From: Azolla caroliniana
Taxonomy: Eukaryota; Plantae; Polypodiophyta
Assembly: GCA_043228905.1 (NCBI GenBank)
Contig: JBHGNT010000003.1
Location: 496,001-560,000 of the forward strand
Length of the DNA: 64,000 nucleotides
Direction of reading: 5' to 3'
Below, in pieces: positions 1 to 64,000 of the stretch. Position numbers and translations under genes: made by a program. The number at the start of each line of letters is the position of its first letter. Position 1 is the first letter of the stretch. The notes under the pieces are model-generated. The model saw only the letters and a program-made list of their open reading frames with translations, searched no databases and was not told the origin of the DNA.

Positions 1-178
1 ATGCGAGGGTTTGAAGTTACGAGGTGTAGAGCCTGATCACGACCATCTTGAATTCGGAGACCGGCTTGTGGCCAATGTTCTACGCATGTGGAAGTTCATG
101 ACTACACCAAATGGTGCTAACCGAATGGCCGATTGACCAATGTGCGTGAGAGAGTATACATATTCATTGTTGTTAAAA

Positions 179-1252
179 GGGAAAAGTACCAAGATACCCC
201 TGGAAGTTCATCTATTTACCAGAATACTCCTGGAAGTTCCAAATTTACCAAACTACCCCTATGTCCAAAAAAAATACACTTTATAAAGTAATTATACACT
301 CAAATCTACAAGCTCTATTTACCAGAATACCCTTCAAACACAAATTTCTTTACTTAAGCGATTCTTTGGGTCCTTTGTACCTAACAGTGTAGTCTTTCTT
401 TTCTTTCTTGTTCATTGGGTTGATCAATCGTCTTCATCATCAGGATATGGGGTTACCCTGTGCATTATTAGATATTTTGTTGAGTCGATAGATATATTTG
501 ATTTTGTGGATATTTTTGGAATTACACTTTTTGTAGACGGATCAAAATTAACATGTAATTATTACATTTCGATAATTAAATTTGGTTTGCAAGTATTTTT
601 TTAATTGCGGAGATTTAGTTGTGATTGCATTTTACTAACAAAATTTAGTGTAAAATCATGAAATTTGGTTTAAGATGGCATTTTAATAGCAATGTGTTAT
701 GTGAGATTTTGTTTAAAATGACATTTTGGTAACAAAGTTATTCGTGAGATTTGGTTCAACATTTTGGCGGCAAATTGTTTGTGAATCCACAAATTCATGG
801 AATTTGGCTTCAAAATGGCATCTCAATGGTAAAATTTGGTGTGCGATCAAATGTTTTGGTTTTAAGATCAAGTTTTGGTCACTGCAATCACAAAATTTGG
901 TTTTATGGGATTAAGCCAGTATAACTTGGTGTAAATTAATAGAATTGGATTTTAAGGTGACCTTTCAATTGAAATTTTTGATATATAATATAATTTTGAT
1001 AATTTAGTTTGATTTATGATGTATTTTGAAAAATAAAAGTGGTATAAATTGGTCAAAATAGGTATATAGTGGCATTATGGTAAATAAGTTTAGTTTTAAG
1101 GGTACTCTGGTAAATAAGGCTTGTAGATTTCAGTGTATAATTACGTTATAAAGTGTATTGTTTTGGACATAGGGGTAGTTTGGTAAATTTGGAAAATCCA
1201 GGGGCATTCTGATAAATAGACGAACTTCCAGGGGTATCCTGGAACTTTTCCC
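179..1252. mobile_element. Non-autonomous Mutator-like (MULE) element / MITE
   Basis: Imperfect terminal inverted repeats of ~155 bp (GGGAAAAGTACCAAGATACCCCTGGAAGTTC... at 179, ...GAACTTCCAGGGGTATCCTGGAACTTTTCCC ending 1252). Perfect 9-bp TSD TTGTTAAAA at 170-178 and 1253-1261. AT-rich non-coding interior. Confidence 0.92.
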
Positions 1253-1452
1253 TTGTTAAAAATAAGCCATTGGAATTCTCTTGAATCACTATGTTATGTA
1301 TGAGTGCCAGTGGCCACCACCACACCATATCTCTCTTGCATGATCGAAATTCGAACACATAACATAACACACATAACACACACACACACACAGAGGAACA
1401 GGAACAGGAACAGGAACAGGAACAGGAACAGGGCAGCAGCAGAGCAGGATCA

Positions 1453-4400
1453 ATGGGCACGTCGCGACCTCTCTCTCTTTCTCACCCCATTCCATCGCCG
1501 TCTCTACTTCATCATCTTGCTCGTCCTTTGGCCTCCATGCCTTCTCCATCCATCTCTCTCAGATCCAATCCAAAGACAATAGCTAGATGTCGCTCACAGA
1601 TGAAATGTCGAGCTTCTGATTCTCAGTCGCAGCTTTCAGTGACAGAAGGTGACCCATCTTTTTTGTTTTTACATAGTTCGTTTCTGTTTTTGAAGAATCA
1701 TATGGGAAGGACATGGAGTCATTGGTAGTCGGTTCCTTCCTTGAGGTAGAGGAGTTTCTCGATTGATTCAAGGTAGTTCAGGTAGTTAATGAATAAAAAA
1801 TAACAGTTTTTTTTTCTTCATTATTAAGTAGACAAAAGTTTTTGATGTCAAACTGTTAGTCAGTGAAGCGAAATATCTGTCAAGTAGATCGATTTCTTTA
1901 ATTTCAAACTGTTAGTTAGTTAAGCGTAAGAACTTCTTCTTTTTTATAGCTAGGTCAAAAGATAACTAATGCTGTATGTCAGAATCACTGTCCCAGAGTT
2001 TCTCTCCAAGGGTGTCGAGATCCCTAGACTCTGTAAAGGTCTTTGATTTGGAGGGAAATTGTATACCTGTGGCTGATTTATGGAAGGACCGCAGAGTTGT
2101 GATAGGATTTACTCGCCATTTCGGGTAACAAAAAGAAAAGACGCAATTTATTTTTTGAAAAAATAGTTTTGCTTGTTTACATGAGTTTCCTATTGGAAAC
2201 AATTGAGTTTCTTCGAATTTGCAGATGTGTTCTTTGTATGAAGCGGGCCAATTTGCTCGCTTCTCGCAAGGTAGACACACTATTTCTGGCATATTTGATA
2301 CTGCATATACATGTAGTGTATGAATATGTGTATACATATGTAGAGAGAGTGAGAGAGAATTCAGTAATATTGCGTTAATCTTGTTTTTTTGGACCTTATA
2401 GGATGAGATTAATGAAGCTAACGCGTCCTTGATTGTAATAGGCCCTGGAAATGTGGAACAGGTAATGGAGTGTTAGATCTATCATTGATTCTGAAATTCT
2501 AGTTTAAAGTTATGATCATCTTTTATATCAGACAAAACACATGCTGCTTTTATTGATTGCATTTAGGATGAAGAGTAGCCCTAGGTATCGGTGTATCATG
2601 GCCGGAGCTATGGCTTGGGAGGTTTATCTCATTTTGACACCACAATTTATGTGTTACTTGTTATGTGACATAGCTCAGGAACATAGTCAGGATTGGTGTT
2701 GAGTGTTCAGGTGTGAAAATACACATTTTCATGTGTGGAAGATTGATCATTTCTGCGGGGAATGCACATGGACTACCATTATATGTTCATGTTGGTGGAT
2801 AGATCAGAGGAAGAGCTAGGCAATGCACAGACATCTGAATTTGCCATGATTTTGCCTGTGTAATGAATTATTTGTTTTCTGTTTGGCAGGCACGAGAGTT
2901 TGCCAAGAATATGAAATTTCCAGGAGGTAAATTCCTTGTATTGACAATTATTATTCTGAATCATTTTTTGATAGCATAAAATTTCAGAAGACGAATATGG
3001 GCAAACAGAGCTCAACAGATAGATTAAACTCGCCTGTCAATTACAGAGGTCTATGCAGATCCAAATTTTGCAACACATGTGGCTTTAGAGTTTGTTTCAG
3101 GCATGGGATCAACTATTTCTTTAACGGTATCTCTTCTTACCTATTAGTGTCAAAGATATCAGTATCAGTTGGTATTCTACTATCATGAAACCTCCCACTG
3201 CTAATACAGTAGGATTACTTAAAATGCATTTGTGTGCATTATGTTACTGTACGAATTATCTCATTTGTGTAGCAAAGTAAGCATCTCCTCTATGTACGTG
3301 GTTTGTTTACTTAGTGAATGCATTTTAATAGTATTATATCTACAGACAGGGCTGAGAATTATAGATGCCTATCGAGAAGGGTATCGACAAGATTGGAATC
3401 TGTCATTTGATAAGGACACGGTGTCACGAGGTGGATGGTAAGGCCCCTTTCCGCGGTGAAGTCTGAATCCAACTGATTGTTTTGTAGGAAATGTCATTCT
3501 AAACTTTCCAATGTAAACTAAAAGTTTCACTTTATACAAATGATAATTTCTACAAACTGATACGTCTTTACATGGAAGACATGTCTTTCAAGTATGTGCA
3601 TGTATTGTATCTTATAAAATGTTATGGTCTCTGTGGGTTAAAATGTTTTGTATAAGAAACGTGTGGCAAAATTTTGCGACTCTCAATTATGCATATATAT
3701 GGCATTGTGTGAGGATTGCATCTGGATAAGAGAGAGAGAGAGAGAGAGAGAGAGATTAATGTCTTCTAAGACCAGAACTGGCCCATGAGACAAATGATAT
3801 GATAACCGGATGTGTACCCAATCATTGGAAAAAAAGTGGCTTAAAGGCCCAATAATGGGATTTAAAGGGGAAAGAGAACATAAATAAAAGAGTTATATCG
3901 TGGTACAAAAGTGTGATGGGGTGTAGTATGTTCTATAAAGGAATGGCTGTGTTGAGACTAGTTTCATTTCCATCCAAGAATCTCGGAGAGGAGCAAGGGG
4001 TTGAAGGGTTTCAATGTGGGTGTGGTATCCCGACCCTAGCTTCTAAGCGGGCAACTCATGTTCCCTTATCTTCTTAATGTCTACTACACAAGGAGTGACT
4101 TTGAAGAGAGAGAGAGATGTTTTATAGATCGCATCTGAATCCGAGAGAGATAGAAAGAGAGAATAGATGTTTTATCGTCCATGAGGAGACCAGTTTTGAT
4201 CTATGGGACCAAATCAACACATCATCTTGTATGTGACTCCTTCCGAAGAAGGGGGCTTACTACTCTACATTACACGCATGTGCTCAAGCTTCTTGGTGGA
4301 CATTTGAGTTAGACATCAACATTATCATGCCATACCACACATGCATACCTTGCATATCTTCATATTTGGGTGATGATGCCATGATGATATCCCTACATCT

Positions 4401-5869
4401 AACTTGTCTCATTGCATTTGAAGAAATGTTAAGGCTCTCTGAGAGCCAAGGCTTATGGGGGTAGTGGGATGCAATTGGATTTTTACCTTGTATTGGGCCC
4501 TACATTGGGGGTTAATATTTGCAATGTAATATTCCAATTTTTGCATTTTAGCATATTGCCCTTCATCCTTATCGCCTCTAATAATCTATCCTCGATGATC
4601 ACATACTTCATAGCATCACCTGGGATTTCCAATAAATCTTTTACTCCCCATCTCTCAAACCATTTCGCACATTGCATCCTATGTTCCAGGCTTGTTTTGA
4701 CAATCTATGTTAGGCACATTCTTGACTTTTGTGATATACTTGTCTTTGCATGGATAGTAGGTCTATGGGCCAAGGACTTTGGTTCTATGAACATGCCATG
4801 ATAGTTGTTGAGGATTTTACCCCCAATTGTCTTGTGTAAGAACCATTTTTGGATCTTCTCTATTTCATTGTATGCACCAAGTAAGACAGTCCCATGCCAC
4901 ACTTCCAATCCATAAAGGGAGATAGCATTGAAAAGCATTAATCTTACTTCCCATCGTTAACTATTGGTTGGTTGCATTGATTCTCAAACATATAGTAACT
5001 ATTCTAACGTGCTTGAAGTCTAGATTCGTAGCATACATTCCACCTATTTGTGGATGGAACTTTAAATGTATCTGAGAATAAAACATCATCGGCATATAGG
5101 AGTATAAAATTGAGCTTATGCATGAGTTTTGGCTCATCCAATTCTTCTTCTTTTGCAGTCTTGTTTAATATTTCTTCAAATTTATTGATACATAAATCAA
5201 AGAGTGTGGGAAACAATGGACCCCCTTGCTTGACCTCTATGTTGCTCAAAAAGTACTTCCGAGAAACCACTATCCATTTTTTATTGGGATCTAGCATACT
5301 CATACTATCATGCTAGTGCTGCTCTATACGCTAATGGCATTCCAATCTCTATCATTCTTTCCCAAAGCTTACTCTTTGGTACACACACACACACAGCTGT
5401 CACATCACCCATGAAGTATTCTTGTAGTAGTAAAATGCTAGACTACTGCCATGTGGTAGTATTTTTTGTACTACACAGTGATATTGTGGTTAACTTCAAA
5501 ATGTAGGGGTATTCAAGTTGTTACTCATTAAGTTGGGGGGTATTTTGGTGTTCTGGCTGTGATATTAAGTCATAGGCTTCAAGTGAAGTGACAAAACTAT
5601 TTCTGCTTTTCTGATATAGGCAACAGGGAGGTGTACTTATTGCTGGTCCAGGCAAAGAAAATATTATTTATCTCTTCAAGGTAATACATTTATGTATAGG
5701 TAGATAAAATATTTGAACTAAATCATTCAATTTTCATCTCAATTCGAAGTTCTTAAATGAGGAGATTCTTTCTGGTCCTTCTTCAATAACCAACGGAATG
5801 TGATTTAAGGACATACAAGCTGGGGATGAACCTGACATGGATGAGTTAGTGGCAGCTTGCCGGAAATAG
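1453..5869 (+). CDS. AAED1: Thioredoxin-like AAED1 / peroxiredoxin-like 2 (AhpC/TSA family), predicted chloroplastic
   Basis: GT-AG exons in consistent phase: 1453-1648, 1983-2124, 2225-2270, 2402-2461, 2890-2926, 3047-3126, 3346-3437, 5620-5680, 5810-5869. Translation gives a Ser/Pro/Arg-rich transit peptide, then VFDLEG...DLWKDRRVVIGFTRHFGCVLC (CxxC), IGPG, EVYADP, GYRQDW, RGGWQQGG, AGDEPD...ACRK*. Confidence 0.93.
4480..5330 (-). mobile_element. Degenerate non-LTR retrotransposon (LINE) RT fragment in AAED1 intron 7
   Basis: ORF 5004-5303(-) has VKQGGPLFPTLF and LLYADD RT motifs. ORF 4705-4938(-) has LYGLEVW, typical of the region after LINE RT. Frameshifted; boundaries approximate. Confidence 0.75.
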
Positions 5870-7771
5870 AAGGATATATCTGCATAGATTTATAATCAAT
5901 CTTAAAATTTGCCCCATATAAAATTTTCATTGTCTGCCATGAGGAGAATATATGGGATGTTTATAACCTCAGCAAGATATCAATCATCCAAGTAACTTTT
6001 TCATGAACTTTGTTTTCATGTTTTCTCTTGTTCCTGTTAGTATTTGTCCCACATATTTGTCCCATATTGGTGAGGTGGCTGCTCGGTGAGGATGCAGGGT
6101 TTTAACTTCTCTTGGTATTAGAAGTTTTGCTTTCACATAAGGGAATCTGCATGGCAAGGTCAGCCATGTAGATTTTATATGATTTACCATGGGTTATTCT
6201 GTTCAGCTATCACTTCCAATGTGGGCCAAGGGGTACATCATTGAGTCTAGCATGATATCATTGACCGGATAGATAGAAAATGCGAAATGTGGTGAGGAGC
6301 TTTTGCTTGAACCTTGATTTGATTTAAGGAATCCTTTCTAGTGACTTTGGGCGCAATAGATTAGCAGTACATGTGAAGAGTTCCTTTGCATGGTCATGAG
6401 GCTTTTTGGGCTAGGAAAGGTGATGTTATGTGTAGCTAGTTCTTTTGGATGAGCAAATAGAATAGGGATGGTTGGCATCTTCCAGACATGTGTCAAGTGT
6501 TGACTACAAACAACAAAAGCAAGTGCACACATTTAAGTTAAGATGTTTATTTCTATTCCAAATAAAGCTTAGTTTTATGATGGGAGCTATAGCTTTACGT
6601 GGGGTTGACCATCTCTCGTACAAATTACATAAACAAAGTGTCTCCACTACAATGGGGGTGAGGTAATCTCAACTAGGATGATAATTAATGGGTACGAGGA
6701 TTCAATGCAGATCATGTTGTATAGTGTCAAGATGGATAAATTGGGGAGACCTATATGTCAAATAACTAGCCCTTTAGTGTGGGGCGATTGGAATCGAGAA
6801 ACTCAATCATAATAGATGTTGTGAGTTACTTGATACAAAATACATGTAACTTTGTTAGCGGAATCAATTTGATTGACTAGATGTCAATCGGACACATCAA
6901 TCCTCAAGGTAACCAAACACAATGTGCAACATAAATTGCATGGATTAAATTATCAGTATGGGTAATATGGATGCCATAATTGAACCTATTTTTATAGAAA
7001 ATACCTTGAAGAGGGCTAGAGGGCTTGTGAAATATGAATAATATATGGAATTGCAAATTTAGAAATGTGAGGAGAAAAAGTAGTTAATTTTATGGGACAT
7101 TCAAAATGTGCAAGCAATGCAAATATGTATAAATCTAAAAGTGGTTAGTACAACTGTGACAACAAAAATTAGCTCATTTATGGGACAGTAAAAAAGTATG
7201 AGAAATATTCATTTATGTGTATGTAATGAACAATCCTTACTCAAATAATCCTTACATTAAAAAATTAATGTTGATAGTAATTAGAGATGGACAACTTCTT
7301 TGAAAGAGATCAATTTAAAAGTTTAGAACAAAAGAAGAAAATAGCAATTTTGTTGAGCTCTTTATGTCATGAACGAGGCAATACACTTCTATGAGTTTGG
7401 GCAAAAAGAGAACTACTACTTACCTAGTAGACTATAATTTATGAAAAAAGTATTTAGGTACAACATTCGTTTTGTTTCAAATTGGACATTGTCTTGAGGT
7501 TTATGATATAACCATCCGTCAACGAAAGAGAAGAGGTGGTGCATCATCGATGAATCTGATTATCCATTTGCACATAGAACAAAAATGCATCCAAAAACTC
7601 AATGTTGGTGTGATGTTGCATGAAAATAAGTTTGTTGAATTTGAAAGATAAAAGCATCAAGAAGAATGTGTTTGTGTAGAGAGTTGAAAAATATGTGGCC
7701 CACAATAATAAAGCAAATCTAAACTTTACCTTTGCGTTTTGGGTCATTAGAACTTGAAACTATAACACCTA

Positions 7772-7855
7772 TGTTTGACTAAAATATTGGCTTGACCATA
7801 AAATCAAAGGGAGACCAAGAAAAATCTTGGTTCTCACTATTGGCTTGGTCAAACA
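7772..7855. promoter_or_regulatory. Cluster of three W-boxes in a small inverted-repeat segment upstream of the WRKY gene
   Basis: TTGACT 7775-7780, TTGACC 7792-7797, GGTCAA 7847-7852. They lie 260-340 bp upstream of the WRKY ATG. Confidence 0.45.
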
Positions 7856-8114
7856 ATCAATGCTCCAAACAAACATTTTAGTATAGAATCACGCACGCAC
7901 ACACACACATATATATATGTATTCTAAACAAAAAAATTAGTATAGAATGACAGGCATGCATGTGTGGTTCTATACGCAGAGTATTCTAAAGTGAGAGGAT
8001 AACTTACTTAGCTACTTTATATCCTTGCACCTATTTGCGCATGGTGAAAAATAAGGCACTTACCAAGGCATCTTGATAATAATAATCATCTTGATAACAT
8101 TGTAATCACAAATA

Positions 8115-11100
8115 ATGCATTATGCATTGGTCGATCAAAAGACGAGGCAAGATTTGCTTCATGGATGCCGTTTGGCAGCCGAGCTCGAGGCACGGCTTTG
8201 GTCGATTCATCCGGGTGGACAAATGACATGTGACAACAACTTGACCGGACAAACCAAGTATGAAAGCGATTCGACGGAACAACCTGAGTACAGCCATCTA
8301 CTCCGGTGCAGCCTGGCTCTCGCATCCACAGACATTATCTCTGCGTTCAATGAAGCCATCAAATCACTACTACAGCCATCACACTCGGTAACAAGCATGA
8401 CCGAGGAAATGGCAAACAAGACAAATAAGCCGGCCATATCACAACTAGTCCATGTGCAAAAGGTAACTAACCTGGATCAATTGAATGTTCACAAGATGAT
8501 CAATGATGATGATGATATATTACCCGGAGTGGTTATGAACAAGCAATTGGGCACACCGCCCATCTCCCCCACTAGTGAGTCAAATTACATGTCGGATGGA
8601 TCACCGGTTATGTACGAAACCACCACGGAAATGTCCGGTCAATTACCAGGCAGTGGTAGCACGACACCCCGACCATCTGCAGCCATGGCAGTGGCTGCCG
8701 CCACCAGGAAAAGGTACAATGTTCTTTCACTTAAGTTTGTTCTACAACTAAATAAATGCTGAAAATCTATGAATGTGTGGGTGTAGTTCAAATCATATTG
8801 GAATGATGACTTAAGTGTGAACCCTCTTATGTACAATGATGTTAGGAAGTTAGTGCCCAAGGTAACTTTGACAATGGTGGGAGGGAGCTTGGGCAATACG
8901 AATGAAGTGGCGGAGCCAAACGATGGGTACTCGTGGCGGAAATACGGGCAGAAGGCCATTCTGGGAGCTCGTTTCCACCGGTAATTTTTACGTGTACCCA
9001 GAATTTAACATGTAATAATACCTCCCCCCATGAACTTCTCAAAAAATTCCCCCAACTGAAATATTGTCAAGATTAACACAGGCTTGCGTTATTATTTCCA
9101 CAAAAATCCTCGGGGTCTAATGTTGGAAATTTCTTTCGATATTATTGGCTACATCCTAATGGTAACTCGAGTTTTAATTAAGCTAAACGTCAGGCTCCAA
9201 ATCACTATATGCACTACAATACAAAGGGTGTCACTATGGTGGAATGTAGCTAGGCTTGGACCCATGACCTTCTAGCCTCAATTGGATAGCCTTTGACTAA
9301 TAGCGTACCTAGGAATTTGATGGCAAATGATAAACAATGATTTTGGTCATTGTTATTACACAACTCAATCCTTGATGATTCAAGATATTTATATATCTAA
9401 AGTTTAAACATAGGATGTTCATTTAAATTTTAATGGGAATTTTTAAACTAATAAAATACTTGTACTCTTCGTTGGACCAGGAGTTATTACAGGTGTGCAC
9501 ATAAGACAACCATGGGGTGTGTGGCCACTAAACATGTTCAACGATGTGATGATAACCCCTCCTTTTTCGAGGTCACCTATAAGTGTTACCATTCTTGTCG
9601 TTCCATGCATGGTGATTGGCCACTTGCTTTCCATAACTCCTCCATTGTTGTGGACACCCCAACTTCCAACTCTCAAACTTCGGAGTATTTTCACCCGTCC
9701 TCCATTATTTCATATCTCAATAATAATCGTGATGTTTATGCTAGTCGAGATGCGACCCAACAATCACAAGCTTCTTTTTTCAAGTTGCAAGATCTCACCG
9801 CTCCAAAAGTCATCGGTACACTCTTTTTGTTTGTCTCTATCTACTACAATGATTTTTAGTCAAGCTTTAACTTTTAGTAGTTGCTCCTTTGAGATCTTGA
9901 ATGTGCCCTAATGGCCAAAGCGGCATTATCAAGTAGTGATATAGTTGTCAAGTTAAATTCACACCAAGGGGCCAAGTAAAGAAAACACGGTTTCATCGAG
10001 ATGATAAACTTTGCCACCATACCCTTCACATTAGGAAACAAAAGTGTAATTTTGTTGTAAATGTTAAACATTTTGCATGTTAGCATAGAACTAATCTTGT
10101 TGGCACTAGCATGTAATGGTAAGTTCAATCACATAATCATTCATAAGAGGTTTCCTTCAAAACTTTGGCGTGTAAGGGCCCGTTGAAATGTCTGTGCTTG
10201 AACTCCTTAGTTAATCTACTATGATGTAAAATACATTAGGATATAGAAGAGGAAAATTGAGATTGAAATACATTGCTTCATTTTTTCATTATAAAAAGAG
10301 AGTTTTTGTTTGCATACTTACTCATGAAAATCGGAATGCTTGGATTTTATGTAGCTTTAGATCAATTAAATTAATAAAAAATGTTAATCTAACCAAAGTT
10401 TTGACTTACTGAGCTATTGGATGGAGAGATGATTTATGATGTAGCCTTTGTATGAATTCTTTCTAGAAAATCAAGGTATTTTTTGGCAACTCTTAGTTGG
10501 CCAAAGTTCACATGAGACACTAACTACGAGACAATGTCTATAAACATTATAGGGCCATCCATTCACCATTTTAATTCATTGCCCATTGGGATTTGTTGTA
10601 GGGGAACACATTATTAGATAAGCATGCATATATTCCAAGCAAATATTGGGATATCATTCCCTTATTCTCATCTACCATTATCGAGACATGAAGTGAAAAT
10701 GTGATTGCCTTTCAAAACTCCTTAAACATTAGTTTGGAGAATATAGCGCCAATGAAATTGTGAAATCAAATACTCATGCTAAAAGGAATGAATATTAGAA
10801 TTTCATTCAACATAATGGTGTACTTTATGCTTTATTGATCTTTTTCTCTGTTTGTCTTTCTCACGAAAGCTTGTGTATACATTTGATGTAGGTGGAAACT
10901 TTGACCTTGATGCTCGTGCTACTAGACAAATAACTCCATTAAGTGCCAATCAAGAACTTTTACCGACTAATCTTGCAAATGATTCATCCAACGGCCACAC
11001 AAATTGTTTTATTTCCTCAAACGACCCCATAAATACTTCTATTGGCGAGCCTATAGCCAAACCCGAGCTGCCATCACTAATAAATTATTGTGAAACACCT

Positions 11101-11274
11101 ATAATCAATTTTGGATATCCTTCATCAAAATATCCTGGCATAGACAAAGAGCCCAACCACCCTCATCAAGAAGTAACACCAAGCTCATTCAATAACATAG
11201 ATCTCCTCAACTTTGAAGATCTCCTTGATTGTGATCCCATATGCGTACAAACCCAACGAGTTCATATGCATTAA
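8115..11274 (+). CDS. Group III WRKY transcription factor
   Basis: Exons 8115-8713, 8846-8980, 9481-9815 and probably 10892-11274 (phase-1 junction ATCG|gtacac...gtag|GTGGA). Domain DGYSWRKYGQK...R|SYYRC-X7-C-X23-HSC is a C2HC finger with the typical R-type intron. N-terminal helix (LLHGCRLAAELEARL) typical of group III. The last exon is less certain; without it the ORF stops at 9859. Confidence 0.88.
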
Positions 11275-12151
11275 TCGTGTATAACTGTGTACACATATAT
11301 TGAAATGGAAGCCCAGATCCATTTCAACAACGTTCTTTTGCCCTGAGCCACTAAACATGTTAAAATGCACCAAGGATGTTGTATTATGTGTGCACAATTA
11401 TATAACATCTCATGGGACAAGACTAATACAAGTAAAATTCTTGCAAAACTCCAATCACGCTGCCATTGCAGATTCCATGCCTCCCACCCAATCACTACCA
11501 ATCCAATTAGTTTTTCCAAGAAGGTACAAAATGTGCATGTTGGTGAACGGGAAGGCATGAACTAATTCCACCCACATATAGTAACACGTGTATAAGTGGT
11601 TGTGTACCTCAACAACTAATTAATAACAAGAAGCATTCACAACTCTAGTTCCCAAATTAGTAAATTCGTCAAATATTTTATTGACTTGCTCCCCACTAAT
11701 TGTAACAATTGATTGGTATCAACGATGACACAAACAATATAGACATAGCTTGCTTTTTGAGAGAAGCCAAGGCCTTTGAAAATTTCACTGATGATATGGT
11801 CCATCAATTTGCATTTACTTGTGTTTATATAAATAACTAAGATTAATGACACGAAGAAGAGAGGGAATTATGCCAAGTCAAGGTGAAAACTCACAAGATG
11901 AATGTCAATGCACAAAAACACGTTGCGGATGTTGTAAGCCTCGACTAATCATATGTAGACAATCTTAAGGCTGGATTCACCATATCTTGCAATGAAGGGG
12001 GGGCCACATGTCAACATACATAAGGGCACATAGATGCTCTTAGTGCAAAATGATATCGGAGGCTAGGAAACCAACGTAAGCCAATAAGCAAAGAGACATA
12101 ACGACTATAGGATGTTCAAACTTCGACATGGTATGGGAATCCACTTCCATA

Positions 12152-12334
12152 TGCAAACTCGCCCTTCTCCAATGCAATTATGGTTGGATGCGAGTTAAGC
12201 CCGTTCAAATGCTAGATTTGCAGACTCCCTCTTCTCCCACGTGTTTTATCATTGGATGTGAGTCTAGCCCGTTCAAATACTACATCTGCAAACTCCCTCC
12301 TCCCATGTGTTTATTGAATGGGTGTGAGTCCAGC
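12152..12334. repeat. Degenerate tandem repeat, ~3 copies of ~67 bp
   Basis: Recurring TGCA(A/G)ACTCCC...TTGGATG(C/T)GAGT...AGCCCGTTCAAAT blocks upstream of the prohibitin 5' region. Confidence 0.6.
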
Positions 12335-14600
12335 TTGGGGTGTACGAGCTCGTTATGGCTGGATTGATTGGAAAGGGTGGTCGAGGGAGAGGGCGAGGGG
12401 GGGAGTACACGCGTGTATCACATCGGTGAGCTAATTAATCGAGAGTGTAACCCAGGCCCAACCCAACCTCTTCGTGTGTGTGCGCGTGCGTGCGTGTGAT
12501 ATGTCTCGATTTCATGTTGTAGCTCTCAATCTTTGGGCGGACGGGCAGCCACTCCCAGTGTGAAACTGGCGTGGTTGGCGTGCCATACAAGCAAGGGTTT
12601 AGGTTTTGGCAAAAGCCAGACGCAGACGCAGACGGAAGACGACTGTGGAAGGAAAGGAAAAAGGAAAGGAAAGGAAAACAAAGCAGAAGAAAGGATCGGG
12701 GGAGGAGGAGTAGATCTGTATTTCGCGCCGGAGATCAGAGACAAAACGCCAGGTTCCTTCCTGTCCTCTCTCTCTCTCTCTCTCTCTCTCTCGACCACCA
12801 TTTGTCTCATGGGCCAATTTTGGCCTTAGAAGACGTTAATATATCTTTCTTTCTTTCTGTCCGTCTGACATTTGATTTTCCGTCTCAATGCATTGCCTCG
12901 TTTCCCATTTCTTCGTCGATGATATCTGCTGCCGTGTTGTGTCTTTTTGATTCTTCGCTAAGACACGGTCGAAAACTAAAGCATCACTATTATGTTCCCT
13001 ATATGTTCTATTCGTGATGTATCCAGCAGTGAACGCATGAACTCCGTGCTAGAATATCGTTTCAATAGCTACATATCTATCTATCTATCTATCTATCTAT
13101 GTGTGTGCATGTGCCAGGTCTGCTTACTAAATAGCTATTTCTTCTAAGTTTCCATATTTTCCTAGGCTTCTTCTGCGATCTCTAGTTGCTCTCTTTCTTC
13201 CGTGGAATTAAATATTCAAGTAGCGGCTTTCTCTTTCATTCATCCATTTATTCAAAATGTTTGGAAATTCTGTGTTAGAAATGGTATATTCTCATTTGAA
13301 CAGTTGCATACATGTATTTGCTCGGTGTCCTTGGTATATAGTGAAATCATCATCGTTTACCATTGTCCGGGCTATGGTTTCTTTGTTGAAATGCATGTGT
13401 TCTGCTTCCCAAGTCTTTGTTGATATCTTCATTAATGCAAACGTTAAAGTGTGAGTGGAAATTCTGATGGACTATTTCCAAGACATGGTAGTCAACTCTC
13501 GTTTCTATTTTGCTCAATTATCTCATCGCAATTCCACAGACATGATATCATCTGGTTCTACAAATATCTGTCTAAATTTTGGACAAGCGAAGTTGTTTGT
13601 AATAATGTCTATTAACCACTTGTTACTTCTGGCCTCCAAATTTTTTTTCTATTCCCGATCACTATTTCTGTTATCTATAGAAATTCGAATTCGCACTGTT
13701 TAGCCCGTTTCTGTGGTGTCCGATTTTCCATGTATCTCTTCATAACCGCATCAGTGTCTAAAGCCCACTGCCTGATAAAATAATATTGTGTGTGTGTGTG
13801 TCTCTGTAACCTGTTATGTGTCTATTCTGTTAACTCCTCGCATTTATCTTTTATCTATTGAAGCTAAAATAATTGATTTATATTTATCTGTGATAAAGTA
13901 GCGAAATTTATTTCGCAAGTGATGAAGCTTATTTCTGGATCTCGAGGGTGATAAACATAATGCTTTATATATATATATAATGCATTGCTGTTATTTCCAT
14001 GCTCATGTGAAATCTTCTCTTAAAAGCATAACCATTATCTGCGTTAGGATGATTGCAACATTACATATTGGCAATGTGTGTTGGAAATGAAGATTTTTTG
14101 CTTCAAGCAGTTTCGTTCTTCATTGTTCCTTGCTGATATATTCAGCAGTTTATTTGTAAGTTAATTTGTTGGAAATTATGGAAAGTTTTTCATTATCCTT
14201 GATTGTGTCAAACCTCTTATGTTCCATGTCTCCAATTCGGGCTGTTGTGAGAGATCTCTATCAAAATCATTACGCTGCAAATGATATTTTATTTTCTATT
14301 TTTCTATCTGTGATAGAATTAAGTCTCTCTGACTCAATGCTTCTATTGTCTATTTTGTTTGGTATAAATATCTATTCTTGCATATTGGTCTATATGCTCT
14401 ATTAAATTCATACCTTTTCTTAAAACTAATTTGTTTTTCATGTCTTTTTTGATCTTTTCACTTGTTTATAGTTTCAAGGATGCAGTTTATTGTTATCCAT
14501 GTGTTTGTTTATGTATATTTCAGTTCTGGATTTACAGTTTGGTTTATGGTCTGCAATTATGCCTACTAAATAATGGTTTGGTTCAGGGTGCTCATTGTCA

Positions 14601-15240
14601 TTTTTAATGTCCAATTATGCCCACTAAATAATGGACGCTTGTTTCTGAAACTAAGAATAAGTCTCACTTTTTCAAATATTTGGTACAGATCTTGTAATCT
14701 CCGTTGACCACTATGAATACTGCAAGAATTCTACAAACTGTTGCTAGGGCAACTGTTGCCTTTTTAATGTCCAATTATGCCTACTAAATGATGGACTCTT
14801 GTTTCTGAAACTAAGAATAAGTCTCACTTTTTCAAATATTTGGTACAGATCTTGTAATCTCCGTTGACCACTATGAATACTGCAAGAATTCTACAAACTG
14901 TTGCTAGGGCAGCTGTTGCCTTTTTAATGTCCAATTATGCCTACTAAATGATGGACTCTTGTTTCTGAAACTAAGAATAAGTCTCGCTTTTTCAAATATT
15001 TGGTACAGATCTTATAATCTCTGTCGACCACTATGAATACTGCAAGAATTCTACAAACTGTTGCTAGGGCAGCTGTTGCCTTTTTAATGTCCAATTATGC
15101 CTACTAAATGATGGACTCTTGTTTCTGATACTAAGAATAAGTCTCACTTTTTCAAATATTTGGTACAGATCTTGTAATCTCCGTTGACCACTATGAATAC
15201 TGCAAGAATTCTACAAACTGTTGCTAGGGCAGCTGTTGCC
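14601..15240 (+). repeat. Four tandem 160-bp copies covering the prohibitin intron end, acceptor, ATG and first 16 codons
   Basis: Units start at 14601, 14761, 14921 and 15081 and are near-identical. Each contains TTGGTACAG|ATCTT...ACCACTATGAATACTGCAAGA...GTTGCC. Confidence 0.95.
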
Positions 15241-16023
15241 TTGGGTCTAGGTGGATCATTTCTCAATGCCTCTCTATATACGGTAGACGGAGGTGAAAAA
15301 GCAGTGATTTTCGATCGATTCCGTGGTGTGTTAAACACAACTGTTGGAGAAGGAACACATATCTTGGTTCCATGGCTTCAGAGACCCATTATCTTTGACA
15401 TAAGAACTCATGCTCATTCTGTATCCTCTGTCACTGGAACAAAGGATTTGCAAATGGTTAACCTTACTCTACGCGTTCTCTATCGTCCCGATTCTGAACA
15501 ACTCCCGGACATCTTCAAGAAGCTTGGTGTTGAGTACTATGAGAAAATTCTTCCATCCATTGGCAATGAGGTCCTCAAATCAGTTGTCGCTCAGTTCAAT
15601 GCTGATCAACTCCTTACAGAAAGACCATATGTATCAGCATTAGTTCGTGAAAGTCTTCTTCGTCGCGCGAAGGAATTCGATATTCTTTTAGATGATGTTG
15701 CAATCACTCATTTATCATATGGTTCAGAGTTCTCTCGAGCTGTGGAGCAAAAGCAAGTGGCGCAACAAGAAGCTGAGAGGTCAAAGTTTGTGGTGGCGAA
15801 AGCGGAGCAAGAGATGAGGGCGGCTGTGATTAGGGCAGAAGGAGAGAGTGAATCGGCAAAGCTTATCTCTGACGCCACTGCAAAGGCAGGGCCTGGATTG
15901 ATTGAGTTGAGAAGAATTGAGGCTGCCAGAGAAATTGCAGGGACTCTCGCTAGAACCCCAAATGTCATGTATGTTCCCAGCGGTAATAACATGATGCTTG
16001 GCATGAATACCTTGTTCAAGTAG
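15193..16023 (+). CDS. PHB3: Prohibitin (type I, PHB3/PHB4-like), mitochondrial SPFH-domain protein
   Basis: Uninterrupted 276-aa ORF from ATG 15193 with [76 protein letters not shown]. The 5'UTR probably has a long intron ending at 15168, with exon 1 near 12.6-12.8 kb. Confidence 0.96.
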
Positions 16024-16808
16024 TTTTGAAGAATGACACTCGCCGCATTGTTTTATCTGGTTAGAATAGAAGACTGAAAAGCTTGTATAAGACAGGTAAT
16101 TAGGCATTTGACGCCCGTTACTTGTCACTCTGCCTTAACACAAGGTTTTTGTATGTGATCGAATTTTCTCTCATTTAAGGGATGCTCTCTGTTTTAGTTT
16201 TTGGATCCATGTAAATCAAAGGGATTATAAAGTTCGGTGATATTATAGAAACATAAAATATTAAGTTTTCCCAATTTATAATGAGATTGATTATGCTTTC
16301 AATAAGAACTAGGTAATGCTTTCAATAAGAACTAGATGGTGAGTTAACTCTGCTAAATTCATTCAAGTTTTGTTCCAGAACTTGTATAGAGCCAAACAGA
16401 TCAGAGAATTGGAAGGAAGGTAATCATAGATAAATGGAAATGTATAGAACGGAAAGTAAAATATCGTCTCTTTTATTGAGCATCTCCCATTGCATGAATG
16501 ATTTCGTTGGTATCTGTTTTAGTTACTTCAGTAAAGCGTAAATTCTGAGGTAAGTACTTAAAAGGTCTCTATGCATGGTAAGTGGTTACTAAAGTTGATT
16601 GAATCTTATCAAAAGGTAAGGGTATAAGGTTTAGGTTAGTACAAAAAAGAAGCTTAAAAAGATATAAGATATTAAATTTTTGTCTAGTAACAAAAAGAAG
16701 TTTTTTTTTGTTTTCATACAGTCTGTGAGCAACGATGGAATCTGCAAAACGGGCAGTCTGTAGAAGGTCCAAATTTGTGAGGATGTTGTAACCATACAGT
16801 TGATGGAA

Positions 16809-17033
16809 GGATTCAACTAACTCTAATGTCGAAATAGTGGTTTAAAATAATTTATATTCACAGATTTTTTTACCAACAGTCGAAATATGAAATAATATTT
16901 GCTAAGTAAAACCATCAAATTGGATTAAACTAACTCAATGTCGGAATAGTGGTTTAAAATAATTTATATGCACAGAGTTTTTTACCAACAGTCAAAAAAT
17001 GAAATAGTATTTGCTGAGTAAATCCATCAAATT
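16809..17033. repeat. Tandem duplication of ~113 bp
   Basis: GGATT(C/A)AACTAACTC...AATAGTGGTTTAAAATAATTTATAT...CCATCAAATT occurs twice in the PHB-LHCA4 intergenic region. Confidence 0.75.
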
Positions 17034-17811
17034 TAGGAAGAATTTTAATTGTGGACTAAACTAAATCCATTGGCTTTAAAATAGGAAATCTTGCTTCAGC
17101 AAGCGGTTCTAATTTTAAGTATTTGGTTGAAGTGAATAAAAGAGAATTTCTAAAGAAACAACTAAATGTTTTCTCTAGGTACTGAACGCAGGTCTACGGT
17201 AAGGGCCCAATCACATCGAATGGACTTATCTGAAATATATGAGGTTTGTACACAGCAAGCACAATAGAGAGGTGAGCGGTTAAATTGAGTGGCATGGTGT
17301 GACTCTCAATATGTGCCCGAGTTCAAACTTGATACTGAGCAAACCCCACTGTCCATGACTTTCATTCATAGCCAGAGTTGAAGTGATCTTTTGCAATGAA
17401 AAGTGCCATCAGGTAATAATTTAAACATCAAAAGTGCAATTTTGGTCGTTGTGCATAATTGCGTATGCCAATCCATCAGATAGAATCGCAGTAAACAATC
17501 TGTATTAGTGGAGTCATTTGAGTTGCGACAACAGCTTTGTGAATTTCATTCCACAATAACAGTAATTTCTCCCACCTTGCGACAAAGAAAACAATCTCTC
17601 TCATGTCATTTGAGAAGTAAGGGTAAACCATATGTTAGAAGGAAGGGTGCCTGATTTGACATTAAAACAGAAATGATATAATGAACAATATCCTGAAGAA
17701 AAGACCCAAAAACTTCCAACTGAAATGATACAATCTACAATCATATCCTGATCAGGATTAGGCATCAGGAGAGTACACCAAACAACGTACATACAATGTG
17801 GTCAAGGTCAT

Positions 17812-19798
17812 CTACAATCCTTGCAAGGTCTGGATGATAGTGTTATGCCATGGGTCAGCCAAATGCTGGAAGAGGTTGTCAAGGGGACCCTTCCCAGTAA
17901 CATTGTGCTGAACAATAAATCCCAAAAATGCAAGCATTGCAAGTCGGCCTGCATATAAACATGAGAACACATTCAAGTTAATAAATTATCAAGACAAAAC
18001 AATCTATGTAACCATCATTTATAGAAGAACATGTGAAAAAAGAATATACAATTCTTGCGAAAGAAAGCAATGTATACTAAAGACAACATAAAAAGACTAG
18101 AGAAACAAAACCAAGTTTATACATATCATACAAGTTCTTACAAGTTCTACCAATGTGGAAGTCATACATATCTCTTAACAAAATTTGCACCTTAGATGAA
18201 GTTTGAACTTTAATAAACACAAACATCTGTATTACCAGTTCACGATTCAGGTTGAAATGTGGAAACCCAGAAAGAAACATACATGAGTTATTTGATAGAA
18301 AGACAGAAAAGGTATACATGGTGGCTATGCTCATTTTATATTCAGACATAAACATAAGATATTGCATCATATAGTGTCAGAACAGAAGAACACACATGAG
18401 TACTTAGTCACAAAACACAGGCATCAAAGGTATGCTGATTAAAATTACCCTATATAAATACCACACAATTTAAGATTCTCACATCCTTGAAAACATGTGC
18501 ATACTTACTATTACAGATACCATACAAAGTGAGAACATAGTTACAAACTTACCATTAGCAAGCTCTTTCTCTTTGTTCTCGAGTGATGTGGGGTAGTTCA
18601 AAGGGTTAAAGATGCCACCAGGGTATCCAACCTCACCAGGGGGCAACTTTAAGCTGGGGTTGAAAGGATCCGCGTTCACACTCCCTGGGTACTTGATGTC
18701 TTGCCATCTTCTCACCTCAACATAGTGGAAAAGGATGAACTCGATCACGAAAAGGGTAGATGCAGGAGCGAAGTATTCAACCTTTCCAGCATCGTACCAT
18801 TCCGGGACGTTAATAATACCAATTTTGGTAAGGAATTCTGGGATGAGCATACCCGCAACACCGAGCATTGCCCACCTTCCATTCTGGAGCTCGGCTTGAA
18901 CATACCACTTGAGGTTCTCAGGATCCTCCCCCAACCCAAGGGGGTCAAAGCCGTTGTCACCGGCGAGGCTACAATAGGGGATATGCAAAATTACATTCAG
19001 AAAAATGCCAAGGATTTTGAATAAAAAGGAATGTACAATTAAAAATGGCGTTTCAAGTCTCAAACAGATCAATGGATGTGTACTCACTATTTGTGTATTG
19101 CGACTATATCCTAGTGGTAAGACATAACTTTCCGTAAGATGTACACATGGGTTCGAATAAAACCCAATCCCATAGATGAACATGAAAATTGTATATGTTG
19201 AACGCATGGCCTCCTGGTCTTTGCTTAACACTAGGTTATGCTGGTTTGGTCTCTCTGTACCAGATAGCTTAGGTTATACTTTGGACATGATTTTGGATAT
19301 CCCTATCTAAGGTAGCCAATGCTCTATCTTAGGCATGGATGTATTATTTGTGGAGGTTGGACATCTCTGACTATCTAGCATATCTAAGATTGTATGATGG
19401 ACATGTGGCTATCTTTTCCATAGTTAGGGTTCCTTCTTATAATTGAGTCGGTACATATCTCTCTCTCTCTCTACCAGAGAAAGCCATATGTACCTACATC
19501 GCTTACTCTCACATTCATGGATGCTATCCACACCGTGAAACAAAAGAAATGCGCATCTGTAAACAGCATTGAACGAGAGATATACCAACCTTCCATTGAG
19601 GTAAGCAGGTGAAGCGAGGCCAGGAAGCCATTCTCCTTTCTTTGCCTCAATCCTAAGAGATCGCGAAGAGGAAGAAGAAACCAAGGCGCCAGCGCCTCTA
19701 TAGCTGCGAGACAATCGCGAAGATCCACCTAAGAATGAGGATTTGCTGAGGGAGGAAGAAGGGCAGGAGACACCAAGGCTAGCCTGCATAGCTGCCAT
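17812..19798 (-). CDS. LHCA4: Photosystem I light-harvesting chlorophyll a/b-binding protein Lhca4
   Basis: Exons 19798-19590, 18968-18553 and 17948-17812, all GT-AG and phase-consistent. Protein: transit peptide, [17 protein letters not shown]|[45 protein letters not shown]|[22 protein letters not shown]...[11 protein letters not shown], which is the Lhca4 signature. Confidence 0.96.
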
Positions 19799-19929
19799 AT
19801 CTCACTCTTGTCTCTGTATCTGATCACTAAAACTAGGTTTCCACACTCCACACACACTCTCCCACTATGTATATCTATCTGTATGTGTGGAATGTATGTG
19901 TGTGTGTGTGTGTGTGTGTGTGACTGAGT

Positions 19930-19967
<38 letters not shown>

Positions 19968-20542
19968 AGAGGTATGAGCGAGACAGAGAGCGACTGTGTC
20001 TACTGCCAGGCAAGGTGAGAAAGTATTTTTCTTCGAAAGGCCATGATCATGATCATGATCATGATTATCACCATCATCCCCTCCCCACCAATCCCTGCCT
20101 TTCAAGCCCTATCCACACACACACACATGCCTCAATCCAAGCCCAGGCCCAGAAGGATAATGCTATCTATCTATTGCTTTCACTTTTGCAAATACATAAC
20201 AAGTAAAGAATAGAAAAACCCCTCATATATCTTATGAACTAAACACTCTAGTCTCTCACCTTACCTCCCGGAAAAAACAAACAAATTACACGCTATGCTT
20301 GCCTCTCTCTATTGTTCCCGCCTTCCTTCCTTCTCAATATTATCGGATTCCATCCTCCTCGCTTGTGCCATTTACATATTCTGGGCCTTCTTAATAATCC
20401 TCGTTGTGTTTCGTCTTCGATCTCCATTGTTGGGCAAACCCACGTTTTCTTTAACGTGCTCATATCGCAAGTTCAGGAATGCCGCATAGATCATATGTTG
20501 TGGACGTCCTCCTCTCCATCTCTCTCAATGAATTACATTGTC

Positions 20543-20596
<54 letters not shown>

Positions 20597-20684
20597 AAAA
20601 CACACAATTATATTCATAAATGTGTTTGAAAAATGCATATCACAATGGAGTATGGTCACCATTGCACGGGTAGTGGAACATGTT

Positions 20685-21079
20685 TGAAAACGTGAGTGTT
20701 TGCGGAAGCGTAAAACAGAGAACAACACAGAGAGAGAGAGAGAGAGAGAGCAGAACGTAATTTCAAAATTATTTTCGGACTCTGTATACACACTGTGCTA
20801 AGTAGCACTATTTATACAAGTCCTCTTGGGACTAACAGAAGTACCATGTACTTCAATGCTCACACGAGCATCTGACACTTACTACGAGACTATAGCTACC
20901 TAGTAGTCTATCCTATACTAGGCTTCCGATTGGACTTTCGGTTACGGATTGCACCCGGCCTCCACTGCTTGCCGGTTCGGTTGCTCACTGTCATACTGAT
21001 CCGTTTCGCCCGATCCGTCTCGCTTACTGGCTCCGGCTTATTCAGCCGATCCGGCTCCGGTTGAGCTTGCCGCTCAACA
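20685..21079 (-). repeat. Copia 3' LTR
   Basis: Direct repeat of 32881-33285; adjacent to the PPT. Confidence 0.95.
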
Positions 21080-21175
21080 CTCCCCCTCAAGCTCAACCTG
21101 AGGTGGGGTCGTAGTGTCGACCTCTGTGGCAGTCAGTTCTTCCAACCGACTTCTCCTGGCGTCACTCCGCCTTGC

Positions 21176-24100
21176 TCACGCTCCTCGTCCGGTCCGGTCT
21201 CGTTTGCCGCGACCCCTTTGGTTCTGCGCGCCTCGACCCTCTCGGTCGGCATGTCTGCTCAATAGGCCCATCTCAGCACTCACGTTGCTGTGACTCCGGC
21301 GCTTGCCGATCCGTCGGTTCTCCCACGATGGCATCGACTTCCGCTGTGTCTGTGTCCCCTTGGCCTTCAGTCGATTCGACTCATCCGGATCCATCTGTTG
21401 GTCCGAGTCAGCTGTCTCCGACTCGTTCCAGCTCTTGTCCGAATCGGTACACTCCGATTCGACTTCCGGCTTCAGGCCTCTCACCACATCGGACCACTTC
21501 CGAGTCTTGGCCTTCTCCATGCTTCCCTCGGCTTCTTCAGCCGGTGAATCGAAATCGAATTCTTCATTCGACTCCGCATCATGGTCAATACCGTCGTGAT
21601 GACCTCCGCACAACATGCACTTCTCTTCCTGAGTGCACAACTCTTCTTCACAGCTGCTTGCTCCGACCTGTTTAGATGTGTCGACTTCCTTCGTCGACTC
21701 GGCTTCCTTCATCTTCTTGTCTCCTCTTCTTCTGGCTCTCCTCTTACCGACGGGTTCAACAATTTTTTGGCCTTTGCCCGTTTCGGTAGAGACTTTGCCC
21801 TTGCTTCTCCCCCTCAAGTGCGGCACGTCGAGATGCTGAATACCAAGCATGTCGGTAAAGTGCTGCAACTTGTCCGATCCGAGCGGCTTGGTGAAGATGT
21901 CGACAACTTGCCGATCCGTATGAACATACCGTAGGTAAAATTCACCGCTCAGGACCCGCTCACGCACGAAGTGGTAGTGCACCTCGATGTGCTTTGTGTG
22001 AGCATGGAACACAGGGTTCCTGACGAGCTGCAGGTTGCTCATGTTATCGCAGTAAATCGAGATCGGGGTCGGTACCTCGATCCGCAAGTCTCGCAGCAGT
22101 CGCCGAAGCCAGATGGCTTCACAAGTGGCAACGGTAGCGGCCCGGTACTCAGCCTCAGTGCTTGACAAAGCCATTGTGGGCTGCTTCTTGCTGCTCCACG
22201 CAACGGCCGCGCTACCTATGGAGAACATGTATCCAGAAGTGGAGCGGCGATCAGACGCATCACCGGCCCAGTCAGCATCTGTGTAACCGACAAGCTCTTC
22301 GGGTATACCTCGCCGGTATAGGAGACCCCGGTCCTTAGTGCCGCTGACATACCGTAATATTCGTTGTGCGCACTGAAGGTGCTCCACGGTCGGCTTCTGC
22401 ATGAACTGACTTACCATGCCGACCGGATAACTGATGTCGGGTCGGGTGATGGTTAAGTAGATCAAGCTTCCGACAACCTGTCGGAACCGTTTCTCATTGC
22501 AGGCCGGTCCGGAGTTGGGACGGAGCTTCTGGTTCCGGTACAAGGGTGTGGAGACAGGTCGGTAATCCGTCATGCCGAACTTATACAACATATTCAACAC
22601 GTAATGTTGTTGCGAGAGCAATATGCCGTCGGGGGTCCGGATCACTTCGATCCCAAGAAAAAAATGAATGTCCCCCAGGTCCTTCATTTCGAATGCGTTC
22701 AACAACTGGGACTTGACGCGGTTGATTTCGGGAAGACCCGTTCTGGTGATGACTAAATCATCCACATACAAGAGTATACATACCGGACCGTCAGAGCCTT
22801 GCCGGATGAACAACGAAGAGTCCGACTTAGAGACAACAAACCCCAGCTTACGCAACCGGTGCGTGATCTTCGCGTTCCAAGCTCGGGGGGCTTGCTTCAA
22901 GCCGTAAAGCGACTTCTTCAGTCGGCATACCGCCGACTTGTTCATCTCTGATTGAAATCCGGGGGGCTGAGTCATAAAGACTTCTTCTTCAAGCTCGCCT
23001 TGAAGGAAGGCGTTCTTCACATCCATCTGGTGAAGATGCCACCCCCTTGCTGCAGCAATCGCCAGTACCACACGAACCGTCGTCATCTTTGCTACAGGAG
23101 CGAAGGTCTTGTCGTAGTCGATTCCGTGGGTCTGCGTGTATCCCTTCGCCACTAACCGGGCTTTGTATTGGTTAACAGAACCGTCGGCGTTGTACTTGAC
23201 CTTGTACACCCACTTGCATCCGATCGGTTTATAGTGACGGGGAGGATCAACTAGGTCCCAAGTTTCGTTGGCATCGAGTGCCCGCATATCTTCATCCATA
23301 GCGGCACGCCAATTTGCGTCCTTTGCCGCTTCTGCGTAGCTCTCCGGCTCACGCACTTCTGTCACTTTAGTCATGTACGCATAATGATGCGCCATGTATT
23401 CATTGTACCCGTACCGCATGACGGGATCCTTCTGGCGGGTTGATCGGCGCAACGCACCGTCACCTGATTTGAGGCCCTTCTTGGCCAATTCGGTCTTCGT
23501 TGCCAAAGATCCGCCTTTCTCCTTTCCGGAGTCGGATACACACCGATCCGACTCATCGTTGCCGGTTTCGAATTCCGGCATCTTCCTCTTCCCCTTCTCT
23601 TTGCGCGTGAACCGTTTCCTCGGTTCCTTGCGCGGGGAGAGCACGACAGAGTCTCCACCACTTGCCGTCTCTTCATCCGATTGGTCCAACCGACTCAATC
23701 GCTCGTTCGGTCCACTCAACCGTAACGATTCCGGACTCTCATCTTGAGTCCCGGCTTCATCATCCTCTGCCAGGGCTGATTCAGGCTCACTGGCCTGATC
23801 TTCCGAGATTGGGTCGGGATTGGAAGTCGGAGTCGGTACGGAGTACCAGGATGCCGATTCATCAAACTCGACATCCCGGCTAACTTGGACTTCCTTCGTC
23901 CGAGGGTTATAGCACTTATACCCCTTTTGCTCTTGAGCATAGCCGACTAGGATGCATTTTTCCGATTTTGCATCCAGCTTTCTCCGCTTCTAATCCGGCA
24001 CATGCACATACACTATGCTGCCGAATATCCGAAGGTGTCTTAAGTTCGGCTTGCGCCCGAAATACAGCTCATGAGCTGACACCTTGTCACCAATGCGGTT

Positions 24101-24466
24101 TTGTATGTAGACGGCCGTCTGGACCGCCTCTGCCTAGTAGAACCGGGGCATGCTCTTCTCCTCCAGCATTGCCCTTGCCGCTTCGACGAGTGTCCGGTTC
24201 TTCCTTTCGGTCACACCATTTTGCTCCGGTGTGTATCTCCAGCTGAACTCTCGCCAAATTCCCTTCTGCTGCAGATAACTAGTGAATTGGCCGGAAAAAA
24301 AAATTCCTTTCCGCCATCCGACCGAAGGCATTTGATCTTCCTCTCCGATTCCCGTTCCACCATCTTTTGGAGGCTCCGGAAACAGTCGAAGACTTCGCTC
24401 TTCCGCTCAATGAGGTAGATCCAAGCATGTCAAGTATAGTCGTCGATGAAGGAGACGAAGTACCGG
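21176..24466 (-). pseudogene. Copia pol: disrupted integrase, then an intact RT-RNase H ORF with a long C-terminal extension
   Basis: Integrase RYFVSFIDDYT*...PEQNGVTERKNR has stops and frameshifts (23720-24466). ORF 21176-23719 has KARLVAKGY, HQMDVKNAFL, SLYGLKQAPRAW, LYVDD, YTDADWAG, SSTEAEY and HIEVHYHFVRE. Confidence 0.92.
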
Positions 24467-25275
24467 TGTCGTGCCTTTCGGCTCCGGATCGTTGCGTGAG
24501 TCGGGTGGGAACCACAGAGGTCTTGGACTAGGAGAAAGAAGTTCGTGAGATAGAGATTAATTATGAGTAAATAGCAAAGAGAAAGATAAGAAACTCGTGA
24601 ATCACACGAGTATACTATATTAATTGGTACTTAGGGTGTTAAGAGAGAAGTAGATGTATAAATCGTGAATCCCACGAATAATTTTTGTATTGATTAATAC
24701 TTAATCCAAAAATCAACAACAACTACAATGTGCTCCCCATCCTTATATAGTGATGGGAGAGACTAAGCATAGCTACATGCTTTTTCTCATATGTTCATGC
24801 ACACTAAATGTGCATGTGATGCTTTTTTTTTTATTTCCTAAGTATAGGGCTCATGCACGCTAGATGTGCATGAGTTATTTTTAGTGTCTCGTGTTTTTTT
24901 TTTTTCTTTTTCATATATTAAAGAAATACACGATTTACCTTTTAATAAAGGTATGCATAAATAAAGGTCTTATACATATTAAATCTATATTTAAAACACT
25001 TAAGATAATTTAATGGAATGGTAAGGTTGGGGTTTGTCAATGTGGAGGTGCAAAGTTCGAATCACGCCCTGCGCAGTAGTGAGTATTTCTTTTTTTTACA
25101 TTTATGTCTCTTTATCCGGCTCTTCCTTGCCGGTATGCCGTTTTCTTCCTTGCCGGTATGCCGTTTTCCTCCTTGCCGGTATGCCGTTTTCTTCCGGTTC
25201 TCACCGAGCACTCCATTCTCTATCCGGAGGGACAAAAATATAATTTCCACATAGTGTGCAACCTACACTACGACA
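24467..25275 (-). repeat. Gypsy 3' LTR
   Basis: Direct repeat of 30943-31750. TATA-like CTATATAAGG (minus strand) near 24741-24750. Three ~22-bp TTGCCGGTATGCCGTTTTC repeats in U3. Confidence 0.95.
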
Positions 25276-28200
25276 CTCGCCCCCTCCAAACCCGCACATC
25301 CTCCGGTATGTGCCGAAGTTCTTGATTCTTCGTATCCGTCTTCATCCGAAGCTTCCTCCGATTCTCCCCTTATGTCGACTATGAGTTGTAATCCACTTTC
25401 TTCGCTTCCCGCATCATTGTGGTCTTCGTCCGATTGCTCCTCGTTGTCGGCCTCGACTTGGATCACATAAGGTTTGTCGTCGGTCCGCTTCTTAAAAATC
25501 TTCACCCGCTTCCCGGCTATAGGCACTCGTAGTATTGTTCCATCCAACTCGGACAGTCGGTACGTCCCGTTGTCGAAGACCTTCCGAACCTCGTACGGCC
25601 CGAACCACCTTTTCGCGAATTTCCGCATCGTTGTATGTTGATGGTCCAAGCTACTATCATAGACGATCACCCAATCTCCTTCTTCAATCCTCCTCGGTCG
25701 TAGTCGGTGCTTTGTGTCGAACCGGCTTTTGTTCCGGAATCGTGCTTCTTGTTGTCGGCGTGACGCTTCCGCTACATCTTTCGGTCTTCCCTCCAGTTGT
25801 CGTATCCGGACCGCTAGTAGTTCTTCCCGGCTCATCTCTTCCTTCCACGGTAGTATTGTCCATGTCGCGATTGCGGTTTCCGTTGGCATTACCGGTGCTT
25901 GTCCGGTCATGAGTTCTGCCGGCATGTAACCGGTCACGGAGCTATGCGTCGTCCGATCCGCCCATAGTGCATACGGAAGCATTTGTGGCCAATCCTTCAC
26001 CCTTCCGTCGCATGCCTTCGCAAGTGCTTTCACGATCGAACTATGTCCTCGTTCGATCTTCCCGTTGGCCTCCGGATTGTAGGCCGTTGTCAACGTTAAC
26101 CGAACTCCATGTTTGGCGAAGAATCCCCTAGCTTTGTCCGAGTCGAGTTCTCCCCGGTCCGCAATCACTTGTCCTACGCAGCCGTACCTACAAAACACTT
26201 CTTCCAAAAGAAATTGGCACACCGCGGCACACGTTTTCCTCCGAAGCGCTCGACCTTCAACTTGGTTTGTGAGATCTTCTCGAGCTAACACCAAGTATTT
26301 CTTTTGTCCAATCCCGGTCGGCATAGCTACAATGTCGACCATCCACTTGAAGTTGATTGTCGGTGAGAATGTCGGATGCAGCTCATCTCGGTGTCGGGCC
26401 CCGGAGTAGACTTGACATTTCTCGCAGCTTTCTGTGAACTCCGCGACATCTTTATACATGTTCTTCCACCAATATCTTTGCTTGATTTTCACAAAAGTTG
26501 CCCATGTTCCTCGATGTCCAGCCCAATCGGATTCGTGGAACTCGGACATTATCCGGTTTCGTTGCTCTTTCTTCCCGACTACTCGAAGTGGTATCCCATC
26601 CGGTCTTTTCGGCGTCCTCCATATTAAACCGTTTTCCAAGAAGAACTTTTGGACTTGCCTCTTCTTCCTTCGGATCTCGGCTCTCCTTTCTTTATCATTG
26701 GTTGAATCCTCGACCTCTTGTAGCATCTTCCCGATCATCAAGGTTTCCCCCTCGTATTCTTCTTCCCGGAATTCTCGGATCACGTTCACTCGGCATATGT
26801 GTTCTGACGTGAAGTAGTCTTCGGAAACTTCTTCATTATCTGATTCGGTTATGTCGTCTTCAAACCGCGCCCTCGATAACATGTCCGCTACCGCGTTGTC
26901 CTTCCCCGAGATGTGTCGAACCTCCGGATTAAGTGACTTGACATATGCAATCCACCTTAGCATAGCCACATCCGGTATCGTACAACACCGCATCATCCCG
27001 AGTATCGGAAGACAATCCGTCTCGATCACCACTTCAGCTCCGATCAAATAATCCCGATCCGATTTTATCGCCGACACGACTCCCCACAATTCTCTTTTGA
27101 CTTGTGCATATCCGCGTTGCCTTTCGTTGAGGACCTTTGCTCCAAATCGGATTGGATACCGCGAACCATCCGAGTCGGCTTGATTGATGACCCACCCGAT
27201 ACCGGTTGGACTTGTATCAACCGTTACTATGATTGGCCGCTCGTAGCTTGGCTTCTTAAGTGATTCCGCCCTCCATAGTGTCTTCTTGAGCTTCCTCATG
27301 GCTTTAGTGTGCTCCGGTTTCCACTCGAATTTCTTACCTTTCCGCAACAAGTGATAGAGCGGGTCCGCTATATGTGCATAGTGCGGAATCCATATGTGAT
27401 AGAATGCACACGCACCCAGAAACCTTCGGACTTCCGATGTTGACTCACATACTTCCTTCATAGCTTGAATCGCATCGATCTTTGTTGGTGACGGTCTTCG
27501 GCCGTAGGGTCCACATAGATGTCCGACCACCAATATTTCTTCTTGCCCGAATGCCGATTTCTCCCCGGAAAGTGTTAGGTGCACATCTTCTAGCTTTCGC
27601 AACACTTTCTCGCAATCATGAATATGGTCGACCACGAACTTTCGGCATCCCCGATCATCCATAGTCTCATCTTTTTCTTCCACCGCGCATCCTTTCATCG
27701 GAATGTCATCTAGAAACGGCATCGTTATCTCCGGAATGCAATCTCGAAGCACCTTGTTCATCGCGTTCATCATATGTGCAACCGAGTTTGTCGCTCCTTG
27801 TGGTAGTGTGCACATTCGAACTAATCCTATCGGTGTCCGCATGGTAGTGATGTCTCGGCTCTCCACGGCTAGTTGGAATTGGTCATACCCCGAGTATAGG
27901 TCCCCGATGGAGTATATCGCACGTCCGGCAAAAGCTTCCGCGAATTCGTCCACTATCGGACCGACTCCCGAGTTCCGGATCGTGACCTTGTTCACCGGTT
28001 GCAAGTCTTGGATGAATCGGAGTGACCCATTCTTCTTCGGAACCGTAAACCATCGATTTGAGTACGGAGCACTTGATGGCTCTAGAATCCCCATCGCCAC
28101 CTTCTCCTTGAGCAAGTCGATGACTTTCGGAATATGCGCCCGTGGCACCGGAATCGGCTTCAGGTTCCACGGTACATGATCAATCGTGAAAATCACCATC

Positions 28201-28868
28201 GGCTCCACTATCTTTGGATCAATGCATCCGATCTCCCTCGATGTGAACGCGAATGCTTTGCCGTGTTGCTCCAATATCTCTCGAAACCGTTTTTCTTCTT
28301 CTTGTAAGAGGAACCCACCTCCACCGATCCGAAGTTTCTTCCGGGTCTCATCTGTGAAGGCATGTCCGATATCCACGGACTTCCGAAGTGTCGGATCTCC
28401 CGAGACTTCTTTCTTCTTTTGTTCGCTATCGGCGGGTAGTGGTCCCGCGGCCGGTTTCACCTTTTTCTCCACGGTCTTGTATTTCGTACTTACCATTGCT
28501 TCTTCTTTGCGGAGCGCATCCGGCCCCATTTTCGCAACGATCTCGTACATCTCGACCGATTCCACCGGGACTACCCGGTTCCCTTGGCTTTTATCTTCCG
28601 CAAGCTCTTCAAGCCGTTGTAGTGTATTCCCATAGAACACTTCCTCGATCACTCCCACGATTTCTTCATCTTCTTTTATTATTGATGCCGACCGTAACTT
28701 ATCCTCCACTTTTCGGTATTGTTTCTTCATTCCTTCGGTTACGGCCGTGTACGTAGATGCCCCATCCGGGCCGATTCGTACTTGTTTTGCTCCGAGAGTT
28801 TTCTTCCTGTGTGGGGTATCAGGGCTTCTCGGACTATCACTTCCCCACTCCGCAACAGTCCGCTTTAA
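25263..28868 (-). CDS. Gypsy Pol (RT-RNase H-integrase), reached by -1 frameshift
   Basis: Open frame from the slippery site at 28868 through ATG 28730 to the stop at 25263, inside the 3' LTR. Motifs: DLYSGYDQ, LPQGATNS, PFLDD, VDTSPTGIG, ETDCLP, HHCC (FHESDWAGH...CEKC), D-D-E core, KRWFGPY. Confidence 0.93.
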   Translation of the reverse strand, partial: LKRTVAEWGSDSPRSPDTPHRKKTLGAKQVRIGPDGASTYTAVTEGMKKQYRKVEDKLRSASIIKEDEEIVGVIEEVFYGNTLQRLEELAEDKSQGNRVVPVESVEMYEIVAKMGPDALRKEEAMVSTKYKTVEKKVKPAAGPLPADSEQKKKEVSGDPTLRKSVDIGHAFTDETRKKLRIGGGGFLLQEEEKRFREILEQHGKAFAFTSREIGCIDPKIVEPMVIFTIDHVPWNLKPIPVPRAHIPKVIDLLKEKVAMGILEPSSAPYSNRWFTVPKKNGSLRFIQDLQPVNKVTIRNSGVGPIVDEFAEAFAGRAIYSIGDLYSGYDQFQLAVESRDITTMRTPIGLVRMCTLPQGATNSVAHMMNAMNKVLRDCIPEITMPFLDDIPMKGCAVEEKDETMDDRGCRKFVVDHIHDCEKVLRKLEDVHLTLSGEKSAFGQEEILVVGHLCGPYGRRPSPTKIDAIQAMKEVCESTSEVRRFLGACAFYHIWIPHYAHIADPLYHLLRKGKKFEWKPEHTKAMRKLKKTLWRAESLKKPSYERPIIVTVDTSPTGIGWVINQADSDGSRYPIRFGAKVLNERQRGYAQVKRELWGVVSAIKSDRDYLIGAEVVIETDCLPILGMMRCCTIPDVAMLRWIAYVKSLNPEVRHISGKDNAVADMLSRARFEDDITESDNEEVSEDYFTSEHICRVNVIREFREEEYEGETLMIGKMLQEVEDSTNDKERRAEIRRKKRQVQKFFLENGLIWRTPKRPDGIPLRVVGKKEQRNRIMSEFHESDWAGHRGTWATFVKIKQRYWWKNMYKDVAEFTESCEKCQVYSGARHRDELHPTFSPTINFKWMVDIVAMPTGIGQKKYLVLAREDLTNQVEGRALRRKTCAAVCQFLLEEVFCRYGCVGQVIADRGELDSDKARGFFAKHGVRLTLTTAYNPEANGKIERGHSSIVKALAKACDGRVKDWPQMLPYALWADRTTHSSVTGYMPAELMTGQAPVMPTETAIATWTILPWKEEMSREELLAVRIRQLEGRPKDVAEASRRQQEARFRNKSRFDTKHRLRPRRIEEGDWVIVYDSSLDHQHTTMRKFAKRWFGPYEVRKVFDNGTYRLSELDGTILRVPIAGKRVKIFKKRTDDKPYVIQVEADNEEQSDEDHNDAGSEESGLQLIVDIRGESEEASDEDGYEESRTSAHTGGCAGLEGASVVV

Positions 28869-28874
28869 AAATCC
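28811..28874 (-). promoter_or_regulatory. Predicted -1 programmed ribosomal frameshift signal (slippery heptamer plus pseudoknot)
   Basis: Minus strand reads G_GAT_TTT, stop TAA, spacer, stem 1 CGGACTGTTGC/GTGATAGTCCG, and loop GTGGGG pairing with downstream CCCCAC. Pol is in the -1 frame relative to gag-PR. Confidence 0.8.
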
Positions 28875-30904
28875 ATTCTCACTTGGGACAAGAGTTCCCT
28901 CTTGTTCCTTTCGTGATTTGCCGGCACCGTTAGGAATTGGACGGATTTCCCTCCGTTTTGGCTCCGAATTCGCGCAAAAGCCGCACCACTATCGAGCACC
29001 TTCGTCTCCATCCGTGAAGCCGTGATAAAGGGTTGGCCGAGGATGACAGAATGTGAAACCTCATCCTGCACAAAGAAATTTTGGTCAATTTCGACATCCC
29101 CGATCTTTACCGTCACATCCGGACAAGCCGCAAATAGGTCTTCTGTCGTTTTCGTGGCTGCCCGAATCTTCCATCCATGGTTGGTGTTTATAGGCCACTT
29201 CCCCTTTCGGTAGAACTCCTTGGACATCAAGTTGATCTCCGATCCGTGATCAATCAATGCTAGCACGGGTTCTTTGATGTTGCCGATTCGGACCGGAGTC
29301 TCCGTAGTCGCACGTGCCCAGTGTGGCCTTGTATAGTGGGAGTTCGGAATTTCGCCTTCCACTTCGGTGTCGTTCATTGAAACGGTATTTGCATTCACCC
29401 TTGGAGCATTTTCCTCCGTACTTTGTCTCTTCCTTTTCACAAGATCCACGAGAAGATCGTGAAACTCCTTCTTCGCTATTCCGAGTAGTTCCCGCAGCGA
29501 AAAATCGACCCGGCTATCCAAGATTCTTTCCTCGAACACTCTTTTCAAGTCGGTTTGTTGTTCTATGTCCGAGGCGAGCTTGAATGCCGGAGTCGCCTTT
29601 TCTTTTCCCTTACCTCCGGAGTTCCAGCTTTCCGGTATCTTCGATGGTCCGGCCGCATCCTCCGTGCGCCGTCGTTTCTCGTCCACATACACCTCATGTA
29701 ATTGACACAGGGCGTATATGCTATTCTTGTCGACAGGGCACTCCCATCCCGTAGCTTCCCGGACGCCTTCCGCGGTGTTTCGGATATCGTTGGAGTCGGT
29801 TTTCTCGGTGTTTCCTAGCACCTCCGGCCAGAAAGACGCCTTCGCTCCCGTTGACTCCCCGACACATATTCCCGCGGTTGTCGCATAGTTGCTTCTTGCC
29901 GCTAACTCCTCCTTGAGCACCTTCTTCATGCCGCCTTTCCGGAAGTTCGGTCGGAGTGGCTTCCGAGAGTCCATCGAATGAATCCGGTTTCCCTCGTAGT
30001 AGATGAGATCCCGTCGTAGCGCCTCCTTATGGTCGTCGCAATCCCTCCGATCGTGTTCGGCGCTATCGCACCATATGCACCGTCGATCCGTATATTTGGA
30101 GCTTGTGGGGCGGTCATCCGACTTCTTCACCATCGCGATCTTTAGATTCTCCATCTCCTTCAGCAGCTGCTCCACCGTAGACGCGTCGACTCCCTTCTCG
30201 GCCGTAATCTCCCGAGCCCTCGGTTGATGGTCTTCCAGTCCCGTTCTCGGTTTCAGAATCGGTTCCGAAACCCTCTTTTCTTCGTTGGCAAGCCATTGCC
30301 CCCTCTTCGTGTACCGCGCGACGATATCCCGCACGCTTTCCCATGTTTCGGTGAGGCCGCTTTCGGTGGTCGTGTCCTCAAGAAGCACTCCGAGATCTTT
30401 CCGGTCCCGGACGTCCACAGCTCGCAAAAACATGATGACTTTGTCCGGCGCAAGAATAGTTTGATCTCTCGCGGACAACCTCCCGAACCGACTTTCGAAT
30501 GTCGAAAACACTTCGAGGACCTTCAGCCCCTTACCTGACGTTTCCACCCAATCCTCGAATCCCCTCCGCGTTGCCTTGGAGGAGTCCTCGATGGCAAACG
30601 TGGTCTTTAACGCCTCTTCGAATGCTTCCCACGTCGAATTTTGTTGTTGCAACCCGTGGATACTCCCTTGAAGCCCGTCGGTCGCCACCCGGTTAAAGGA
30701 TGTCACTTGCAGTCCTTCCGAAGCCCGGCACCGGAGCATCTCCGCCTTGTAGTCCTGCAAATATCGCGACACATCCTTACCATTAAATTGCCTGTTGCGT
30801 TGCACCAGCCGCTCTACTGATGCCGAAATCTCCGACATCGTGCGTTGTTCTTGAAGCATCCGTTCGAACATCGCCATCATATTGTTAGCTTGTTGAGCCT
30901 CCAT
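28865..30904 (-). CDS. Gypsy Gag-protease polyprotein
   Basis: Open frame with likely ATG at 30904 (MEAQQ...), just after the PBS. Zinc knuckle CIWCDSAEHDRRDC, aspartic protease ALIDHGSEINLM and VILGQPF; ends RMDF*. Confidence 0.9.
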   Translation of the reverse strand: MEAQQANNMMAMFERMLQEQRTMSEISASVERLVQRNRQFNGKDVSRYLQDYKAEMLRCRASEGLQVTSFNRVATDGLQGSIHGLQQQNSTWEAFEEALKTTFAIEDSSKATRRGFEDWVETSGKGLKVLEVFSTFESRFGRLSARDQTILAPDKVIMFLRAVDVRDRKDLGVLLEDTTTESGLTETWESVRDIVARYTKRGQWLANEEKRVSEPILKPRTGLEDHQPRAREITAEKGVDASTVEQLLKEMENLKIAMVKKSDDRPTSSKYTDRRCIWCDSAEHDRRDCDDHKEALRRDLIYYEGNRIHSMDSRKPLRPNFRKGGMKKVLKEELAARSNYATTAGICVGESTGAKASFWPEVLGNTEKTDSNDIRNTAEGVREATGWECPVDKNSIYALCQLHEVYVDEKRRRTEDAAGPSKIPESWNSGGKGKEKATPAFKLASDIEQQTDLKRVFEERILDSRVDFSLRELLGIAKKEFHDLLVDLVKRKRQSTEENAPRVNANTVSMNDTEVEGEIPNSHYTRPHWARATTETPVRIGNIKEPVLALIDHGSEINLMSKEFYRKGKWPINTNHGWKIRAATKTTEDLFAACPDVTVKIGDVEIDQNFFVQDEVSHSVILGQPFITASRMETKVLDSGAAFARIRSQNGGKSVQFLTVPANHERNKRELLSQVRMDF

Positions 30905-30920
30905 CTCCTTGCCACCCGTC

Positions 30921-30938
30921 TTCACGTCGGGTTCACCA
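30921..30938 (-). promoter_or_regulatory. Primer-binding site complementary to tRNA-Trp
   Basis: Plus strand TTCACGTCGGGTTCACCA matches, from recall, the 3' 18 nt of plant cytosolic tRNA-Trp. It lies 4 nt from the 5' LTR. Confidence 0.8.
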
Positions 30939-30942
30939 ACTG

Positions 30943-31750
30943 TGTCGTGCCTTTCGGCTCCGGATCGTTGCGTGAGTCGGGTGGGAACCACAGAGGTCTT
31001 GGACTAGGAGAAAGAAGTTCGTGAGATAGAGATTAATTATGAGTAAATAGCAAAGAGAAAGATAAGAAACTCGTGAATCACACGAGTATACTATATTAAT
31101 TGGTACTTAGGGTGTTAAGAGAGAAGTAGATGTATAAATCGTGAATCCCACGAATAATTTTTGTATTGATTAATACTTAATCCAAAAATCAACAACAACT
31201 ACAATGTGCTCCCCATCCTTATATAGTGATGGGAGAGACTAAGCATAGCTACATGCTTTTTCTCATATGTTCATGCACACTAAATGTGCATGTGATGCTT
31301 TTTTTTTTATTTCCTAAGTATAGGGCTCATGCACGCTAGATGTGCATGAGTTATTTTTAGTGTCTCGTGTTTTTTTTTTTCTTTTTCATATATTAAAGAA
31401 ATACACGATTTACCTTTTAATAAAGGTATGCATAAATAAAGGTCTTATACATATTAAATCTATATTTAAAACACTTAAGATAATTTAATGGAATGGTAAG
31501 GTTGGGGTTTGTCAATGTGGAGGTGCAGAGTTCGAATCACGCCCTGCGCAGTAGTGAGTATTTCTTTTTTTTACATTTATGTCTCTTTATCCGGCTCTTC
31601 CTTGCCGGTATGCCGTTTTCTTCCTTGCCGGTATGCCGTTTTCCTCCTTGCCGGTATGCCGTTTTCTTCCGGTTCTCACCGAGCACTCCATTCTCTATCC
31701 GGAGGGACAAAAATATAATTTCCACATAGTGTGCAACCTACACTACGACA
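30943..31750 (-). repeat. Gypsy 5' LTR
   Basis: Direct repeat of 24467-25275; followed on the minus strand by the PBS. Confidence 0.95.
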
Positions 31751-32789
31751 ACGCGCCGGAATCAACATACCACACTTCCTCCATTTTGGAAGTGGTCTTC
31801 TTCATTGAGTTTGCCTTGTGATTCATCACCAAGGCTGGCCCCTTACCGGCCTTTCCGGTTCCGGATCCTCCTGATCCGTTTGCGTAGTGCGAGTTTTGCC
31901 GGCCATCCTTACCGGTCTTGCTGGATCCGGATTTGTCCGAATCGGCACGCTTTCTCCAGCACTCGTTTTCCCTGTGGCCTTTTTTGCCACAGTACCAGCA
32001 TTCCGTAGCGGATTTGTCTTGCCGGCCTCCGGCACCGCCTCGACTCCCCCTGCTTGTGGAAGTCCCGGAACTGCTGTCGGCACGCTCATAGTGCCTCCGT
32101 TCCTGCTCTTGCCGGCCGCCTCCACTGCGTGCCGACCCACCTCTTCCACCACGCCCATGGAGCCGATCCGTTCCCGTGTACAACATTCAGCTGTCCGGGG
32201 ATGCACTGGTAGATGCACCGGCGTGGTTCTCCTCTACAAGGAGCATCGACTGTAAGTCGAAGAATGAGGGGGTATTCTCCCTTGTACACACCGTAGTCCG
32301 GAACGCTCCGAACTTGGACGCCAGGCCTCCGAGACATACCTGCACCATCTCGTCTTCCTCTACGGTAACATTGATAGAGGCGAGCGAGTCGCAGATCTCC
32401 TTTATCCGGCCCGTGTAGTCTGCCATGGACATGTTCTTCTGTCGAACATTGCTCAACTCCTGTCTGAGTTGCAGCTTCCGGGCAGTGGTGCTTGCGGCGA
32501 AAACCTTTTTCAGGTTCCCCCAAGCATCCTTCGGTGTCTTGGCGTCACGGATGTGGCTGAGCAGCTGATCGCCGACACTGGACGCGAAGCAGTACATCAC
32601 CCTGGTTGCCGCCTGTTCCCATACCGGGAAGTCCTTGTGTGCCGAGTCGGGCGCCGCATCATTCGCTCCTTCGACATAACTCTAGTACCCGTGTCCAAGC
32701 AGGTACTGGTGCATCTTGTAAGACCAGGATGCGTAGTTGCTCCTGTTGAGCTTCTCCACCGGGAGCGACGTAGCCATGCCTCTATCCAT
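31751..32789 (-). pseudogene. Copia gag and start of protease (premature stops)
   Basis: MDRGMATSLPVEKLNRSNYASWSYKMHQYLLGHGY* (TGG>TAG), UBN2-type gag (KDAWGNLKK), zinc knuckle CWYCGKKGHRENEC, and protease WYVDSGA cut by the gypsy LTR. Confidence 0.9.
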
Positions 32790-32880
32790 GTCTTCTACTG
32801 TGTCTGTTTTCGACCTGTTAGGGTTTTCTTCTCAAGAGTAAATGTCTGCAGAGGTTCTCAACCCTCGCGCTCTGATACCA

Positions 32881-32924
32881 TGAAAACGAGAGTGTTTGCG
32901 GAAGCGTAAAACAGAGATCAACAC

Positions 32925-32956
<32 letters not shown>

Positions 32957-33285
32957 CAGAACGTAATTTCAAAATTATTTTCGGACTCTGTATACACACT
33001 GTGCTAAGTAGCACTATTTATACAAGTCCTCTTGGGACTGACAGAAGTACCATGTACTTCAATGCTCACACGAGCATCTGACACTTACTACGAGACTATA
33101 GCTACCTAGTAGTCTATCCTATACTAGGCTTCCGATTGGACTTCCGGTTACGGATTGCACCCGGCCTCCACTGCTTGCCGGTTCGGTTGCTCACCGTCAT
33201 ACCGATCCGTTTCGCCCGATCCGTCTCGCTTACCGGCTCCGGCTTATTCAGCCGATCCGGCTCCGGTTGAGCTTGCCGCTCAACA
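32881..33285 (-). repeat. Copia 5' LTR
   Basis: Direct repeat of 20685-21079, adjacent to the tRNA-iMet PBS. Confidence 0.95.
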
Positions 33286-33749
33286 ATGTTGAATTGCCAA
33301 TAGGCAAGATGAACACTCCACCGAGGAAAGAACTTCTACTTACATTAATAATACTCTCTTCAACTTACATTGATATGCTTCGACTCCATGCCTACCATCA
33401 AATACAAATGCATTATGCATATCCCAAATTTGATGCAACCCCTAATGTCTCAATAATAGCAAAACAATCTTCGTCTTTGATTTTGGGTTGATTCGTTGAA
33501 TTGGCAAACATCCACAATCTATTAAATAACACTGACAAAACTCGTAAATTTTGAGAAATGTAACTCCAAAGTTGACAAGCAATCAAACAATCTATGAAAC
33601 AATGACTACGATTTTGCACCTAAACAATGGAGAAGAAGCAATTGCATTTTGCTAGTCCCAAATCAAAACTCTTCAAATGAAGACCTTTGCTACAAGTGGC
33701 AATTTAGATCTCTCTCTTTCTCTTATAAATAATTGGTTTCATTATGAAA

Positions 33750-35100
33750 GAAAAAAACATCATCATGACTAGTAACTTACACCAAAGTATAGAACCCTTC
33801 TAGGGGTCTAAATACTACCACTACGACTACAAACTCAATCCCACCCTATACACCAATGCAAATGTTGAATATGATGATATGTGACCTTCAAAGTTCTCTC
33901 TCTTCATGGTTGAGATTTCGTGAATTCTCTAGCATTGCCAATTGCCACAAAAGCAGTCCTTTTAACTTTACAACATATTTTCTCACCTCGACTTGCGAAT
34001 CCGAAGTGGAGGCATTTTGCATATTCCAATTGAACCATAGCACCCAATACCAAAATATCTCAAAAATAATTTGGAAATGAGACATCAATTCACTGTTCTC
34101 CATATGTGCAAAAACCCAATGGAATGAATATAATCTTACTCCACTTAAAGATATCCACACTAAATTGATACACCTCCAAACCATTCTAGCCATCGGGCAT
34201 GAAAGAAATTGAGGCCTACTATGTTTCAATTTCACTGAACAAAAGAAACACATTCCTCTAGCAATGTTTCTTTTGTTTAATGCATCCCCCAATGGTAAAG
34301 CTTTAACATCAATTGAGAACATCAACCTGCCTTGAACACATCAAACCACCAGGTAATGGCCTTGCAAAAACTCCATATCTTTATAATCGTTTCTTCCATC
34401 CACTTATGTTTGTGAATCAACTTTTGATAAGCATCATTTGTTGAGATCATAGTCAAACTCCTATTTCCAACAAATGTCTAATAAATCTCTTGAGATCCCC
34501 CATCTAAATAAGGAATCAGCTCATATGATGATAATAATACTTTCCACTTATCCCAAATAAAGGTATAACCTCTTGGAATAAGAAATGTTGATCTTGCGGT
34601 TCGAAAGTTTATTAATCTTCTATGTGACACCAACATAGCATCCTTGTTCATTACCAAACCCAATCTAGCTATCCAATTAAACTTAAGGTTAAGAAATTGT
34701 TTACCTTCCCACCTAAACAACCTTGATGTCGCCAAAACCTCTAGTTGTAATGAATTGGCACAATGTTCCCTTTCTTGTGGAGGATGCAATCACACAAAAT
34801 CCAACATACATTGCCAAGATGTCAATAAATGATTAACTATGTGAGACCCTACACATTTGACATCCCTTTCTGAATTAATGACATTCCACCAATTAACATT
34901 AATCGTCATGTTTCCAAGCTTAATTCCCGTCTTCTCTATGAAGTATGCCACCATTTTTGTCCAAAGTTGTACACCCTCAAACATAAATCAAATGAAATTA
35001 AATCAATGAGCCACCATATGCTCAAATAAATTCAATATTGATGTTCCACCAACACACTTCGAAGTACAAACCACGACACGACACATTTCCCTTTTCTCTT
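33750..35100 (-). mobile_element. Degenerate 3' portion of an L1-clade LINE (zf-RVT region)
   Basis: ORF 33888-34325(-) has LPLGDALNKRNIARGMCFFC...FLSCPMARMVW, the C-terminal zinc-binding region of LINE ORF2. Trp-rich broken frames lie upstream. Boundaries approximate. Confidence 0.7.
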
Positions 35101-36369
35101 CTATAACAACATCCACATTGAGTGTGACACCATTTTAAGAGCTTTCTTCAACTATGGTAACAAAGGAAGATAGGAAGACACCATAATCGATTGGACCACC
35201 TTTGATGAGACTGACATTCCAAGTTTATGACATACAACCGAAATCCCAACAAACCTCGAGCGTCAAACTTAGGGTCCCAAAATCATACCCACCTGATCGT
35301 ATATGAGATCCACATCCAATACTCATGATTGTATATGAGATCCACATCCAATACTCGTATAGGAGTTGTCTACGATACATTCAACCATATTCTAAAACTA
35401 AAAAATCATTCCCTTGATTCACATGTACCATATTTGGATTGACAATCGATGAGTTGTTGCATCTTAGCAAGATGATAACTATACTATTGGAATCCGGAAA
35501 TAATGACTCGACATAAGCTACAAGTCCTCATCTAGTGATGCATACATTAATAATGAATTAAACTTAGGCAAAGATCACGAAATTTGTTGAAGAAAATCGA
35601 TTTGTTGTTGGGCATTAGTTATTGTTTACTTTCGATGCATCATCCTAATGTCTTGTAGTGTTACATCACCCCTTGCTATCTACTTGTTACAAAAAGGTTA
35701 CCAAAATTACATTAAAAGAGAATCAAAGTAAGATTGGCGCAAGAACTAAGAGTAAAAATGTAATGGGGCCTTCCCAAACAAGGATTTATACAAATAGAAA
35801 CCTTGGGTAGCCTACAAATAGAGGTAGAAGAAAAGAGCCCCATGGCTCAATCTCGATACATTGAGGATCATGGTTCGGAGCAAAAAACCCCACCACCAGT
35901 CCCACATTTAAAACCACATCCAAGTAATCAACAAAGAATATATCCTTAAGTCTACTCAACAACCCCAAGCTCATTTTCCCGTTATTCTTCCTTCATTCTG
36001 TCACTTAATTCCAGTGGTCATAGAAGGATAGTATACTATTAAATTATTTTACCAACTGCCTGATTTGGGTAATGCAGAATGGAACGACATAAATTAAGTT
36101 ACTCGGGCTAAGGACTAATCAATTTCTCGACATTAGAGAGGCGTTCCGTTCTGAAGCTAGATGAACGCTACTCAAATGATCAGAATCTGCTGGGAGGAAT
36201 CGTCTTTTGATATCCAGATCTGCTGAATCTTATCCAAATCGAGATGAAGTTTGCTGTAAAACTATTGTAACTTGAATAGCGCAATTTGTAAAGGCTCATG
36301 ACTAGCCAAACGTAATAATATTAGGAGGATATTGAGGTCGTTCTGCTCATCAGCTGTAGGATATAAAGA

Positions 36370-37739
36370 CATTTAACTTGGCGTGTGCGAGAGCATCTTG
36401 CGCTCGAATTCAGGGAAGTGAAAACGTTGATTGATTGCATTTATGGAGGATATCTATCCTTAAATGTACTTTCCTGGTAAATCCATTTTGTTTCTCTTTC
36501 AGCATATGTATGTCTGGTTCAAACAATTCAGTAAAAGTTGCGAGCAAACAGTGCTTGCACTGGAATTCAGGGAAGAGGAAACGATGATTGATTGCGTTTA
36601 TGGAGGATATCTATATTTTAATGTACTTTCCTGGTAAATCCATTTTGTTTCTCTTCAGCATATGTATGTCCGGTTCAAACAATTTATTAAAAGCTGCTAG
36701 CAAGCAGATCTTGTGTTGGAATGCAGAGAAATGAAAACGTTGATTGCGTTTACGGAGGATATCTATCTTTAAATGTAATTTCTCGATAAATCCGTTTTGC
36801 TTCTCTTCAGCATATGTCTGGTTCAAACAAATTATGAAAAGTTGCGAGCAAGCAGATCTTCTGTTGGAATGCAGAGAAGTGATTGATCACTTTTATGGAG
36901 GATATCTATCCTTAAATATACTTTCCCGGTGAATCCATTTGGCTTCACTTCAGCATACATTCGAAAACGTTGATTGAATATATATCTTTCTATCTTTAAA
37001 TATACTTTCCTGGTAAATCAGTTTTGCTTCTCTTCAGGATATGTATGTCTGGTTTAAACAATTTATTAAAGAGTTGCAACCAAGCAGAACATGTGTTCGA
37101 ATGCAGGGAAGTGAAAACGTTGATTGATTGCATTTATGGAGGATATATCTTTAAATGCTTGGTTCAAACAATTTATTAAAGATTGCTAGCAAGCAAATCT
37201 AATTATGGAATGCGGACAAGTGAAAACTTTGATTGATTGCGTTTATGGAGGACATCAATCTTTAAATATACTTTGCTGGTGAATCCATTTTGCTTCACTT
37301 CAGCATACATATAAAACCGTTGATGGATTGCGTTTATGGAGGATACCTATCTTTAAGTATCCTTTACTGGTGATTCCATTTTGCTTCACTTCAGCATACA
37401 TATAAAACCGTTGATTGATTGCGTTTATGGAGGATACCTATCTTTAAGTATCCTTTACTGGTGATTCCATTTTGCTTCACTTCAGAATACATATCTGGTT
37501 AAAACAATTTATTAAAAGTTGCGAGCAAGTACTTTCCTAGTAAACCCGATTTGCTTCTCTTCAGCATATATATGTCACCAATTTACTGAAATGTTTCGAG
37601 CAAGCAGAGCAGATCTTATGTTGGAATGCGTACAAGTGATACCTATATTCCAATATGCATTGTTGGTAAATCCGTTTTTCTTCTCTTCAGCATATATATA
37701 TATTTCTGGTTCATTCAATTTGGAAAAAAGTTTTGAGCA
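36370..37739. repeat. Diverged tandem satellite, ~155-bp monomer with ~90-bp truncated variants, about 10 units
   Basis: Recurring AAAACGTTGATTGATTGCGTTTATGGAGGATATCTATCTTTAAA...TAAATCCATTTTGCTTCTCTTCAGCATA...CTGGTTCAAACAATTTATTAAAAG near 36421, 36579, 36734, 36880, 36964, 37114, 37223, 37313 and 37405. Confidence 0.85.
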
Positions 37740-40700
37740 GACCATCAGTTGTTATCAGCTAAATCCTTCTCAGAGGAAGATCTTAATAAGAGACAACTTG
37801 TACTAGAAACAGTACAACAGAAGGTCACTCATGTAATGGCTTCCCCGTTGCTTCAACCATTTATAGACACTGAAGTCTGGACAGCGGCTAAATCCCTGGG
37901 TAAATATGTGTGTCTTGGAAATGATGCCATAGGAGTGGTATTCTATTTGCACTATTGGGACTTGTTGGGGCCTATTCTTACTAGACCAGTTAATTTAATT
38001 TTCTCAACAGGAAAGGAATCATATACATGATTCCAAAATCAGATGCTCAATGTAATGAAATATCAAAATGGGGTCCAAAAACTTTGCTTAACGACATCTA
38101 TAAAATAGTAGCAAAAACTATAGCTAATAGAATGCGACCACTGCTTCCCTCAATTATACATAATACACAATCAGGATTCCTTCAAGATAGAAGCATCTTT
38201 GACAATATCTTCCTTTTTTGGGAGATGATTGCATTGCCTCAACATCACAAACAATCCCTTGCTATACTATTATTAGACTTTGAGAAAGCATATGATAAAG
38301 TAGATTGGGACTTTCTGGAGGTAGTTCTATTAAGATTAGGGTTTCCAAGTGCATGGATAAAAGTGTGTCTGCATTATATAGACATGTGCCTAGCTCAGTT
38401 CTATTTATTGGAGGCAATGATACATTATTTCCAATTTCTAGATCTGTTCGACAAGGTTGTTCGTTAGCACCGTTTTATTTTATTTTATTTGGGGAAAGCT
38501 TTATCATCTTTTCTTAGATCCTCAATGACGGCTATCCAAGCAATAGCCTTACCTATTGCAAACTCGACAGTTCTTGATGCTGAGTTTGCGGATGACATTG
38601 CTCTTTATATTCACTGAGATGTTGTTAATCTTGATCGGGTACAGAATGATTTATAAATATTTTCAGATGCTACTGGAGCCTCTCTCAATTGGAATAAATT
38701 TGTAGGCCTTTGGGTCAGTGATGAACCGCGTCCAGAATGGTATCCAGGCCCTGCATTCCGTTGGCTAAATCATGGGGAGCCGATTCGTTATTTAGTCTGT
38801 CTTGTTGGTATAGATTTATCATCTGAAGTGATGCTATCACCATTGCTATTATCAATTAAGCATAAGTTGGTATATTGGGACTCGTAGCAGTTATCCCTTG
38901 CAAGTCGGGTTGTCATTGCAAATTCGGTGTTGTTGGCCTCAATGTGGTTTATTGCATCTGCTTGGTTGTTCTTTAGGTCGGCAATCATGAAAGTTCAAAG
39001 CCTCATACGTAACTTCCTTTGGGGTGGGAAAAATGGATCGTGTGCAGTGGCCAAGGTGGCATGAGATGTTTTGATTAGGCCAAAAAGTCAGGGACGGTTG
39101 GCTCTAATAGATCCCTTGATACAATCTCGAGCTCTCTTGACAAAGTTTGTAGTCAGAGGACTGTTGCCAAGGACAGAGGCATGGAAGGGCATGTTGCTTA
39201 ATTAGTTGATGCAATTATCTCCCAAGACGGGAGGAAACTGGTTGCCTTCTTTGACATGAATGTTCTTGATAGATATTCAGACACCGAGACGGAATCTAAC
39301 ATCCAATAGATTTCTACCGGGGATCATCAAAGCATGGGATGCAATCAAGATTTTTTTACGTAAGGAGATGCCTAACACATGGGATGGTTGGATGAATCAA
39401 TCGCTTTTGGCTAATTCTCTCGTTCGTAATTTTATTGGAAATGTATTGGACCTTAGACCTCGTCTTGCATGGGGAAAACTTAACAATGGGCCAACAATAT
39501 CAATAGGATCCTGGATTCATTTTCAGCTGATGCCAGAAATGGATCGCCTCAAGCAGTTACACTCGATATATGGGGCGGAGACAATGACAATGGATATTTT
39601 AGTAGCCTTCTCTCAAGCTTCATCACGATTTCAGCCAATGCAAGAGCATATGTGGTTTGGTTGCCTTACAAATGGCATGATGCTCTTTGTTAAAGGAATG
39701 TCTGTAGATGAGTGTATTTTTTATTTCCATATTCAACAGGATAATAAATTGTAGCCTTATACAGCCTTATACACCCTCTAATAATTTGCTACAAAATTTG
39801 CTTGTTGTTCCAGTTAGGGTGATTGCAAAACTTCTAAGAAATAGCTCTTAGATCCACAACCGTCAATAGCCCATTTGTTAGATATGCTTTGGTTATATGC
39901 ATGACAACCAATCAATAGGCTAATGTGGGACCCAGGGGGATGGTCTTGGACTAGTCCCATGATAAATCCAATGCAAAAAGTTCCGTTCTTTAAGTATAAT
40001 GTGAAATTTGGTAGAACCTTACTCATGTCTAAGAATATTCCAACTCCTGCGGCTCAAAAGCACTGGAATAAGTGGGGTGTATGAAGCAATCATTTGAAGG
40101 CTTATTGGAAATGGATTTGGTCTTTTAGGGGACCAACAAAATACACTCTTCATATGACTTTTACTACATGCAGCACTACCAATAGGTTAGTCTTTAAAAG
40201 GAAACGGGGCACCCGTTTTTAGACAATGTAGTTATTGTGGTGACTTGCAAGAAACTACCAAGCATGCTCTCTAGTCTTGTTCACTAGCCCAAAAGGTATG
40301 GAATAAAGTTCTTTCTTCATTCTTAACAATTAATGGAGGTTGCCTATTCTCCTAGGGATCAAAGATATGAGAGGTTCTCCATTCCAATCTCTTATTGTAT
40401 GAGGCAGATGATGCTCTCACCTTATTGTATGGGACAACTTATTGGCAGTAGTGTGTGGGCAATATGACAATATGTCAAGCCCTTCAGAGGTTGTTCTAAA
40501 GAAAAAGAAAAAATTGCTACAATTATGGAAGAAGTTGCCCCTATTCACGATCTCCATGGGACAACTTATTGGCAGTAGTGCATGGGAAATATGACAATAT
40601 GTCAAGCCCTTCAAAGGTTGTTGTAAAGAAAAAGAAAAAATTGCTACAATTATGGAAGAAGTTGCCCCTATTCACGATCTCCATGGGACAACTTATTGGC

Positions 40701-40927
40701 AGTAGTGCGTGGGAAATATGACAATATGTCAAGCCCTTCAGAGGTTGTTCTAAAGAAAAAGAAAAGATTGCTGTAGTTATGGAAGAAGTTGCCTCTATTC
40801 ACAATCTCCTCTAAAGGACCTTCCCTTGATTATCCTTTTTGTATATAACACTCTCTAATTGTACAGTTTGCAACCATAGGGCGTTTTTTCTTATTAATGA
40901 AAGAAATCTTTTTGGGTAGAAAAAGAG
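37740..40927 (+). mobile_element. 5'-truncated, degenerate L1/Tx1-like LINE inserted into the satellite
   Basis: RT motifs LLNDIYKIVAKTIANR, QSGFLQDRSIFDN, LDFEKAYDKVDW, SVRQGCSLAP and EFADD; zf-RVT remnants at ~40.2 kb; A-rich end. Candidate TSD GTTTTGAGCA at 37730-37739 and 40928-40937. Confidence 0.88.
40429..40809. repeat. Three tandem 127-bp copies near the LINE 3' end
   Basis: ATGGGACAACTTATTGGCAGTAGTG... starts at 40429, 40556 and 40683. Confidence 0.9.
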
Positions 40928-41210
40928 GTTTTGAGCAAAGAAGAGAAATTTTTGACTGTTTTCGTTTATATCTTTAAGCATACTTTCCTGATGAATCCAT
41001 TTTGATTCACTTCAGCATACTTATCTGGTACATACAATTTACTAAAAAGTTTTCATCAGAGAAGTGAAAATTTCCATTAATATGTCCATTAATCCAATTT
41101 ACAAGTTTGGAGCAATCAGGCCAGAGATTGTGTTGGAATGCAAAGAAGTGAAAACTTTAATTGACTGCTTCTAGGGAGGATATCTATCTTCAAATAAAAT
41201 TCCCTGGTTC
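40928..41210. repeat. Continuation of the ~155-bp satellite after the LINE
   Basis: GAATCCATTTTGATTCACTTCAGCATAC, TGTTGGAATGCAAAGAAGTGAAAAC and GGAGGATATCTATCTT blocks match the 36.4-37.7 kb monomer. Confidence 0.75.
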
Positions 41211-42699
41211 CCAGCTTCATCTAATAGCTGCGATATCCTTCGACTTTATACTTGAAAAACGTCCACATTTTAAGGAGTCTGGAGAAGTAAACAATTACGA
41301 GGAACACAGACAAGATTCGAACAATTTACTCAAAATTGCGAGCTTCATCTAATTGATGCGATATCGTTCAACCTTATCCTCGAAAATGTTCTCAGGTTTT
41401 TAGGAGTCTAAAGAAGTAAACAATGAAAGGTAACACAAACATTGTATAGACCATCTTGGTCAGTTTTATAGGTTATTGTCTCCTCCGATATGTGCATTGT
41501 TTTTCATGTTTAAGTGTTGTGATATGCATTCCAGAGCTACGCAGAAGGAGACAGATAAAATGTATGGAGAGCTAATATCAGAAAACAATAAAAAGGAAAC
41601 AGGAAGGTCGTCCGGATTTTAGGAGTCTGAAGAAGTAAACAATTAAAGGTAACACAAACATGGTATAGACCTTCTTCTTCAGTCTGATAGGTTTTTGTGT
41701 CCAGGAATATGCATTGTTTTTCATGTTTAAGTGTTGTCATATGCATTGATTCCAAACAACTAATGCAGTAGAAGCGACAATTCCAATTCCCCTCTTCTGG
41801 AGTAGCGCAGCAGCAGGAGACAGATAAAATTTATGGAGAGCTACTATCAGAGAACACTCAAAAGGAAACAGGAGTGTCGTCAGCGAAACTTCCATTGCAT
41901 GTAAATGTATGCCTCACATGAAACAGATCGAGCGTATAGAACGCAATATTCCATCTGGGATTAACAGAGGCAATAATGGACACAGAGAGACAGGTAACAA
42001 CCGAGGTGTTCAGACAGGAAAATTTAAAGACAGTAAAAAATATGTGAGTCGAACGCAACATTTGAAAGACTCCCAAAAACTCAAAAGACCAAATTCAGAA
42101 AAGAAACACAAAAAAATTGCTCCGAATTACAAAACTCACCCGACCTTAGCAAGCACTGGACAACAAGACCTAAGAAACGATGGCAAAACAGAAACAGAAC
42201 AGAAGCCCTCGTACAACCAGTTTGATAGCCAGAAAATTAGTCCCGATCACACAACTCTCCCAAAACTTAAGAAGAACGAGAGATGACCTGGAAAACGCAA
42301 CTTACTGAAAACCCTAAGACGCGATGACAAAACATAAACAGAACAGAAGCTCTCAGACAACGAGTTTGATAACCTTCATTGCGAGACTGCGTATAAGCAG
42401 AATCTGCATAAGGGGAAAATGTACAAGTTTGTCATCTTCGAAGCTCCCATGGAATCTTGCTTCTCTGTTTCAGGGTAATTAGGGTTTGTAGAAAAACTAT
42501 GGAGCGTAAAGATTATAATGATGTTCCCCAATCGTATTCACACCTGCTGGGAATGTCCGGCCGCATGCATCTTAAGGGGTGCTGTATTTCTCATCCGTTC
42601 TCCCAAAGTCCTATCCTCTCTCTAAGAGCAAGTCCCATACTTAAAGACGCCGCCTAGAAGGTTGAGCTCATATGTGCATACCTTATTCACGCATAGAGA

Positions 42700-43653
42700 T
42701 GTTGTGCTTCAGCCGTAGCTGCATGTGAAGTCGTATGGCTCAAGAGGATTTTGAAGGATTTGGGCGTCCCCATCAAGGATCTGACTCCCATTTACTATGA
42801 CAACATGAGCAGTATATATCTGGCTTGGAACCCGGTGTTCCACGCGCGCACAAAGCACATCGAAGTGCACTATCACTTCATTCGAGAGCGCATACATGCC
42901 GGAGATGTCGATCTTCTACACATCAACACGAATCTTCAGACAACCGACATCTTCACCAAGGCCATAGGAGCCGACAAGCACAATTCATGTCAGACCTCGT
43001 ATTGACGATCCTTGACTTGCCAAGCTTGAGGGGGAGTACAAGCGAGAACCGGATACTGTCCGAACTGGGTACGAGCCGAAGCAAACACCGAAGATCGTCC
43101 GAACCGGATACCAACCGAAGCGGACATCAATAAAAAGGAACCGACCCGAGTTGAGCTTGAGGTGGCGTGTTGAGAATCAAGCTCAACATAATGCAACATG
43201 TGAACACACCTTTGAGAATCTATGTGCACTCAAAGGTCAAGAGTCATACCATTCTCTACACATTAAACTATGTGTCATAAAATCATATTCTATGACACAT
43301 AACTAATGAGTTACATATTCCCCATGATTATGAGTCTTCACATTCCCTAAGAGAGAGAGTGGTTGTTGTAAGTTAATGAAGAGAGAGGGTGACTCTATAT
43401 AAAGCACTCTCCTCATACTTTATACCAAGTCGGTTGTGACTCCTTGTAATGCTACAATTTTGTATTTCTATTCTACTTGTGAAATATACACCTTCTTCTT
43501 GAGTATTTTATTTCTCTTGCTTATCTATCTTGTGTTCTCTTCTCTCCTCTATTTTTCTCACACACAAACACACATATCTATTCCGCTGCACAAGAGTCAC
43601 CATCGATTCTTTACACCTCTTCTGTTGCCAAATTTGGATAGTTCTTTATAACA
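42700..43653 (+). mobile_element. Truncated copia remnant: RNase H end, 3' region, PPT and 3' LTR
   Basis: DNMSSIYLAWNPVFHARTKHIEVHYHFIRE...DIFTKA. TTGAGCTTGAGGTGGCG is followed by an LTR starting TGTTGAGAATCAAGCTCAAC at 43168; LTR end ~43653 is approximate. Confidence 0.8.
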
Positions 43654-44213
43654 TGTTCATTTCTTTTACAGTATTCGCAAAATAGTTTTTGTGAAGTATT
43701 AGCAAATTTTTGCTTACTAGCATATGAGTTCCATTTACCATTGCCCTTCTAACTTGCTAGGAAAGCTTTATCTACAACACACATAATAAACCTGTTTTGC
43801 CTAGATTGATCTTCATGTAACGAAATAGAAACTAACTGCTCGAAAGATAAGGCGTTGGGATTAACTTTCAATGTCATTAAACAAAGAGTAGAAGCAAAAC
43901 TCTGATATGAATCAGGAAAACCATTTAGAACGGTCTAAAGTGATGAACTATCTGGTGTCATTTCATTAGCAAAAATTAATTGTTTCTTCAAATCTTTGAT
44001 TTTTGTAAGAAAACTGTATAGAGAATCACCTTCATTCATGTGCTCACTCTCCAACTATTTTCGAAGATAGGCACGAGCCTAATTTCTTGCCTAGTACAAA
44101 GTGGTAATTGTATCCCAAGCATCCTTTGCCATCTTGCAAGAGCGAATATGAGGAATAATGGCACATTTGAAAGACAAAGCTATCAATGCATGGGCTTAAG
44201 CAAATGTGCCATC
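43654..44213 (-). pseudogene. Old copia gag remnant (downstream part)
   Basis: Minus strand reads AHALIALSFKCAIIPHIRSCKMAKDAWDTITTLY*...FLTKIKDLKKQL (UBN2 gag) with many stops. It continues the frame broken at 49640. Confidence 0.7.
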
Positions 44214-44507
44214 TGTCATGATATGACAAAACTCGAACCCATAACCTTATGTTATATGTGTCGAGCTTTTGACCATTACATTATCTATTGTAATATGTAT
44301 GATATTATTTTCATTTAAGTTTTACTATAGAAAATTATTGTATATTCCAAATTTCTCTAGAACATTCTAGAAGCTTCAAGACTATTCCTGAAAACACTAT
44401 AAAAAGAGGCACAAGGCATTATTTCAAACCAAGTTGGTTCAACGCTAGTCTTAAGCCTCAAAGCTATTTTGTACTTACTCTTCACATAATATATCATTTG
44501 TTATCAT

Positions 44508-44554
<47 letters not shown>

Positions 44555-47500
44555 TAATACTAATAGTACTTCCCTTCTCTAGTAGTAATTCTCTCTCTGT
44601 TTTAGTACTATTCCTGACAGTTTGAACCAAAATTTCCCTCTAGTCTTCTTTTCGGTTTCCCTCATCCTATTACCCCTTTTTCCAATATTATGGCTACTAT
44701 TAGCGCCCAGGAATATCAATCTGTTTTTCTGAGCTATAGTGTCGAAAAGAAAAATTCGTTGCATTGGAACAAGAAAACCAACGATTGTTAGGGGATCTTC
44801 AACAAATTGCTTTACAAAAATAGCAAACGTAGCAACAACATGGCGAGTTAGCGTTACACGTACAACAACTCGAAGCAACAATCGTAGCATTACAACAACA
44901 AGGATCAAGTCCCCAAGGACTTCATAAAGAGCCCAAGGTTGGTCTTCCTGTGAAATTCGATGGAACACGCTCACAATTCAGAGGATTCCTTAATCAGGTA
45001 CGCTTAGTCATGCAAATGCATCCTTCCCGATACCCCACTGATGCATCTTGAGTAGGCCTAATAGGCACGTTGCTTAGCGGCTCAGCCTTGGCATGGTTCG
45101 CTCCACTTTTGGAAAAACAATCTCCCTTGCTTAATAACTTTGAAGACTTTATTAGCGAGTTTAAAGCCTACTTTGGAGATATCGACAGCATTAGGACGAC
45201 GATCAACAAAATCCGACGATTGCGTCAAGGTGATCGTCCAGCCTCTACCTACGCAGCGGATTTCCGTCTACTCGCCTCAAATATCCCTTGGGATGATCAA
45301 GCACTAATGAAGTAGTTCTGCTACGGCTTGCGAAACGACGTCAAAGATTTACTTTTAACCTTTCCCGAAGAACCAAAATCTCTTACAGAGGCAATCAGTC
45401 GTGCGGTTCGATGTGACAACCGCCTTTTCGAACGACGTTCGGAACGTCAATTTCAAATGCCACGGACTAGGCTAGAGCCTACATACGCCTCAATCGCAGC
45501 TACACCAATTGCACAAGATGTATCTCAGGCAAATACTCTGACGCTGATGGAGATCGACACCATGCGTCGACGTGGCCCATTATCGGAAGAAGAAAAACAA
45601 TGACAACATGCAAATCGATTATGTCTTTATTGCGGTGGACTAGGGCATATCACCATCAACTGTCCCCATAGGCCAAGAAGACAGGTAAATCAAATCGTAG
45701 CCTGTACTAAACCCAAGTCAATTTCCGTAGGAGTGTCTGATAGTATTAATAATACTGATAGCCCAAGTATCTCAAACAAATTTGAAATCCTTAGTCAATT
45801 AGAGGAAGAATTAAACGACTAAGTCTAGCCAAAATAAGAGTCGTTTGGTTGGTTAGCCCTACATCTGTGCAGCCCATTAATGGTTCCATTCCCTCTAAGC
45901 AAGTTAGCAATGTGTTCTTAGCCCAAGTCATGATTCGTACTAAAAGTACCCCTCCAGTACATGTCTTAGCACTTTTAGATTCTTGAGCCAATTCCTATTT
46001 CATGGATCGGAATTTTGCCCAAGCTTCTCAGATATCCTTAAGAAAACTTCCTTGCCCCGCATTTGTAGTAGTCATTGATGGTCATCCCATTGCTTCTGGG
46101 AATATCGTAGAAGAGTTAGAACCCATTCAAGTTGTCCTAGATAGCTTTGTGTGTGTGGTATCATTTAATATAATTAGTAGTCCAGAGCATCCCATTGTCT
46201 TGGGATTACCGTGGTTTGAAGTACATAATCCAGACATAGATTGGAGAACAAGACAAGTCCGATATCGACAACCCCGAGAGTCTACTCATCGAGTTTCGAC
46301 CATTTCGCTCCATCAATTACGCGAAGAAGGACGCAAGGAGTCAATGTTTCTATTTGCAATATCAGTACATCCTTCCAGCACTATTAAAAATGAATCCTTA
46401 GTTCAACTTCCCGTGAAATATCATCCTTGTGCCAATGTATTTGACAAGGTCAGAGCTGGTACTCTTCCTCATCATCGTCCCTATGATTGTCCCATCGATT
46501 TACAACCAGGAACGGAGCCACCGTGGGGACCGATTTACAACTTGTCACCAACCGAGTTGGAAGTCCTTCGAGCCTACACAGAAGAGAATTTGGCAGGCGG
46601 GTTTATTCGTCATTCGAAATCTTCGACCGGTGCACCCATTTTCTTTGTCAAAAAGAAAGATGGATCCCTTCGTCTCGTCATTGATTACCGCGGCTTAAAT
46701 AAGGTCACCACTCGGAATAGGTATGCACTTCCCCTTATATCAAGTCTATTAGAACGTGTCAATGGTGCCAAGTTTTTTACAAAAATCGACTTACGAGGAG
46801 CATATAACCTCGTGTGGATCTGATCGGGAGACGAATGGAAGACCGCTTTTCACACCCGATATGGGCACTTCGAGTATACCGTTATGTCGTTCGGTCTAAC
46901 CAATGCGCCTGCACCGCAGTCTTCCAGCACATGGCAAATCATATATTTAGAGATCTCTTGGATATATGTTTGATCATCTATCTAGATGATCTATTGATTT
47001 ATTCGAAGACCCAGGAAGAGCATGATTGTCATGTACTATTAGTACTAAAACGACTCCGAGAGCATGGTCTTTATGCCAAACTAGAAAATGTAGCTTTGAC
47101 TGCAAGCAAGTGGAATTTCTAGGCTACGTCATATCCTCAAATGACATCTCCATGGATCCTGCTAAAGTCCAAAACGTGCTAGAGTGGCAAACTCCACGTT
47201 CTTGATGAGATGTGCAATGTTTCCTAGGATTTGTTAACTTCTACCACAAGTTTATACAAGATTACTCGAAGATTATTTTACCTCTCACACAGCTTACCAA
47301 GAAGGGACGGTCATTTCTTTGGTCCAATGAAGCAGACATGGCTTTTATGCATCTTAAGAAATCCTTTACATCAGCTCCTATTCTAGCTCATGTAGATAAA
47401 AACAAACCATTCATCATTGAGACCGATGCATCAGATTTCCCCCTCGGGAGCATCATTTCATAACAAGGAGATAAAGAAAAGTTACATTCTGTGGATTTCC

Positions 47501-49639
47501 ACTCATGCAAATTTGATGTCGCGGAAATTAACTACGAGATACATGACAAGAAGTTATTAGCCATCGTGGATTCTTTTGTGCAATGGCGGCACTTCTTAGA
47601 GGGCTCTCCTCATCAGGTCATCGGCTTCAGTGATCACAAAAATCTTGCTTACTTCCAGAACGCTCGTGTACTAAATTGACGACAAGGTCGGTGGACCCAA
47701 TTTCTCACACGTTTTGACTTCAAAATCACATGTCGGCCGGGGAAACAACAAGGAAAAGCAGATGCACAATCACGACGTTCATATCTTGCACCTCGTTCGG
47801 GTGATCCAACATTTGATAATCAAAATCAGGTAATCTTGGAACCAACACATTTGCACACAACGCGGATTTTTCACACTCCAATGGATTCCCGGATTATCGA
47901 TGCCATACGTGCCAACTTGAAGACGAATAGTTTTGCTCAAGCCATTCTAGTGCAAATTGATACCTCTTGGGCATCCTGTTCCCAGTCTCAACAACCAGGT
48001 ATGGACTACCAACAATTCAAATGTCATGATGGTTTATTATTCTTTAAAAAGTTCGTGTATGTTCCCGATTTCTCCTGTCGCCTTCAAATTGTCCAAATTT
48101 GTCACGACACCCATACAACTGGACATTTCGATAGTACTAAAACGTTGGATCTAGTTCGACGATCCTTTTGGTGGCCCCATATGCGACGTTTTGCCGACGA
48201 CTATGTTCGGACTTGTGATGCTTGTTGCCAAGCAAAGATGTCACGACATCATCCACATGGCTTGTTGGAATCCTTACCAATTCCAAGTAAGTAGTGGCAG
48301 TCCATTTGTCTTGATTTTATCACAAATCTTCCAGTCTCAAAGGGTTTCGATGCTATCTTAATCATCGTCGATCGATATACTAAGATGGCACATTTTGTGC
48401 CTTGTACTAAGGCCATCACTAGTGAGGAAACCACAACCCTTGTCATGCGTGAGGTATTTCGGCATCATGGCCTCCTAGACAATATCATCAGTGACCGAGG
48501 ACCTCAATTCGTCTCTAAATTTTCGAAGCATCTCTTCAAGATGCTCAAGGTCTCTTGCAACCTCTCCTCCGGCTACCATCCCCAAACCGATGGGCAAGCG
48601 GAACGAACGAATCAAACGCTGGAACAATATTTTCGGTGTTTTCTGAGTTATCAACAGGACGATTGGGCTGATATTCTCCACTTTGCGGAGTTTGCGTATA
48701 ACAATGCTATTCACGCCTCGACTCGCATCTCGCCATTTTACGCTTATACCGGTTCTCATCCTCGTTGGTCTATGATCGACACTCCGGAGCTACCTACCAA
48801 TCCTCGTGTTGAGGATTATCTGGAGAGGCTACGCAAGATTCAAACGAATCTATCTACTCATCTTCGTCATGCTCAACACAGTCAGAAGACTTATGCAGAT
48901 CGTCATTGGCTTCCGTCCTCGTTTGCCATCGGAGATCGAGTATGGCTCTTACGTCGTCACATCAAGACAACACGACCATGCGACAAATTGGATTATCGAC
49001 GACTCAGTCCTTTCCGTATTATGGGCAAGATTAATGATGTCACGTTTCGCCTTGATCTTCCTCCGCACCTTCAGATACATCCGGTCTTCCATAGTTCTCT
49101 TCTCGAATGCTCAAGATCTTCTTGTTGATTTCCACCAAAAGTATCCGGACAAACCCAGTCCACAATCAGTGTTGACTCATGACACTCGTCATCTTAAGGG
49201 GGGCATAGAGTCATGATATGGCAAAACTTGAACCCATAATCTTATGTTATATGGGTCGAGCTCTTGGCCATTACATTATCTATTGTAATACGTAGGATAT
49301 TATTTTCATTTAAGTTTTACTATAGAAAATTATTGTATATTCCAGATTTCTCTGGAACATTCTAGAAGCTTTAGGACTATTCCTGAGAACACTATAAAAA
49401 GAGGCACACGGCATTATTTCGAACCAAATTGGTTCAACACCAGTCTTAAGCCTCATATCTATTTTTTACTTACTCTTCACATAATATATCATCTATTACC
49501 ATCATCCTCTCTCTCTCTCTCTCTCTCTCGCCTTCGTTATCTCTCTCTCGTGAGTCTTACACAATCTGTCCTCTTAATACTAATAGTACTTCCCTTCTCT
49601 AGTACTAATTCTCTCTCTGTTTTAGTACTATTCCTGACA
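44214..49639 (+). mobile_element. Degenerate Ty3/gypsy chromovirus (Tcn1-like), chromodomain mostly deleted
   Basis: LTRs 44214-44619 and 49209-49639 (roughly 8% diverged by eye). TSD CCATC at 44209-44213 and 49640-49644. PPT AAGGGGGGCAT. Gag (GSALAWF, CLYCGGLGHITINC), PR (ALLDS*A), RT (KIDLRGAYN, IYLDD), RH (ETDASD, SDHKNL), INT (ISDRGPQF, HPQTDGQAER, IHPVFHSSLL). Many stops and frameshifts. Confidence 0.93.
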
Positions 49640-49890
49640 CCATCTCAACGAAGTTGCTCTACATTTGGTACAATAGAAACCACGACATGAACATGAGTAA
49701 GAGAATCAACATCCGCGACAAAATCAGTACGGACAACGTTTGTGTCCACATCTATAACAACGTGACATTTTTCAATGCCATGAACCACATTCCACAACCC
49801 TTCTGCTACTAATACATGGCGCATCATACAAGCCCAAAGAGGGTAATTTGTTCCATCAAATACACATAATTGCTCTTAGCCATGGCTATT
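49640..49890 (-). pseudogene. Old copia gag remnant (N-terminal part)
   Basis: FDGTNYPLWACMMRHVLVAEGLWNVVHG is a typical copia gag N-terminus. It is interrupted by the Tcn1-like element. Confidence 0.75.
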
Positions 49891-51189
49891 GACTGAACAC
49901 ATTTTGATGCAAAAAATGGATCATCATTGCTAAATGAATAAAAAGAAATAACGTACCTCCTTGATTTAGAAGATGAACCAATGAAGAGAAAAGTAAGCAA
50001 ATCTAGTCTCTCTGCAGCAACATAGAAGAGGGTTGTAGGAAGATCGTGGAAGACTCAAGGAGGTTTGTAATAGGATCGGATCGAATTGAAGTAGAAAAAC
50101 ACAACTGAAACTACGCACAGAGGAAGAAAACGCACTCGCCACCACAGACGACGCACATGAACTACGGATGGGAGCCATTGACTTGTGAACACTTTACTAC
50201 AAGACAACGAAAAATTATTGAGCACTTTCAAGAACCATTTCCTTACACCAACCTTCAACCCTATGTTTCACTTTGAAATTATGTTTGCATCCAACAATGA
50301 AAACACTAGTATCAAGGATAACCCCAACAACAAAGAAATTGCTACATTTCCCTTTTCAACTAGTCAACCCCCTTCATGCACATGAACCATCTATTTAAGA
50401 ATTAAAATCACTCATCCTTTTGTCTCTATGATCGACTCGTCTCAGTTGTTGCATGTCATCAATTGCTTGCACACGCATTCTTTGAGTCCTCCTTGACCAA
50501 CAAGGTTAAGCTTTCTTACTGTTGGTGATCATTGTTTCTCCTAGGGGTAAAATGCGAATTGTTTGTTGATCATTCAACCTTCAAATCCTTGAAAGGCCAA
50601 CTGCTAGAAAAAGATAATCAATTTAATATTCGAGGGTTACACTAGAATGCAAGATATCGAGTAGAGGTTGAATGGCTCCTTGAGGATTTTTCTCCATGAA
50701 GCCCTATGCTTAAACCTATTATCGTGCTTCTCACAACGATACTTGAGATTCACTAGATCATAACCACACTCTTGAGTCAAATTGAGTGCTCAAACCCCAA
50801 TACACTAATTACATATATAGAATGGATATGTTCAAACTCAAGTCGACGTTGCTTATCAACAACAATAAAAAGAAAACATTGCCATGACATGAAAAAACAT
50901 ACAAAGGATGGTTGAGAGTACTAGACTTGAGCCAAAGCAAAGGTATTTGGAAACTTGGATAAACAAACACTTCAAACACTCTTAACCCCCAATTACAATA
51001 ATGTAAATATAGATCTTAGCATGTTAGGCAATGATAGCGGTTCTATCCATGGAAAGAGAGATGGACCTTTGGTCAAACCAACTATTTAGTGTGCTAGATT
51101 GGAAGTTATGCTAGTTGAATTAAGAATCTTAATCAAGGAAAGGGCCTAAGTAAGACAATTATACCTCGTGTGGATTCTATAAAATGTGA

Positions 51190-51500
51190 GATGACTAATC
51201 AAACTTCTATGAATTCTCTTAATAGTGAAGATTTGTTACGAAGTATGAGTGCACTAGGAACGATTGACTGTCACCCTTAGAAGAGGGAGAAATAGATTTT
51301 GAACAATGAAGTACATTTCGTTTAATGTTTCCTTATTTAATACCTCCTTGTAAGTGTGGAGTGTGGGATGACTAATCAAACTTCTATGAATTCTCTTAGT
51401 AGTGAAGATTCGCTACCGAGTATGAGTAGGCTAGGAACAATTAACCGCCACTCTTAGAAAAGGGAGAAATACTTTGAACAATGAAGTACATTTCATTTAA
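51190..51500. repeat. Diverged tandem duplication (~177-bp period)
   Basis: GATGACTAATCAAACTTCTATGAATTCTCTTA...TGAACAATGAAGTACATTTC at ~51190 and ~51367. Confidence 0.75.
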
Positions 51501-54173
51501 GGTTTAATGGTTAACACCCTTGCTTATCTATCTTGCGAACAATAGGGTGTTTGCCCACGCTAACTCCATCATAAGGGACCAATGAGGAGTATTTCTGTTG
51601 TACATTAAGTAGCTAGGACCAACCTTTTTATGTAGCACGAATATAAACAATGCACACTTAAAATTGCTTTAAATGGAGATTGCATAAGAAGAAAGGGACT
51701 TGTGCACAATCAAAGAACCCACTTCCAAGTGTGAAAAAGTGTCCAACAAACCATGTGGTCTAGCACTAAGTTCAACGATTACCTTGAAAGAACAAGATTC
51801 CATCTTCATGAAGAAAGTGCTCGAGTGGACTAAATAAGAAGATGAGAGTGATGATTATACTAGTTGGGATACAATTTAAGTTAGTGACCAAGGTGAGGTT
51901 GGCTCATGCGGTAATAGATACACTATAATTTTGTTGTCCTCAATAAGAAACAAGTTATAAACTTTTTGACTTAAATTTATACGAATGATGTGCTCATGTT
52001 TGTAGGCCATTTTGTGTTATGGTCTTTAGGACGGAATATTGATATTATGATTGATTGTATATGCTTTTGCTAAATAATGTCCATTTAATAATAGTTTTCT
52101 TCAGTGTTTTCTAGAAAACTAAATATGGATGCACAATGTTTGGTTTGCAAGCCAAAAAGCATATGTTATATTTTATGGATTTTAGGAGTATTTTCAATGT
52201 TTAATTGCCAACAAAATGTAATCCGTTCAAGATTCAAATGTGTTACATTGGAAAGATAGATGTATACATACATAAGACATATAGATTAGCCATAATAAAA
52301 GGAAATTATAAATGTGGGTATAGTCTTGGATCTACATATTGGTTAAAAAAGGTTAACAAGCTTATAGAGAAACTCTTACCAAAAGCTTATTTACATAGTC
52401 TTATGACGACATCAACTTGGACCTACCCTTTCATGTTACACATAGGTAGTTTAAATGCAGATACGATGTTAATGAAACCACAAAAGATATGAGTTTGCAC
52501 GATGTGTTGATAAAGATCGGAATACGGGAGATTGAAAAGCTTCATGAAGTAGAATTCATTAAAGCAACGAAGGCATAACCTAGTTGTCACCCATTGTGGT
52601 AGTTTCAAGGACATATAGGTTGTTTGATCAAACTAACATCGAGATTTCTTTTTGCTCCAATAATCCAACAACATAGTCAATAGAATAGTACAAAATATAC
52701 TTTTGATTTGACGATATACTGGATCGACCAATGTGAAAGACTCATGTAAGGGAAAAGGTAATCCAATTGTATGAGTGTGACATGGGATGGCCCTAGGCTA
52801 GCATTCTTTTTAGTTCATAAGGGTCAATGTATGGTTCAAGCCCCCCCCCCATATATGCGTAGATTACCCCTACGCTAGCGAATGGCCATCTACATCTACG
52901 TTTGGGGGTCAGGGGGGTTGCTATATATTGGATTGTTGGTGAAAACTTGACATATTCGTCTCGTGTATAAATTGGCTATGTAGATTCAATGTGCACGCAT
53001 GGACGGCTGCATAATAGATCCCAAGGGACAACATAGAGGCAATATCAACAACACATGAATTGACGATAATATTAATCTAGTTTTTAAGATATAATTGCGG
53101 AAAATTGGGTGCCCTTCATTATGCATGATTTTTGCTTCATGTTCGTCATCGATATTTCAATCTTAAATATGTTTAAATCCTGTTTTGGCAAATGTGGCGA
53201 AGTAGGAGTCTATGTCGATATAATCCATGTCAAAGGTCTCATATGAAGTGTCTAATGGTATGCATATTTGTCACATTGTCAATAATGGTAGGATTGCCAA
53301 ATTATTTGCACTCTCATTTATTCCAGTAAGGTAAAGATACGCGTCTACATTTTATAGTTGGATGTTGATGTGAGATGGATCTTTGGTGCAACTACATGCA
53401 GTAAAATTTATTGTTGTACGTGTTTTTTGGTGCTACAATGTTGAGTAAACTTTACTGTAGGCTTCAAGGATAACAATAGTTGTGTGGAGGGTCCAAGCCT
53501 CAAGGCCACCTAATTCATTTTATAAATACTACCCATGATCCACATCACTATCTTTAGATGTCAAGCTCCTCGTCGTCATTCAAGGTAGATTATTGCAATG
53601 CGGGGCTACAAGTAATAAGTGCTAACGAAACATATATTGGCGACACATCTAATGAGCGTGAAATGCGGCGTTTACAAAAATACGTGGAATTTCCGTCATC
53701 GTCATCTTGGCGCTCTATTAATCTATTAAGGTGCAGCATCATTCTCGAAGGCTCCAACGCAATCATTGCTTGAGGGTAAATTATTCAGACGAAGCACGAT
53801 GTTGTGGTTATTAATTATTTTGAAACACTAACTAATTGAAGCATAATTTTGGCAAAACCGAAACCGTAAACGTCAAATGTGAAAAGAAAAAAAGGACAAC
53901 GACAAAGGTGCTCTTGCATATACTCATAAATTAAGGGGTTAGGGGAGGGAGTGAGTGAGTGTGTTCACATCGGTGCGTAGTATCACAACTACATTAGCGC
54001 AATAAAAAATAAGAGAAAGGAAGAGTATTATGTAGGCAGCACACATTCTTTTTTAAACGGTAGGGCATACGCACATCGGGTTAGGAGGAAGTGCATGAGT
54101 GGTGTGCGTTTTTTCCGGAAAGTGTCGTGTGGGATAGGACGAGGAAGGGGGGGGGGAGGTGGGGGCCCGGGGA

Positions 54174-54220
<47 letters not shown>

Positions 54221-55007
54221 ATAAAGAATGGGAAGGATTTAGAAGGAGGGAGGTGTGTGAGTGAGTGAGTATGAGTATGTGTGGTTGGCCAACAACCAGT
54301 GGGTAGGGTAGGCCGGAGGACATTTAGCTTATATAAAGACGGAGGGGAGGGAAGAAGGCCCCCCCCATTGTCGATAGGAACCAAATTCCAAGGTGTGGGG
54401 AGGGGACCACACTTTACGTGGGTCATGGTCCACTCTACAAGCACACACACACACACACACACACACACAGATGGTAGACAGACAGATATACACAGTCAGA
54501 CACACACAAGAACAGAGAGAGAGATAGAGAGAGAACTCAGAAGGTGTGGATTGAGAAGGAATATACGTGAGAGAGCCTAGCTAGAGAGAGAAAGTGTATG
54601 TGTGTGTGTGTGTGTTGTGTATGTGTATTATATATACCGAGAAAGATCATCATTTTTTTCTCCACACATGTACATACATATACATATATTATATATATGC
54701 GTATGCATCTCAAGTGAGGAGCCATAGGTTGAAAGCCCCTGCTAAGAGTGACTGACTGACTGGCTGTCAGACAGACAGACAGACAGAGAACAACAGGGTA
54801 GGGAAGAGGGAGAAAAGAGGTGAGATCAATTATAGTGGACAGACCCTTGCCATATTCATTGCTGCCATCTCTAGCAAGCAAGCAGCACACAAACTCCTCT
54901 AAGATTGCTTCCTCCTCCTCACATATACTCATCATCTCATTCATTCATTTGCCAATTTTGACCTACCCAACTTGAACAAACGCGAACTCGAAACTCGGGG
55001 GGTTAAT

Positions 55008-58000
55008 ATGGCCTTCTTCGCATCATTGCGAGCCTCGCGCTCCTCGGCCACCCATCAATTCCGGACAGTCTTCGAATGCCGCACGAGTGATGATGGGAAC
55101 TTCTTGTCCAATCGCAATAACAACAACAATGATGATGATGATGATGATGATTCAGGAGCAATTCCACGGGAGAAGCAAACCATCGTGTCGGACCTCGATG
55201 GCACATTGCTCCGAAGCCCCACCTCCTTCCCTTACTTCATGCTAATGGCATTCGAATCCCCATTCGGCCTCCTCCGCTTCACCCTCCTCCTCCTCTTGTC
55301 CCCACTAGCATGGCTCATCTACCAATTCGCATCCGAGGCAGCCGCCATTAATCTCCTCATCTTCGTGACATTCGTGGGTGTGCGGGAGTCAGACATCGTG
55401 TCAGCTGCGCGCGCCGTCCTGCCCAAGTTCTATGTCCAAGACGTCCACCCCGATGCGTGGCGCGTGTTCTCATCCACATTCGGCCGGCGCCTTGTGTTGA
55501 CCGCGAACCCCCGTGTGATGGTCGAGCCGTTCGCTTTGCAATACCTAGGGGCGGACGCGGTTGTGGGGACCGAGCTTCACTTTTTCCCTGGGAAGGCGAG
55601 GAGAGCATCGGGCCTCGTGTTGCATCCCGGGGTTACGGTTGGACCGGTCAAGGCATACGCATTGAAGCAATATCTCGGGGACATTTCACCCGATGTCGGA
55701 CTTGGAGATAACACAAGCGACCACCCGTTCCTCCGCCAATGCAAGGTATCAATCTATGTATCTATCTATGTAGTTCTCAATGCATTTGGCAATCCTCCTA
55801 CACTCTTCTTGTTCACATAGTATGGCCTTACTCTTCTGTTTTTTTTCTTTCCACACTCTTATACTTCACATACATTGTTGTTTTTAACGCACATTTTGTT
55901 CACATAGTATATGTGTGTTCATTGATTAAATTTGAGTTTGCCCCTCACTTTTCTATTGTTTCTCTTCTTCGTTTGGCCTTTTACTTACTCTTCACAAATT
56001 ATGGTGATCACTATGGCCTCTAAGATTAGAAGTGGGGGGGGGGGGGGGGGGGGAACACGTAGGTCTGCCTTTCTGGCTTATGCAACTAGGGTTTAAGAAT
56101 GACCTAGTCATGATCGATTACTTGATGGTGTCTATTGTTGTTGGTGGTACTTGATATCAACAATTCTCTCTAAAGTTGTGTAGTCTTGACTTGTCCTTGG
56201 ATCAATTTTTATCTCCCAAATATAATTAATCCTAAACTCATGGGAACAATATTTATCAACAAACAATATTATTTTTATGTCTTCAAAAAAAGTCACACAA
56301 CATTCCTCCCTTTCACTGGGTTTATTATAGTGGACATGTTTTCCAAGGCAATGCTACAACACCATTGATGTTGATTGTAACACTACAAGGTAGCCAATAC
56401 GAATCAAGAAATGTAACGAGGCAATGTTGATGCCATACTTGATTTGGTGGTGGTTGCTAATGACACGAATCGAGAATTCTAAGGAAGCAATGTTATCCCT
56501 GTACCAAACCCAGCTTGATTCATTAATTGTTGATGGCATTAAGAACATCAATATGTTTCTAATAGTAGATAAACTACAAAAATATCTTGTGGACACATAT
56601 TAAAGGAAATCATCTAAAGGGTATGCTTTTAACACCTAGTTTCCTTGTTTAATTATGTATGTCAATGCTCTCCATAAATCATCCATATTATTCATCGTTT
56701 GATGTGTCATCTTGCATATTATTCATTCTACCGCCTCTTCAATGTTAGTCCAATACTGATCCATTTATTGGTAATCCATCACTCGAACTACTACTTTGTG
56801 GTCAATCATCCAGCCATTTCTCATTGGGTTCAACAATATATCCACACATGTTAATTTTGTAGAGATAGCAATCATTTGTCCCAAGATTTCAATGTGAACC
56901 GTTAGCATTATGAGTTATCTCTTTTCATCTTCTTCATTTTTCTCTTCATTCACAAAAATGTATGTCCTGATCAAAGTCCCTTTTCGCACCTTTGAGTCCC
57001 CACCATCCCACCCTTAATTGCTACACCCACCCTTGCCATACATAACCTTACTCAATTTATTGTACCAACAAATATGTTGATCTTTTTGGCATTAATTGGC
57101 TTTTATTAAAAAAACTTTCCAAAGTTAGCTCCACCCAATTATATAGATGGATGGTTATACCAAATATTTTTCTTTTGATTTTAATTGGTAGATGGATCCA
57201 AATATTCCTTCATTTATGGAGCTACTTTTGGAATCATCATTCGTACTCACTACCTAGTCAAAATGATATATTATGGGAAATAGTATACAACTATGTCATG
57301 ACTCATGAAACAATCCAAATTAAACAAATGAATTTGACACCCGGGTCCCCCCCCCCCCCCCCCCCCATCCTCATGAAGTATCAAAATATCTCATTCCACA
57401 TGATTCGTTGTCTTATTAGTGTGTTGTTTACATGTTGCAGGAGGGATACATCGTTCCTCGACTTCCTAAAGTTGATGCCCTACCCCCATCGAAGCTTCCT
57501 AAAACTCTTATATTTCATGATGGTCGATTAGTTAAGAAGCCGACGGCTTTGTGGGCATTGTTGACACTTATATGGCTTCCCATGGGCTTCCTTTTGGCAA
57601 TAATAAGAATGGCAACTGGCATTCTCCTTCCAATGAGCATAGTGTACTATGGCTTTTGGATCTTGGGAGTGAGGGTAGTTGTGAAAGGCATACCACCTAT
57701 TTCCATAAAGGACGGAAGTAAACATGGCGTATTATTCGTTTGCACGCATAGGACATTGCTTGACCCTATATTTGTCTCATGTGCAGTAAAGAGACCTGTT
57801 AGTGCTTTAACTTACTCATTGTCTCGACTTTCTGAGATTCTATCACCAATACCGACAGTGAGATTATCACGAAATAGGGAGAAGGATTCATCTAATATTT
57901 GTAAGTTGTTAAAGCAAGGAGATTTGGTGATATGTCCAGAAGGGACAACATGTAGGGAACCTTTTCTACTAAGGTTTAGTGCATTATTTGCCGAGCTAAC

Positions 58001-58319
58001 GGATTACATAATCCCGGTGGCTACCAATTGCCACATGGGAATGTTTAATGCTACATCAGCACGAGGATGGAAAGCATTAGATAGCTTTTGCTTCTTTATG
58101 AACCCAAGCCCTGTTTATGAGATCACATTCCTCAATGAGTTACCCCCAGAGCTCACATGTGGTGGAGGAAAATCATCTTATGAGGTTGCCAACTATATCC
58201 AACGAACGCTTGCAGCCACCCTCAACTTTGAATGCACGAACTTTACACGTAAGGATAAGTATTTAGCTCTTGCGGGCCATGATGGAAATGTTTCAAGTGG
58301 CAAAAGAGTCCATAAATAA
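55008..58319 (+). CDS. GPAT6: sn-2 glycerol-3-phosphate acyltransferase, GPAT4/6/8 clade (acyltransferase plus HAD phosphatase)
   Basis: Exons 55008-55745 and 57441-58319 (CK|EGY, GT-AG). HAD motifs DLDGTLL and GLGDNTSD; acyltransferase motifs HRTLLD and CPEGTT; C-terminal [14 protein letters not shown]. Confidence 0.93.
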
Positions 58320-60063
58320 GTATACACCATGTATGAATTCCAATGTAATATCATTACAAGCTAATTATTTTTCAATTCTTCATAATTTTGTTTATCTTCG
58401 AGTAAAACTCTAGGTCCCAACGTAATTTGATGCTTTATTGAATTGCATTGCTCAACCATTCTGCATGATGGCATTACTAGGATTCTTGAAAAACAATGTC
58501 TATACATTGGAACCATAATGATATGGTTCAAGTATGTTGAAAATTTTGTACATCCACATAAGAAATGTTGGCCTCTATTGTTGACAAGAGGTGAATGTCA
58601 ATATTCGAAATCTATTTTGTAGGATCGATTCTCGAATTGGCAGTGTGTGCTCTCAAACTAGTATTAAGAAGAATTTTTTAAAATAAGTTTAGAATTGACA
58701 CATTAATGTCTTGTTTACCCCTATAGTGATGTGCTTTTGAAATGCGAGAATTCCACAATAAATTAATGGAATGACTCAATGAGTCTATAAGCAATCGTTT
58801 GTAGGGGCACATACAACTTCTAATGTTGTTTGTGTTTAATCACATGTAATGTCTTGTTTAATGTTCACTTTTGATTGGTTAGATATCACAATAATGATTG
58901 GTCAAATATCATAATAATTATCTTAATATAGCGGTATTGCTTGTGTATTGTGCTTTAGTGCATGATGCTTTGTTTAATATAGTAGTTCAATGAACTTTGC
59001 ACTTCTTATCTTAATGTTTACGAAGCATGCCTATTTGAAATTAATGTTTTTTTATCATGGGCAAATTTGCATAATCTATAAGGCTTAAAATCTCTACCAT
59101 TACTTACATCCCCAATCAATATATGACATTGAGATTTCTTGCATCATTTTTTTGTAAATCCTTTTATAGTTGTTCATACATGAAACCACTATATGAAGCT
59201 TGCAAAACACTAGTGTTACCATTTATACGATGTTTAAAGGCAATGATTTCATGTTTCCCTTTCCTCATTTTGTCGTATTGCAAATCATAATGGCTTGTAA
59301 GTTGCTCTAAAAGTTTTGTTTAAAACATTAATTAGTAGTAAAACATTGGTGTGAAGTAAAAATATGGGAATCAAGAAAATGGGAGAACGATTTAAGTGTA
59401 AGTGTACGCATTATAAATAGACATTTCTAAAGATTCATAAAGAGGACAAAAATTACAATTGGATTATTTCATGAAAGATGCCTACTTCAATATGGCATTA
59501 AAATTGTTATCTGCTGCCATTATCTGCTTGTATTTTGCATTTTCTTTTCAACTTCCATAGGTCGCACATGCCTTTGATACTTACTGACCTTTGATACTTT
59601 AAATTTGGTTGATGAGTGGTTTGGTTATGGAATGTAATGTTCTTTTACAAAGGCATTCAAATAGTTCCCCACATTGCATTTCTCTTAGCGTTGATGACAG
59701 ATATGGAGTTTATTTATATTGGTCTTGATACCAATCATTACCCACTCCACTTGAGCAATACATGTGCCATTATAAAACATAGGAAAAAATATAGCAAGCA
59801 TTATACCCATCTCTCTCTAAGAATGCAACTTTATCTTTACGATATGATTAGGTGTGAATTTGTAAATCCTAGAGAGAGAATTTCATTAATCATGGTGAGG
59901 TTTTCATTAAGTGGCCACGGTGTTTTCATAATAAACATTAGGTCTTGTAACATACATTAAAGATTACAATTTATTTCACCATCAATAATACTAGATCGTC
60001 TCGTATTGCTAGAAATACATATATGAAATTACGACTAGCATGTCAATCACACTTAACATATAC

Positions 60064-60066
<3 letters not shown>

Positions 60067-60120
<54 letters not shown>
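60067..60120. repeat. (GT)n microsatellite
   Basis: About 27 uninterrupted TG units. Many other (GA)n and (CA)n tracts occur in the window. Confidence 0.9.
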
Positions 60121-60124
<4 letters not shown>

Positions 60125-62227
60125 CAAAATCATCATATGATATGTTTACATGGGTTGTTCTCTAAAATGTGTCTTTTGTTGTAGTCATAATTCACAACCT
60201 ACAATTTTGCACCTTTTTATTATCAATAGCATGGGTAAACCTTGTACTTTCACAACTTTACCTTTAAGTTTTTTTCCATTTATTTAGGTAGTTTGCATGA
60301 ATGTAGAGATGTGGTGAGGTTGTTCGAGTTTCTTTATCTTTTATAGGTAGCTTAACAACCTTCTTTGGGTTTTAGGTAGCAGTTATCATGCTATAATGTT
60401 GAGGTAGAAATAAAACTAAAAGACTTCTAATGCTATAGATATCATTCTTTCGATAAACTTTCAAGAAACAAATCATACCACTCTTGATGGAGGTTATATT
60501 CTTTCCTAATCTTGTTAAATATATCATTTTAAATGAGGTCGCTTAAAATTATTTTCAATTGCATGATGTGGGAGGAAGAAAATGTGTACAAAAGTTTTTT
60601 GTTTATAATTTAGTTTAACATGGCGGAAATGATTATATAAGTAAACCCCAACAAACTTACACATATAATTATATATACCTTTTACGCATCAAATGAACAT
60701 TTACAAACATGTGAAGTTATTCATCGTAATACATCCATTCCAAACGTAGTAACATCCATAATAGGGACCAAACATTATTATGTCAACCACCTTTAAGGCA
60801 ACAACCTATCTTTTAACTTGTGATAAGGCTTCAAGAATGGTAGATAGAAGCAAACAGACAAATATGCTAACATGATTTCATAAATTTTCTTGAGTTTTTT
60901 GAATTGTAAAGATAAAATAGAGACAGATACTCAATATTGTTGGTAGAAATTGTGAGTGTAGAAAGATGTAGATGTGAATATACATGTTAATGTTTGTATA
61001 CATAATGTATGCATACAATGTGCATGCATGTCCTCTATTTAAGGATTATATTGAAGAGATTAATGCATACATGCATGTGTGTGCGTGCGTGTGTGCATTG
61101 TCTCATTCTAAGAAAGCTCAAACTCCCTCATGGAATACCATGAAACACCATACTATTCAAAACTACCTATCCCCCTTATTCTAGTAAGGACAACTTTATT
61201 TTCATTTCTCAAACAAGTGAATAAGTTGATGCACCATCATATCGCTCTTCATGTACTCAAATATTGACTGCATCATAACAACAACCCCTCTCCTTATTTC
61301 TGTGGGTGCCACCATCTAGTAGAGAGTAATATAACACCTTTAAAGGAAGTTACATGTCTCGTCTTAGTGTTAGCAGGGAACATAGAGATTGCACTTTCAA
61401 TTTAATGACTTGATTTTGCTAGGGGACATAGAGATCGTGTATGTGGTTGATATACAGTCTCAACTACTTTTGGACTTTGTTGATGCCTACGACTTATTAT
61501 GCATTCCACTTAATTATGTGTTTATCTTATAGAAAATGTAAACAATCTCATTGTTGCAAGTTCCCTTACCCCTATAAGGACAAAGGGTAATCATGGTTAG
61601 ATTGATGTTTTTGGGATCAAACCCACGAATTTGATGGTTTTCGTCTAAGGGTAAACATAAATGAAACATAACTATAATTAAAGATGGTGACAAATCTAAC
61701 TTAGGTTGGCATTCTAAATTGTCACTCATAACCAAGATCTATATTTGGAGAGTGGTGATTACAGATCTACCTTTTTGTACAGTTCAATTGGGGGATAATC
61801 TACATTGTTTCATACAATGTCCAATTGCTCATCTAATTTTGGTACTACATACCTTATGTTTGGCAGGTATTGTCACTTTGTTATGTAATGCCAAGTCAGT
61901 GGAGTTTCACAATACACGAACAAACCCAAAAGCATAAATAGAGATCATTTTTCTCTTTCTGGGATATTGGGCATTGGTCATTATTGAGATAGTGCCAACA
62001 TTGATTGTTTTATGGTAGGGTATGGATATTGCAATTCTCCCATTGATGGATTGTTCTTCTTGATTATATCCACTTCAATGTGTCTCAATACCAATTCAAC
62101 AAATTATGATATAACTACATTAATTGTGATAACATTTTTTTGTATGTTTTCCCTTGTGAGAGGTAGTCTAAGAGATGTGTTAAGAATTAGGTAAGTAATC
62201 AAGCAAGGATTAATTAGTACCTAATTA

Positions 62228-62279
62228 TGTGATTAATTGATAAGCGGAAGATTAAGTGATATGTGTGTGTATGTGTGTA

Positions 62280-62336
<57 letters not shown>

Positions 62337-64000
62337 ACAAGATGGGGGATGAGTAAGTATATTAAATTAGCATTATCATCATCATCAAATACAAAAATAC
62401 CCACAATGAGGTATATATACATCTCATGTGCAAAGGTGCACATGTGTGAGTAGAATATAGGTACTAATGTGTAAGTCCTATATTAAATGTACTTAGGAGT
62501 GGAGGATCTAGAATATCCCACTTAAGTGCACGGTCCTATTTAAGGCGTTATAGTCAACACTTCTAACTAGATTCTATCTAGGTAACTACGAAGTTACATT
62601 GTTGACTAACTAACTAGACTAAGTTGAGCTTGATCTCTCAACACGCCCCCTCAAGCTCAAGTGTGAGGCGTCCGACGTTGTTTTCAGCGTTGTCCGGCTT
62701 CCGATGTCGGCTCTTGTGCGGCTTCAGTCCGGCCTTCGGCTTTCCTCGCCGTGGCAATCTTGGTTCCTCCCCCTCAAGCCAGTGACGAAGGCTTGTAGTG
62801 TGTGGGCGAAGGTCGACTACTTCCACCCATCGTGGGTTACGAGCCGCTTCAGTGGAGCTCTTGGGCTCTTGTTCGACTGCTACCTTCATCGCGAAGGCGT
62901 AAAGATGGGCCATGTACTCGTTGTAGCCGTGCCGAGTGACGGGGTTCTTAGCTCTAGATGAGCGTCGAAGTTTTTCGCTCGCCAATGTGAGCGTCTTCTT
63001 TACTTCGGGTGTACGCATGATGGGTACACCAAACTCACTATCTAGTGAGGGAGTCGATCCATCTGAATCATTGTCGTCGGGGTGGTTGACTTTGTATTCG
63101 GGCATCTTACCTTTGCCTTTCTTCAAGTTCGTACTTAGTCGCGGCGTGCTTGGGTCGCATGGGGGCTCTTGTGGCCCACTCGGCCTTGTTGTAATCGGAC
63201 ATTCTTCGAACATGTGCTCGAAGCGATCTCCATCTTCTACCTCTTGTTTGGCGGATTCCGGGTTGACCGTAGTCGGAGTCGAAGTTGTCTCTCGTGCGTA
63301 CCAGGATGCGAACTCGTCGAAGACTACGTCTCGACTTACCCGAACCACTCGTGTAGAAGGGTTGTAGCACTTGTACGCCTTCTTCTCGGACGAGTATCCT
63401 ATGAGGATACATTCCTCCGACTTCGCGTCGGGCTCCTATCGTTGTTCGTTCGGGATGCGTACATTCGCAATGCTTCCGAACACTTTGAGGTGCGACAAGA
63501 TCGGCTTCCTTCCAACGAGGAGCTCGTAGGGAGTTAGCTCATGCACTCCATTAGTGGTGCATTGATTCATGAGATAGACGGCTGTGGATGCTGCTTCAGC
63601 CCAATAGAAATTCGGCATGTGCTTCTCATGCATCATGGCGTGTGCCATCTCAAGTATTTGCCGATTCTTCCTTTCGGCTACTCCATTTTGTTGGGGTGTG
63701 TGTCGGCACAAGAATTCTCTCCGAATGCCTTCACTTTGGAGGTAGGAGGTGAATTCATCGGAGAAGTACTCCGTTCCTCCATCCGATCGTAGGCATCGAA
63801 TGTGCCAACCAGTTTCTTTTTTGACTTGCCCCTTGAGCTTTTGGAAGTGGGAGAACACTTCACTCTTCTTCTTCATTGGGTAGATCCACGCATAACGCAA
63901 GTTGTCGTCAATGAAGGTTACGTAGTATCGGCATCCGCCGATCGTCGGTGTTTGAGCCGGTTCCCATACATCCAAGTTTACAACGTCAAGGAGGCCTTTG
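62228..64000 (-). mobile_element. Copia deletion derivative (integrase, linker, 3' region, 3' LTR; RT/RNase H missing); continues beyond the window
   Basis: Integrase GGCRYYVTFIDD...PQQNGVAERKNR...VSRDVVFDE, then linker AMKVAVEQEP...ARNPRWVE joined directly to the 3' region. PPT AGGGGGCG at 62644-62651. LTR starts TGTTGAGAGATCAAGCTCAAC at 62643; far end ~62228 is approximate. Confidence 0.85.

Follow-up and report, generated by a model that had tools for sequence, protein, structure and literature searches.

A putative pseudoknot-stimulated −1 frameshift signal downstream of the protease in a Phygy-like Ty3/gypsy element of the fern Azolla caroliniana

The gag-pol junction of a Phygy-like gypsy element in the genome of Azolla caroliniana is most probably a pseudoknot-stimulated programmed −1 frameshift signal placed after the protease, a reading built on comparative sequence analysis, to which we assign a probability of about 0.84. 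The two coding frames are offset by −1 at a slippery heptamer, this arrangement is fixed throughout the family, and compensatory changes maintain the pairing of both predicted stems downstream. The element lies in the window, that is, the whole stretch of 64,000 nucleotides analysed here (contig JBHGNT010000003.1), and all features given below are on its minus strand.

The element is a Ty3/gypsy retrotransposon of 7285 bp, in which a Gag-protease frame is followed by a reverse transcriptase (RT)-RNase H-integrase frame. Comparison of the LTRs delimits a 5′ LTR of 809 bp (30942..31750) and a 3′ LTR of 810 bp (24466..25275), which are 99.75% identical. The primer binding site (PBS; 30922..30939) is complementary to the 3′ end of tRNA-Trp(CCA), as found by pattern search and ARAGORN; when a T-loop motif is added to the PBS-derived pattern, 63 matches remain in the genome, and all three that were retrieved are tRNA-Trp according to ARAGORN. 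The bare PBS pattern matches 5800 times in the genome, which merely counts elements. ORF1 (28865..30904, 679 aa), defined by ORF calling, Pfam and motif, is open from stop to stop between 31003 and 28865, has its first ATG at 30904 and ends in Asp-Phe-stop. It carries DUF4100 of Gag and an aspartyl protease, the Pfam match of the latter being weak (E 0.004, under the Pfam cut-off) and its motif DHGSE lying at 29251. ORF2 (25263..28988; ORF calling, Pfam) encodes RT, RNase H and integrase in the −1 frame and overlaps ORF1, being already open 121 nt upstream of the ORF1 stop. A G-rich stretch 5′ of the 3′ LTR (25276..25290), read directly from the sequence, presumably acts as the polypurine tract. 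The domain order is GAG-PR-RT-RH-INT by Pfam (E≤0.01) and motif positions, and the Pfam scan at that threshold found no chromodomain or extra domain in the element. The initial annotation regarded the element as young and intact; the LTRs are nearly identical, but the flanks GCGT and CCGG, each of which fits NCGN, differ from each other and do not form a target-site duplication.

At the junction, direct reading confirms what had been proposed earlier, namely that ORF1 ends at G_GAU_UUU_UAA and that the RT frame is −1 and open there. The heptamer G_GAU_UUU (28868..28874) is in frame with ORF1, and the stop TAA (28865..28867) follows immediately. This heptamer had been recognised as that of dianthoviruses and umbraviruses, and G_GA is indeed described in print as a tolerated exception to X_XX (PMC5009743, partial text). 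Stem 1 of the predicted pseudoknot (28830..28862) has 11 bp here, formed by the arms 28862-28852 and 28840-28830 with three G-U pairs, encloses an 11-nt loop and starts 5 nt after the heptamer. Stem 2 (28811..28848) would form between the loop sequence GUGGGG (28848-28843) and the segment CCCCAC (28816-28811), 13 nt past stem 1. An in-frame heptamer of the X_XXY_YYZ type, an open −1 ORF and predicted stems 5–6 nt downstream, inside the 5–9 nt range of such structures, are all present as sequence components of a −1 signal. The 57-nt structure of the window has a folding z-score of only −1.29 by itself, with 27 of 200 shuffles folding equally well, and so the case for the pseudoknot rests on conservation. 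Rfam returned no match to the window structure.

Conservation is first seen among the genomic copies. In the element's own family, 221 nt are identical in 40/40 scored matches, which were chosen by similarity, and all 30 copies retrieved have an open pol frame at −1. A junction pattern that leaves the length of the run free has 436 genomic matches; among the first 100 by position, 99 have the same run length, one is a base shorter and none has the length that would put the frames in register. A pattern of heptamer, 6 nt and stem matches 2624 times, against 21 for a control pattern, and the offset could be measured in 25 of the first 30 loci: 22 are at −1, and three are broken copies in other frames. 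Seven pattern matches without protease, which matched neither ORF, were discarded as unrelated, and a pattern for the longer-Gag families has no match in the host genome.

More diverged relatives were collected from metagenomes. Of 80 loci, most of them in one accession series and hence covering a wide range of element families, though the number of hosts is probably small, 3 had no protease match, 4 ran off the contig end and 11 had no pol match. In the remaining 62 (window excluded), pol is at −1 in 59, at +1 in 3 and in frame in none. The initial annotation had held that gag-pol in one frame in other copies would speak against a frameshift; this was seen neither in the first 100 of the 436 genomic matches nor in the 62 diverged loci, and the fixed −1 offset in both sets rules out a private indel in the T run. 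One of the three +1 loci, L069, has the usual heptamer but is broken, and it was kept out of the −2 clade discussed below. The pol frame is open from before the ORF1 stop in 57 of the 59 loci at −1; in 7 loci it opens just 10 nt ahead of that stop, leaving the heptamer as the one place where the shift can occur. In 67/73 related loci (window not counted) there is a G_G[AUG]U_UUY heptamer no more than 8 codons from the end of ORF1, and its natural variants are G_GAU_UUC, G_GGU_UUU and G_GUU_UUY, of which G_GGU_UUU is ranked among the most shifty heptamers (PMC5009743, partial text). As the ORF1 stop, TAA, TAG and TGA are each found in relatives.

Among 120 listed ORF1 homologs, the C-terminus is DF in 70, D/G-F in 73 and D/G-F plus five residues in 26, and these homologs include named proteins of Riccia, Physcomitrium and Adiantum, which are the named relatives of the element. 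Two observations count against the signal: in one of 81 pol homologs (P0236) a single frame spans protease and RT, and the long homologs are without exception fused Gag-Pol gene models (18/18; 17 Riccia, 1 Physcomitrium). Their fusion junctions vary, as invented introns would, and one junction is common to three models. Split frames joined by a −1 signal would explain why gene finders break such elements into pieces or span the junction with introns.

The structure was tested on 33 rows less than 85% alike, window included, in an unfitted MAFFT alignment. For the trees, RT was available for 26 of the 33 rows (L036, L047, L069, L091, L092, L105 and L107 omitted), and a quick version only was built for ORF1, with 30 rows. 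Over the 33 families, 89% of the pseudoknot cells are paired and 11 of 14 pairs show two-sided change; the covariation score is 0.423, compared with 0.254 for shuffled and at most 0.178 for slid alignments, controls that ignore kinship. In the core of stem 1, 96.6% of cells are paired, with two-sided change in 6 of the 8 pairs. The 5-nt spacer, 11-bp stem and three G-U pairs described at the outset hold for the window, but the conserved core comprises 8 bp and begins 6 nt past the heptamer, the outer pair that gives the 5-nt spacer forming in just 11/32 families. For stem 2, pairing of the loop with its own downstream segment has −10.9 kcal/mol, against −9.1 across families and −6.8 when shuffled. 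This energy was reached in 0 of 20000 permutations and is specific to that downstream window (z −5.1); the pairing is weak in some families, such as L046, L091 and L097. The family alignment suggested as a check by the initial annotation thus yielded a conserved offset and compensatory changes in both stems, including the loop pairing it had drawn from the window.

From these features we infer folding of the pseudoknot in vivo and slippage at some rate. The predicted H-type pseudoknot would hold the ribosome on G_GAU_UUU, and most ribosomes would terminate directly after it, setting Gag-protease free. A minority would slip back by one base, their tRNA-Asp and tRNA-Phe moving from GAU UUU to GGA UUU, and enter pol. 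Slipped ribosomes would yield Gag-PR-Pol. Protease would then equal Gag in amount (1:1), while RT and integrase would be less abundant. At the gag-pol junction of Candida Tca2 there is likewise a predicted pseudoknot, for which a reporter detected no recoding (PMC7175516, partial text).

The same −1 product could arise by slippage of tRNA-Phe alone in the P site, with the stop waiting in the A site and the structure a plain hairpin or minor helper. The stop does stand immediately 3′ of the heptamer in most families, and the G_GAU_UUU site of PEMV is strongly affected by a nearby stop (PMC5009743, partial text). However, L078, L091, L092, L096, L097 and L101, whose stop comes 1 or 5 codons later, keep the heptamer, and the heptamer-to-stem register is unchanged even at 5 codons. 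The spacer of 5–6 nt fits tandem slippage, and stem 2 covaries; slippage of a single tRNA is accordingly improbable, though it is the strongest of the alternatives.

Splicing is clearly less probable. An intron across the stop, as Ogre has at the same PR/RT position (PMC6317226, partial text), could join protease to RT in some transcripts, with the structure regulating splicing, and the Riccia gene models do fuse both frames. Yet no upstream donor-like site is conserved (none in 22/33 families, scattered elsewhere), the 200 nt past the heptamer show no enrichment in U (0.23), and an intron would not hold the offset at −1 in 59/62 loci. Moreover, pol is open from the heptamer on, with linker dN/dS below 1 in 7/7 pairs (0.21–0.87). 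PolyA reads of another organism (three runs, ~12% of each read) are mostly 80–95% alike and fall mainly on gag; at the junction their depth is just 0, 0 and 1.4 and no joint spans it, and so they have no bearing on splicing.

Slightly less plausible still is that pol is produced separately, through internal initiation, reinitiation or a subgenomic RNA; weak promoter activity reported at the Tca2 junction offers a precedent (PMC7175516, partial text). In-frame ATGs are present in ORF2, but the first pol-frame Met is unconserved, ranging from residue 1 to 109 across families, and the fixed offset, the heptamer and the open stretch from heptamer to first Met would be left unexplained. We give hardly any weight to the idea that RNA polymerase II or RT slips on the T's and so produces in-frame RNAs or copies: five T's adjoin a structure, and structure-stimulated RT slippage is reportedly known, but the run is short and interrupted in G_GAU_UUC families, is in no case longer among the first 100 of the 436 matches in the genome, and shows no indel in contigs of three public runs, contigs being apt to drop rare variants.

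Besides the −1 families, the same genome harbors a sister clade in which pol is in the +1/−2 frame, a clade that the initial annotation overlooked together with the lineage-wide signal. Here the heptamer region reads AG_GUU_UUU, the spacer is one base shorter and both predicted stems are kept. All 82 matches are equal in length, the LTRs are young and dN/dS of pol is 0.09; the PBS is identical to that of the window family, and 7 of 10 copies with paired LTRs have a matching NCGN duplication. RG_GUU_UUU is the arterivirus −2 motif (PMC5644247, partial text), and in the clade such a site is followed by an ORF in the +1/−2 frame. Two successive −1 shifts are ruled out, since the −1 frame closes at once in 12/12 copies. 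Pol is most likely reached by a −2 slip, and the clade is likely a natural switch from −1 to −2; the product of a −2 slip would have one residue more at the junction than that of a +1 slip. On balance we lean towards a wider scenario, in which an old moss, liverwort and fern lineage shifts by −1 downstream of its protease under the action of a pseudoknot, and in one clade the change of GAU to GUU and the loss of a base from the spacer turned this into a −2 shift, likewise driven by the pseudoknot, at a site convergent with the arterivirus RG_GUU_UUU. If this is true, it would be a natural −2 shift stimulated by RNA structure in a nuclear eukaryotic element with −1 relatives in the same genome.

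The window family and sister clade form a natural matched pair on what sets −1 against −2; in vitro, the −2 optimum lies at spacers 1–2 nt shorter than for −1 (PMC3458567, partial text). The −2 cases named in the accessible part of a review are phage Mu, arteriviruses and Trichomonas vaginalis virus 1 (PMC5009743). In addition, the dozens of diverged cassettes amount to a ready-made collection with which frameshifting by plant ribosomes could be studied. Our literature search found no description of this signal; Gao et al. 2003, reached via a review, and Additional file 1 of PMC6317226 could bear on novelty. That 2016 review, citing the 2003 survey, gives just +1 arrangements among split-frame plant LTR elements in the text available (PMC5009743). 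What appears to be a clear −1 signal is now seen in thousands of copies of such an element.

Phygy is characterized by a tRNA-Trp PBS, NCGN 4-bp target sites and no chromodomain or extra domain (PMC6317226, Neumann et al. 2019, partial text). The window element shares the PBS and the lack of a chromodomain or extra domain match, is short and filled with coding sequence, and has homologs in Physcomitrium patens; as to the NCGN sites, the window flanks each fit but differ from each other, and in the sister clade the duplication matches in 7/10 copies. At 7285 bp, it is shorter than the 7656–9968 bp listed for Phygy in the available text, which leaves the ORF organisation of Phygy undetermined and includes no lineage in which GAG-PROT and RT overlap (PMC6317226). 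The break between GAG-PROT and RT is shared with Ogre and Retand, but it is an intron in the former and a single stop codon in the latter, and neither is listed there with overlapping frames (PMC6317226, partial text). The earlier comparison with alpharetroviruses is apt, as RSV/ASLV also keeps protease with Gag and reaches pol by a pseudoknot-stimulated −1 shift (PMC12789967, PMC5009743, partial texts), but the rarity of this layout in plants was overstated, Ogre and Retand being built likewise. Unlike RSV/ASLV, the present element is a nuclear plant retrotransposon without env, with G_GAU_UUU, an immediate stop and a compact predicted pseudoknot. RCNMV, a dianthovirus, and PEMV RNA2, of an umbravirus, have the same heptamer, plant ribosomes and a nearby stop; their stem-loop pairs with RNA kilobases away, whereas the element has a local predicted H-type pseudoknot (PMC5009743, partial text). 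The sister clade resembles arterivirus nsp2TF in AG_GUU_UUU with perfect A-site re-pairing at −2, and its L077 family has an immediate −1-frame stop, as for nsp2N (PMC4937337, PMC5644247, partial texts). In arteriviruses, as described in the accessible parts of these sources, the shift depends on a protein complex at a C-rich motif ~10 nt from the site rather than on RNA structure (PMC4937337, PMC5644247), whereas in the sister clade a pseudoknot is predicted at a distance of 5 nt; the clade would act in an arterivirus-like manner outside that system.

The junction belongs to a Ty3/gypsy element of 7285 bp on the minus strand, inserted within a copia element (~20700-33300; LTRs ~96% identical, stops in the integrase region) and bounded by LTRs at 31750-30942 and 25275-24466 that are 99.75% identical by sequence comparison. 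ORF1 codes for Gag (DUF4100) together with an aspartyl protease that gives a weak Pfam match (E 0.004) and carries the motif DHGSE at 29251; it ends in ATG GAT TTT TAA, and ORF2, encoding RT, RNase H and integrase, lies in the −1 frame, which is open beginning 121 nt upstream of the ORF1 stop. The element is named Phygy-like on three traits that extracts of PMC6317226 ascribe to Phygy, namely a PBS complementary to tRNA-Trp, flanks that fit NCGN target sites and the lack of a chromodomain, none being found by Pfam scan; the table of that paper enters the ORF organisation of Phygy as not determined. The flanks of the element differ (GCGT vs CCGG at 31751-31760 and 24456-24465), each fitting NCGN, and the surrounding copia sequence has its protease motif on one side and its integrase core directly on the other. 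Two insertions may have recombined here, or sequence may have been deleted. The window also holds tandem repeats (160-bp and 127-bp units, and an AT-rich 90-157 bp family) together with a pair of direct repeats, ~5 kb apart and 92-96% alike, that is probably another LTR element (14441-15380, 36353-37723, 40429-40809, 44215-49639). A pattern for the 3' arm of tRNA-Trp has tandemly spaced clusters of matches in genome G000 (C8:17.80-17.82 Mb, C16:4.99-5.11 Mb, C5:10.11 Mb), possibly tRNA gene arrays.

The initial annotation read the junction as G_GAU_UUU, a 5-nt spacer, an 11-bp stem that includes three G-U pairs, and a GUGGGG loop pairing with CCCCAC 13 nt beyond the stem, and all of these parts were found in the sequence. 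We infer from the comparisons below that the junction is a −1 ribosomal frameshift signal with a pseudoknot. By a mechanism carried over from established −1 frameshifting, as outlined in parts of PMC5009743, the predicted pseudoknot would pause translation while GAU UUU occupies the P and A sites, both tRNAs would re-pair one base 5', and a minority of ribosomes would continue into pol while the remainder terminate at once. The same text lists G_GA as an exception found in umbra- and dianthoviruses; it counts G_GGU_UUU, which occurs in the related families L092 and L101, among the most shifty heptamers. The structure of the window by itself is unremarkable (z −1.29; 27/200 shuffles fold equally well), and it counts against the signal that a predicted junction pseudoknot of Candida Tca2 was inactive in a reporter, according to an extract of PMC7175516.

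Within the 523-Mb genome, the 221-nt junction has 1332 candidates; all 40 scored were identical and 30/30 fetched were −1 and open. Because both sets were selected by similarity, a second search left the run length free. Among its 436 matches, the first 100 by position comprised 99 of equal length, one a base shorter and none of the length that would restore the frame. A wider heptamer-spacer-stem pattern gave 2624 matches against 21 with a reversed control; three of its first 30 loci were left out for want of a protease and two of a pol match, and of the 25 measurable, 22 were −1 and three were broken copies. For three public runs, the contigs list no indel in the T run. The initial annotation's own misgiving, a private indel in the T run, is thus ruled out by the fixed run length and −1 frame of genomic copies.

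Conservation extends across the lineage. The 120 ORF1 homologs listed among 246, the named ones being Riccia, Physcomitrium and Adiantum (known from protein alone), end in D/G-F (73), D/G-F plus five residues (26), VF plus one residue (2) or otherwise (19). DNA was obtained for eighty metagenome loci, mostly of one accession series and hence sampling family diversity more than host diversity; with the window removed, 62 had a measurable frame, 59 being −1, three +1 and none in frame. An in-frame G_G[AUG]U_UUY heptamer lies close to the stop in 67/73 loci, and all three stop codons are used there. At seven loci the −1 frame opens just 10 nt before the stop, and the heptamer is therefore the sole possible shift site. 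Against the signal, long homologs are fused gene models (18/18, 17 from Riccia) whose junctions, seen in proteins only, are mostly unlike each other, which suggests invented introns. Also against it, a lone protein among 81 unnamed pol homologs (P0236, 1374 aa, without further members) encodes protease and RT in a single frame with a GFF motif at the junction; it is an indel copy or else a relative with one ORF. ESM Atlas matches to ORF1 include clusters whose proteins, 829-864 aa long, carry DUF4100 and protease and come most often from Basidiomycota; as a lead, these fungal relatives may likewise have a first ORF ending after protease. Polyadenylated reads of another organism (runs X7-X9) match the gag region (29500-31000), mostly at 80-95%, and nearly all have the orientation that sense transcripts from a related element would give; they leave the junction almost uncovered.

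The predicted pseudoknot also covaries, a check that the initial annotation proposed. In 33 families (<85% alike, aligned by MAFFT without structure input), the 8-bp core of stem 1 is 96.6% paired, with two-sided change in 6/8 pairs, and stem 2 is 78.8% paired, with such change in 5/6. The covariation score was 0.423, compared with 0.254 on shuffling, where 0/500 reached the observed value, and 0.178 or less when partners were slid; without alignment, loops pair with their own downstream sequence at −10.9 kcal/mol, with other families' windows at −9.1 and with shuffled ones at −6.8, the native energy being matched by 0/20000 permutations, all such shuffle, slide and permutation controls ignoring kinship among families. 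Stem-2 pairing is specific to that downstream stretch (z −5.1): with eight other stretches, and with seven other 10-mers, z ranges from −2.1 to +2.2. Loops other than GGGG have matched partners, for example GCGAGA/UCUCGC in L095 and AUGAGGGU/ACCCUCAU in L077.

In L077 and a second locus, L085, pol lies in the +1/−2 frame, with the site AG_GUU_UUU, the stem core one base nearer and the same predicted pseudoknot (L077:2830-2914, L085:2492-2576, L111-L130, L191-L202). The RT tree groups the two as sisters (100/100), and every other row is −1; because the tree is midpoint-rooted and leaves their basal fork unresolved, the direction of change, −1 to −2, is taken from rarity. The L077 family is present in the 523-Mb genome, where 82/82 of its length-free matches are of equal length, and 17/19 measurable copies are +1/−2, 15 of those open. 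Of twelve whole copies, picked among the best matches, ten carry LTR pairs 99.1-100% identical and six keep pol free of stops over 1152 codons in the +1/−2 frame; the −1 frame closes immediately in every one of the twelve. Comparing L077 with L085 over 886 codons of pol gives dN 0.10, dS 1.09 and dN/dS 0.09, so this frame arrangement is old and selection has been maintained on pol. The clade, young and multi-copy in this genome, is a candidate for natural −2 frameshifting: RG_GUU_UUU is the arterivirus −2 site (extracts of PMC5644247 and PMC4937337), going from GAU to GUU is what lets the A site re-pair at −2, and in vitro a shorter spacer biases the shift towards −2 (PMC3458567, in part), though an outer pair makes the spacer 5 nt in some −1 families too, the window's included. 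A +1 shift is a credible alternative, above all in L085 and in the 7/82 matches that have a sixth U. P-site re-pairing at −2 is poor.

For the −1 families, a stop-dependent slip is disfavoured, since the heptamer-to-stem register is unchanged where the stop lies five codons later, which favours tandem slippage. Splicing of protease to pol is likewise disfavoured: no donor is conserved, base composition is ordinary, the linker stays open with dN/dS <1 and the frame offset is fixed. Separate initiation of pol fits poorly with a first Met whose position wanders.

In the open-access literature, with subscription journals mostly outside it, we found no description of the junction signal and no −2 shift in a retrotransposon; the available parts of PMC7466625 and PMC11963269 hold nothing on that signal. 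As tabulated in the extracts of PMC6317226, GAG overlaps PROT in Tcn1 and Selgy, whereas GAG-PROT is separated from RT by a spacer in Ogre and by a stop in Retand; GAG-PROT overlapping RT, as in the window element, is absent from that table. RSV/ASLV also encode Gag-Pro together (PMC12789967, in part). The junction signal is real and lineage-wide, a novel form of a known mechanism; the greater surprise is the clade that likely shifts by −2.
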